Assembly: GCA_964630025.1 (NCBI GenBank)
Contig: CAZVRG010000004.1
Location: 1-45,657 of the forward strand
From: an uncultured Candidatus Saccharibacteria bacterium
GTDB taxonomy: Bacteria > Patescibacteriota > Andersenbacteria > UBA10190 > CAIZMI01
Length of the DNA: 45,657 bases
Direction of reading: 5' to 3'
Below, piece after piece: positions 1 through 45,657 of this stretch; positions within the stretch are counted from its first letter, which is position 1, and every line of letters starts with the position of its first letter. Under the pieces are notes generated by a model. That model searched no databases. It saw nothing but the letters and a program-made list of their open reading frames with translations, and had not been told where the DNA came from. The translations under genes and the position numbers were made by a program.

Positions 1-540
1 GAGACGGCGGAACTTGTTGTGCACTCTGCGCTCACTGGGCACCTTGTGCTCTCCACCCTCCACACCAACGATGCGGTGGGCGCTATTCCGCGTCTTCTGG
101 ATATGGGTGTGGAGCCGTTTCTCCTTGCGGCGATTCTCCGGCTTGTCGGCGCGCAGCGCCTTGTGCGTCGCGTCTGCCCGCACTGCCGAACGCCGGTGCC
201 GCTCACGGAAGACGTCCGCGGCGTTCTCGACGCGGAACTCCGTTCTATCCCTGATACAGAAAAGACCGACGACAATCTCCGCGCGCCAAAAACGCTCTTT
301 CAAGGAAAGGGCTGTACCGAATGCGGGGGAACGGGAGTCAGCGGGCGCGTGGCCATTGTGGAAGTTGTTCCCACCATGGAGGAGTTTCGTGCGGCGCTCG
401 TGAAACGCGCCTCGCATGATGAGCTCCGAAAGCTTGCGACAGCGGCCGGCAATATGACGATGCGGCAAGACGGTGTGCTGAAGGCGCTTGCCGGCGAGGT
501 GCTCCTGGAGGAAGTGCTGGGCGTCACATCGGAGGACTGA
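1..540 (+). CDS. pilB: Type IV pilus/type II secretion ATPase (PilB/GspE family), C-terminal fragment; 5' end lies outside the window
   Basis: Frame 1 is open from base 1. It contains the His-box-like LVLSTLHTNDAVGAIPRLLDMG and the CPHC...CTECGGTG tetracysteine motif typical of GspE/PilB C-termini. It sits next to pilT, pilC and pilD. Confidence 0.85.
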   Translation, partial: ETAELVVHSALTGHLVLSTLHTNDAVGAIPRLLDMGVEPFLLAAILRLVGAQRLVRRVCPHCRTPVPLTEDVRGVLDAELRSIPDTEKTDDNLRAPKTLFQGKGCTECGGTGVSGRVAIVEVVPTMEEFRAALVKRASHDELRKLATAAGNMTMRQDGVLKALAGEVLLEEVLGVTSED

Positions 541-603
541 TGCGAAGAGCCCGTAGGCCTGTGCACAAGAGCGTGGTATTCTACCGTTGAGCGCACTCTC
601 GTC

Positions 604-993
604 ATGGCTACATCAAAAGGAAACATTCTCCTCATTGAAGACGACGCCTTTATCGCAGGCATGTATCAAACCAAGCTCGCCATGCTCGGGTATACCATTC
701 GGGTTGCCAGTGACGGGGAAGAAGGGTGGACCATGCTCACCACCGAGCCGCCGGATTTGTTGCTGCTCGACGTTGTGCTGCCCAAACGAGACGGATTTGA
801 AATTCTTGCTGCGGCACGGAAAGACCCGAAGCTCCAGCAGCTGCCGATTCTGCTCCTCACGAATCTCGGACAAAAGCCCGACGTGCAGCGCGGCCTCGAA
901 CTCGGCGCAAACGATTACATTATTAAGGCGCATTTCACGCCATCTGAAGTTGTGGAGAAAATCGAGAAAGTGCTTCGGGGGAAGACGTCGTAG
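604..993 (+). CDS. Stand-alone CheY-like response regulator receiver domain (PilH/PilG-like by context)
   Basis: 129 aa with an acidic pocket (LLIEDDAF), a phospho-acceptor Asp (LLLLDVVLP), a conserved Thr (LLLTNLG) and Lys (DYIIKAHF). No output domain. Confidence 0.85.
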   Translation: MATSKGNILLIEDDAFIAGMYQTKLAMLGYTIRVASDGEEGWTMLTTEPPDLLLLDVVLPKRDGFEILAAARKDPKLQQLPILLLTNLGQKPDVQRGLELGANDYIIKAHFTPSEVVEKIEKVLRGKTS

Positions 994-1063
994 CGCGCGC
1001 ATCCTTCCAAAGGATGCTGCCGCGTAGAACCTCTTCACCCGCGCGTATGACCTGCACGCACGC

Positions 1064-2119
1064 ATGAGCGCGGAAACACTTCTCCAAGATTTTCTCCGTG
1101 ATGTACGCAGTCTGAACGCATCGGATCTGCATCTTTCTGTTGGCCGTTCTCCCATTGTGCGCGTTGACGGAGCACTCCGCGTGCTCGAAGACCGTCATCC
1201 GCTGTCTGCCGAAGACCTTGCACAGATGGTGCAATGCGTCATGGGGATTGATCGCGCGCCGCAGTTTTTCAAGGAACGGCAGGGAATTGATATCGCATAC
1301 GAGCCGTCGCGTGACGGGCTTCGCTTTCGCGTGAATATGTTTTGGAGTCGTGGAGAGCCCGCGCTGGTGTTCCGCGCGATCTCGCGCACCGTTCGGACGT
1401 TGCGCGACCTGTCGCTTCCCGATACCCTGCTCCGATTCACGGAACCAAAAAAAGGTTTTGTGCTTTTTGCTGCCCCTTCCGGTCATGGAAAAACCACCAC
1501 GATGGCGGCGCTCGTCGAATACATCAATCAAACACGTTCCGAGCACATTATTACCATTGAAGATCCCATTGAGTATGTGTACACCGATGCGCGCTCGCTT
1601 GTGCATCAGCGTGAAATCGGCACCGATACGCGTTCCTTCCCCGATGCGATCCGTTCCGCGCTCCGAGAAGACCCGAACATTCTCGTGATCGGAGAAATGC
1701 GCGATCTGGAGACGATTGCCGCGGCGCTCACGGTCGCAGAAACGGGCCATCTGGTATTCGGCACCATTCATACGAACGATGCCGCGCAAACGATTGACCG
1801 TATTCTCGACGCATTTCCCGCGGATCGTCAGTCGGAAGTGCGGGTACAGCTTGCAGGAGCGCTCACCGGCGTTGTGTCGCAGCGTCTTCTTCCGCGGGTG
1901 TCCGGCGGACGCGTGCCCATCGTAGAGATTCTCGTGGCCAATCCGGCGGTACGCAATCTTATTCGGGAAGGGGAAACCGAACAGATTCCCGGACTCATTC
2001 AAACAGGTGCGGACGCAGGAATGGTATCGCTGGAACGCTCCATTGCGGAGCTGCTCCGACGCGGAGAGATCACGCCGGACGCAGCACGGCCCTATGTGTC
2101 TTCGAATGTTCCGTCGTGA
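1064..2119 (+). CDS. pilT: Twitching-motility (pilus retraction) ATPase PilT
   Basis: Walker A APSGHGKTTT, Asp box ITIEDPIEY, Walker B ILVIGEMRD and His box GHLVFGTIHTNDA. The 351-aa size is typical of PilT. Confidence 0.9.
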   Translation: MSAETLLQDFLRDVRSLNASDLHLSVGRSPIVRVDGALRVLEDRHPLSAEDLAQMVQCVMGIDRAPQFFKERQGIDIAYEPSRDGLRFRVNMFWSRGEPALVFRAISRTVRTLRDLSLPDTLLRFTEPKKGFVLFAAPSGHGKTTTMAALVEYINQTRSEHIITIEDPIEYVYTDARSLVHQREIGTDTRSFPDAIRSALREDPNILVIGEMRDLETIAAALTVAETGHLVFGTIHTNDAAQTIDRILDAFPADRQSEVRVQLAGALTGVVSQRLLPRVSGGRVPIVEILVANPAVRNLIREGETEQIPGLIQTGADAGMVSLERSIAELLRRGEITPDAARPYVSSNVPS

Positions 2120-2184
2120 AATTTCACAGATATCGCACTCCCGTGTTGTGCTACACTCACATGGTCACACACATCAACTGACCC

Positions 2185-3393
2185 ATGCCTGAATATTCAT
2201 ACCGCGCGCGCACCCGCCTGGGGCGCGTCACCAAAGGAACGGTAAAAGCCGCGAGTCCCGAACGCGCAAGCGAAATGCTTGCCGAGCACGGTCTCGTTCC
2301 TTTGGAGATTCAGGATGTCCGTGAGCTTGCATTCTGGAAGCGCGATATCAAATTTGGCGGCGTGCGCACCCGCGACCGTGCCATTTTTGCGCGGGAACTC
2401 GCAACGATGATCGAGGCAGGCATTCCCATTTTGCAGGCGTTGCGCATTTTGGGGCAGCAAACAGACAGCGCGCGCTTGGCGGATATCCTTCGGAATGTCA
2501 GTTACGAGGTCGAGGGTGGCAGTCTGTTGAGTAACGCGCTCGAAAAGTACGCACGGGATTTTTCCGAGTTCTTTGTGAGCATGGTGCGTTCCGGAGAAGC
2601 AAGCGGCCAGGTATCCAAAGCGCTTCTTTCGCTTGCGGAACATGAGGAGCGCGATGCGGAGCTCGTACGCAAAGTGCGTACCGCGCTGCTCTATCCGGCA
2701 TTTGTGCTCGTGATGATGGTCGTGCTCGTTCTCATCATGGCCAATTTCGTCATGCCGCAGCTCACGCAATTGTTCGAAGAAGCGCACGTAGCGCTTCCAT
2801 TGATCACGCGTGTCTTTTTGGGCGTGACACTCTTTCTCCAGAGATTCTGGTGGTTCGTGCTGCTCTTCCTCGGCATTGTGGTGTACATCACGATGAGTTA
2901 TCTCCGCACGCAGGAGGGAAAGTACAACGCAAGTGCATTTGTGCTGCGTCTCCCGCTCTTGAGCACGCTTCTCCGAAAGCTCTATCTTGCCCGCTTTTCT
3001 GGCGCTCTGCAGACGCTGCTTGAAGCGGAGGTGCCCGTGGTCCGCGCGCTGCTTATCGCACGCGATGTGATCGCCAATCGCGTCTATCAGAATATTATCG
3101 AGCGTACCGCTGAAGACGTGAAAAACGGCAGTACCATCTCCCAGGCGCTCGAGAAATATCCTGATATTCCCATGATGGTCTCCGCGATGATTGGCGTGGG
3201 CGAGCGCAGCGGGCAGCTTGGACAAGCGTTTGGAAATGTTCACCGCTTATACCGGCGGGATGTCGACGATGCATTGAGCAATCTGACGGTGCTTATTGAG
3301 CCCATTGTGATTGTGGTGATTGGTATTGGCGTCGCGTTTTTGCTCGCTGCGGTGCTGCTGCCCATCTACAGTCTTATTCAAGTGGTTTCGTAA
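2185..3393 (+). CDS. pilC: Type IV pilus platform protein PilC (GspF family)
   Basis: 402 aa with two GspF-type repeats (ELATMIEAGIPILQAL and LQTLLEAEVPVVRAL) and hydrophobic TM segments after each. Confidence 0.9.
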   Translation: MPEYSYRARTRLGRVTKGTVKAASPERASEMLAEHGLVPLEIQDVRELAFWKRDIKFGGVRTRDRAIFARELATMIEAGIPILQALRILGQQTDSARLADILRNVSYEVEGGSLLSNALEKYARDFSEFFVSMVRSGEASGQVSKALLSLAEHEERDAELVRKVRTALLYPAFVLVMMVVLVLIMANFVMPQLTQLFEEAHVALPLITRVFLGVTLFLQRFWWFVLLFLGIVVYITMSYLRTQEGKYNASAFVLRLPLLSTLLRKLYLARFSGALQTLLEAEVPVVRALLIARDVIANRVYQNIIERTAEDVKNGSTISQALEKYPDIPMMVSAMIGVGERSGQLGQAFGNVHRLYRRDVDDALSNLTVLIEPIVIVVIGIGVAFLLAAVLLPIYSLIQVVS

Positions 3394-3496
3394 GGCTCGT
3401 GCACATGTGTGGTAAACTTTCCTGTGTGATTCGCCAGCACTGTTCCCATTGCTCCGGAGTAGTTTCTTGTGGAGTATTGAGAGGAGGTGAGCGCAC

Positions 3497-4027
3497 ATGA
3501 ACATTCGTCAAGCTGGGCTACGCGGCGGGTTTACCCCGCACCAGCTCTTCCGTGGGAAAAGTAGTGCGGGATTTACGCTCATCGAGCTTCTCGTGGTCAT
3601 TGCGATCATCGGGATTCTCGCAACGCTCATCTTCATTTCCTTAGGAGCTGCCCGCGCACGGGCGCGTGACACGCGGGTGGTCTCCAACCTCGAACAGGCA
3701 ATGACGGTGTGTATTCTCCGTCAGGATGTGTACGGAGATCATCAGAAATGCGTGAAGACCGATCAAGGCGAAAGTGAATCGCCAGGCGCACTTTCTCGTC
3801 TCGACAAAGACACCGCGCAGATTGACGGCGTTGGTGGAGCAAATGACGGCGGTATTACCCTCGATCCGGGACCGAGTAACAGCAAAATGTGCATGCTGGT
3901 CACGTTGAATGCAAAGAGCGGGAGCAATAATAAGAAGTTTTGCCGCGATGACGGTGGAAACGTCACCTCATCGGTTGGTTCAGCAGATGCAAGCTGCAAC
4001 CTCGGCGTCTGCAACCCGGGGACATAA
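3497..4027 (+). CDS. Type IV pilin (probable major pilin) with a long class III leader
   Basis: Prepilin motif GKSSAG/FTLIELLVVIAIIGILA with Gly-1, Phe+1 and Glu+5. A strong SD GAGGAGGTGA lies at 3481-3490. The C-terminus has Cys residues consistent with a disulfide loop. Confidence 0.85.
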   Translation: MNIRQAGLRGGFTPHQLFRGKSSAGFTLIELLVVIAIIGILATLIFISLGAARARARDTRVVSNLEQAMTVCILRQDVYGDHQKCVKTDQGESESPGALSRLDKDTAQIDGVGGANDGGITLDPGPSNSKMCMLVTLNAKSGSNNKKFCRDDGGNVTSSVGSADASCNLGVCNPGT

Positions 4028-4042
4028 GATCACGATGGATCA

Positions 4043-4834
4043 ATGTGGTCGGTAAGCGCATTGGTGATCGGAGCGATTGTTGGAAGCACGCTTACCACGA
4101 TTATTGAACGGCTCCCTCGGCAGGAATCATTCCTCCGAGGGAGATCGCGTTGCCCGCACTGCGGAACATCCCTGACCGCGCGGGACCTTTTCCCCATCGC
4201 AAGTTTTCTTCTGCTGCGCGGGCGGTGCCGGCACTGCGCTGTTCCCATTCCGCGCTGGCATCTGGCGGTGGAGATCAGTGTGCCGGCGTTGTTTCTTCTG
4301 GCGGTTGTGCTGCTGCCTGGGTCCGCGGTTCCTGATCAGGTTTCCCGCTGGGTGCTGCTCGCGTTGCTTCTCGCGCTCACGGTGATTGATCTGCAGACAT
4401 TTCTGTTGCCGGACGTGCTGGTGCTTGCCATGGCGGGCGTCGGTGTTGTGCGGAGTGTCACGTTGCACATGCCGCCCCTTCCCTCCGCACTTCTTGGAGG
4501 AATTGTTGGTTTAGGCGTGCTGGGGGCGTTTGCGCTGATCCCCTGGCGTCGTCGGTCGGGTGACCGTACCGATGCGCTTCCTGCAACCGCCATGGGACTT
4601 GGGGATGCAAAACTCGCCGGTGCGATGGGCGTTGTTCTCGGCATGCAGGGGCTCATCACGGCACTCTTTGTGGCGTTTGTCGCTGGCGGTGCGGTAGGAA
4701 GCGCACTTCTTCTCACGCGGCGCGCAACCTTTGCGAGCCGCATCCCGTTCGGACCATTCTTGGCGGGCGCAACGATGCTCATTCTCCTGTTTCCCAACCT
4801 TCCGCATCTCTTTTTTGGTCTGTTGGGATTCTGA
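4043..4834 (+). CDS. pilD: Prepilin peptidase / N-methyltransferase PilD (peptidase A24)
   Basis: N-terminal CPHC...CRHC zinc motif, a polytopic membrane profile and the GLGDAKLAGAMG catalytic Asp motif. Confidence 0.9.
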   Translation: MWSVSALVIGAIVGSTLTTIIERLPRQESFLRGRSRCPHCGTSLTARDLFPIASFLLLRGRCRHCAVPIPRWHLAVEISVPALFLLAVVLLPGSAVPDQVSRWVLLALLLALTVIDLQTFLLPDVLVLAMAGVGVVRSVTLHMPPLPSALLGGIVGLGVLGAFALIPWRRRSGDRTDALPATAMGLGDAKLAGAMGVVLGMQGLITALFVAFVAGGAVGSALLLTRRATFASRIPFGPFLAGATMLILLFPNLPHLFFGLLGF

Positions 4835-4835
4835 T

Positions 4836-4938
4836 ACACCCCGTTAGAGACCTTTGAGGATTTTTCGCGCTATCGCGCAGGGAATAGAGATATGAAACCA
4901 GCGTCGGCTTTTTCAGAAGGTTTCTAACGGGGTATACT
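4836..4938. repeat. CCCCGTTAGA-type inverted repeat, copy 1, ending in a TATACT -10 box
   Basis: Left arm ACACCCCGTTAGAGACC and right arm GGTTTCTAACGGGGTATACT, with a 65-nt spacer containing a small CGCG-CTAT-CGCG hairpin. TATACT lies at 4933-4938, 17 nt before ATG 4956. Confidence 0.8.
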
Positions 4939-4955
4939 ACAGAGAAACGGACAGC

Positions 4956-5546
4956 ATGACGCAATTCATAGGGAACAGGGAACAGAGAACAGGACACAGA
5001 GAACGCACGCAACGCGTCCCTGATCCCTGTTCCCTGATCCCTGTTCCTTTTCCCTCGTCGTCCGCTGGCATCACCTTCATTGAAGTGCTGGTCACGGTCT
5101 TCATCGTTGGGCTTATGTCCACCATTCTTCTCGTTGGCGCTGTCGGTGCGCGGAGAAACGCGACGGTCCGGACTGCCGCGCAGCAGGTAGCGGCATTTCT
5201 TCGTGAGACGGGAAACCTTGCGCTGAACGGCGTGAAAGCAGAAGATTGCGACCCAAGCGATTCGCAGTGCTCTGCCTATCGCGTCACGCTCGGTCCATCA
5301 GACACCAAGACCGCGTACATGCGTCAGGCGCTTGGCGGCGGAGAAGAAGTGCGTGTGCCGTTGCCCGTCGGTGCGGTGTTTCCCGTCACGAATCAAGAAG
5401 TGGAATTCGTCTACACCCCCCCAATCCTTTCTGCAACGGCGGCGGAGATTGCCATAACGCATACAACCGGCGCGCCGCGGTGGCTGGTCTGCGTCACCTC
5501 GCTGGGAAGTGTTACCGTACAAACAGGAGAACAGTGCGTGCAATGA
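4956..5546 (+). CDS. Minor pilin / pseudopilin (prepilin-type N-terminal domain)
   Basis: PSSSAG/ITFIEVLVTVFIVGLM with Glu+5. The ~38-aa leader is encoded by heptamer hairpin H1. No in-frame ATG, GTG or TTG lies between the hairpin and the cleavage motif. Confidence 0.75.
   Translation: MTQFIGNREQRTGHRERTQRVPDPCSLIPVPFPSSSAGITFIEVLVTVFIVGLMSTILLVGAVGARRNATVRTAAQQVAAFLRETGNLALNGVKAEDCDPSDSQCSAYRVTLGPSDTKTAYMRQALGGGEEVRVPLPVGAVFPVTNQEVEFVYTPPILSATAAEIAITHTTGAPRWLVCVTSLGSVTVQTGEQCVQ
4971..5047. repeat. Heptamer-arm hairpin H1 (inside the pseudopilin leader)
   Basis: Left arm GGGAACA GGGAACA GAGAACA GGACACA, core GAGAACGCACGCAACGCGTCCC, right arm TGATCCC TGTTCCC TGATCCC TGTTCC. The arms are near-perfectly complementary. 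Confidence 0.85.
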
Positions 5547-6238
5547 CACAAACACCAGTGAACAGGGAACAGGGAACAGGGAACAGGGAACGCACGCAGC
5601 GTGTCCCTCCAGTCTCTGGCCTAAGTAAGGCCTCGTCGTCCGGCTTTACCCTTCTCGGTGTTCTCATTGGCGCGTTGTTCATTGTTCTTGTCTCCACGGG
5701 ACTTGTGTTCACCGCACAGCGCACGGGACGTGTTGCCACCGCAACCAAAGAACGGCTCATTTCGACACTTCTTGCGCGGGAAGGTGTTGAACTTGTGCGC
5801 GCGATTCGCGATAACAACTGGCTCGCGACGCCGCGGTGTCCTGCAGTTGGCGCGTGCACGATTTTTTGGCGTGGGCAAACGAGTGGTCCGGGTGCACTCT
5901 GTAACGGAACGTTTCGCATCGATGCCGACGCGCTTGAACTTCTCCCTGCTTCCGCAGGTAGTGAAGAAACGCGGCTTGCACTCGATGGCACAGCATACCG
6001 TCATGGCAGCGGCACGCCAACGACATACCGGCGTTGGGTCACTATTGAATCGCCGGAGGAAGGATGCGGAACACCCTCGATCTTCTCCCTCGGATCCATT
6101 CCCGCTCCGCAACCGCCACAGCCGCTGACGGTGCGTGTGGTTGTGGCATGGGACGACAACCCCGATGCTTCCTGTGCGCCAGGCCGTCAGTGTGTTGAAT
6201 TACGAGAAGATCTTCACCCGTGGATGAATTTCCGATGA
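5543..6238 (+). CDS. Minor pilin / pseudopilin-like protein
   Basis: KASSSG/FTLLGVLIGALFIVLV, with no Glu+5. ATG 5543 overlaps the upstream TGA (ATGA), so it was preferred over the 5246 ORF extension, which overlaps the upstream gene out of frame. The leader is encoded by hairpin H2. Confidence 0.7.
   Translation: MTQTPVNREQGTGNRERTQRVPPVSGLSKASSSGFTLLGVLIGALFIVLVSTGLVFTAQRTGRVATATKERLISTLLAREGVELVRAIRDNNWLATPRCPAVGACTIFWRGQTSGPGALCNGTFRIDADALELLPASAGSEETRLALDGTAYRHGSGTPTTYRRWVTIESPEEGCGTPSIFSLGSIPAPQPPQPLTVRVVVAWDDNPDASCAPGRQCVELREDLHPWMNFR
5558..5620. repeat. Heptamer-arm element H2 (degenerate right arm)
   Basis: GTGAACA followed by four GGGAACA units (the last truncated), then core GCACGCAGCGTGTCCC. 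The right arm TCCAGTCTCTGG is only weakly complementary. Confidence 0.7.
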
Positions 6239-6861
6239 ACATACGGATACGAGGGATCAGAGAACAGGGGACAGTGAACAGAGAACGCACCCGACGCGTC
6301 CCTGTCCTCTGTGCTCTGCCCCCTGTCCCCGCGTCGTCCGGCTTTACCTTCATTGAAGCGATTGTTTCTGTTGCCATCTTTCTTGTGCTTATCGGTACGG
6401 TGGCGGGAATTTTTTCCACGTTCTCGCGCCAGCAGAAGCAGGGCATTACGCAGGCAACGCTTCTTGGGGAAGCGCAGGCCGCCATCGAAATCTTGGAACG
6501 GGAAGTACGGACAGGGTTCTCCAATACATTTTCCGGTGCTGGCGCCGCGTTCAGCTTTCGCAACCAAAATAACGTTCTCGTCACGTATGAACTCGCCGAT
6601 GGGCGCCTGATGCGGCGCGCTGTTCCTCCAGATCAAGCAACCCCGGTCACGCCGGCGACTGTGGAGATACGGTCGCTCGAATTTGTGACACGCACGCCAA
6701 CCATCGATCTTGGCGCAGCGCCCCAAGTGCCCATTCTCACCGGAGAACAAGGCCGCGTCACTGTCCGCATGCGCATGTGCCCCACAGGCATTGATACCGA
6801 TCAGCGATGCCTGCAGGTACAGACAACCTTAACGTCGCGCCAATATGCACCCGCACTCTAA
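6235..6861 (+). CDS. Minor pilin / pseudopilin
   Basis: PASSG/FTFIEAIVSVAIFLVLIG with Glu+5. ATG 6235 overlaps the upstream TGA; the alternative start is GTG 6220. The leader is encoded by hairpin H3. Confidence 0.7.
   Translation: MNIRIRGIREQGTVNRERTRRVPVLCALPPVPASSGFTFIEAIVSVAIFLVLIGTVAGIFSTFSRQQKQGITQATLLGEAQAAIEILEREVRTGFSNTFSGAGAAFSFRNQNNVLVTYELADGRLMRRAVPPDQATPVTPATVEIRSLEFVTRTPTIDLGAAPQVPILTGEQGRVTVRMRMCPTGIDTDQRCLQVQTTLTSRQYAPAL
6253..6330. repeat. Heptamer-arm hairpin H3
   Basis: Left arm GGGATCA GAGAACA GGGGACA GTGAACA GAGAAC, core GCACCCGACGCGTCC, right arm CTGTCCT CTGTGCT CTGCCCC CTGTCCCC. Confidence 0.8.
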
Positions 6862-7312
6862 GCGAGAACAGCGCATCACGCACACCTCGTCATCACGCGG
6901 TGATACATCGATTCTTCTTATTTCTCTGTTGCTGATCGTTCTTGTGCTTGGCGCAACGGCACTGACGGTCCTTTCTATAGTGAATCTTCGCGGAGCAGGA
7001 AATGTTGCCGAAAGCTCTCAAGCACTCTATGCCGCTGACACCGGCGTCGAACGCGGATTGTCACTGTACTGGTGGAGCAATCCGTTATCCCCAACATGTA
7101 CGCAGGAAGATAATGTTCCGGTGGGAGACGCCGCAACATACCAACTCACCGTTCGGTCGGATACTGATTCTTGCCCCACATTGCTGGATTTGCAAGGCGG
7201 CGTGCGCGCCCTGTGTGTAGAAGCAATCGGGAAAGTGCGTGATGGCGAGGTACGACGGCGTGTGACCAACGATACAAACCCCACAGGTCTTCTGAATCCC
7301 TGCGGTCGGTAG
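6845..7312 (+). CDS. PilX-like / minor-pilin-like protein with an N-terminal hydrophobic helix
   Basis: ILLISLLLIVLVLGATALTVL followed by ALYAADTGVERGL, reminiscent of PilX N-terminal domains. It overlaps the upstream gene by 17 nt and is last in the pilin operon. Confidence 0.55.
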   Translation: MHPHSKREQRITHTSSSRGDTSILLISLLLIVLVLGATALTVLSIVNLRGAGNVAESSQALYAADTGVERGLSLYWWSNPLSPTCTQEDNVPVGDAATYQLTVRSDTDSCPTLLDLQGGVRALCVEAIGKVRDGEVRRRVTNDTNPTGLLNPCGR

Positions 7313-7316
7313 ACTC

Positions 7317-9552
<2,236 letters not shown>

Positions 9553-9596
9553 GAGTACCGTCGCTTCGCACCCTGCTCTCCGTGTAAGATAGGATT

Positions 9597-9893
9597 ATGG
9601 TTCACTCCGATAGAACACTGGTGCCGCGCATTGCCGATCTTGCGCGTCTTGCGTTGACAGTGGAAGAAGAAAAACGTCTTGCAAAAGAATTCGAGGATAT
9701 TCTTTCCTACGTCAGTCAGGTACAAGAAGTTGACGCGTCAGAAGAACCACTCACCACAACCATCAGCGGCGTGCAGCATGTGCTTCGCAATGATGTGGCT
9801 GCCTCCTCCTCGCTCACAGAAGAGCTGTTGGCATGTGCTCCGGATGTGGAAAAACGTTCGGTGCGTGTTCCGCCGATTCTTTCTGCGTCATGA
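9597..9893 (+). CDS. gatC: Asp/Glu-tRNA amidotransferase subunit C
   Basis: 98 aa with IADLARLALTVEEEKRLAKEFEDILSYV, typical of GatC. Its stop overlaps the gatA start (ATGA). Confidence 0.85.
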   Translation: MVHSDRTLVPRIADLARLALTVEEEKRLAKEFEDILSYVSQVQEVDASEEPLTTTISGVQHVLRNDVAASSSLTEELLACAPDVEKRSVRVPPILSAS

Positions 9894-11320
9894 CCGCCTC
9901 GATTCGTGACCTTCATGAGCGTCTTCGCCGCGGGGAGACGACGGCGGAGAAACTTCTCGATGCCGCGCTCGTCGCCATACGGAAGCAGGATCAAACACTG
10001 CACAGTTTTCTTCATGTCGCCGAGGACTCGGCGCGCGCAGCTGCACAGCGCGTCGATCGCGCATTGCAGTCAGGAACGGAAGAGCTGTCCGTCCTCGCCG
10101 GCATACCCTGCGCGATCAAAGACATGATTTGCGTGGCAGGCCTTCCCGCTACGGCAGCGTCCCACATTCTGGAAGGATTTGTTCCTCCATATGACGCAAC
10201 GGTGATCCAGCGCCTCAAAGACCATGGCGCGGTGATTGTGGGGAAGACCAATCTGGACGAGTTCGCGATGGGTTCGAGCACGGAACATTCCGCGTTCGGT
10301 CCCACGCGCAACCCGCTCGATACAAAACGCGTGCCTGGCGGTTCATCCGGCGGGTCGGCCGCCGCGGTGGCAGCAGGATTTGTCCCCTATGCGCTCGGAA
10401 CAGATACCGGCGGATCGATTCGTCAGCCCAGCAGTTTTTGCGGCATTGTGGGGTTGAAACCCACCTACGGGCGCGTGAGCCGTTCCGGCGTGATCGCACT
10501 CGCCAGTTCCTTTGATCAGGTGGGCCCATTCGCGCGCACCGTCGAAGATGCCGCCATTGTCTATGAAGCAATTGCCGGGGAAGATCCCAAAGACGGAACC
10601 ACGCTGCGCGGCCCGGCGCCAACAGTGCTTCCTGCGCTCACAGAAGGCGTCGAAGGATTACGCATTGGCGTTCCGGAAGAGTATTTCGCCGAAGGCGTAG
10701 ATACAGGCGTTGCGCAGACAGTCCGGAAAGCCATCGGTGCTCTTGCCGGACTCGGTGCCGAAGTGGTTGATGTGTCGTTGCCGCTCACAGGAGTCGCGCT
10801 TGCGGTATACTACATGCTCATGGATTCGGAGGCGTCCACGAATCTCGCTCGCTATGACGGCGTGCGTTTTGGGCAGCGCGTGAAGTCCAAGACTCTTGAG
10901 GAGGTATATCGGAAGAGTCGCGGCGCGGGTTTTGGCGCGGAAGTGAAGCGACGCATTCTTCTGGGGACATTTGCGCTCTCTACGGGCTATGCAGATCAGT
11001 ATTACCGCAAAGCGGCGGCGGTGAGACGCGCAATCGCGAACGAATATGCGAAGGCATTTAAGACCGTTGACGTGCTGGTGTCTCCAGCCGCTCCCGAAGT
11101 GGCGTTCCGTCTCGGAGAGAAAGTAGCCGACCCGTTGCGTATGTATGCGTCGGATGCCTTGTCGGTACCCGCAAACGTTGCGGGCATTCCCGGACTTGTG
11201 GTGCCTTGCGGAACGGTGAACACGCTTCCCGTTGGCGTGCAAGTGCTTGCACCGCTGGGAAGAGAAGATCTGTTGTTTCGCGTTGGTGCCGCGTATGAGC
11301 GTGCGCGGGAACGCGCATGA
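9890..11320 (+). CDS. gatA: Asp/Glu-tRNA amidotransferase subunit A
   Basis: Amidase signature GGSSGGSAAAVA and TDTGGSIRQPSSFCG. ATG 9890 overlaps the gatC stop. Confidence 0.95.
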   Translation: MTASIRDLHERLRRGETTAEKLLDAALVAIRKQDQTLHSFLHVAEDSARAAAQRVDRALQSGTEELSVLAGIPCAIKDMICVAGLPATAASHILEGFVPPYDATVIQRLKDHGAVIVGKTNLDEFAMGSSTEHSAFGPTRNPLDTKRVPGGSSGGSAAAVAAGFVPYALGTDTGGSIRQPSSFCGIVGLKPTYGRVSRSGVIALASSFDQVGPFARTVEDAAIVYEAIAGEDPKDGTTLRGPAPTVLPALTEGVEGLRIGVPEEYFAEGVDTGVAQTVRKAIGALAGLGAEVVDVSLPLTGVALAVYYMLMDSEASTNLARYDGVRFGQRVKSKTLEEVYRKSRGAGFGAEVKRRILLGTFALSTGYADQYYRKAAAVRRAIANEYAKAFKTVDVLVSPAAPEVAFRLGEKVADPLRMYASDALSVPANVAGIPGLVVPCGTVNTLPVGVQVLAPLGREDLLFRVGAAYERARERA

Positions 11321-12789
11321 GCCTTCCCGATTCCATGCGCCGTTGGAAAGAATTGAGTGACACGTTTTTTCTCGCGGCACTCTGCGTATCTGTTGTCGCC
11401 GTGACGGGGTCTGTGCTCACGTTTGCGTTGTTTATGCAGCGCGCGGAAGTAAGCCGAGCGCAGGAGGCAGAGCCCCCTCCGGGTCCACCTCCGCCCGGAG
11501 ATCCACCGCCTCCCCCCGACGCTCCCCCTGTCGAACCGCCCGGTCCGCCTCCACCAGGACCGCCCCCCGGACCGCCTCCCGCGCCTCCTCCTGGACCGCC
11601 GGCACCCCCGCCACCCCCGAAACCGCCGCCAGCGCCTCCTCCACCGGGTCCCGTTCCTCCGCCTGTGCCACCCCCCGGTGGCGGGCCCGCACCCGTACCG
11701 CCTCCAGGCGGCGAGCCACCTGCTGTTGTTCCGCCAACACCCACGTCTCTGATGCAAAGGACTGTATCCCCAGAACCGATGACGCCCATCCAGCAGCCCG
11801 TATCAAGGTTCTCTTCTCCAGCGCAGTATCTTGGTTCTGCAGTGACTGTCATCGCAACAATGAGCGCCGTGGTGACGGGAGTGCTTGCCGCCGTTGCTCT
11901 TCCGTCGGGACTCTCCAGCATACTGCGTTCCTTCTTTCCATTTCTTGCGACACACCGCCGTCGCGCACGCTGGGGGCGGGTCGTGGAAGAAAAGACAAAC
12001 CTTCCTGTTGCAGGTGCCGTGATTACTATTCTTGATGTGTCCGGAAAGCCAAAGGACACCATCATCACACGGAGTGATGGCACGTTTGCCATGGTGCTTC
12101 CCCGTGGCACCTATCGGCTCTCGGTGCAGCATGCCGGATCTCTGTTCGCGTCCGCGCCGCGTGATGTGCTGCTGTTCCCTGAAGAGCAGCTGTACACGGG
12201 TGGCGTTATCACCGTCGAAGAGCAAGAGAAAGTCTTGCCGGACACGCCGCTCGTTCTTGCGATGACGCCCACAGGCGTTCGTCATCAAACATTCCGTGAA
12301 CGTGCGCACCCATTTCTGGAAGGCATGCGTGTGTTCCATGCGCACATCGCGATGCCGCTGCTGCTCACCGCGGCCGCAATCAATTCGTTGCTGCTCCTGA
12401 TCGAACCGAGCCCGCTGCTGGTTGCATACGAAGTTCTCTATGGCGCATTGCTCACGTTTGAACTTCTTCTTTCACGTGTGACGCGCCGCGCGGTCGGACG
12501 TGTTCGCGACGCGATCGGAAAGCACCCTGTGCCGCTTGCCATTGTCCGCTTGTTTGATACAGCAACGCAGCGCGTGGTCGCCACGCGCGTCACTTCGCCG
12601 CGAGGAAGTTACCTGCTGATGCCGCCGCCAGGTCGGTATCGCATCGCGGTCAGTCATCCCGCCCACGTGCCGTACACCAGCGATCCGCTTGCTATCCGCG
12701 GCGGGAGGACGGGGCTTGTGCGTCTCGTTGCGGATCTTGTTTGCTCTCCAAGCGCCGGCGACGTCGCGGGACAAACGCAGGGCATCTAG
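11317..12789 (+). CDS. Proline-rich membrane protein with two carboxypeptidase-regulatory-like domains (paralog P1)
   Basis: N-terminal TM (FFLAALCVSVVAVTGSVL) followed by ~90 aa of polyproline. The motifs WGRVVEEKTNLPVAGAVITILD...DGTFAMVLPRGTYRLSV and GRVRDAIGKHPVPLAIVRLFD...GRYRIAV match the CarboxypepD_reg pattern. ATG overlaps the gatA TGA. Confidence 0.7.
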   Translation: MSLPDSMRRWKELSDTFFLAALCVSVVAVTGSVLTFALFMQRAEVSRAQEAEPPPGPPPPGDPPPPPDAPPVEPPGPPPPGPPPGPPPAPPPGPPAPPPPPKPPPAPPPPGPVPPPVPPPGGGPAPVPPPGGEPPAVVPPTPTSLMQRTVSPEPMTPIQQPVSRFSSPAQYLGSAVTVIATMSAVVTGVLAAVALPSGLSSILRSFFPFLATHRRRARWGRVVEEKTNLPVAGAVITILDVSGKPKDTIITRSDGTFAMVLPRGTYRLSVQHAGSLFASAPRDVLLFPEEQLYTGGVITVEEQEKVLPDTPLVLAMTPTGVRHQTFRERAHPFLEGMRVFHAHIAMPLLLTAAAINSLLLLIEPSPLLVAYEVLYGALLTFELLLSRVTRRAVGRVRDAIGKHPVPLAIVRLFDTATQRVVATRVTSPRGSYLLMPPPGRYRIAVSHPAHVPYTSDPLAIRGGRTGLVRLVADLVCSPSAGDVAGQTQGI

Positions 12790-12842
12790 CACCATCTCAA
12801 ACGATCGTCATTGCGAGAGGAGAGCACGCATGACGGTTTTCC
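12786..12842 (+). terminator. CCATCTCAAA + GTCATTGCGAG-type hairpin after P1
   Basis: CGTCATTGCG-AGAGGAGAG-CACGCATGACG hairpin followed by GTTTT. The preceding CTAGCACCATCTCAAAC recurs inverted at 15404-15424. Confidence 0.5.
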
Positions 12843-12923
12843 ACAGACACCGGAAGTGATCTGCTATGCTATGAAGTATCCGACACAACACACAGCATAT
12901 GCCGATCTCTTTGGCAGTAACCT

Positions 12924-15311
12924 ATGGTCTTCGTGTCTAAGTGGCGCGACGCGAGCGATGCGTTTTTTCTTGCTGTCCTTCTGATCAGCGGTGTTTCCGT
13001 TGCCGGCGCTGTCTTAAGCTTGGCGCGGTTTGCGCAGGAATATGGTCCCGTTGTTGCGCAGGATCTTGAAGAGCCTGTTCCCCCACCTGGCCCGGCTCCA
13101 GAACCACCTCCGCCTGACCCACCGCCTCCGCCGCCTGGAACCGAACTAGCCCCCCCGGGTGGGGATCCTCCGCCCGCACCGGGCGGCGGGCCTGCTCCAG
13201 CTCCCGCACCTCCGCCAACGGGTGGTACTCCCCCAGCAGGTGGCACACCGCCCGCTCCGCCTCCGCGAGGGGGGCCAGGACCAGCGCCACAACCGGCGCC
13301 ACCCCCGCCAGTTGGCGTGCCGCCCGGCGTGGACGAAATTGAGCCCGCACCAGGTGAAACGGTCTCCCCAGTACCGACAAATGGTGTGTTTCCACCCGCC
13401 GTGCAGCCTGCTCCTCCGGGCGGAGGAGAGCCGGTGTCTGGTCACACGCTGCCGTGGTGGGGCGTGTTCTGGCATCCGGGCGGTGGCGGATTTATCCAGA
13501 TCCTTCCGTGGCAGCAGATTCTCCAAAAACCCATCACGTGGGTATGGATCTTTTTGTGGATTGCGATTTTCGTGTGGCTCTGGACAATTGTGCAGGCCAT
13601 CTATTGGTTCCCGGGATTTTTCTGGATTCTGTTCGGGTTCCACTCGTTCATTTGGTACTGGTATTGGCTGTGGACGTGGTTCTGGGGTTTCATTCGACCA
13701 CAACCGATCACTGTAGGAATTGGACCCGGTCCAGGACCCGGGCCATGGCCGGGTCCTGGACCACAACCTGCGCCTGGCCCCTGGCCGGGTCCTGGGCCGC
13801 AGCCCGGTCCACAACCCGGTCCCGGACCAACTCCGGGGCCTATGCCGGGCCCTCAACCTGGGCCCGCTCCCGGGCCTGGTCCGGGCCCCGGTCCGCAACC
13901 AGGTCCAACTCCTGGTCCGGGTCCTACCCCGCAACCTGGACCCATGCCTGGGCCGCAACCAGGTCCCAGCCCCGGTCCCCAGCCGGGTCCAATGCCAGGG
14001 CCACAGCCCGGGCCTCCCCCAGGCCCAATTCCTGGTCCGCAACCTGGGCCGACGCCCAGTCCAACTCCTGGTCCTATCCCGGGTCCCCAGCCGACGCCTG
14101 GCCCGTGGCCGGGCCCTGGCCCACAACCTGCGCCTGGCCCGTGGCCGGGCCCTGGGCCGCAGCCGGCGCCTACACCCGGTCCGCAACCTGGCCCCGGACC
14201 CATTGCTGGTCCGCCACCAATTTCCGGACCAGGCGGAGGCTCGCCATCTGGTCCGGCTCCCGATCCCGTGTCACCGGTTGAGGAGGGTATCGGAAGACTT
14301 CTGGCCAGATTGCCGTCACGTGCGGGAAGAATTGCCGCGGAGAGCGTTGCGCGCGGAGAGCTTCCTATTCCTGCATTAAGCGGACAGAGAGCGGCGGAAG
14401 CTCCGTCGCTCACAGAAGTGATGATGGCGTCTGCCGATTCTCGGCGTCTGACGGGTTTTTCCGCACTAGGCATTCTTGCCACACATCGATACCGATCGAA
14501 GTGGGGGCGCGTGATTGATGCCAAGAATGGGCTTCCTGTGCAAGGGGCAGTTGTGACGCTTCTGGATGCGCAGGGAAAACCGCGCCAAAACATTCGTACA
14601 AAAGCAGATGGCAATTTTGCGTTTCTTGTCCCTCCTGGCCGCTATCTTCTGAATGTGGTGCGTCCACACTATGTGATGGAAACGCAGCCCAAGTCGCCCG
14701 CGCTCTTTCCTGACGAAATCTTGTATACAGGAGCGCCCTTCGCCGTCGAGCCGTCACCCGATGGTCGGGAAACGCTCACGCCGCCGGTGGTGATCACCAT
14801 GAAATCTACAAAAAAAGGCGCGCAGGGCGTGTCTGTGCGTCCGGCCGTGCATCGGGTCAGCAATGCCGCGCGTGCACTGCATGCGCACGTGGCGCTTCCG
14901 ATCCTGTTATTGAGTGCAGGATTTAACACCTTTATGCTTCTTCTGCAGCCCACGCCGTTTCTTGTTGCCGCAGAAGTGCTTTACGGCGTCTTGCTGTCCA
15001 TGGAATTGTTGCTTTCCCGCGTCTTCCGCCGCGCGATCGGGCGTTTGCGTGATGCCGTGACACGCAATCCGGTTTCCCTTGCGATTCTTCGGCTCATGGA
15101 TGCGCGCACGGGACGCATTGTCAACACGTATGTGTCCACAGCGGGTGGGTCGTTTCTCTTCCTTTCTCGCCCCGGAGCCTACCGTCTCCTATCGGCACAT
15201 CCGAAATACCAACCGCATGATGAGCGGATTGCCATTCGCGGCGGATCGCCCGGGCTCGGAAGAGTAACGGTCCGCCTGCAGCCACGGGGGAAAGTGGTCG
15301 CGGCAGTCTAA
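12924..15311 (+). CDS. Proline-rich, Trp-rich membrane protein with a (PGPX)n repeat and two carboxypeptidase-regulatory-like domains (paralog P2)
   Basis: The N-terminus SKWRDASDAFFLAVLLISGV is homologous to P1. The C-terminal half is collinear with P1 (WGRVIDAKNGLPVQGAVVTLLD...GRYLLNV; GRLRDAVTRNPVSLAILRLMD...GAYRLLS). A unique W-rich block and a PGPX array are inserted between them. Confidence 0.7.
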   Translation: MVFVSKWRDASDAFFLAVLLISGVSVAGAVLSLARFAQEYGPVVAQDLEEPVPPPGPAPEPPPPDPPPPPPGTELAPPGGDPPPAPGGGPAPAPAPPPTGGTPPAGGTPPAPPPRGGPGPAPQPAPPPPVGVPPGVDEIEPAPGETVSPVPTNGVFPPAVQPAPPGGGEPVSGHTLPWWGVFWHPGGGGFIQILPWQQILQKPITWVWIFLWIAIFVWLWTIVQAIYWFPGFFWILFGFHSFIWYWYWLWTWFWGFIRPQPITVGIGPGPGPGPWPGPGPQPAPGPWPGPGPQPGPQPGPGPTPGPMPGPQPGPAPGPGPGPGPQPGPTPGPGPTPQPGPMPGPQPGPSPGPQPGPMPGPQPGPPPGPIPGPQPGPTPSPTPGPIPGPQPTPGPWPGPGPQPAPGPWPGPGPQPAPTPGPQPGPGPIAGPPPISGPGGGSPSGPAPDPVSPVEEGIGRLLARLPSRAGRIAAESVARGELPIPALSGQRAAEAPSLTEVMMASADSRRLTGFSALGILATHRYRSKWGRVIDAKNGLPVQGAVVTLLDAQGKPRQNIRTKADGNFAFLVPPGRYLLNVVRPHYVMETQPKSPALFPDEILYTGAPFAVEPSPDGRETLTPPVVITMKSTKKGAQGVSVRPAVHRVSNAARALHAHVALPILLLSAGFNTFMLLLQPTPFLVAAEVLYGVLLSMELLLSRVFRRAIGRLRDAVTRNPVSLAILRLMDARTGRIVNTYVSTAGGSFLFLSRPGAYRLLSAHPKYQPHDERIAIRGGSPGLGRVTVRLQPRGKVVAAV
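13720..14240 (+). repeat. Coding tandem repeat with 12-nt period, encoding (P-G-P-X)n
   Basis: ~43 tetrapeptide units (PGPQ/PGPT/PGPM/PGPW...). A ~62-nt block at 13741-13803 recurs nearly identically at 14101-14163, exactly 360 nt downstream. Confidence 0.9.
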
Positions 15312-15314
15312 GTT

Positions 15315-15423
15315 GTCATCCTGAGGAGCGAAGCGACGAAGGATCTCGGCGTTTCTCTCGCATGAGATTCTTCGCTTCGCTCAGAATGACACGGAATGTG
15401 AAGAGTTTTGAGATGGGCTCTAG
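15315..15423. repeat. GTCATCCTGAGG-type long palindrome after P2
   Basis: GTCATCCTGAGGAGCGAAGCGACGAAGGATCTC pairs with GAGATTCTTCGCTTCGCTCAGAATGAC across a 16-nt loop. It is followed by TTTTGAGATGGGCTCTAG. Confidence 0.85.
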
Positions 15424-15443
15424 AGAAATACGTTTCGGTTGAG

Positions 15444-17039
15444 CTACAGAAGGCTCGACAGCAGACTCTGCGCGGTCATATGCGCGGGTTTTGGCAGTCC
15501 GAGAATGTCGAGCGCTGTGGGACCCACATCGGCAAGAATGCCAATCGGTGTGCTTAGAACCTGAAAGAGAATGTCATCGTCTTTTGGCGTGGTGTGTTGA
15601 GTATGTGCGGCAACGTAGAGCAGGACCACCGGATTCGCGGAATGATCGGTTGTTCCTTCTCCGGTTTGTAGATTCTTCATTTCCTCGGCATTGCCGTGAT
15701 CGCAGGTGAGCAGCACTGCACCACCAGCCGCAAGCGCAGCCTGGACGACGCGGGGAATTTGCGTGTCGAGAAACCGGAGTCCTTCCACTGTCGCGTCAAA
15801 TTTTCCCGTGTGGCTGATCATGTCGGGATTCGCGTAGTTCATCACGATGAAGTCATACTTTCCTTTGCCGGTTTCCTGTACCACATGATCGGTGATCGCC
15901 TCCGCGCTCATGCGCGGCGTTTCGCTGTAGTCTTTCACGTTGGGAGAGGGCACAAGAACGCGATCTTCGTTCGGGAAGGGCAGCTCGCGCCCGCTATTAA
16001 AGTAATACGTCACGTGCGCGTATTTCTCGGTTTCGGCGACACGGAGCTGTCGCAATCCATGCTCGGCAAGAACACGACCAACGGGCATATCCATCCATTG
16101 CTCGGGAAAGGCAACCGTGACCGGCAGTCCTTTTTCGTACTCGGCCATCGTGACAAATGCAAGGTCGGTGAATTGGACGGTGGGGAATGATGAAAACCCT
16201 TTCGTCACGAATGCGTGCGTGAGCTGCCGCGCGCGGTCCGGGCGGAAATTGAAGAACACGACCGCATCTCCGTCCCGCACGGGACGCACCGATCCGCCGT
16301 CGGTGATCACGCATGCGGGAGCAGTTTCATCCGTTGTTTTCCGCTCATACGCCGCCTGCAGAGCCTCTTGCCACGAGCGGTAGGGCGTTCCGGTGCCCGC
16401 AGTCAGAAGATCGTATGCCGCGCGGGTGCGGTCCCAATGCGTATTTCGATCCATGGCATAGAAACGCCCAATGAGCGTGGCGATACGTCCCGCGCCCGTT
16501 TGGCGCATGGTGTTTTCCATTTCCGTGAGATACTGTCCCGCGCTGACCGGCGGCGTGTCGCGACCATCAAGAAATGCATGGATGAGCGTTTGTTTGCCAA
16601 CGCCTTGCTCTGCCGCAAATGTAAGAAGCGCCTGCAGATGCTGCAGATGACTGTGGACCCCGCCAGGGGATGCGCACCCCATCAGGTGTAGAACGGACCC
16701 AGGGCGCTCCTTCACATGGGCAACCGCTTCCTGAAATGCCACGTTCTGAAAGAAGCTTCCGTCTTGAATCGCAAGCGTAATTTGCGGCAACGGCTGATAG
16801 ATCACGCGGCCGGAGCCGATATTTTTGTGTCCCACTTCCGAGTTGCCGACCTCTCCCCACGGAAGACCGACTTCAATGCCTGCAGCACGAATCGCAGCGC
16901 ACGGATAGGAACGAAGATAGTTCTGCAGATTCGTCATCTGTGCCGCGAGAACGGCGTTTCCATCCTCGATAAACGAAATCCCGAACCCATCGAGAATCAT
17001 CAGCACAAGCGGCCGTGGGCGTGGTGAAGGTGCCTCCAT
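15444..17039 (-). CDS. gpmI: 2,3-bisphosphoglycerate-independent phosphoglycerate mutase
   Basis: LMILDGFG, the catalytic Ser motif NSEVGHKNIGSGR, and CDHGNAE. The start was set to ATG 17039 because the longer ORF reads through the antisense strand of a tRNA gene. Confidence 0.9.
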   Translation of the reverse strand: MEAPSPRPRPLVLMILDGFGISFIEDGNAVLAAQMTNLQNYLRSYPCAAIRAAGIEVGLPWGEVGNSEVGHKNIGSGRVIYQPLPQITLAIQDGSFFQNVAFQEAVAHVKERPGSVLHLMGCASPGGVHSHLQHLQALLTFAAEQGVGKQTLIHAFLDGRDTPPVSAGQYLTEMENTMRQTGAGRIATLIGRFYAMDRNTHWDRTRAAYDLLTAGTGTPYRSWQEALQAAYERKTTDETAPACVITDGGSVRPVRDGDAVVFFNFRPDRARQLTHAFVTKGFSSFPTVQFTDLAFVTMAEYEKGLPVTVAFPEQWMDMPVGRVLAEHGLRQLRVAETEKYAHVTYYFNSGRELPFPNEDRVLVPSPNVKDYSETPRMSAEAITDHVVQETGKGKYDFIVMNYANPDMISHTGKFDATVEGLRFLDTQIPRVVQAALAAGGAVLLTCDHGNAEEMKNLQTGEGTTDHSANPVVLLYVAAHTQHTTPKDDDILFQVLSTPIGILADVGPTALDILGLPKPAHMTAQSLLSSLL

Positions 17040-17140
17040 TCCCTGTAGTATAGCGGCTCTCCGAGAAATACCTTGCTTTCGTCGAGGAAATACGCTATAG
17101 TTGCGCTGTTCAAGGCAGGGTCTTGAACGCGATATGTTGT

Positions 17141-17215
17141 CGCCGGGTGGAGAAGTGGTATCTCGCCAGGCCCATAACCTGGAGATCGCCGGTTCAAATC
17201 CGGCCCCGGCTACCA
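17141..17215 (+). tRNA. tRNA-Met (CAT), initiator type
   Basis: A manual cloverleaf fold gives acceptor CGCCGGG/CCCGGCT with a 1:72 mismatch, A11:U24, anticodon stem CCAGG/CCTGG, loop CCCATAA, T-arm GCCGG-TTCAAAT-CCGGC, and an encoded CCA. Confidence 0.85.
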
Positions 17216-17229
17216 GCATACCGAGAGAC

Positions 17230-17253
17230 CCGCAAAGCGCGGGCTTTTCGGTA
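17230..17253 (+). terminator. Short hairpin plus T-run after the initiator tRNA
   Basis: CCCGC-AAAGC-GCGGG followed by CTTTTCGG. Confidence 0.4.
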
Positions 17254-17357
17254 TTCCTGTTGGGCGGGATTTGAAAGATAGTTTCAAAAGCACATTGACC
17301 GGAAGATCGATTTGGTATAGAGTCCCGCAGGGAACTGTACCGTGAAAGGAGCATACT

Positions 17358-17654
17358 ATGTCGATGTCTCTTGATTTAGGAACGAAGCCGGCTGGACTAG
17401 AAGTTAAAACATACACGCATACGCTTGGATCGCTGGGCAAGTCCGTTCATCTTGGCGCGTATGAGATCTCGTTGGAAGACTTTCTCGTGGCTGCTGGATA
17501 CGTTCTTACCAATACGGACCTCGCCCCCAACGATCCCCGTCTCCAGTTTGTGAAGTATGTTCAGTCGATGCGGGTAGTCGAAGGCCACAATCGGGGCGGG
17601 GAACGGCTTGAACCCACGGTGCCGGTCCTTCTTCCGGAGCATATCGCCCGTTAA
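17358..17654 (+). CDS. Hypothetical small protein (98 aa)
   Basis: SD AAAGGAG lies 7 nt upstream of the ATG, and an intrinsic terminator follows directly. No motif was recognised. Confidence 0.6.
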   Translation: MSMSLDLGTKPAGLEVKTYTHTLGSLGKSVHLGAYEISLEDFLVAAGYVLTNTDLAPNDPRLQFVKYVQSMRVVEGHNRGGERLEPTVPVLLPEHIAR

Positions 17655-17673
17655 CGACGACGTGCATAGCTAG

Positions 17674-17712
17674 CCCCTTGCAGAATGCTTTCTGCGCGGG
17701 GTTTTTCTTTTT
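17674..17712 (+). terminator. Rho-independent terminator
   Basis: CCCCTTGCAGAA-TGCT-TTCTGCGCGGGG followed by TTTTTCTTTTT. Confidence 0.8.
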
Positions 17713-17823
17713 CAGGCAACGTGTTGAAGCAACAGGGGAAAATCGGTATTCTGTTGTTTTGTACCGGTGAATCCGCGTCGCTGCGCAGACAAAACAATAT
17801 GTATGCGCTACGCTTTGCTCCGC

Positions 17824-17898
17824 GCCGGTGTAGCTCAGTGGCAGAGCGATGGACTCATAAGCCATAGGTCGCAGGTTCGATCCCTGCCGCCGGCACCA
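17824..17898 (+). tRNA. tRNA with CAT anticodon, elongator type (Met, or Ile2 if lysidine-modified)
   Basis: Acceptor GCCGGTG/CGCCGGC, D-arm GCTC-AGTGGCA-GAGC, loop CTCATAA, T-arm GCAGG-TTCGATC-CCTGC, and an encoded CCA. Confidence 0.85.
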
Positions 17899-17958
17899 CT
17901 TCACAAACGTTTGTTCGCACCATATGCTGTGCAGGCGAACATTTTCATGTTGCGACTC

Positions 17959-18036
17959 GGCCCCGTGGTGTAGCCTGGTAAACATAGCACCTTGTCAAGG
18001 TGAAGATCGCCGGTTCAAATCCGGTCGGGGCCGCCA
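17959..18036 (+). tRNA. tRNA-Asp (GTC)
   Basis: Acceptor GGCCCCG/CGGGGCC, anticodon loop TTGTCAA, T-arm GCCGG-TTCAAAT-CCGGT, discriminator G, and an encoded CCA. Confidence 0.85.
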
Positions 18037-18087
18037 GAGGAGCGTTGGCGCGCTCCATACGTGGTTCTTTTCATAGAGGGTATTCTC

Positions 18088-18399
18088 ATGAGTCCGGACG
18101 AACTGAAGTTCCAGACGGAAAGTGGAGAGCTGACGCTGCAGAATATCCGGCAGAAACGCCGTGGCTCGACTGGTGGACTGGAGGAAGGACGCCTCTATGA
18201 ACTTGTCCACGCAAGTTTCTGCAGGAGTGATGGTCTCAGCGGCAGAGAGGACGATACTGGCCATGCGAATGTCGTGCTTCGTTGCCCGCACACTGGAAAT
18301 CTTTTTCTGATTGTCCCTACCGTGGAGCTTGATCAGGGCGCGGATGGCGATGAGTACCTGTGGGAGGGATTACACTGCGCACCGCTCCAATCGGCATAG
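18088..18399 (+). CDS. Hypothetical protein (103 aa)
   Basis: ATG 18088 is preceded by AGAGGG. The ORF track starts at GTG 18061. No motif was recognised. Confidence 0.4.
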   Translation: MSPDELKFQTESGELTLQNIRQKRRGSTGGLEEGRLYELVHASFCRSDGLSGREDDTGHANVVLRCPHTGNLFLIVPTVELDQGADGDEYLWEGLHCAPLQSA

Positions 18400-18433
18400 C
18401 GCTTTGTACAGCCGTTGGCGATGCCAGCGGCTG

Positions 18434-20047
18434 TTATTCGTGAACGCGGAAAATCATCGCGCGACTGATTTTCCCGTTCTGCTGCGGGAATGAAAAGGTC
18501 TGTGCCACACGAATATGGTCGAGAAAACGCGTGTCTGACAGCACAGGAAATACCTCACTCTCCGTGCCGCGGATAACGATGTATCGCGCGTCCCATTTTT
18601 GGAGCTCCTCCCACTGCTCGCTGCTGTCGGGCGTGTTGAGATGCGTCTCCGCAAAGACCGCGCGTCCCTCGTCTTTTTCGCCGAACAATGCGAGCACGAT
18701 GCTGGAGCGGTGCTCAAAGGCAATTGTTCCAGGGAGTGTTTTCGCTGCTTGGATTGCTTGGTAGTATGCGTAATCCGTTCCGAGATTTTTTTGATAGACT
18801 TCGCGAGCCTCTGCCGCGGTATGCCGCGTCCAGGACCCCGTCGCAAGAAGGATGAGCGCGAGTCCCAGTACTGCGGGGATTGTCTGTTTCAATACTGGCC
18901 ATCGGCTCAACATGCGACGAAACACTCTTCCGGATTCCTCAACACCAGCGGCGACAAGCAAAAAGAACAGCGGATAGAGGACAATGAGGAAGCGTTGTCG
19001 CACGCCCCACCACGCGATCGGCACCGCGAGCGTGAGGAAGAGCAGAACAAGCGGGAGAGAAACCGACACGCGTTTGCGCAGCAGAAAGATGATGCCTGCG
19101 AGCAGGAATAGACTGGGAAGTTCTTTCGGGTCTGTGACCAGCGAGCGCAGGCGCGCGGGCCATGTTGTGGCCGCGAGCGTCGCAACGTCATGCAGAACAC
19201 GGCGCGGTTCTTTCCATACGCGATCAAAACCCACGCTCTTCCAGAGTTCTCCGTAGTTGCGGAAAAACTCCTTGGCGCTCGTGACACCGAATGGCGTTGC
19301 TTCGGCGTCGGCAAAATATTCTACTGGCAAGAGCGGCCTCCCGACGGAGGTAAACAGGATCAGGAACGGCAGCCAACATGCGACCAACGCAAGGAGTGCC
19401 GGGAGCAGGAGGCGTCGGGGTTTCCAGAAGAACGCCGCGAGAAATGGGAAGAGCACGACGAGAAATGCACCCTCAAATCGTGTCAGTGATGTGAGCGCAA
19501 ACAGCGCTCCCGTGAGGACTGCTCCTCGGCGCGACCGCGTGTGAAGAAAGGCAAGGAGTGCGCCCAGCATCAGGGCAATAAACGTCGTGTCGGCATAGCC
19601 GCGTACGGATTGAAAGAGAAATGGCGCCACGGCCTGAAACGGCGCGAGGCCGATCACCAATGCAAACGATGAGATTCCCATCGTTCGCCCGAGCGCGTAT
19701 ACCAGGGCAACAGACACAAGGGAAGCGCCCAGAGCAATCACGAATGCTGCGTGTTCCCAGTCAACAAACGTATGCGCCAGGGCAATGAGCATCGGATACA
19801 TCGGTAACCGTTTCTCTGCAACCGGATAGGACCCTTTGAGGAGTTCTTGCGCAATGAGAATGAAGTTGTATGTATCGCCGCCGGGGAAGGCTTTCCACCA
19901 CTGGAGGAACGCGATGCGATGGACAACGGTAAGGACGAGAAGCGCGACGAGACCCCAGTGTGCACGGAAAAAATTGACAACTCGTGCGATCGGATCTGCG
20001 AAACGGGAGTGAAGAAAAGAATCGTTATGCACAGGAGAACGTATCAC
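18434..20047 (-). CDS. Polytopic membrane glycosyltransferase-like protein (ArnT/PMT_2, GT39/GT83-like)
   Basis: 537 aa with ~11 hydrophobic segments in the first ~400 aa and a soluble C-terminal domain. The N-terminal loop FPGGDTYNFILIAQ resembles this family. The call rests on architecture only. Confidence 0.55.
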   Translation of the reverse strand: MIRSPVHNDSFLHSRFADPIARVVNFFRAHWGLVALLVLTVVHRIAFLQWWKAFPGGDTYNFILIAQELLKGSYPVAEKRLPMYPMLIALAHTFVDWEHAAFVIALGASLVSVALVYALGRTMGISSFALVIGLAPFQAVAPFLFQSVRGYADTTFIALMLGALLAFLHTRSRRGAVLTGALFALTSLTRFEGAFLVVLFPFLAAFFWKPRRLLLPALLALVACWLPFLILFTSVGRPLLPVEYFADAEATPFGVTSAKEFFRNYGELWKSVGFDRVWKEPRRVLHDVATLAATTWPARLRSLVTDPKELPSLFLLAGIIFLLRKRVSVSLPLVLLFLTLAVPIAWWGVRQRFLIVLYPLFFLLVAAGVEESGRVFRRMLSRWPVLKQTIPAVLGLALILLATGSWTRHTAAEAREVYQKNLGTDYAYYQAIQAAKTLPGTIAFEHRSSIVLALFGEKDEGRAVFAETHLNTPDSSEQWEELQKWDARYIVIRGTESEVFPVLSDTRFLDHIRVAQTFSFPQQNGKISRAMIFRVHE

Positions 20048-20082
20048 CGTAACATGGCGCTGTGCGTGCGCGGTTCCGGGTA

Positions 20083-20140
20083 TCCCCGTTAGAAACGTTC
20101 CGCAGAAAGAACGTGCAGTCAGTTTCTACCGGGGTATACT
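20083..20140. repeat. CCCCGTTAGAAAC inverted repeat, copy 2, ending in TATACT
   Basis: TCCCCGTTAGAAAC ... GTTTCTACCGGGGTATACT with a 25-nt spacer. TATACT lies at 20135-20140, 9 nt before ATG 20150. Confidence 0.8.
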
Positions 20141-20149
20141 GGCAACGAT

Positions 20150-21067
20150 ATGGAGAAAAGCATCCGTCCTCGGGTTGCGATTGTTCACGGTCGTGACCGT
20201 CGTGAGAATATCCGTCAGGCACAAGCACTGCTCGGCGATGCGTATATCGATCGTCTGAAGAGTGCTCGCCAGATCTTCATTCACCCGAACCTTGTCTCTG
20301 ACACGAATCAGCTCGCGAGTACGCATGTGGAGGCTGTCCGTGCCATTCTCGACGTGATTTCGCTGCATCGCGGTGACACGGTGCGCATCGGAGATGCGAG
20401 CTATCACAGCACGAAAAAAGCGTTTGAACGCTTCGACTACGCATCACTGCAACGGAGCGGCAATGCGCAGCTTCTTGATCTGAACGATGACGAAACACTT
20501 GAGACGTGTACCTACGATCGCGAGCTGCGTCGTCAACCGGTGCCGGCAAGCAAAACAGTTCTTTCATCCGACTGTATCCTTCTCGTCGTTCCGCCAAAGA
20601 TGCACAGTTATTACACCGTGACGTTGAGTCTCAAAACCCACGTGGTCGGCAGTATGGTCGTCCCGAAAAGTCCGTTCGGGATTCATGCGCGCTGGCCGCA
20701 CGTGCACAGCGGCTACTCCGCGGCGCATCGCACGCTCGCCGATTGGTACCAAGAGCATCCCGCACACGCCGCGTTCATTGACGGCCGTGAGGCGATGGAA
20801 GGGAATGGACCAACGTCCGGAACGAAGGTGGAACTCAATTGGGCGGTTGCGTCTCTCGATCCCGTTGCAGCGGATGCGGTTGCGGCGTGGCTGATGGGCT
20901 TTGCACCGGACGACATCGGCTATCTCGTGTTTCTTCGCGAGGCGGGATGGACTATTGATCCGGATGCGATGGAGATTGTTGGCGAGCCGCACTGGCGGGA
21001 ATTGCGCCAGGAGCTTGCACGTCCCGAGACGTGGCCGGAGATTGCAGAATGGAACACACACGCATGA
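20150..21067 (+). CDS. DUF362 domain protein
   Basis: IFIHPNLVS near the N-terminus and IDGREAMEGNGPTSG...ASLDPVAADAVAAWLMGF match the DUF362 pattern as recalled. Confidence 0.7.
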   Translation: MEKSIRPRVAIVHGRDRRENIRQAQALLGDAYIDRLKSARQIFIHPNLVSDTNQLASTHVEAVRAILDVISLHRGDTVRIGDASYHSTKKAFERFDYASLQRSGNAQLLDLNDDETLETCTYDRELRRQPVPASKTVLSSDCILLVVPPKMHSYYTVTLSLKTHVVGSMVVPKSPFGIHARWPHVHSGYSAAHRTLADWYQEHPAHAAFIDGREAMEGNGPTSGTKVELNWAVASLDPVAADAVAAWLMGFAPDDIGYLVFLREAGWTIDPDAMEIVGEPHWRELRQELARPETWPEIAEWNTHA

Positions 21068-22260
21068 CGCTTCGTCTCTGGGAACGTTTTCAATTGTTCG
21101 TCCTACCGATGGTTGTTATCGCGATCTTTGCGTTTGCTGGCTCTGCAGCCTGGCGGCTGCAGACCGCACCCCGTACTGCGCCGCAGGATCTCGTTTCCCT
21201 TGAGGGCTGCTTCACGCATACCGAGTTTACCGAACGCATTCGTTGTTATCGTCCCATGCTGGAACACCACCTTGATATGCACGGGCCGCGCGCCGTGCTC
21301 GCCGCACTGGATCGTCTGCAAGAGCAGCGCACGCAGTTTCGCGCCGAATGCCATACCATGGCCCATATCTTGGGCCGCTATTGGATCGCCAGTGGGAAAT
21401 TGCTTGCCGACGGGTTTCGTGAGGGAACGAATATCTGTCATTCAGGATTTTTCCACGGCATGGCGGAACGTGTGTTTCAAGGAGAGGACGCGTCTCTTGA
21501 TGAACCGGCGCATCTTTCTCCGGAAGAGCTTCGTGCGCGCATCGCGACCGTCTGCACAGATGAAGCATTGCGCACCCCGAGCCGCAACATGCGGTTTCAG
21601 TGTCTGCACGGGCTCGGGCACGCAGCCGTCTTTTCTCTGTCGTACGATCTCCTGCTCGCACTGGAGATGTGCGACGTGTTACCCACAGAGTGGGATCAAA
21701 GTTCCTGCGCGGGCGGGGCATTTATGGAAAACATCACGGGCATGGAGCGCGACCGGCGCATGCTGCGCGCGGGAGATCCGCACTATCCCTGCTCTATTGT
21801 TCCAAGCCGCCATCGCAAATCCTGCTACGGCATGCAAACAAGCTGGATGCTGGAATCAGGGATGAACTGGGATGCGATCATCGATGAATGCCGAACAGCG
21901 GGAGATGTTCGCCTCGCGTGTTCCCAAAGTTTCGGTCGTGACGTCAGTCCGCGCGTGCGCGAAAAAGGTCCCACGGAGTTCGTGTCTCTCTGCACACAAC
22001 TGCAGCCGGATGAGCGTTCTCCCTGTATTCGCGGAGCAGTATATGCGCTCGCCGATCACACGTGGGACGGCCGCTACGCCTTTCCGTTCTGTGCGGCGTT
22101 TCCAGATGGTGCTCTCGGTCACGCGTGCTTCACGGAGGCGCAGCGGCATCTGTTGTACTCTCTCGAACAGACACGCGCTGCGACGGAACAGGGCTGTGCC
22201 GCTCTTGGCACAGGACGCGAAGCATGCCTGCAGTCCCTGCAAACTCTTGCGTCCTCGTAA
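21064..22260 (+). CDS. Membrane-anchored Cys/His-rich repeat protein, function unknown
   Basis: One N-terminal TM, then about eight helix-like units each carrying a Cys followed by small or aromatic residues (ECHTMAHILGRY, ICHSGFFHGM, QCLHGLGHAAV, SCAGGAFMEN, SCYGMQTSW, ACSQSFGRD, PCIRGAVYAL, HACFTEAQRH). ATG 21064 overlaps the upstream TGA. Confidence 0.6.
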   Translation: MTLRLWERFQLFVLPMVVIAIFAFAGSAAWRLQTAPRTAPQDLVSLEGCFTHTEFTERIRCYRPMLEHHLDMHGPRAVLAALDRLQEQRTQFRAECHTMAHILGRYWIASGKLLADGFREGTNICHSGFFHGMAERVFQGEDASLDEPAHLSPEELRARIATVCTDEALRTPSRNMRFQCLHGLGHAAVFSLSYDLLLALEMCDVLPTEWDQSSCAGGAFMENITGMERDRRMLRAGDPHYPCSIVPSRHRKSCYGMQTSWMLESGMNWDAIIDECRTAGDVRLACSQSFGRDVSPRVREKGPTEFVSLCTQLQPDERSPCIRGAVYALADHTWDGRYAFPFCAAFPDGALGHACFTEAQRHLLYSLEQTRAATEQGCAALGTGREACLQSLQTLASS

Positions 22261-22262
22261 GC

Positions 22263-22811
22263 ATGCCATATCCTACTTCTCGCCAGCTGCGATTCCCCCT
22301 CGATCAGTACGCGGCGAACGGGCGCGCATTTTTGGAGGAAGCCATACTTGGCGGGAAGCCATGGGGGCGACATCTTGGTGAAGATGCGTTGGTGGATGCC
22401 GGAACGCCTGTGCTCGCGATTGGCGACGGCGAGGTTATCTACGCGGCGCTCCACGCAAGTTGGTGGCGTCGGCGTGGAAACTGGGGACACGTGGTGATTC
22501 TTGGACATACCCATGCGCAGGACGGTCAGCCGTTTTATTCAGTGTACGGCCATCTGGGCGAGTATCGCGTAACGCCGGGAATTTCTGTGCGAGGTGGGGA
22601 AACGCTCGGGACCGTAGGCAATGGCCGCACGCGCGCCAACGGCTGGTGGCCGGAGCCGCATCTGCACTTCGCCATGTATCGCGGCCCGTGGGAGGGGAAA
22701 ATCCTTCCCGGCTACCTCCGAGAGAACGACGAGCGCACAAAGCGCGAGTATTGGGTGAACCCGTCGGAGTTTGTGCGGGGGTATCCGAATCAGGGGAAGG
22801 TTGCGTCGTAG
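22263..22811 (+). CDS. M23 family metallopeptidase
   Basis: HLGEDALVDAGTPVLAIGDGEV, GHVVILGH, YSVYGHLGE, and the HxH motif PHLHFAMY. The start was set just after the upstream stop. Confidence 0.8.
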   Translation: MPYPTSRQLRFPLDQYAANGRAFLEEAILGGKPWGRHLGEDALVDAGTPVLAIGDGEVIYAALHASWWRRRGNWGHVVILGHTHAQDGQPFYSVYGHLGEYRVTPGISVRGGETLGTVGNGRTRANGWWPEPHLHFAMYRGPWEGKILPGYLRENDERTKREYWVNPSEFVRGYPNQGKVAS

Positions 22812-22834
22812 AAGCATTCTCGCTAGGGTAGAGG

Positions 22835-22861
22835 CGCTAACCGGTGGTTAGTGTTCTTTTC
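22835..22861 (+). terminator. Rho-independent terminator
   Basis: CGCTAACC-GGT-GGTTAGTG followed by TTCTTTTC. Confidence 0.7.
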
Positions 22862-22881
22862 TATCACACGGAGAACCCCCT

Positions 22882-23880
22882 ATGACGCCGCAAGAGATTG
22901 GGCATGCTTTCCATGCAGAAAGTGGATCCTATGCCGTAGGAATCCCGACTATTGATGTTCCTGTCTTCCAAACGGAAAAGACAGGAACTCGCTACCTCAA
23001 AGCGCCGGGTGTCACCATCCTGGCGTATACCGTCAATAACCGAGAATCTCTCAGGGGCTTTCTTGAGGGGTTTGACCCGGATCTCGAGTTCCGTGAGTAC
23101 CTGAACGATGCGTACCGATGGACAGTCGGTGACATGGTGGAGACAGCGGAGGGGAAAACGTTTCAACCCGATCCTTCCTGTGAAACCCAGGTCATTCCAG
23201 ACTCCGCCCAGCTCATCAAGATCGCGGGGCAGCTCTGCTACATGAGTTTCGGGCCCGATCGCACACGGAACGCCGAGACGCGGAAGTACATGCACAACAT
23301 CATCGCCTCCGGCCACGGCTCCGTGCTCGAGCACCCCAACGTCACGCTGCTGCTCTACGGTATCTCTCGCAGTCTCACACACGAGCTCGTTCGTCACCGC
23401 GCGGGCATGGCGTTCTCGCAACTTAGTCAGCGGTACGTGGACGGGTCACGTCTGCGCTTCGTGGAGCGACCGGAGTACCAGACCGATCCAGAACTCCATG
23501 CGAAGTTCGAGGAAGAGATCGATCGCCAAGCGGCACTGTACGAAGACACTGCGCAGACGCTTCTCCAGCGGCAGGAATCCGGTACGGGGATCCTCAGCGG
23601 AGAAAAGAAACGTGATCGCCGCAAGAAGGTGAACCAAGCGGCTCGCTCCGTCCTCGGGAATCACGCGGAGGCACCGATCGTGGTGACCGGAAATCTGCGC
23701 TCTTGGCGGCATGTCTTCAACATGCGCACATCAGAGCATGCTGAAGTCGAAATTCGTCGCGCAATGTATCGGGCGTTTCTCTGCCTCGCGATGCTCGATC
23801 CAATCACCTTCGGCGATTTCGAGATCGTGGAGTTCGCGGATGGTACAAAAGGAGTGAAAACGCCCTACCCAAAAGTGTAA
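22882..23880 (+). CDS. thyX: FAD-dependent thymidylate synthase ThyX (long form)
   Basis: ThyX signature RHRAGMAFSQLSQRY (RHRxxSxxxxSxR), preceded by SGHGSVLEH. Confidence 0.9.
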   Translation: MTPQEIGHAFHAESGSYAVGIPTIDVPVFQTEKTGTRYLKAPGVTILAYTVNNRESLRGFLEGFDPDLEFREYLNDAYRWTVGDMVETAEGKTFQPDPSCETQVIPDSAQLIKIAGQLCYMSFGPDRTRNAETRKYMHNIIASGHGSVLEHPNVTLLLYGISRSLTHELVRHRAGMAFSQLSQRYVDGSRLRFVERPEYQTDPELHAKFEEEIDRQAALYEDTAQTLLQRQESGTGILSGEKKRDRRKKVNQAARSVLGNHAEAPIVVTGNLRSWRHVFNMRTSEHAEVEIRRAMYRAFLCLAMLDPITFGDFEIVEFADGTKGVKTPYPKV

Positions 23881-23887
23881 TGTCCGA

Positions 23888-23924
23888 CAGAGGTTTGACA
23901 GACCAAACCTCTGTTTTCTCTTTC
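23888..23924 (+). terminator. Rho-independent terminator
   Basis: CAGAGGTTTG-ACAGAC-CAAACCTCTG followed by TTTTCTCTTTC. Confidence 0.85.
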
Positions 23925-23974
23925 TGCCTCTGTACCTTCGTTGTCTCTCCACGGTACGCTAGAGAAATCGTCGC

Positions 23975-24370
23975 ATGACACTCCGCTCTTCGCTTGCCGT
24001 GTTTGGGGTTGGCACCACGTTTGCGTGGGCGGCATTTCTTCTTATTTTCTTTCTGGTGCCGCCGGAGACCGCGGGCACGCTCGGCGAAGTCTTTTTCTTT
24101 TCCGCGTTATTCTTGGCGTTTGTCGGCACGCTGACCATGCTTGGCGTTCTGGGACGCTGGCGGATGAGCCGGCTGCTTCCTGCACTGCACATCGGTCCGG
24201 CCTTCCGGCAAGGCATGTTTCTTTCCATTGCCGCGGTGGGCATGCTGCTGCTTCAGCGCTTCCGCGTGCTGCGCTGGTGGAATATTGCGCTGTTGGTCGT
24301 GATGCTGGTCGTGCTGGATTTTCTCCTTGCGCGTCGCGAGCCAAAAGGCGATGATGGTTCGTCCACCTGA
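23975..24370 (+). CDS. Small integral membrane protein (4 predicted TM), hypothetical
   Basis: 131 aa, strongly hydrophobic. A TACGCT -10-like box lies 14 nt upstream of the ATG. Confidence 0.6.
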   Translation: MTLRSSLAVFGVGTTFAWAAFLLIFFLVPPETAGTLGEVFFFSALFLAFVGTLTMLGVLGRWRMSRLLPALHIGPAFRQGMFLSIAAVGMLLLQRFRVLRWWNIALLVVMLVVLDFLLARREPKGDDGSST

Positions 24371-24376
24371 TACCCT

Positions 24377-25510
24377 ATGCCACGCATTCTTCAGATCGCA
24401 GACCCAGAAGAAGCCAAGGCAGTAGAGCAATTGGCGGTGCGCAGCGACTTCGAGGCACAACGCATTCGTCGTCTGTTAGACATGCCGGATCTTTCGCGAA
24501 CGCCGGGAAGCCCGCTCAGTGAAATCGTGAGTCGCGCCCTCGCAGTCAAAAGCGTAGAAGATTTTGATGTTATCAACATTCCTGAAATTGTTCCCACCCG
24601 CGTCCTTTTTGATCTTTTCAATATGCCGCCCGGTCATCCAGCTCGCAGCGCATCAGACACCTATTATATCAATGACGATTACGTGCTCCGCACTCATGAC
24701 ACGGTGTTCTGGTACTACTATTTGAACCACCCGATGATTAAAAAAAGGATAGAGAATAAGGAGACATTGGGCGCTGTCTGCTACGGAAAGGTGTACCGGA
24801 AAGATGAGATCGACAGAATGCACATGAATGTGTTCCATCAGTTCGGCGGATTGTACATCGCACCGGATGAGAAAAAAACCATCTCTCCAGACGACCTGAA
24901 GAATACCCTTTCTGAAATCGCACGCAGTATTTTTGGTGATGTACGCTTCCGTTTCTATGAGCATACCTTTCCGTATACCGATCCCAGCTACGAAATGGAG
25001 GCAGAAATCAACGGTCGATGGATAGAGATGCTCGGTTCCGGCATGGCCAGGAAAAGCGTGCTGGCGAATTTCGGCTTAACCGGCTATCACGGTTGGGCGT
25101 TCGGATTTGGTCTGGAACGTCTGGCAATCGCTTCCATGTCGCTTCCAGATATTCGGTTACTGTGGAGCGAGGACGAACGAGTCAAAAAGCAGCTGAAGCT
25201 TGGGAACGCATACCGGGAAGTGAGCAAGTTCCCTCCGGTCACCCGTGACATTTCGTTCATTGTCGGCAAGGATTTTGTGCCGAACGATTACTTCGACCTT
25301 ATTCGCGATATCGGCGGCGACCTCGTGGAAGAGGTGGCACTCCTCGACACATACGAGGACGCGGAAAAGTTCGGTGCGGACAAGGTGAGTTACACGTTCC
25401 GGGTCGTCTATCGGTCATTCGAGCGAACGCTCACCAATGAAGAAGTAGATGCCATTCACAAAAGACTCGAGGAGCAAACCGTGGCACGATTTTCCGCCGC
25501 GATTCGGTAA
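24377..25510 (+). CDS. pheS: Single-chain phenylalanyl-tRNA synthetase: PheS-type catalytic core fused to a C-terminal FDX-ACB anticodon-binding domain (mitochondrial-type architecture)
   Basis: Class II core GHPARSASDTYYI, GKVYRKDEIDRMHMNVFHQ, FPYTDPSYEMEA, GWAFGFGLERLA and PDIRLLWSEDERV. The C-terminus is KFPPVTRDISFIV...DYFDLIRDIGGDLVEEVALLDTY...YTFRVVYRSFERTLTNEEVDAIH. Confidence 0.9.
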   Translation: MPRILQIADPEEAKAVEQLAVRSDFEAQRIRRLLDMPDLSRTPGSPLSEIVSRALAVKSVEDFDVINIPEIVPTRVLFDLFNMPPGHPARSASDTYYINDDYVLRTHDTVFWYYYLNHPMIKKRIENKETLGAVCYGKVYRKDEIDRMHMNVFHQFGGLYIAPDEKKTISPDDLKNTLSEIARSIFGDVRFRFYEHTFPYTDPSYEMEAEINGRWIEMLGSGMARKSVLANFGLTGYHGWAFGFGLERLAIASMSLPDIRLLWSEDERVKKQLKLGNAYREVSKFPPVTRDISFIVGKDFVPNDYFDLIRDIGGDLVEEVALLDTYEDAEKFGADKVSYTFRVVYRSFERTLTNEEVDAIHKRLEEQTVARFSAAIR

Positions 25511-25545
25511 CAAAAGAAATCCGCACCTCGAAACGAGTGTGCGGA
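25508..25545 (-). terminator. Terminator for the minus-strand gene, in a convergent gap
   Basis: On the minus strand, ATCCGCAC-ACTCGTTTCGAG-GTGCGGAT is followed by TTCTTTTGTT. Confidence 0.7.
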
Positions 25546-25556
25546 TGAGTGCAGGA

Positions 25557-26132
25557 CTACACGCGCAGTTTCAATCGTGGTCGTGGCGGTGGGTTTCCTT
25601 TCCGTATCTCGGCGGCGATAGCGCTGAGGCGCTCGTCACCTCCGACGAAGCATCCCCAACCCGGGACGAACAGTTGCTGCTTGCTGCGGCGATTCACCAT
25701 GCTTGTCGCCCGAAGCGCGCTTCGCGTGTAGAGCGCGAGAGAGTGCTGCGTTGTGATCGCATCGTGGTTGCGCGCATTGCAGCAACAAAGAATCAGGAGA
25801 CGCACTTTGCCGTCAAGCGTGTTGACCCAGGTTTGTAGTCGCGTATCCAGCGGAGCATCAGCGCCAAACCGCCACTCCCCGTTTTCTCGGCCACCGTGTG
25901 CTAGCAGTATGGTAATTCCGCGGAGGAGAGGAGCACGTGCTGACCACGCGTGGTACACGCTGTAGACGCCGCGATTCTTCATGATTATTGCTAGCACGTC
26001 GTTCGTAAACAGTTCGTCAGGTCGCCAACCCACTGCACGTTCTTGGGGGAAGTAGGGGGCTGTGAGTGGATGCGTTTCGTCAAATCCATGACCGAGGAAA
26101 AGGCGGTCCGGTCCAAAGCATAACTCGAGCAT
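25557..26132 (-). CDS. Hypothetical protein with a possible caspase/CHAT-like His-Cys dyad
   Basis: SD AAAGGAG lies 7 nt upstream. ITILLAHGG and, ~38 aa later, VRLLILCCCNA each follow a hydrophobic strand. Confidence 0.6.
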   Translation of the reverse strand: MLELCFGPDRLFLGHGFDETHPLTAPYFPQERAVGWRPDELFTNDVLAIIMKNRGVYSVYHAWSARAPLLRGITILLAHGGRENGEWRFGADAPLDTRLQTWVNTLDGKVRLLILCCCNARNHDAITTQHSLALYTRSALRATSMVNRRSKQQLFVPGWGCFVGGDERLSAIAAEIRKGNPPPRPRLKLRV

Positions 26133-26253
26133 CGCGAGCTCCTTTGCAGAATAGGATCACATGTGTAACGAACAGCTGTATGGGCAGTGTAGCTGCTCTT
26201 GAGGGCACACGCCACTATAGGTACGTACTGGAAACAAAGGCGAAAATAGGCTC

Positions 26254-28508
<2,255 letters not shown>

Positions 28509-28516
28509 CGCGGCGT

Positions 28517-28585
28517 GTCATCCTGAGGACAACGTCCGAAGGATCTTGGTACGCTTCGAGATGCTTCGTGTGCGTTCAGTATGAC
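28517..28585. repeat. GTCATCCTGAGG-type palindrome after gyrB
   Basis: GTCATCCTGAGGACAACGTCCGAAGGATCT pairs with GAGATGCTTCGTGTGCGTTCAGTATGAC. Confidence 0.8.
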
Positions 28586-28720
28586 AACATGATTGAAAAA
28601 TGAGGCGAGCGATCCTGTCGGTACAGGAGCAGGTTGACGGCGTTTGTAGCTATCCGGTATACTCCCGGCTGTGGTGCCTCTCGGCCCCGCTTTTTAAATC
28701 ACGAACCTTTCTTTTCATTC

Positions 28721-28933
28721 ATGGTTTTGTCCGCACTGAAGGCCTTTCGCCTTCCGTCGCTGCTCGGCTTCACCCGTGAGGTCCGGCAGGAACTTAAAGG
28801 TGTGCAATGGCCGAGTCGCGAGACGACGGTGCGTTTTACCGTGCTCGTCATCGGCGTATCGGCAGTTGTCGGCATTGCAACGAGCCTTCTTGATGCTCTC
28901 CTCACGCTTGGGGTTGAACAGATTCTTCCGTAG
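28721..28933 (+). CDS. secE: Preprotein translocase subunit SecE
   Basis: 70 aa with FTREVRQELKGVQWPSRETTVRFTVLVIGVSAVVG, a single TM. It sits upstream of nusG as is usual. Confidence 0.8.
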   Translation: MVLSALKAFRLPSLLGFTREVRQELKGVQWPSRETTVRFTVLVIGVSAVVGIATSLLDALLTLGVEQILP

Positions 28934-29002
28934 CTTCTAGCTTGTAGCTTGTAGGCGGTCATAACGCACGTTCCTATAAACTAGAAGCTATAACCTAGAA
29001 CC
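28931..29002. repeat. Heptamer-arm hairpin H4 (fills the secE-nusG gap)
   Basis: Left arm TAGCTTC TAGCTTG TAGCTTG TAGG, core CGGTCATAACGCACGTT, right arm CCTATAA ACTAGAA GCTATAA CCTAGAA. It starts on the secE stop codon and ends 8 nt before the nusG ATG. Confidence 0.8.
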
Positions 29003-29009
29003 TCACCAA

Positions 29010-29555
29010 ATGGCCAAACAGATTCCCGCCACCGACAAAGCCTGGTATGTGTTGCACACGTATTCCGGGTACGAAGATAACGTTGCCCGCAACCTCCGGC
29101 AGCGTATTGAGTCCATGGGCATGGAAGACAAAATCTTCCAGGTGCTTGTGCCGCGGGAGAAAAAAATCAAGATTAAGGACGGCAAGCGGCGCGTGGTGGA
29201 AGAGCGACTCTTTCCAGGATATGTGCTGGTGGAGATGGTCGTCACGGACGATTCCTGGTATGTCGTCCGCAACACGCCAAACGTAACCGGATTTATCGGT
29301 TCGGGAACGATTCCCACACCGGTGTCGGAAGACGAAGTAAAGCGCCTCTTCGTGCGCATCGGCGAGGAAGAGCCGACGTACAAGATCGATATGAAGTCCG
29401 GGGACACAGTGAAGATTACCGATGGTCCGTTCAAAGACTTCGACGGCAGAATCGCGGAAGTAAACGAGGCAAAAGGCAAGATCAAAGTGCTGGTGAACAT
29501 GTTTGGTCGGGAGACGCCGATTGAGCTCGATTCTCTCCAGGCGAAAAAAGTCTAG
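29010..29555 (+). CDS. nusG: Transcription termination/antitermination factor NusG
   Basis: NGN domain WYVLHTYSGYEDNV and KOW motif GDTVKITDGPFKDFDGRIAEV. Confidence 0.95.
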   Translation: MAKQIPATDKAWYVLHTYSGYEDNVARNLRQRIESMGMEDKIFQVLVPREKKIKIKDGKRRVVEERLFPGYVLVEMVVTDDSWYVVRNTPNVTGFIGSGTIPTPVSEDEVKRLFVRIGEEEPTYKIDMKSGDTVKITDGPFKDFDGRIAEVNEAKGKIKVLVNMFGRETPIELDSLQAKKV

Positions 29556-29558
29556 GCT

Positions 29559-29735
29559 GCGACCGCAAAAACAAGCGCACTGTTGATGCACTGACAGGCC
29601 GGCAGAGCCGGACCTTTTCGTGCATCAACCCTTCAGACTCGCGCTTCGCTCCATTCCTCGCTCAACGGATCACCAATCCGTCTCGCTCGGTACTCGCTCC
29701 AGCGCTTCGCATTGCATCTTGTTTTTGCGGTCTCG
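29559..29735 (+). repeat. ~175-nt structured repeat, copy E2 (a partial extra copy extends to ~29810)
   Basis: Outer stem GCGACCGCAAAAACAAG/CTTGTTTTTGCGGTCTCGC. Stem 2 is GTTGATGCAC/GTGCATCAAC, capped by CCGGCAGAGCCGG. Stem 3 is ACGGAT/ATCCGT. It has the same conserved blocks as E1 and starts 4 nt after the nusG stop. Confidence 0.85.
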
Positions 29736-29877
29736 CGCGTGCTCCATTCGCTTTTAGCCCTCAGCTCTCCATCTACCTCATCACGATTCTGCAGTCTCGC
29801 GCGTGCGTTGTTTACTTTCAGTTATCAGCTTGGACTAGGATTTTGGCTTATGTAAGCAATTTTACTCCTATCGGCTA

Positions 29878-29906
29878 TTGACAAGTATCTCGAGAAGTGC
29901 TATGGT
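29878..29906 (+). promoter_or_regulatory. Canonical sigma70-type promoter
   Basis: TTGACA, a 17-nt spacer, then TATGGT. It lies ~50 nt upstream of ATG 29959, which has SD GAAGGAG. Confidence 0.65.
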
Positions 29907-29958
29907 GATCCCTTCTTTTTAAAGAAGACTGTTCCTTTTCACTACGAAGGAGTTTGTT

Positions 29959-30423
29959 ATGCGGACATTCAGTGTGGTTGTATGGGTGCTGACGTTCTGG
30001 TTCGTGAGCGTAAGCATATTCGTGTGGTTGAATGTTCAGAGGATACACCGAGAAGATGCGATGAAAATGGCGGAGCTGCGTCGCCTGGTGTATGAGAAGG
30101 ATCAGTTTTGGCAAGAGACGGACAAGCTGCTGAAAAATGCCGCAGCGTCTTCCCCGGCGGTGAGGCCGACAGTTTCAGCTCCCCCCCGTCCCATCGTCTC
30201 GGCCCATCGGTCTACACCGACGGCGCAAAAGACCTTTGCGCCAACGAGTACATACGTGCCTGTGTACGCTCCGGCTCCGGCGCCGATGGCGTTCCCGTGG
30301 CCAGGAGTTTCCGGCAGCCACGTCCGCTTCTCCGTCATTGTCATCGGCCCGAACGGATCGCGGTGGCGGGAAGGGCGGAAACTGGATCTAGTCCGACTGA
30401 TCCTTTCAACCCCTCTTCAGTAG
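29959..30423 (+). CDS. Hypothetical membrane-anchored, Pro/Ala-rich protein
   Basis: It has its own promoter, SD and terminator. An N-terminal TM (VVVWVLTFWFVSVSIFVWL) is followed by low-complexity AP-rich sequence. It interrupts the nusG-rplK adjacency. Confidence 0.6.
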   Translation: MRTFSVVVWVLTFWFVSVSIFVWLNVQRIHREDAMKMAELRRLVYEKDQFWQETDKLLKNAAASSPAVRPTVSAPPRPIVSAHRSTPTAQKTFAPTSTYVPVYAPAPAPMAFPWPGVSGSHVRFSVIVIGPNGSRWREGRKLDLVRLILSTPLQ

Positions 30424-30433
30424 TTCATTCCGA

Positions 30434-30471
30434 CCCCCGTAGAAACTTCGGTTTCTCGGGGGTTTTCTTTT
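30434..30471 (+). terminator. Rho-independent terminator with CCCCGTAGAAAC-type arms
   Basis: CCCCCGTAGAAAC-TTCG-GTTTCTCGGGGG followed by TTTTCTTTT. Confidence 0.9.
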
Positions 30472-30557
30472 GACCTTTTGCTTTTGTGAATATGCCGAGT
30501 GAACATGATCGTTGGTATCTCCCGTGGCGCACCGAAAACATGCACGGGCGTGAAATC

Positions 30558-30578
30558 GCTATCATGAATGATAGCACT
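30558..30578. promoter_or_regulatory. 21-nt palindromic site GCTATCATGAATGATAGCACT (copy a)
   Basis: 8-bp half-sites GCTATCAT/ATGATAGC. It is 20/21 identical to 35617-35637. Confidence 0.6.
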
Positions 30579-30648
30579 GCGAATGTTCGGTATGTTCAGC
30601 GGGATCACTTTCATACTGTGTTCTCTTTGGTGTATCACGTGCATGCTG

Positions 30649-30677
30649 TTGACGCTCCGCGCTTCGCGCTGTACGCT
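30649..30677 (+). promoter_or_regulatory. Putative promoter of rplK-rplA
   Basis: TTGACG, a 17-nt spacer, then TACGCT. The ATG lies 11 nt after the -10 box, implying a near-leaderless mRNA. Confidence 0.55.
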
Positions 30678-30688
30678 ACACGCTCGTT

Positions 30689-31111
30689 ATGGCAAAGGAA
30701 GTTCTTACGCAGGTAAAGCTGCAGATTCCCGGCGGGAAAGCGACGCCGGCGCCTCCCATTGGGCCGGCGCTGGGTCAGCATGGCGTGAACATACAAGACT
30801 TCTGCTCGAAGTTCAACGAGCAAACACGCGACAAGCAGGGCGAAGTGACGCCTGTAGTGCTGACAATTTATAAGGATCGCTCGTTCACCTTCATTTTCAA
30901 AACCCCGCCCGCAGCGGAGCTCTTGAAGAAAGCTGCGGGGGTTGAGAAAGGGTCCGGCACGCCAAACACCGCGAAAATCGGCACCGTCACGAAAGCACAG
31001 GTGCGCGAGATTGCGGAAAAGAAAATGGTGGACTTAAATGCCTCCGGTGTTGATGAGGCGATGCGGATTATCGAAGGCACCGCGCGGTCTATGGGGATTT
31101 CAGTTAAATAA
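30689..31111 (+). CDS. rplK: 50S ribosomal protein L11
   Basis: [26 protein letters not shown] and the full-length L11 pattern. Confidence 0.95.
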
Positions 31112-31112
31112 T

Positions 31113-31221
31113 CAAGCTCCAATAACCAAGCTCCAAACAATGTTCAAGCTCCAAGCTCCAAAACACTCCCGTTTTTTCATTGAGTATTGGAATTGTTTGG
31201 AATTTGGAATTTGAGATTTGG
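31113..31221. repeat. Heptamer-arm hairpin H5 (fills the rplK-rplA gap)
   Basis: The left arm is rich in AAGCTCC/CAAGCTC units and the right arm in GGAATTT/GAATTTG units. Pairing needs G.U pairs and a few mismatches. Confidence 0.75.
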
Positions 31222-31235
31222 TATTTTTTACGACT

Positions 31236-31913
31236 ATGCCTTCCAAACGCTACCAAGCCGCCAAAAAAGAACGTCCTACGGAAGCAAAATCCCTCCCGGA
31301 GGCCGTGAGCTTCGTGCATGCGCACGCAAAGGCGAAATTCGATGAAACGATCGAGCTGCACGCGCATCTCGGCGTCGACCCGAAAAAGAGCGACCAGTCC
31401 GTGCGTGGCACGCTTGTGTTTCCACACGGTGCCCCATCCAGCGTCCGTATCGCCGTCTTTACCGACGATCGTGAACTGCAGAAGTTGGCAAAAGAAGCTG
31501 GGGCGGATGTTGTCGGGGGCGAAGAACTGATTGCGAAGGTCAAGACCGAAGAAAAGCTCGACGCAGACGTTGCTGTGGCAACACCGGATTCCATGAAAGG
31601 TCTCGCAGCGGTTGCCAAGGTGCTTGGTCCCAAAGGGCTTATGCCGAATCCGAAAACGGGCACGATCGGTCCGGATCCTGCGAAGATTGTGAAAGAATTA
31701 AAGGGCGGGAAAACCGCATTTAAGATGGACGATTCCGGAAACGTACACCTTGCCGTCGGGAAAGCATCATGGGATGTCGAGAAACTCACGGCGAATACGA
31801 AGGCGGCGATTGATGCGCTCCGGCAATCCAAGCCGGCCGCTGCAAAAGGGGAGTTCCTGAAGTCCATGACGCTCACGTCCACCATGGGTGCGGGCGTACG
31901 GGTAAGAGTCTAA
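31236..31913 (+). CDS. rplA: 50S ribosomal protein L1
   Basis: KFDETIELHAHLGVDPKKSDQSVRGT and GPKGLMPNPKTGT. The start was set to ATG 31236. Confidence 0.95.
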   Translation: MPSKRYQAAKKERPTEAKSLPEAVSFVHAHAKAKFDETIELHAHLGVDPKKSDQSVRGTLVFPHGAPSSVRIAVFTDDRELQKLAKEAGADVVGGEELIAKVKTEEKLDADVAVATPDSMKGLAAVAKVLGPKGLMPNPKTGTIGPDPAKIVKELKGGKTAFKMDDSGNVHLAVGKASWDVEKLTANTKAAIDALRQSKPAAAKGEFLKSMTLTSTMGAGVRVRV

Positions 31914-31926
31914 AAAGTCAGCATAC

Positions 31927-31958
31927 AGAAAAAGAGCGGCTCCATGATATGGTGCCGC
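31927..31958 (-). terminator. Hairpin terminator oriented for the minus strand (may also serve rplA)
   Basis: On the minus strand, GCGGC-A-CCAT-ATC-ATGG-A-GCCGC is followed by TCTTTTTCTG. Confidence 0.6.
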
Positions 31959-32006
31959 CCTTAGTAATTGCGTACTTCCCAAATGATCGTGTTTCGACAA
32001 AGGACG

Positions 32007-32084
32007 TCATGAACGGAGCTTGTTGCCGAATGTTCCCTTCCTGTACAGCGCAAGCATCACCTGTTTATTCGGGACCTCGGACAT
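32007..32084 (-). CDS. Candidate 25-aa small ORF (MSEVPNKQVMLALYRKGTFGNKLRS)
   Basis: Not in the ORF track because it is too short. A strong SD GAGGAGGA lies 6 nt upstream of the ATG, and a terminator lies ~50 nt downstream. It sits in a lower-GC 320-nt gap. Confidence 0.35.
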   Translation of the reverse strand: MSEVPNKQVMLALYRKGTFGNKLRS

Positions 32085-32202
32085 TTCTTTCCTCCTCAAA
32101 AGTAGACAAATGAACAGACGAACAATACCCATGCGATAGTACGAGCCGAAATGCTTTGTGTCTAGAGCTTGGCTCACATCGCATAATCACTTGATCACCC
32201 GC

Positions 32203-32231
32203 TTGTCCTCAATAAGCACTCGCCGTACGCT
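32203..32231 (+). promoter_or_regulatory. Putative promoter of gatB
   Basis: TTGTCC, a 17-nt spacer, then TACGCT. The ATG lies 6 nt after the -10 box, implying a leaderless mRNA. Confidence 0.5.
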
Positions 32232-32237
32232 ACATCT

Positions 32238-33725
32238 ATGGAACTTGAAACCATCATCGGCCTGGAGATTCACGTCCATTTGAATACGAAATCGAAGCTG
32301 TTTTGCAGCTGCCGTAACGTGTCGGCGGCTGATCGACCGAATCAATACGTCTGTCCGGTCTGCATGGGATTCCCAGGGACGCTGCCCGTGACGAATGCGC
32401 AAGCGATTGAATGGACGGCGCTCGCCGGTCTGGCGCTTGGCTGTACCATTGCGAAGCACGCGACCTTTGCGCGGAAGAGCTATTTCTATCCCGATCTGCC
32501 GAAGGGATACCAAATCTCACAGTACGATGAGCCGCTCTGCATACACGGAGAAGCGCATGTGTTTGTGGGTGACACCGATCGCCACGTGCGTATTGAGCGC
32601 GTGCATCTGGAAGAAGATGCGGCAAAGAACGTACATACCAAGGATGCAACGCGTATTGATCACAACCGCGCAGGGACGCCGTTGATCGAAATCGTCACTG
32701 CGCCCGATCTGCGTAGTCCGCAGGAAGCAAAAATGTTTCTGGAAGAGCTGCAGCGCACCATGTGGTATCTCCGCATTTCAAACGCCGACATGGAAAACGG
32801 CGATCTTCGCGTGGACGCAAATATCTCCTTGCGCGAGCAGGGAGGAAAACTTTCGCCGAAGACGGAAATCAAAAACCTTAACTCTTTCCGCGCGGTCGAG
32901 CGTGCGCTCGCGTATGAAATTGAGCGCCAGCAAAAACTGTGGGAGGCAGGAACGCCGCCGACGACATCCAGCACGCGAGGATGGAATGATGAAAAAGGGC
33001 AGACGGTGGAGCAGCGCGTGAAAGAAGCGGAAGCGGATTACCGATACTTTCCCGAGCCGGATATTCCACCCCTTGTGTTGGAGCCTTCGTGGGTCGAGAA
33101 GCTTCGCATCGCACTTCCAGAACTTCCGCATGCGAAGGAAGAACGTTTCCGTCGCCAATATCAGATGGCGCCGGCGGACGCACGTTTGATCACGACGGAT
33201 CGTTCACTTGCCGACTTCGCAGAAAATGTCTTTTCCGAGATTGGGGAATGGGTTGCGGAACGGCCAGATGTCGAGCAGCGCGAAATTCCCCTCCTGGAGA
33301 AGCTCGCCACGAATTATCTGCTCGGAGATTTTCGACGGCTTCTTTCAGACGCAAAGGCAACTGTGGCCGATACAAAAGTCACACCCGAGAATTTCGCGGA
33401 ACTTGTCGTGATGCTGCATCGCGCTGAAGTAAATCGAAACGCCGTGCCGGATGTTCTGCGTCTCATGCACGGGACAGGCGGCGATCCTTCCACCATCGTG
33501 CAAGAGCGCGGCTTGCAGCAGGTATCGGATGCGGATGAACTGCGTCGTCTCGTGCAGAACGTCGCATTGAGTTTTCCGGCAGAAGTAGACAAGGTCCGCG
33601 GCGGGAAAGAACAAACACTGGAATTTCTTGTGGGACAAGTGATGGCGCAAACAAAGGGTCGCGCGAATCCCAAGACCGTGCGCGAGCTCTTCCGCGAAGA
33701 GTTAGGACTGTCAACGAGCGGGTAA
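32238..33725 (+). CDS. gatB: Asp/Glu-tRNA amidotransferase subunit B
   Basis: IGLEIHVHLNTKSKLFC, NQYVCPVCMGFPGTLP and RKSYFYPDLPKGYQISQ, plus a C-terminal GatB/YqeY domain. Confidence 0.95.
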   Translation: MELETIIGLEIHVHLNTKSKLFCSCRNVSAADRPNQYVCPVCMGFPGTLPVTNAQAIEWTALAGLALGCTIAKHATFARKSYFYPDLPKGYQISQYDEPLCIHGEAHVFVGDTDRHVRIERVHLEEDAAKNVHTKDATRIDHNRAGTPLIEIVTAPDLRSPQEAKMFLEELQRTMWYLRISNADMENGDLRVDANISLREQGGKLSPKTEIKNLNSFRAVERALAYEIERQQKLWEAGTPPTTSSTRGWNDEKGQTVEQRVKEAEADYRYFPEPDIPPLVLEPSWVEKLRIALPELPHAKEERFRRQYQMAPADARLITTDRSLADFAENVFSEIGEWVAERPDVEQREIPLLEKLATNYLLGDFRRLLSDAKATVADTKVTPENFAELVVMLHRAEVNRNAVPDVLRLMHGTGGDPSTIVQERGLQQVSDADELRRLVQNVALSFPAEVDKVRGGKEQTLEFLVGQVMAQTKGRANPKTVRELFREELGLSTSG

Positions 33726-34754
33726 GGGTTTCCCCAAGAATTCGGACATACAGTCGAGGGCCTCTGCGGGCGAGTCCACTCGAACAAGCTCGGGCTCCTT
33801 CGTGAGCCAGAGAAGCTGTCGACGGACATACTGGCGATGCGAGCGGAGCACTGCCTCTTTCGTCTCCTCAAGCGTGCCTTCGCCGCGGAGGTGTGAGAGC
33901 ACTTGCCGGTACCCGACAGATTGCAATCCGGGCGCGTCTGCGCCATAGGCGTTCACAAGTGCCTGCACTTCTTCAACAAACCCGCGGCGGAAGTATTCTT
34001 CGACACGACGCGCAAGGCGCTGTTCGAGTATCTCCGGAGGCGGAAGAAGCGCGAGTTTTAGAAAGCGGAAGGCAGTAGGCAACGGGGAAGAGGCAGTAGG
34101 GGCGAGGACGACGTCGCGTGCATCCCTACTCCCTACTGCCTGTTGCCTGTTCCCTCGAGCTCTCGCAATTTCCAGCGCCCGAATCACCCGCCGCGTATTC
34201 TTGAGATTGTCGATGCCAGTGAAAAGGTCTGGCGCGCGTGTTTCCAGTTCCTGAAGAAGATCCGCAAGCGGTTGTTGCTCCGCCCACGCACGGAATGCGG
34301 GATCCGGCGGCACGGAAGGCAGTGAGCGATGACCTGTGAGCACACGGACATAAAAACCCGTTCCTCCAACCACAATGGGAAGTTTTCCGCGCTTGTGGAT
34401 GTCGGCAATGATATGTTGCGCGTCCTCGCGAAATTCAGCAGCGGAATACCGCTGCGTTGGGAGAAGAATATCGATAAGATAGTGGGGAACATCCTCACAG
34501 AACAATGGTTCTGTTCGGAAACCTCGAAGCTTGAATGACGAATGACGAATGCGAGTAGTTTCGAAATTCGAAATTCGGAATTCGAATGTACACGGTTTAT
34601 CCGTTCCAATATCCATCCCGAGATAAATCTGTCGGGAATCAGCACTGATAATCTCTCCGTTGTATTTCTTCGCGAGTTCCAACGCGAGCGCGGATTTCCC
34701 CGCACCGGTGGGACCCATCAAGACGACCAATGGGAGGTGAGCTTGCGATGGCAT
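33711..34754 (-). CDS. miaA: tRNA dimethylallyltransferase MiaA carrying two in-frame hairpin-element insertions
   Basis: P-loop MGPTGAGKS, ADSRQIYLGMDIGTDKP, PIVVGGTGFY and GYRQV. The start was set to ATG 34754 because the longer ORF reads through hairpin H8. The 3' end overlaps gatB convergently by 15 nt. Confidence 0.9.
   Translation of the reverse strand: MPSQAHLPLVVLMGPTGAGKSALALELAKKYNGEIISADSRQIYLGMDIGTDKPCTFEFRISNFETTRIRHSSFKLRGFRTEPLFCEDVPHYLIDILLPTQRYSAAEFREDAQHIIADIHKRGKLPIVVGGTGFYVRVLTGHRSLPSVPPDPAFRAWAEQQPLADLLQELETRAPDLFTGIDNLKNTRRVIRALEIARARGNRQQAVGSRDARDVVLAPTASSPLPTAFRFLKLALLPPPEILEQRLARRVEEYFRRGFVEEVQALVNAYGADAPGLQSVGYRQVLSHLRGEGTLEETKEAVLRSHRQYVRRQLLWLTKEPELVRVDSPAEALDCMSEFLGKPLPAR
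34072..34155. repeat. Heptamer-arm hairpin H7 (inside the miaA CDS)
   Basis: Twelve consecutive heptads (84 nt = 28 codons): GGCAGTA GGCAACG GGGAAGA GGCAGTA GGGGCGA GGACGAC GTCGCGT GCATCCC TACTCCC TACTGCC TGTTGCC TGTTCCC. Confidence 0.85.
34533..34588. repeat. Heptamer-arm element H6 (inside the miaA CDS)
   Basis: GAATGAC GAATGAC GAATGCG AGTAGTT TCGAAAT TCGAAAT TCGGAAT TCGAATG. CGAAT/ATTCG blocks pair at 7-nt spacing, separated by 2-nt mismatches. Confidence 0.7.
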
Positions 34755-34787
34755 GACGTCACAGTGGCATGAGCAGGCGGCTTCCTC

Positions 34788-34914
34788 AAGAAGCTCCAAG
34801 CTCCAAATGCCAAGCTTCAAGTAATGCTCAATCCGGCAATACGTAAACGCGCCAGTCGCTTTGCGTATTGGACTTGGAACTTGTTTGGAGCTTGGTGCTT
34901 GAAACTTGGAGTTT
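34788..34914. repeat. Heptamer-arm hairpin H8 (divergent intergenic region upstream of miaA)
   Basis: Left arm AAGCTCC AAGCTCC AAATGCC AAGCTTC AAGTAAT..., core ACGTAAACGCGCCAGTCGCTTTGCGTA, right arm ...CTTGGAA CTTGTTT GGAGCTT GGTGCTT GAAACTT GGAGTTT. Confidence 0.8.
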
Positions 34915-34924
34915 GCGCGAATGG

Positions 34925-34975
34925 TACACCCCGTGAGAAGTGCCAATATGCCGTGCACTTCTAACGGGGTACACT
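34925..34975. repeat. CCCCGT-type inverted repeat, copy 4, ending in TACACT
   Basis: TACACCCCGTGAGAAGTGC-CAATATGCC-GTGCACTTCTAACGGGGTACACT. The ATG lies 6 nt after the -10-like TACACT. Confidence 0.8.
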
Positions 34976-34981
34976 ACCCCC

Positions 34982-35551
34982 ATGTTGCGTCAGACAACGC
35001 GCCTTCTGCGCTGGGTTCTCCTTCTCGCAATCTGCTGGAGCGCGCTCGTCTATGGTCTGCCGTTTGTGCGTCCGCTCATCCCACAGTATTGCCAGCAATG
35101 GAAATTACAAGGCGGCATCTGCGCCCAGAAAACACAAGACACGCTTGCGCGTGTACAGGAGTGGACAGATCGGAATTTGAAACCGTTGTCGCGCGATGCT
35201 CGTGTTCGTGCGTCGGTACAGCAAGCCCAGAGCGCATTTCAAAACTTTGAGGTTGTGCTGCGTCGCCAACTGGGTGATGCGCGCGTGGACGCCGCATTCC
35301 GTGGCGCGGATATCGCATTGCGCCGCCTGGAGGATCTGCTCGGCGAAGACGGCAACGTGGCGCAGGAAAAACTTGCCGCCGTTCCCGAGAATGCCCGCGA
35401 GCTTCTTCAGAAGGCGCGGGATACGTTTGATCGGTTACGCAACATTCTCGGCACGACCGGGCGTCGCGCGGAGGAGGTATCGGACGCCGTTGACGAAGCA
35501 AAGCAAGCGCTTGATGCGCTTTCCACCGTGCTTCCAGAAACAAAGAAGTAA
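34982..35551 (+). CDS. Hypothetical membrane-anchored helical (coiled-coil-like) protein
   Basis: An N-terminal TM (LLRWVLLLAICWSALVYG) is followed by charged, helical, low-complexity sequence. The start was chosen at ATG 34982, downstream of the promoter-like repeat. Confidence 0.55.
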   Translation: MLRQTTRLLRWVLLLAICWSALVYGLPFVRPLIPQYCQQWKLQGGICAQKTQDTLARVQEWTDRNLKPLSRDARVRASVQQAQSAFQNFEVVLRRQLGDARVDAAFRGADIALRRLEDLLGEDGNVAQEKLAAVPENARELLQKARDTFDRLRNILGTTGRRAEEVSDAVDEAKQALDALSTVLPETKK

Positions 35552-35616
35552 TCACCCGATCGTATCGGTGTTTGGCATTGGAAGATACCCCGCGAGTTTT
35601 ATCTGATCGCTAGAAT

Positions 35617-35637
35617 GCTATCATGTATGATAGCACT
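35617..35637. promoter_or_regulatory. 21-nt palindromic site GCTATCATGTATGATAGCACT (copy b)
   Basis: Near-identical to 30558-30578 and preceded by TAGAAT. Confidence 0.6.
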
Positions 35638-35763
35638 TTCACACATAGAAAAAGACTCTTCCGTCGGTTTCTGGGAGAAAAATTCTCTTTTCCGATGTGT
35701 GCAACTTTAACTTCCGAAGTTGAACGTACACACTCAACTTCAAATACTGCATATGAGAAGCAT

Positions 35764-37203
35764 TCAGCCGAGCGTCAGCGATTTTTGCGCGACGCGTTCG
35801 CGGAGGAATGCGAGCGCGTCCGCGAGTGATTTCACTCCAAGATTCTTCCCACCGTGGGCGCGCAGCGTCACAGTGTTGCCCTGCTGTTCCTTTTCTCCCA
35901 CAACAATCATCACGGGGATCTTCTGGACTTCCGCCGACCGAATTTTCTTCGGGAGCGTTTCGTTTGATTCGTCGAGTTCCGCGCGCAGACCGCCATCGCG
36001 CAATGCATCCGCAACACGTGTTGCATACGCGACCGCCGACTGACTCACGGGAAGCACACGCACCTGTATGGGAGCAAGCCACAGCGGGAATAGTCCGTTG
36101 AAGTGCTCAATCAGAAACGCGATGAATCGCTCGTGGGTTCCGATAACACCCCGATGCACGATCACCGGCCGCTCAGCTTTTCCTTCCTCGTTCGTCACTT
36201 CGATCCCGAAGCGCTCTGGAAGAAGCATGTCGAGCTGGATCGTCGAGACGGTGAACGTGTGTCCTGCAACATCTTTCATCTGGATGTCGGCTTTTGGGCC
36301 GTAGAATGCTGCGTCACCAACCGCTTCCGTGAACTTCACGCCGGCATGCTGAAGCGCAGAACGCAGTGCCGCTTCGCTTTGTTCCCAGAGCGCAATATTG
36401 TCCGCATACTTTTTCTTGTTCTTTGGGTCGTGTAATGCCAAGTCCACCCAATAGTCAGTCAGTCCGAGTGTTTGATAGACGCGCCGAATGAGCTCGAGGG
36501 TTTTTACGATTTCCGCTTCGATCTGATCCTCGCGGCAGAAAATGTGTGCATCGTTCAGGGTCATGCCGCGCACGCGGGTGAGACCCATGAGCTGGCCTGA
36601 CTTTTCGAAGCGGTACATGGTGCCGAATTCCGCGATGCGCATGGGCAAATCGCGATACGAGCGCGGCCGCGACTGGAAAATGCGGATGTGATGTGGACAG
36701 TTCATCGGCTTCAGGACAAACTCCTCCCCCTCAACCTTCATCAGCGGAAACATCGTGTCTTTGTAGTAGGGAAGATGGCCGGAGGTTTCATACAGCTCCG
36801 CCTTCCCAAGGTGCGGCGTGATGACATGCAGATATCCTGCGCGCAATTCTTCTTCGATAATGAATCGCTCCAGTTCGCGACGGATCGTTGCACCCTTCGG
36901 AAGCCACAGCGGTAGTCCGCTGCCGACCATCGGGTCAATGATGAACAGATCCAATTCCGCTCCGAGGCGTCTGTGATCTCTTGGAGACAACGTCTCCCCC
37001 TCATCTTTTTGAGGCTGGCGACGGCCTGCCCCACGACTTGTCCCGCGTAGCTCAAAGAGCGAAGTGGGAAGCCCAGAGGGCGAAGTGGGGCCTGCCCCGC
37101 GAAGCCCAGAGGGCGAAGTGGGGTGATCGCGCGGCGAGAGTTCAGCGGGTTCCGGAACAGCCGGTGTCTTCTTTTCGCCCAAAGGACGCTTGGTGGGTGG
37201 CAT
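35764..37203 (-). CDS. thrS: Threonyl-tRNA synthetase: catalytic and anticodon-binding domains only (no TGS or editing domain)
   Basis: Homology begins at DHRRLGAELDLFII. Class II motifs are present (HVITPHL..., FRFEKSGQLMGLTRVRGMTLNDAHIF, GDAAFYGPK), along with a C-terminal HGPT-type anticodon-binding domain. TGTAAAGT lies 6 nt upstream of ATG 37203. An alternative start is TTG 36990. Confidence 0.9.
   Translation of the reverse strand: MPPTKRPLGEKKTPAVPEPAELSPRDHPTSPSGLRGAGPTSPSGLPTSLFELRGTSRGAGRRQPQKDEGETLSPRDHRRLGAELDLFIIDPMVGSGLPLWLPKGATIRRELERFIIEEELRAGYLHVITPHLGKAELYETSGHLPYYKDTMFPLMKVEGEEFVLKPMNCPHHIRIFQSRPRSYRDLPMRIAEFGTMYRFEKSGQLMGLTRVRGMTLNDAHIFCREDQIEAEIVKTLELIRRVYQTLGLTDYWVDLALHDPKNKKKYADNIALWEQSEAALRSALQHAGVKFTEAVGDAAFYGPKADIQMKDVAGHTFTVSTIQLDMLLPERFGIEVTNEEGKAERPVIVHRGVIGTHERFIAFLIEHFNGLFPLWLAPIQVRVLPVSQSAVAYATRVADALRDGGLRAELDESNETLPKKIRSAEVQKIPVMIVVGEKEQQGNTVTLRAHGGKNLGVKSLADALAFLRERVAQKSLTLG
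37013..37125. repeat. In-frame tandem repeat in the 5' end of thrS
   Basis: On the coding strand, CCCCACTTCGCCCTCTGGGCTTC occurs twice 33 nt apart, followed by a partial third copy. It encodes PTSPSGLRGAG PTSPSGL PTSLFELRG. Confidence 0.8.
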
Positions 37204-37338
37204 GCGGGTACTTTACACGGAGATCCGCGCACGTGAGAAGGTCTGCGCGTGATTCGCGTTGCCATGCGTCATCAGGCGTGATATCGTGTCTCAGCTTCCG
37301 TACCCTCCCAATTTGCATACACAGAAAGGAACGATGAG

Positions 37339-37983
37339 ATGAACGCGGATGAACTCGTTCAGCGAAACGTCGTGCTTCTTCCCAGCGGCATCGTCGAAGA
37401 ACAGGCACTGCGATACAGTCGTCAACTGGCGGAGCGGTTCGCAACAGAATTTCTGCTGAGCCCGCAGTTTGTTGCGCATTGTAGTCTGTACCAGGCGGCG
37501 TACCCACAACGCAACGCAAAGCGTGTAAAGGAAGTGGTGCAAGTCATTGCAAAGGGTTTCCGGCCGTTCCAGGTATCGATGAATGGGTTTGGAATCTTCT
37601 GGCACACCTTTGTGTTCTGGGATGCCGACAAAAGCGAGGATCTCCGTCGGCTGCACCATGGTCTTCTGGAGGCGCTCAATCCACTTCGTGAGCAGCAGCT
37701 CCTGCCGATTCACCAGCAGCTCCTCACCGACGTTCAGATTCCTGCGCCACTGCGAGAAAGCATCCGGGACTATGGCAATCCTCTCGCCGGAGACCAGGAG
37801 CGGCCCCACATGACCCTTACACGTCTCAAGGATGCTCGCGATGCTGATCTCGCCCTCGAGCGTCTCCAAGCGACGGCGGATCCCACAGGGGCGATGTGCT
37901 TCGAGGCGACGATGCTGTATCTCACCGAGGTCGGACCGCACGGGACATGTCCGCGACTTCTTGATGGCTTTCCACTCGGATAA
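37339..37983 (+). CDS. 2H phosphoesterase superfamily protein (LigT/cyclic phosphodiesterase-like)
   Basis: Two HxT/Sx motifs at appropriate spacing: VAHCSLYQ and PHMTLTRL. The SD is AAAGGAA. Confidence 0.65.
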   Translation: MNADELVQRNVVLLPSGIVEEQALRYSRQLAERFATEFLLSPQFVAHCSLYQAAYPQRNAKRVKEVVQVIAKGFRPFQVSMNGFGIFWHTFVFWDADKSEDLRRLHHGLLEALNPLREQQLLPIHQQLLTDVQIPAPLRESIRDYGNPLAGDQERPHMTLTRLKDARDADLALERLQATADPTGAMCFEATMLYLTEVGPHGTCPRLLDGFPLG

Positions 37984-38127
37984 CATCTTCCACCCTCCAG
38001 TCGTCAGGCTCGAGGGTCTTTTCATGAGCGAAGGCGAGTTGACAAACCGGTGGATGTGCTCTAGTTTCTGACGTGCTGTTCCGGACTGTTTGTTCGAAAA
38101 CATACCTTTCTTTACAAGGAGCATCTC

Positions 38128-38667
38128 ATGGATGTGCCGCGGCATTTCGCCGAGTCGGGCTTTATTCCACAGACGAGGTGGTTCACAGACGAAGAATACA
38201 CCCGGATCCTTGATGGGATTGTGGTTAGTTGTGTGGACTGCATACTCGTGCATCGCGGTCGCATGCTGATCGGCTTTCGTGCAAGCGAACCGTACGTCGG
38301 CTGGTGGGTGCTCGGTGGCCGCATGCTGCCGGGCGAGAGCTTCGAAGACACCGCGCAACGCGTCACCAAACGGGAAACGAGCCTCCATATCGACGACCCC
38401 AGTAGATTTGCGTACCTGAACACGATCTCGTATGTGTGGACGAAGCGTGCGCAATCTCCACGGGGTCATGGATGCCACATGATCGGAAATAATGTGATGA
38501 TCGTCCTCTCCGACGAGGAAGCTTCTGCGATTCGAAAGATGTCTGATTTCACAGCACTGCAATGGATTGCGCCGAACGAAGTCCTCCGAGCAGGAGGCGC
38601 GGAGTTTCATGAGGCCATCCACTACTTCGCGCGCGAGGTCGCGCAGCGAGAAGGGAGATCAGCGTGA
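38128..38667 (+). CDS. NUDIX hydrolase (GDP-mannose mannosyl hydrolase-like degenerate Nudix box)
   Basis: GGRMLPGESFEDTAQRVTKRETSL, preceded by VSCVDCILV...MLIGFRASEPYVGWWVL, resembling the NudD/WcaH pattern as recalled. Confidence 0.65.
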   Translation: MDVPRHFAESGFIPQTRWFTDEEYTRILDGIVVSCVDCILVHRGRMLIGFRASEPYVGWWVLGGRMLPGESFEDTAQRVTKRETSLHIDDPSRFAYLNTISYVWTKRAQSPRGHGCHMIGNNVMIVLSDEEASAIRKMSDFTALQWIAPNEVLRAGGAEFHEAIHYFAREVAQREGRSA

Positions 38668-39446
38668 TCAGGATACTTGAAGATGTCGCACGGAAGTGCG
38701 GAAACCTGCTCGCAAAGATTCGCATGAGAAGTTCTGATCTCGGTGCGGAAAACAAAGACGAATCTCTGGGCGCGCACTTCGCGACGGAAGGAGATCGTCG
38801 CTCACAGGAGCTCGGTATCCGGCTTATTCATGCGCAGATGCCTGAAGAGCTGGTCATCGCGGAGGAACAGGCGAATGCATCGTCGGTTCCTCCCAACTGC
38901 ACAGTGTTCGACCCCTGTGACGGCACCACGATTTATTACAATAACTACAGCGAGTTTGGTGTCACACTGTGCACACTGCGCGATGGGCGCCCATATGCAG
39001 GCGTCATGTACTTTCCAAAGGACGGGACGATGATCAGCGCGGTCCGTACACATGGCTGTTTCATGAAGGGAAAACGCATCCGGCTGCGACACGATCGCCC
39101 GCTCGACAAGACCGTGATCGGAACCGATATCGGTCCATGGACGATCCACAGTGTTCTCGAACCCCTGTCGCAGCGCTTCTGCATGCGGAGTTCTCTGGCC
39201 GCCATTCACGGATTCCGAGAGCTTCTCCGCGGGCAAAGTGGTGCGTACTACAGTCTCAACATTGCGAAGATTTGGGATGTGGCGGCCGGCGCTCTCGCAG
39301 TACAGGAGGCGGGCGGCATCGTCTGCGGTCCGGACGGCCAACCACTCCAATGGAACTCACTCCGGATGGATTGGATTGCCGCCGCAAATCAACAACTTGC
39401 CGAATGTGTTCTTGCAGAGACACGGAAGTGGAAAGGCAGAACGTAG
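38664..39446 (+). CDS. Inositol monophosphatase family phosphatase (IMPase/CysQ/SuhB-like)
   Basis: The metal-binding motifs are VIAEEQ, DPCDGTTIY and WDVAAG. The GTG start overlaps the upstream TGA. Confidence 0.8.
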   Translation: MIRILEDVARKCGNLLAKIRMRSSDLGAENKDESLGAHFATEGDRRSQELGIRLIHAQMPEELVIAEEQANASSVPPNCTVFDPCDGTTIYYNNYSEFGVTLCTLRDGRPYAGVMYFPKDGTMISAVRTHGCFMKGKRIRLRHDRPLDKTVIGTDIGPWTIHSVLEPLSQRFCMRSSLAAIHGFRELLRGQSGAYYSLNIAKIWDVAAGALAVQEAGGIVCGPDGQPLQWNSLRMDWIAAANQQLAECVLAETRKWKGRT

Positions 39447-39473
39447 TGTATGTGTCTTTTCGCTCTAATCAAA

Positions 39474-39508
39474 CGCCAGCAGTCATATGACCGCTGGCAT
39501 TTTCTTTT
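39474..39508 (+). terminator. Terminator in the convergent gap with dnaE
   Basis: CGCCAGC-AGTCATATGAC-CGCTGGC followed by ATTTTCTTTT. Confidence 0.75.
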
Positions 39509-42500
39509 AGATCACAGGAGTTCTGACAGTTTCGAATGCGTCTTCGGGAGAGGCTATTTCGATAGCTTCCGCGTCGAGCAGCGTACACAGCTGCTTCTTC
39601 GCCTGACCATCAAGCGTCACGGTGAATGATGTTTTCACCAGATCCACCGCGCCGTTCTGTTTCGGGACGCGGAGATACACGCGGATCGGACCGGGCGGAA
39701 GCGCGCCGAGGAATTCCTTTAGGGAAAGTAATATTGTGCGGCTTCCGTTTGGCGGTACTGCCAGGATTGCATATGGTGGCGGTGGCGTTTCCAGAACAAG
39801 ACGGCGTTCTTGTGATTGTGGGGCGTGTGACGCTGACGCACCGATAGGCTGCATCGTTTCAGAGACGCGTGTTGCTTCTTCGCAGAGAATTTTTGGGACA
39901 CCGTCGCGATCATTTACCCGGCCTTCCACTATGAGAATAGTTTCTTCTGCCCAGAGATCCGGATGTGCTTCTAAGATTTTGGGAAACACCAGGACTTCCA
40001 CGGAGCCCGTTTGGTCTTCCAGCGTCACGAATGCCATGGTCTCTCGGCTCCGCGTAACGACTTTTTGCACATGCGTCACAATGCCGCCGACACAGACGCT
40101 GTAGTCCACGAGGTCTGTAGAAATATCTTTCATGGGCGTTGTCCGACCGGCGAGGAGATGTGCCACCGTGGCGACCGGATGGCCAGACACGTACAGTCCA
40201 AGAAGTTGTTTTTCCCATTGCAACCGTTGCGTCGCAGGAGCGGGAGGGACAGGGCGAAGCGTGACAGACGGCACACCCTTCTCGTCGGACCCACCGAAAA
40301 GTGCTCCTTGTCCCGCGAGTTCCTGCTTTTGCATATTGCGGCCAAGCTGGAGAAGCATGTCGAGGTTTTCCAGCATCGCATTGCGCTCGCCGAGAGCGTC
40401 GAGCGCTCCTGCTTTTATCAAGCTTTCTGCAGCTTTCCGGTTGAATTCTCGTGTCTGCACGCGCTGAAAGAACTCCGCAAGCGAGCGGAACGGCCCGCCA
40501 GAAGCGCGTGCGTCGAGAATGGCACGCACAACACCCGCACCCACATTTTTCACCGCGACAAGACCGAAGCGAATAGCCTTGCGATTCGCGGAATCCTTAT
40601 TCCGTAGTTCTAATTCCCGGTTCTCCGTAGTGGTCACCACCGTAAAGTGTTCTCCGCTCTCATTCACGTCTGGCGGAAGTACCGGAATGCCCATGGTCGT
40701 ACATTCGGTGACCTCAATGGCGATGCGGTCGGTGTCGTTTTCGTCCGATGTGAGCAGCGCGGCCATGAATGCTGCGGGGTAATGTGTCTTGAGATAGGCA
40801 GTTTGATAGGCGATGAGGGCATAGCATGCCGCATGCGCGCGGTTAAAACCGTAATTCGCGAAGGGTTCGATGAAGGCAAATATTTTTTCGGCTGTTGTTG
40901 TATCGACGCCGTTTTTGACTGCTCCGTCAATGAATTTTTCTTTTTGTGCCTTCAGGAGCTTTTCAATTTTCTTTCCCACGGCCTTGCGGAGGATATCCGC
41001 TTCTCCAAGGGTGAAGCCAGCGATCGCGCGCGCGATTTCCAACACCTGCTCCTGATAGACGGCGATGCCGTAGGTCTTTTTCAAGATGGGCTCGAGCGCG
41101 GGGTGAAGGTACTTCGGTGTCTGCAAGCCATGCTTTCCCGCAACGTATTGCGGGATCAGTTCCATCGGTCCCGGGCGGTAGAGCGATACCATCGCGATAA
41201 TGTCTTCAAATTCCGTCGGCTTCAGTTCTTTGAGATTCCGCTTCATGCCTGCGCTCTCCAGCTGAAAGACACCGGTTGTCAGACCTTCCTGGAGCGTTCG
41301 GTACGTTGGCGCATCGTCGAGAGGCAGCGCGTCGAGGTCGATGTTCACGCCAGCGTGTTCTCGGATTACCCGGAGAGCGTGCCCGAGAATCGTCAGGTTT
41401 TTTAATCCCAAGAAATCGATTTTCAACAGACCAAGATTTTCGATCGCATGCATTTCGTATTGTGTGACGATGGTTGCGTCATCCGTGCTCACGCGTTGCA
41501 CGGGAACATGCTCCACGAGTGGGGAGGGCGTGATAACAACGCCGGCGGCATGGGTGCTTGCATGGCGGGCAACCCCCTCAAGTTTTTTTGCGGTATCGAG
41601 AAGACGCTGCACTTGTGGATCGTCGGCGGCGAGCTGCCGGAGCTCTTTCGATTCTTGCCGCGCTTTATCCAGCGATGTGCCGAACGGGATGAGCTTCGCG
41701 ACTTTGTCGCAGAAGGTATACGGAAATCCCAGTGCGCGGCCCACATCGCGTACTGCAGCGCGTGCCGCCATGGTTCCAAAGGTGATAATTTGCGCGACGT
41801 GATCGCGTCCGTAGCGTTCACGAACGTATTGCAGTACTTCTTCACGCCGGTCATCGGCAAAATCCAAATCGATATCTGGCATGCTAATGCGTTCGGGATT
41901 TAAGAAGCGCTCGAAGACGAGCCGGTGTTTCAACGGGTCGATATTCGTGATGTTGAGGAGATAACTAATCAGCGATCCGGCGGCCGACCCACGGCCCGGG
42001 CCAACGAAAATCCCCTGACGCTTCGCCCAATTCACGAAGTCCTGAACAATGAGGAAATATCCGGCGAAGCCTGTTTTCTCGATAACGCCCAGTTCATATT
42101 CCATGCGTTCTCGTGCCTCTGCGGGTAGGGCGGCTCCATACCGCATGGTCATGCCGTCTTCCGCGAGACGGCGAAGGGCGGCATCCGGCGTCTCGGTAGG
42201 CGAGAGCGGGAACGACGGGAGAATAGACTTGCCGAACGTCAGCTTGGTGGTACAGCGCTCCGCAATGCGGACGGTATTTTCGAGCGCTTCCGGCACATCG
42301 CGAAATGCCTCTGCGAATGCCTCCGTCGTTTGAATGCTGAAGTCTTCGCCGAGCATGGACAGGCGATCTCGATCCGTCACGCGGGTTCCGGTTTGCACGC
42401 ACAGAAGGACATCTTGCGCTTCCGCGTCTTCGCGTCGGACATAGTGTGCGTCTCCCGTGGCCACAAGGTGAAGGCCGTGCGTGCGGGCCAACGCGCGCAG

Positions 42501-43073
42501 TCCTTCGTTCACCCTTCCTTGTTCGGGAAGCGATGGATGATGCTGGAGTTCGAGAAAGAACCGTTCTCGACCAAACACGTCGAGATGCCATTGCACAAGC
42601 CGCTCGACCTCCGTCGCATCACCGCGGATGATTGCTTGCGGGAGATCACCGTTAATGCATCCCGACAGTACGATGAGACCAGTGGCGTATTGCTGAAGCG
42701 TTGCGTAGTCAATGCACGGCTTTCGGTAAAAACCGTTCAGATGCGCGTCGGAAATGAGTTTGAGTAAGCTTTGGTATCCCTGCGTGTTTTCGGCGAGAAG
42801 CGTGAGATGGCGAATCGTTTTTTCGCCAGGTGTGCTTTCCCGCGCTCTTTGGCGGTCAGGGACAAGATACGCCTCAACACCGAGAATCGGCTTGAGTTCG
42901 CGCTTCTTTGCTTCTTCCCAAAACTCGACAAGCCCGTGGAGCACGCCGTGATCGGTGAGCGCAACCGAACGCATGCCCAATTCCTTCACGCGATCAAGAA
43001 TATCCGGAATCTTTCCGAGCCCGTCCAGGAGAGAATAATGACTATGAACGTGAAGGTGAACGAAGTCGGACAT
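39507..43073 (-). CDS. dnaE: DNA polymerase III alpha subunit
   Basis: PHP domain HLHVHSHYSLLDG. The 1188-aa collinear DnaE pattern includes GFAGYFLIVQDF, PDIDLDF and a C-terminal OB fold. TACAAT lies 6 nt upstream of the ATG. Confidence 0.95.
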   Translation of the reverse strand: MSDFVHLHVHSHYSLLDGLGKIPDILDRVKELGMRSVALTDHGVLHGLVEFWEEAKKRELKPILGVEAYLVPDRQRARESTPGEKTIRHLTLLAENTQGYQSLLKLISDAHLNGFYRKPCIDYATLQQYATGLIVLSGCINGDLPQAIIRGDATEVERLVQWHLDVFGRERFFLELQHHPSLPEQGRVNEGLRALARTHGLHLVATGDAHYVRREDAEAQDVLLCVQTGTRVTDRDRLSMLGEDFSIQTTEAFAEAFRDVPEALENTVRIAERCTTKLTFGKSILPSFPLSPTETPDAALRRLAEDGMTMRYGAALPAEARERMEYELGVIEKTGFAGYFLIVQDFVNWAKRQGIFVGPGRGSAAGSLISYLLNITNIDPLKHRLVFERFLNPERISMPDIDLDFADDRREEVLQYVRERYGRDHVAQIITFGTMAARAAVRDVGRALGFPYTFCDKVAKLIPFGTSLDKARQESKELRQLAADDPQVQRLLDTAKKLEGVARHASTHAAGVVITPSPLVEHVPVQRVSTDDATIVTQYEMHAIENLGLLKIDFLGLKNLTILGHALRVIREHAGVNIDLDALPLDDAPTYRTLQEGLTTGVFQLESAGMKRNLKELKPTEFEDIIAMVSLYRPGPMELIPQYVAGKHGLQTPKYLHPALEPILKKTYGIAVYQEQVLEIARAIAGFTLGEADILRKAVGKKIEKLLKAQKEKFIDGAVKNGVDTTTAEKIFAFIEPFANYGFNRAHAACYALIAYQTAYLKTHYPAAFMAALLTSDENDTDRIAIEVTECTTMGIPVLPPDVNESGEHFTVVTTTENRELELRNKDSANRKAIRFGLVAVKNVGAGVVRAILDARASGGPFRSLAEFFQRVQTREFNRKAAESLIKAGALDALGERNAMLENLDMLLQLGRNMQKQELAGQGALFGGSDEKGVPSVTLRPVPPAPATQRLQWEKQLLGLYVSGHPVATVAHLLAGRTTPMKDISTDLVDYSVCVGGIVTHVQKVVTRSRETMAFVTLEDQTGSVEVLVFPKILEAHPDLWAEETILIVEGRVNDRDGVPKILCEEATRVSETMQPIGASASHAPQSQERRLVLETPPPPYAILAVPPNGSRTILLSLKEFLGALPPGPIRVYLRVPKQNGAVDLVKTSFTVTLDGQAKKQLCTLLDAEAIEIASPEDAFETVRTPVI

Positions 43074-43096
43074 GTTTCTATTGTACTTCTCACTTC

Positions 43097-43181
43097 GGGC
43101 ATAGGGTATGGGGAATGGGGCATAGGGTTACGCAGAGACGTAAGCGAGAAACCATGCACCATGCCCCAACCCCCACGCACC
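43097..43181. repeat. Heptamer-arm hairpin H9 (divergent region upstream of dnaE)
   Basis: Left arm GGGCATA GGGTATG GGGAATG GGGCATA GGGTTAC, core GCAGAGACGTAAGCGAGAAA, right arm CCATGCA CCATGCC CCAACCC CCACGCA. Confidence 0.8.
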
Positions 43182-43197
43182 GTGCTATCGTACGCAT

Positions 43198-43980
43198 GTG
43201 CGGAGGCGATTACGAAAACAAATCACCATTGCAACGATATTCTTTGGCATTCTCGGTGCGCTTGGCGTCCTTATTGGTATTCTTATCTATGAGCCTCCAC
43301 CTCCGCCGCCACCGCCCGCACCGTCATTTGCTGCGCTCGTTGTGAATCGGGCGGGATTGCTCCGCCAAGATGCTCCCGATCGTGCAGATCTGTATGCCGT
43401 TGTGCGGAATCCAAATGCCAATGCCGGTCTGCGCTCGATTGGGTACACGTTTGAGGTGAAAGCAGGAAGCCAGACTGTCGCACAGATTCCGGGCCGCGCC
43501 TATGTGTTGCCCGGACAGGAAAAACTTCTTGTGCTGTTGAATACAGCAGTGCCGCCGGAGGGAACAGATGCTGCCATCCGATTTCAGTCTCCCGAGTGGG
43601 TACCAGTGGACGCGAGTTTTCGGGCGCCGTCGTTTGTGCCGGTGAGTCGCACAGCATCAGTCCGCGAAGGAAATCCGTCCACCTACGTCGTGAAATCGGT
43701 ACTTGCGAATGAATCCACACTCGATTACCTGCGCGTTGAGGTAACAGTGCTCGGTTTGGATGCCAACGGCACTGTGACAGGCTTGGGACAAACGGCAATA
43801 GGATCACTGCGTTCGGGAGAACGCCGAGAGTTTACCGTGTCGTGGCCGCTTCCTCCTGGGCGGAATGTGGCGGAAGTGCGGATTGTTCCGGAGGTGAATG
43901 TGTTCTCCGGTGCGGCAATTCAACCGCGCCCCGGGATTTCGGGATTAGAGCCGCGTCCAACGAGTACGCCAGCGTTCTAA
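43198..43980 (+). CDS. Hypothetical membrane-anchored protein with a Pro8 linker and two beta-rich repeats
   Basis: GTG start. TM segment IATIFFGILGALGVLIGILIY, then PPPPPPPP, then two similar ~90-aa segments. No motif was recognised. Confidence 0.55.
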   Translation: MRRRLRKQITIATIFFGILGALGVLIGILIYEPPPPPPPPAPSFAALVVNRAGLLRQDAPDRADLYAVVRNPNANAGLRSIGYTFEVKAGSQTVAQIPGRAYVLPGQEKLLVLLNTAVPPEGTDAAIRFQSPEWVPVDASFRAPSFVPVSRTASVREGNPSTYVVKSVLANESTLDYLRVEVTVLGLDANGTVTGLGQTAIGSLRSGERREFTVSWPLPPGRNVAEVRIVPEVNVFSGAAIQPRPGISGLEPRPTSTPAF

Positions 43981-44162
43981 AAAACCGCATACACTGGCGC
44001 GCTGTTCGCTCACGAATCCCACCGGCACAGCCGGATGCGTTCGTGAGCGAACCCTTCGGGCTTGGCGTTCGCTCCGCTCCTCACTCGCTGTATGTCACAT
44101 ACAGCTCGTTCGGTGCTCGCTCCACGCCTACGCATCGTATCCAGTTTCTGCGGTTTTTTTTT
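43979..44162 (+). repeat. ~175-nt structured repeat, copy E3 (ends in a T-run)
   Basis: Outer stem AAAACCGCATACACTGG/CCAGTTTCTGCGGTTTT followed by T9. Stem 2 is GTTCGCTCACGAA/TTCGTGAGCGAAC, capped by CCGGCACAGCCGG. Stem 3 is GCTGTATG/CATACAGC. It starts on the stop codon. Confidence 0.85.
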
Positions 44163-44291
44163 ATCTTTACTTCCCGGCCCGCGTCCCTCATCACGATTCT
44201 GAAGTTTTCACGTGCACAGTTCCTCGTACTTATTAGATATTCCGTGCTTCGTATTTCGAATTCGCACAAGGTATACTCTGTCCTGCTACAG

Positions 44292-45416
44292 ATGCGCCTT
44301 CCGCAGGTTTTCCGTCGTATTGATTGGGCACTCGTCGCGAGTGCGTTTCTTCTCGCGCTGCTTGGCGTGGTGCTGTTAAGCACTGCCGGCGAAGAGACGG
44401 GTGCGCGCTCGCTTGCGCTTCGACAGGGAGTATTTGCGCTCGTTGGTATGGGCCTCATGTTTTTGTTTGGCCGCTTGCATTACAGCGTTTTTCGCAGTCT
44501 TGCGGTGCCGCTGTATGTGCTCGTGCTTCTTCTCGTCGTATTCACACTCGTACAAGAACATCGCATTCGCGGGGTGGCCGCCTGGATCGTCATCGGCGGG
44601 ATGCAATTCCAGCCTGCGGAACTCTTGAAGGTGGCGCTTGTACTCATGCTTGCGCGCGTAAGCGCTGTCAGTTCCTCCCCGCTGTCATTCCGTCGTTTGC
44701 TCACTATTGCTGCGCTCGTTGGCGTTCCGCTGGTGTTGGTGTTACGGCAGCCGGACTTCGGTATGGCAAGCCTTGTGTTCTTCATTGCGGTGGGCATGAC
44801 GCTCGTGATGGGGCTTTCCCGTCGGCAACTGCTTGCTCTTGGTGTGCTTGCGGTGATTGCTGCCATCGCGGGATGGCAGGTCTTTCTTGCGGACTACCAG
44901 AAAGAACGCATTCTCGTATTTTTGAATCCGCAGCGTGATCCGCTCGGATCAGGCTATACCGCGATTCAGGCGCGCACCGCGTTCGGCAGCGGTGGAATGT
45001 TTGGACGGGGTCTTGGATGGGGGCCGCAAAGCCGGTTGAATTTCCTTCCGGAAGCACACAACGACTTTGTCTTTGCGCGCATCGGAGAAGAATTGGGGCT
45101 TATCGGCGTTGGCATTGTGCTGCTGTTATTCGCAGTGCTCTTTCACCGCATGGTGCGTGCCGCGCAACGAACATCCGACGCCTTCGGACGCGCGGTGGCT
45201 GTGGGAAGTCTTCTCGCCATTCTTGTGGGGCTCGGGGTAAACGCAGGCATGAATATTGGGCTTCTTCCTGTCACGGGCGTGCCGCTCCCGTTTATTTCAT
45301 ATGGGGGGAGTAACCTGCTTGCGTCATCGCTGCTTCTCGGCTTGGTGTTGAGCGTCGTTGCGCACGGGGAAAAGTGGGAACGCGCTGCCGAGGAGAGTGT
45401 CCTAATTGAGGCATAA
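44292..45416 (+). CDS. SEDS family peptidoglycan glycosyltransferase (RodA/FtsW)
   Basis: ~10 TM segments with QFQPAELLKVALVLMLA, LRQPDFGMA, LPEAHNDFVFARIGEELG and GVPLPFISYGGSN. The start was set to ATG 44292, 14 nt after GGTATACT. Confidence 0.85.
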   Translation: MRLPQVFRRIDWALVASAFLLALLGVVLLSTAGEETGARSLALRQGVFALVGMGLMFLFGRLHYSVFRSLAVPLYVLVLLLVVFTLVQEHRIRGVAAWIVIGGMQFQPAELLKVALVLMLARVSAVSSSPLSFRRLLTIAALVGVPLVLVLRQPDFGMASLVFFIAVGMTLVMGLSRRQLLALGVLAVIAAIAGWQVFLADYQKERILVFLNPQRDPLGSGYTAIQARTAFGSGGMFGRGLGWGPQSRLNFLPEAHNDFVFARIGEELGLIGVGIVLLLFAVLFHRMVRAAQRTSDAFGRAVAVGSLLAILVGLGVNAGMNIGLLPVTGVPLPFISYGGSNLLASSLLLGLVLSVVAHGEKWERAAEESVLIEA

Positions 45417-45432
45417 GAGAAACGGCCCCACA

Positions 45433-45587
45433 GGCACACGCAGGATATGGCTCGGAGTATGTGCTCGGCGGACGTTCCCGGCTCGATGCGCGACGCATCT
45501 CACCTCACTCTGTTCGCCCTGCTGCACGGGGTCTCTCACGCCGCCTCGCACATACCCGCTCGCCCCTGCGTGTGCGCGTCGTTTTTA
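45433..45587 (+). terminator. Long composite hairpin plus T-run after the SEDS gene (possible divergent relative of E1-E3)
   Basis: Outer stem GGCACACGCAGG/CCTGCGTGTGC enclosing ~120 nt rich in CTCGC/CTCAC words, followed by GCGTCGTTTTT. Confidence 0.5.
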
Positions 45588-45657
45588 CATGCATCGACCA
45601 ATATGTCCGTGATGAGAAAGATCAGTGACACCCACTAAGGTGCAGGTGTCACCCATC

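What the first reader, a model, noticed from the sequence alone, without database searches (positions are those of the whole stretch)
34072..34588. Two heptamer hairpins inserted in frame inside the essential-type gene miaA
The miaA ORF stays open through H6 and H7.

Around H6, conserved MiaA motifs flank the element. From my recollection of E. coli MiaA, about 8 residues separate DIGTAKP from PHRLLD. Here 35 residues separate DIGTDKP from PHYLID (CTFEFRISNFETTRIRHSSFKLRGFRTEPLFCEDV).

H7 (12 heptads = 84 nt = 28 codons) encodes RGNRQQAVGSRDARDVVLAPTASSPLPT, between RALEI and the conserved LEQRL region. That interval is ~11 residues longer than in E. coli.

This resembles the in-frame Rickettsia palindromic elements, but the repeat type is different. 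The H7 core is read in a different frame from the same core in the pilin leaders, so nucleotide structure appears to be what is conserved, not the peptide.
Basis: partly seen in the sequence, partly recalled or inferred. Interest (0 to 1): 0.8.

Follow-up and report, generated by a model that had tools for sequence, protein, structure and literature searches.

The report
In-frame heptamer-repeat hairpins inside miaA
A tRNA-modification gene (miaA) of an uncultured Parcubacteria bacterium carries two small hairpin-forming DNA repeats made of 7-base units, read through as extra protein loops; related genomes have those loops empty or filled with other hairpin repeats, so this resembles the known Rickettsia "selfish DNA inside genes" case, with a different repeat type in a different phylum.

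Summary
miaA (33711-34754, minus strand) stays open through two arrays of 7-nt units arranged as inverted arms: H7 (34061-34164) and H6 (about 34533-34590).

Gene integrity:
- dN/dS is about 0.14.
- The AlphaFold core matches E. coli MiaA (TM 0.86).
- Only the two inserts have low confidence.

- In a syntenic clade, loop 1 is exactly 20 aa in 17 of 35 proteins and 26-58 aa in 16.
- The longer versions fall into at least 9 unrelated insert types; most of those with DNA in hand fold as hairpins.
- The window's closest relatives are empty at loop 1.
- Loop 2 behaves the same way.

H7 belongs to a dispersed family: about 75% identity to three copies in pilin leader regions of the same window. Inserts are 72-79% identical at nucleotide level between lineages whose third codon positions are only 38-49% identical, while the encoded peptides differ.

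I read these as REP/RPE-like palindromic repeats built from heptamer arrays, tolerated in two permissive loops. How they spread is unknown. Intragenic REPs and RPEs and heptameric repeats are already described, so this is a new variant of a known kind, not a new category.

The parts
33711..34754 (-). miaA coding sequence (347 aa plus stop), tRNA dimethylallyltransferase, intact
   Evidence: ORF. PDB phmmer hits to MiaA, 1e-37 to 5e-43. AlphaFold pLDDT 89.2. Foldseek best match 2zm5_A/3foz_A, TMt 0.86-0.87. dN/dS 0.13-0.15. Synteny thrS-hyp-miaA-gatB-tmk-rplA-rplK in orthologs.
34061..34164 (-). H7: heptamer-array palindrome in MiaA loop 2. It encodes about RGNRQQAVGSRDARDVVLAPTASSPLPT. Sense-strand units are GGGAACA GGCAACA GGCAGTA GGGAGTA, then a loop, then the complementary arm.
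   Evidence: Inverted repeat I1/I3. z = -6.6. TRF. About 75% identical to the pilin-leader elements, z = 9-15. 72-79% identical to site-2 elements of orthologs, against 38-49% third-position identity. pLDDT 57-75.
34543..34590 (-). H6: the 48-nt net insertion relative to the nearest orthologs, in MiaA loop 1. The TTCGAAA-type array pairs weakly with the GAATGAC array at 34533-34551. It encodes about CTFEFRISNFETTRIRHSSFKLRG.
   Evidence: DNA alignment with empty orthologs. TRF. Weak fold, z = -2.2 and -2.8. 73% identical to the P0013 insert at the same point, against 39% third-position identity. pLDDT 47-73.
34791..34915 (.). H8: AAGCTCC/GGAGCTT heptamer hairpin that fills the divergent intergenic region just upstream of the miaA start
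   Evidence: Inverted repeats I2/I4. z = -3.9. 71% identical to the rplK-rplA element, z = 20.7. Orthologs carry heptamer hairpins with other units at this position.
4970..5055 (+). Family-1 (GGGAACA) hairpin in the leader-coding region of a type IV pilin-like gene; same family as H7
5556..5612 (+). Family-1 array, (CAGGGAA)x5, in the second pilin leader region
6253..6332 (+). Family-1 hairpin in the third pilin leader region
31112..31235 (.). Family-2 (AAGCTCC/TTTGGAA) hairpin between the rplK stop and the rplA start; orthologs have only 3-5 nt here
28928..29002 (.). TAGCTTC-unit hairpin between secE and nusG; shared with ortholog contig L081 and absent in L084

Best explanation
H6 and H7 are copies of lineage-specific small palindromic DNA repeats. 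Their arms are short, imperfect tandem arrays of 7-nt units, that is, heptameric simple repeats arranged as inverted pairs.

How they behave
- They behave like REP, RPE or MITE-type selfish or structural repeats.
- Several families coexist in the genome. They sit in intergenic junctions and, where the unit has no stop codon and the length is a multiple of 3, inside genes.

In miaA
- They occupy two solvent-exposed, length-tolerant loops: after the DIGTxKP motif, and after the RALEIA helix.
- They are translated straight through as disordered loop peptides.
- The enzyme stays functional.

Why the same two loops recur
- These loops act as hot spots, probably because they are among the few places where an insert survives selection.
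- Elements there are gained, lost and replaced quickly.
- What persists is the nucleotide family pattern, not the peptide.

Shown here: the repeats, the hairpins, family membership, presence or absence in orthologs, intact gene, disordered inserts.

Inferred: translation; that the inserts are neutral for the enzyme; origin of the 7-nt arrays by polymerase slippage (a hypothesis quoted in PMC4692102); an unidentified way of dispersal.
For: - Period-7 arrays are specifically enriched: 7 in the window against 0-1 for other periods, and likewise in ortholog contigs.
- H7 hairpin z = -6.6.
- H7 is about 75% identical to three pilin-leader copies. H8 is 71% identical to the rplK-rplA copy. So these are dispersed families at non-homologous sites.
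- A clean gain of about 125 nt lies between rplK and rplA, where three orthologs have 3-5 nt.
- Loop 1 is exactly 20 aa in 17 of 35 clade proteins and 26-58 aa in 16, with at least 9 insert types. Sister taxa differ, basal taxa are empty, and the window's two closest relatives are empty.
- Occupied sites mostly fold well (z = -2.6 to -5.7). Empty sites mostly do not.
- All inserts are in frame and stop-free.
- miaA dN/dS is 0.13-0.15.
- AlphaFold gives low confidence only at residues 55-80 and 201-230. The core matches the E. coli MiaA-tRNA complex.
- Insert nucleotide identity between lineages is 72-79%, against 38-49% at flanking third positions, while peptide identity is about 46%.
- Folding shows no sense/antisense asymmetry, so these are DNA-level palindromes and not mRNA-selected structures.
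- The same two loops carry heptamer arrays in distant Patescibacteria MiaA genes.
- Other genes in the window (gyrB, thrS, dnaE) also carry in-frame extras that orthologs lack.
- Intragenic REPs and RPEs are an established phenomenon (PMC10969869, PMC3733652).
Against: - No transposase or RAYT-like gene was found in 20 window ORFs scanned, and no target-site duplication was seen. Mobility is therefore inferred only from distribution.
- The nearest relatives are far away (dS 1.4 or more), so no recent empty or filled pair exists to define exact insertion borders.
- At loop 2 the element has the same 5' and 3' borders in several lineages. That could mean one old insertion kept by constraint, not turnover.
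- Some occupied sites have lost hairpin potential (P0013 site 1 z = +0.4; P0002 and P0006 site 2 z = -0.2 and -1.0).
- Nucleotide conservation above neutral expectation could equally indicate a function.
- Heptamer elements look over-represented at miaA in clade contigs, which a pure tolerance model does not predict.
- Translation of the inserts is not demonstrated.
Confidence: 0.62

Rival explanations
1. The hairpins are functional nucleic-acid elements kept by selection. Possible roles are mRNA stability or processing sites, transcription attenuators, protein-binding or cruciform or G-quadruplex sites, or cis-regulators of miaA. On this view the extra peptide is only a by-product.
For: - Insert DNA is 72-79% identical between lineages whose third codon positions are 38-49% identical.
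- Element positions are conserved: upstream of miaA in several orthologs, and the secE-nusG junction shared with L081.
- About half of the heptamer elements on clade contigs lie in or next to miaA (my count).
- The P0004 site-2 hairpin is held by 6 G-U pairs on the sense strand.
- G-rich heptamers of the GGGNATC type were proposed to form G4 structures and are mostly transcribed in Xanthomonas (PMC4692102).
Against: - There is no consistent sense-strand folding advantage over 19 elements; the mean difference is +2.8 kcal/mol in favour of the antisense strand.
- Close relatives do without the elements: P0003 and P0010 are empty at both sites.
- Unrelated palindromes replace each other at the same loop, even in sister taxa.
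- There is no Rfam match.
- Several copies have decayed.
Confidence: 0.2
2. The arrays arise and grow in place by replication slippage and fold-back copying of 7-nt units at fragile sites, with the two arms evolving in concert. No transposition is involved, and similarity between copies reflects convergent unit preferences.
For: - Heptameric repeats are over-represented in many bacteria, and polymerase slippage was proposed as the cause (PMC4692102, quoting Mrazek 2007).
- Orthologous positions carry hairpins with different units (AAGCTCC, GAGTTAT, ATGAAGT, TAGCTTT, TCTCACG upstream of miaA).
- In L027 and L002 a heptamer hairpin occupies loop 2 with almost no length change.
- No transposase was found.
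Against: - H7 and the pilin elements share the loop as well as the arms.
- The AAGCTCC family in soil metagenomes has a conserved inner motif (CCAGAGAAG...CTTCTCTGG) and a fixed polarity: 28 partner arms downstream against 2 upstream. This fits a defined element.
- Non-heptamer palindromes use the same loop (P0004, P0011, L037).
- The rplK-rplA element appears whole where relatives have 3-5 nt.
Confidence: 0.1
3. The segments are ordinary lineage-specific protein loops shaped by selection on MiaA, for example for tRNA or partner binding. The palindromic DNA is incidental.
For: Both sites vary in length among MiaA proteins generally: site 1 spans 7-40 aa among distant homologs, and P. aeruginosa has a longer loop 2.
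Against: - At least 9 unrelated peptides occur at loop 1, and sister taxa differ.
- The DNA is more conserved than the peptide.
- The same DNA family occurs in pilin leaders and intergenic regions.
- The inserts have low pLDDT.
- 7-nt periodicity has no protein-level rationale.
Confidence: 0.04
4. The heptamer arrays act as contingency (phase-variation) switches. Gain or loss of one 7-nt unit shifts the frame and turns the gene off or on.
For: - 7 is not a multiple of 3.
- Heptanucleotide repeats drive phase variation in Haemophilus (titles and abstracts of PMC8262952 and PMC12721329).
- One pilin leader region has 5 near-perfect CAGGGAA units, a classic position for such switches.
Against: - In miaA the arrays are short and imperfect, with at most 2-4 similar units, which slips poorly.
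- All orthologs sampled are in frame.
- A housekeeping tRNA-modification gene is an unlikely target.
Confidence: 0.04

Closest known systems
Rickettsia palindromic elements (RPEs; Ogata et al. 2000, 2002, as summarised in PMC10969869 and PMC3733652)
   Same: Both are multi-copy palindromic repeats inserted in frame into genes for functional, unrelated housekeeping proteins. They are read through as extra peptide, and insert positions are compatible with the fold.
   Different: RPEs are about 150-bp families with a conserved encoded peptide, found in an intracellular alphaproteobacterium. Here the elements are 50-125 nt, built from 7-nt tandem units, with variable peptides, in Patescibacteria. 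Several unrelated families compete for the same two loops. No sequence relationship to RPEs was tested.
Intragenic REPs (GTAG- and CGTC-tagged palindromes; Di Nocera et al. 2013, PMC3733652)
   Same: Both are short palindromes that are mainly extragenic but also occur inside genes for known proteins. Different REPs lie at about the same site of orthologous recB genes in Xanthomonas, which parallels the hot-spot behaviour seen here.
   Different: REPs are 20-40-bp single stem-loops with a terminal tetranucleotide tag, often linked to RAYT transposases. The elements here have arms made of heptamer arrays, no RAYT was seen in the window, and tags were not assessed.
Heptameric simple repeats: STRR of Calothrix and Nostoc, and GGGNATC repeats of Xanthomonas and Nostoc (PMC4692102)
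   Same: - Both are tandem 7-nt units in several unit families per genome.
[quoted passage not shown]
- Some occur as inverted pairs able to form stem-loops.
- G-rich units such as GGGAGTC and GGGGATC recur here (P0002 site 2).
- The GGGAACA unit of H7 and the pilin leaders occurs as long perfect arrays in filamentous cyanobacteria.
   Different: The described repeats are mainly one-arm arrays, sit in intergenic regions, and are reported as under-represented in coding regions. Here the arrays are short, imperfect, paired into palindromes and repeatedly in frame inside housekeeping genes.
MITEs
   Same: Both are small, non-coding, inverted-repeat elements with patchy presence or absence, and both can make in-frame fusions (PMC10969869).
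   Different: No terminal inverted repeats distinct from the body, no target-site duplication and no parent IS were found here.

Membership tests
Rickettsia palindromic elements (RPE) | Palindromic repeat present in several copies in the genome | tested here: met
   H7 is about 75% identical to three other copies in the window (z = 9-15). H8 matches the rplK-rplA element (71%, z = 20.7). For H6, no second copy was found in the window.
Rickettsia palindromic elements (RPE) | Inserted in frame in genes for functional proteins, at fold-compatible positions | tested here: met
   The ORF is open, dN/dS is 0.13-0.15, and low pLDDT is confined to the inserts within a MiaA fold. Translation itself was not tested.
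Rickettsia palindromic elements (RPE) | Sequence homology to an RPE family, with a conserved encoded peptide | tested here: not met
   Peptides are not conserved: about 46% identity between the related inserts of the window and P0013, and at least 9 unrelated types at one loop. The architecture (7-nt arrays, 50-125 nt) differs from the roughly 150-bp RPEs described in PMC10969869. Direct alignment to RPE sequences was not possible.
REP / REPIN (RAYT-associated) | 20-40-bp stem-loop with a conserved terminal GTAG or CGTC tag | not tested
   GTAG and CGTC strings occur inside H7, but tetranucleotides are too short to judge and no family consensus was built.
REP / REPIN (RAYT-associated) | A cognate RAYT (IS200/IS605-like tyrosine transposase) in the genome | tested here: inconclusive
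   No such Pfam domain was found in 20 window ORFs, but only 45.7 kb of the genome is available.
MITE | Terminal inverted repeats plus a target-site duplication | tested here: inconclusive
   The whole element is an inverted repeat. No flanking direct duplication is visible at the rplK-rplA or miaA sites, but the relatives are too diverged (dS 1.4 or more) to fix the borders.
Heptameric SSR / STRR | Tandem repetition of a 7-nt unit | tested here: met
   TRF period 7 at 34123-34155, 34533-34551 and 34560-34586. Period 7 is uniquely enriched.
Heptameric SSR / STRR | Long, near-perfect, one-directional arrays in intergenic regions, under-represented in coding sequence (PMC4692102) | tested here: not met
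   Arrays here have 2.7-5 imperfect units paired with an inverted arm. Five of the 8 elements in the window lie in reading frames.
MiaA (tRNA dimethylallyltransferase, PF01715) | P-loop, DSxQxY motif, IPPT fold | tested here: met
   Precomputed Pfam PF01715, invariant residues conserved, PDB and Foldseek matches.

The most novel reading that the evidence does not exclude
Heptamer-array palindromes may be a cross-phylum class of elements, seen here in Patescibacteria and Verrucomicrobiota and sharing units with cyanobacterial and Xanthomonas heptamer repeats. On this reading they are either actively targeted to specific sites or kept by selection at the nucleotide level, and they prefer RNA-modification genes. 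Supporting hints are miaA loops 1 and 2 across Patescibacteria, and an RluA-RlmI fusion in a Verrucomicrobiota contig. That would point to an undiscovered dedicated machinery, or to a cis-regulatory link between the hairpins and the enzymes they sit in, and not to passive tolerance of junk.
Probability: 0.12. Interest if true: 0.85.

Novelty: new variant of a known kind. Interest (0 to 1): 0.55.

Why it matters
- It extends in-frame selfish or structural repeats from Rickettsia and a few REP-rich proteobacteria to the Candidate Phyla Radiation. In those small, streamlined genomes such insertions are less expected.
- It links that phenomenon to heptameric simple repeats, which are poorly understood.
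- Two MiaA loops act as natural insertion-tolerant sites with rapid turnover. That offers a way to study how palindromic repeats spread and how proteins absorb them.
- It is also a practical warning. Repeat-derived peptides inflate and distort protein predictions in CPR genomes: extended starts, odd pilin leaders, and spurious small ORFs.

Tried and rejected
- Pseudogene or assembly artefact. Rejected: the ORF is intact, dN/dS is about 0.14, the fold is normal, and independent assemblies carry elements at the same sites.
- Translational bypass or excision of the inserts. Considered and set aside because every insert seen at either site is a multiple of 3 and stop-free in the miaA frame, which would not be required if the inserts were skipped.
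- mRNA-level structure selection. A sense versus antisense folding comparison over 19 elements showed no asymmetry.
- Known RNA families. Rfam gave only 3 tRNAs.
- CsrA-type GGA motifs in the units. Checked by eye and dropped, because many units lack GGA on either strand.
It still showed heptamer arrays in the same loops of distant Patescibacteria.
- A synthetic GGGAACA-hairpin peptide query was swamped by perfect cyanobacterial arrays and gave no CPR host proteins.
- My regex-based loop measurement failed on distant loci and was replaced by an alignment.
- Metagenomic AAGCTCC loci are not orthologous to the window.
- Paper searches failed five times before working. Elhai 2008 and Ogata 2002 could not be fetched.
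- No held paper links Patescibacteria with heptameric repeats.

Full report
**What is in the sequence**

The minus-strand ORF 33711..34958 encodes MiaA. The start that matches orthologs is ATG 34754, giving 347 aa.

- The best named relative is from 'Parcubacteria group bacterium Gr01-1014_38' at 60% identity.
- Gene order thrS-hyp-miaA-gatB-tmk-rplA-rplK is shared with the ortholog contigs.
More lie at 4970-5055, 5556-5591, 6253-6330, 28930-29000, 31107-31226 and 34791-34915.
- A period scan finds 7 arrays of period 7, against 0-1 for every other period from 4 to 12.

H7 is a strong palindrome. Its arms are 34061-34101 and 34124-34164, and the 25-nt core is 84% complementary. The fold is -57.3 kcal/mol with z = -6.6.

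H6 is weak, with z = -2.2 and -2.8. Its arms pair only in 5-bp blocks.

A third hairpin, H8 (34791-34915, AAGCTCC units), fills the intergenic region upstream of miaA.

**The gene is alive**

- Invariant MiaA residues are kept.
- dN/dS against four orthologs is 0.13-0.15, with dS 1.4-2.0.
- An AlphaFold model has mean pLDDT 89.2.
- It matches the E. coli MiaA-tRNA complex (2zm5_A and 3foz_A, TM 0.86-0.87).
- Confidence drops only at residues about 55-80 and 201-230, which are the two inserts.

**Length claims**

- E. coli has 8 residues (NAEELLAA) where the window has 35.
- The relevant baseline is the clade's own 20 residues, so H6 adds 16 aa (48 nt).
- At H7 the protein is 11-12 aa longer than solved MiaA proteins and 13-15 aa longer than empty clade members.

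**Ortholog test**

Loop 1:
- Among 35 clade proteins, loop 1 is exactly 20 aa in 17 and 26-58 aa in 16.
- The long versions fall into at least 9 unrelated sequence types.

DNA for eight orthologs at loop 1:

| Ortholog | Loop 1 state | Fold |
|---|---|---|
| P0003, P0002, P0010 | empty | P0003 and P0010 without strong hairpins |
| P0006 | AAGCTCC heptamer hairpin | z = -4.4 |
| P0017 | GGAAATT array | z = -3.0 |
| P0013 | AAATCCG/GACGAAT array | z = +0.4 (decayed) |
| P0004 | unrelated non-heptamer palindrome | z = -4.0 |
| P0011 | unrelated non-heptamer palindrome | z = -3.1 |

A neighbour-joining tree with the loops masked gives three results:
- The window's two closest relatives are empty at loop 1.
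- Basal taxa are empty.
- Sister taxa carry different inserts: P0008 against P0009, P0024 against P0021, and P0004, P0005 and P0006 all different.

Loop 2 behaves alike. The baseline is 19-23 aa, and occupied versions are 27-67 aa. The H7-like elements in the window, P0002, P0004, P0006 and P0011 begin right after LEIARxR and end before xxF-LKLAL.

**Family relationships and what is conserved**

- H7 aligns with the three pilin-leader elements at about 75% identity (z = 9-15).
- H8 aligns with the rplK-rplA element at 71% identity (z = 20.7).
- These are therefore dispersed families, not local oddities.
- The rplK-rplA copy is a clean gain: about 125 nt where three orthologs have 3-5 nt.
- The secE-nusG hairpin is shared with L081 and absent in L084.

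Between lineages:
- H6 and the P0013 insert start at the same point and are 73% identical in DNA. Flanking third codon positions are 39% identical, and the peptides about 46%.
- H7 is 72-79% identical to site-2 elements of four orthologs (z = 6.3-8.8 over shuffles), against 38-49% third-position identity.
- Folding energies show no sense-strand advantage over 19 elements.
- The conserved feature is therefore the DNA family pattern. It is neither the peptide nor an mRNA-specific structure.

**Wider distribution**

- In distant Patescibacteria, heptamer arrays sit in loop 1 of miaA in L001 (Minisyncoccia), L015 and L079 (Saccharibacteria).
- They sit in loop 2 in L002 (Peregrinibacteria) and L027.
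- L037 (Moranbacteria) has a non-heptamer palindrome in loop 1.

A metagenome scan for (AAGCTCC)3 returned 80 loci:
- 29 have the inverted arm within 300 nt, with fixed polarity (28 downstream, 2 upstream).
- They share an inner motif, CCAGAGAAG...CTTCTCTGG.
- Most lie just 5' of genes.

One copy lies in frame in an RluA-RlmI fusion whose relatives are Verrucomicrobiota.

The GGGAACA unit forms long perfect arrays in filamentous cyanobacteria.

**Literature**

- RPEs in Rickettsia insert in frame in many genes (PMC10969869).
- REPs occur inside genes of several species. Different REPs lie at about the same site of orthologous recB genes (PMC3733652).
- Heptameric repeats are over-represented in bacteria and mostly intergenic. 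They vary between related genomes, are sometimes inverted pairs, and have been tentatively ascribed to polymerase slippage (PMC4692102).
- I found no held paper linking Patescibacteria to such repeats.

**Interpretation**

The best reading (about 0.6) is this. REP/RPE-like palindromic repeats built from heptamer arrays are tolerated and translated in two permissive MiaA loops, and they turn over rapidly there.

The main rival (about 0.2) is that the hairpins are functional nucleic-acid elements. Two things keep it alive: nucleotide conservation above neutral expectation, and an apparent excess of elements at miaA.

No transposase was found in 20 window ORFs. No target duplication was seen. The dispersal mechanism is unknown.

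**Verdict**

It is a new variant of a known kind, of moderate interest.

Noticed in passing
window 4956-5075, 5552-5612, 6235-6340: Three adjacent type IV pilin-like genes lie downstream of a prepilin peptidase-like ORF (4043-4834, identified by eye). Each carries a family-1 (GGGAACA) heptamer element in frame, between the only available start codon and the G|FTxxE cleavage motif, which gives leaders of about 35-40 aa. The loop peptide NRERT(Q/R)RVP is shared by all three. One copy is (CAGGGAA)x5 without a good partner arm, so it has G-quadruplex or slippage potential.
   Followed up: partly
window 31112-31235: An AAGCTCC/TTTGGAA hairpin of about 125 nt, followed by a T-run, lies between the rplK stop and the rplA start. 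Three ortholog contigs have only 3-5 nt there, so this is a clean gain inside a ribosomal-protein operon.
   Followed up: yes
window 28928-29002; L081 about 10835-10915: A TAGCTTC-unit hairpin between secE and nusG has the secE stop codon (TAG) inside its first unit. It is shared with L081 despite dS of about 1.4 and is absent in L084. The unit has stops in both orientations, and this type is seen only outside genes.
   Followed up: partly
window 36990-37125 (thrS, minus strand): ThrRS has an insertion of about 50 aa near its N-terminus that four... three orthologs lack. It contains the direct repeat CCCCACTTCGCCCTCTGGGCTTC twice. The peptide LSPRDH occurs on both sides of the insertion but with different codons. 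A TTG preceded by GAGGGGGAG just before the second copy could be the real start.
   Followed up: partly
window 26337-26423 (gyrB 5' end): A non-heptamer palindrome (GGGGCACCCCTACGGATTCGCGAAGCGAATCCTAAGGGGACCCC, -45 kcal/mol) adds 16 aa to the N-terminal tail of GyrB relative to L081 and L084.
   Followed up: partly
window 40572-40652 (dnaE); L082 1202-1237: DnaE of the window has an 11-aa extra (NRELELRNKDS) that three orthologs lack. DnaE of L082 has an in-frame ACACCC-type heptamer array (PTPNTLHP). GatB of L084 and L086 also has 10-12-aa extras.
   Followed up: no
L081 4906-4936, L085 1568-1645, L086 5660-5743, L088 70-106: The region just upstream of, or spanning, the miaA start carries a heptamer hairpin in several orthologs, each with a different unit (GAGTTAT, ATGAAGT, TAGCTTT, TCTCACG; AAGCTCC in the window). 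By my count, about half of all heptamer elements on clade contigs lie in or next to miaA, which makes up roughly 6-8% of the sequence. Ascertainment and shared ancestry are not controlled.
   Followed up: partly
L089-L168 (metagenome loci), e.g. L116 2966-3150: AAGCTCC hairpins form a defined family in soil contigs of GC about 0.6. They share an inner motif (CCAGAGAAG...CTTCTCTGG) and a fixed arm order. Most lie just 5' of genes (PstB, PolX, a 2-hydroxyacid dehydrogenase, identified by eye). One lies in frame in an RluA-RlmI fusion of a Verrucomicrobiota-like genome.
   Followed up: partly
L010 2903-2976 and 3951-3983: In a Caldilineaceae (Chloroflexota) contig, CGTAAAA/TTTTACG heptamer arrays flank miaA on both sides.
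   Followed up: no
window 13722-14171: Proline/glycine-codon-rich 12-, 18- and 36-nt tandem repeats lie inside a 795-aa ORF that has CarboxypepD_reg domains, probably a repetitive surface protein. They are unrelated to the heptamer elements.
   Followed up: no
window 34754-34958: The database gene call for this MiaA (369 aa, P0001) starts at a TTG inside the upstream hairpin H8. The stop-free frame runs 68 codons upstream of the likely ATG. This is an example of repeat-derived N-terminal over-extension.
   Followed up: partly
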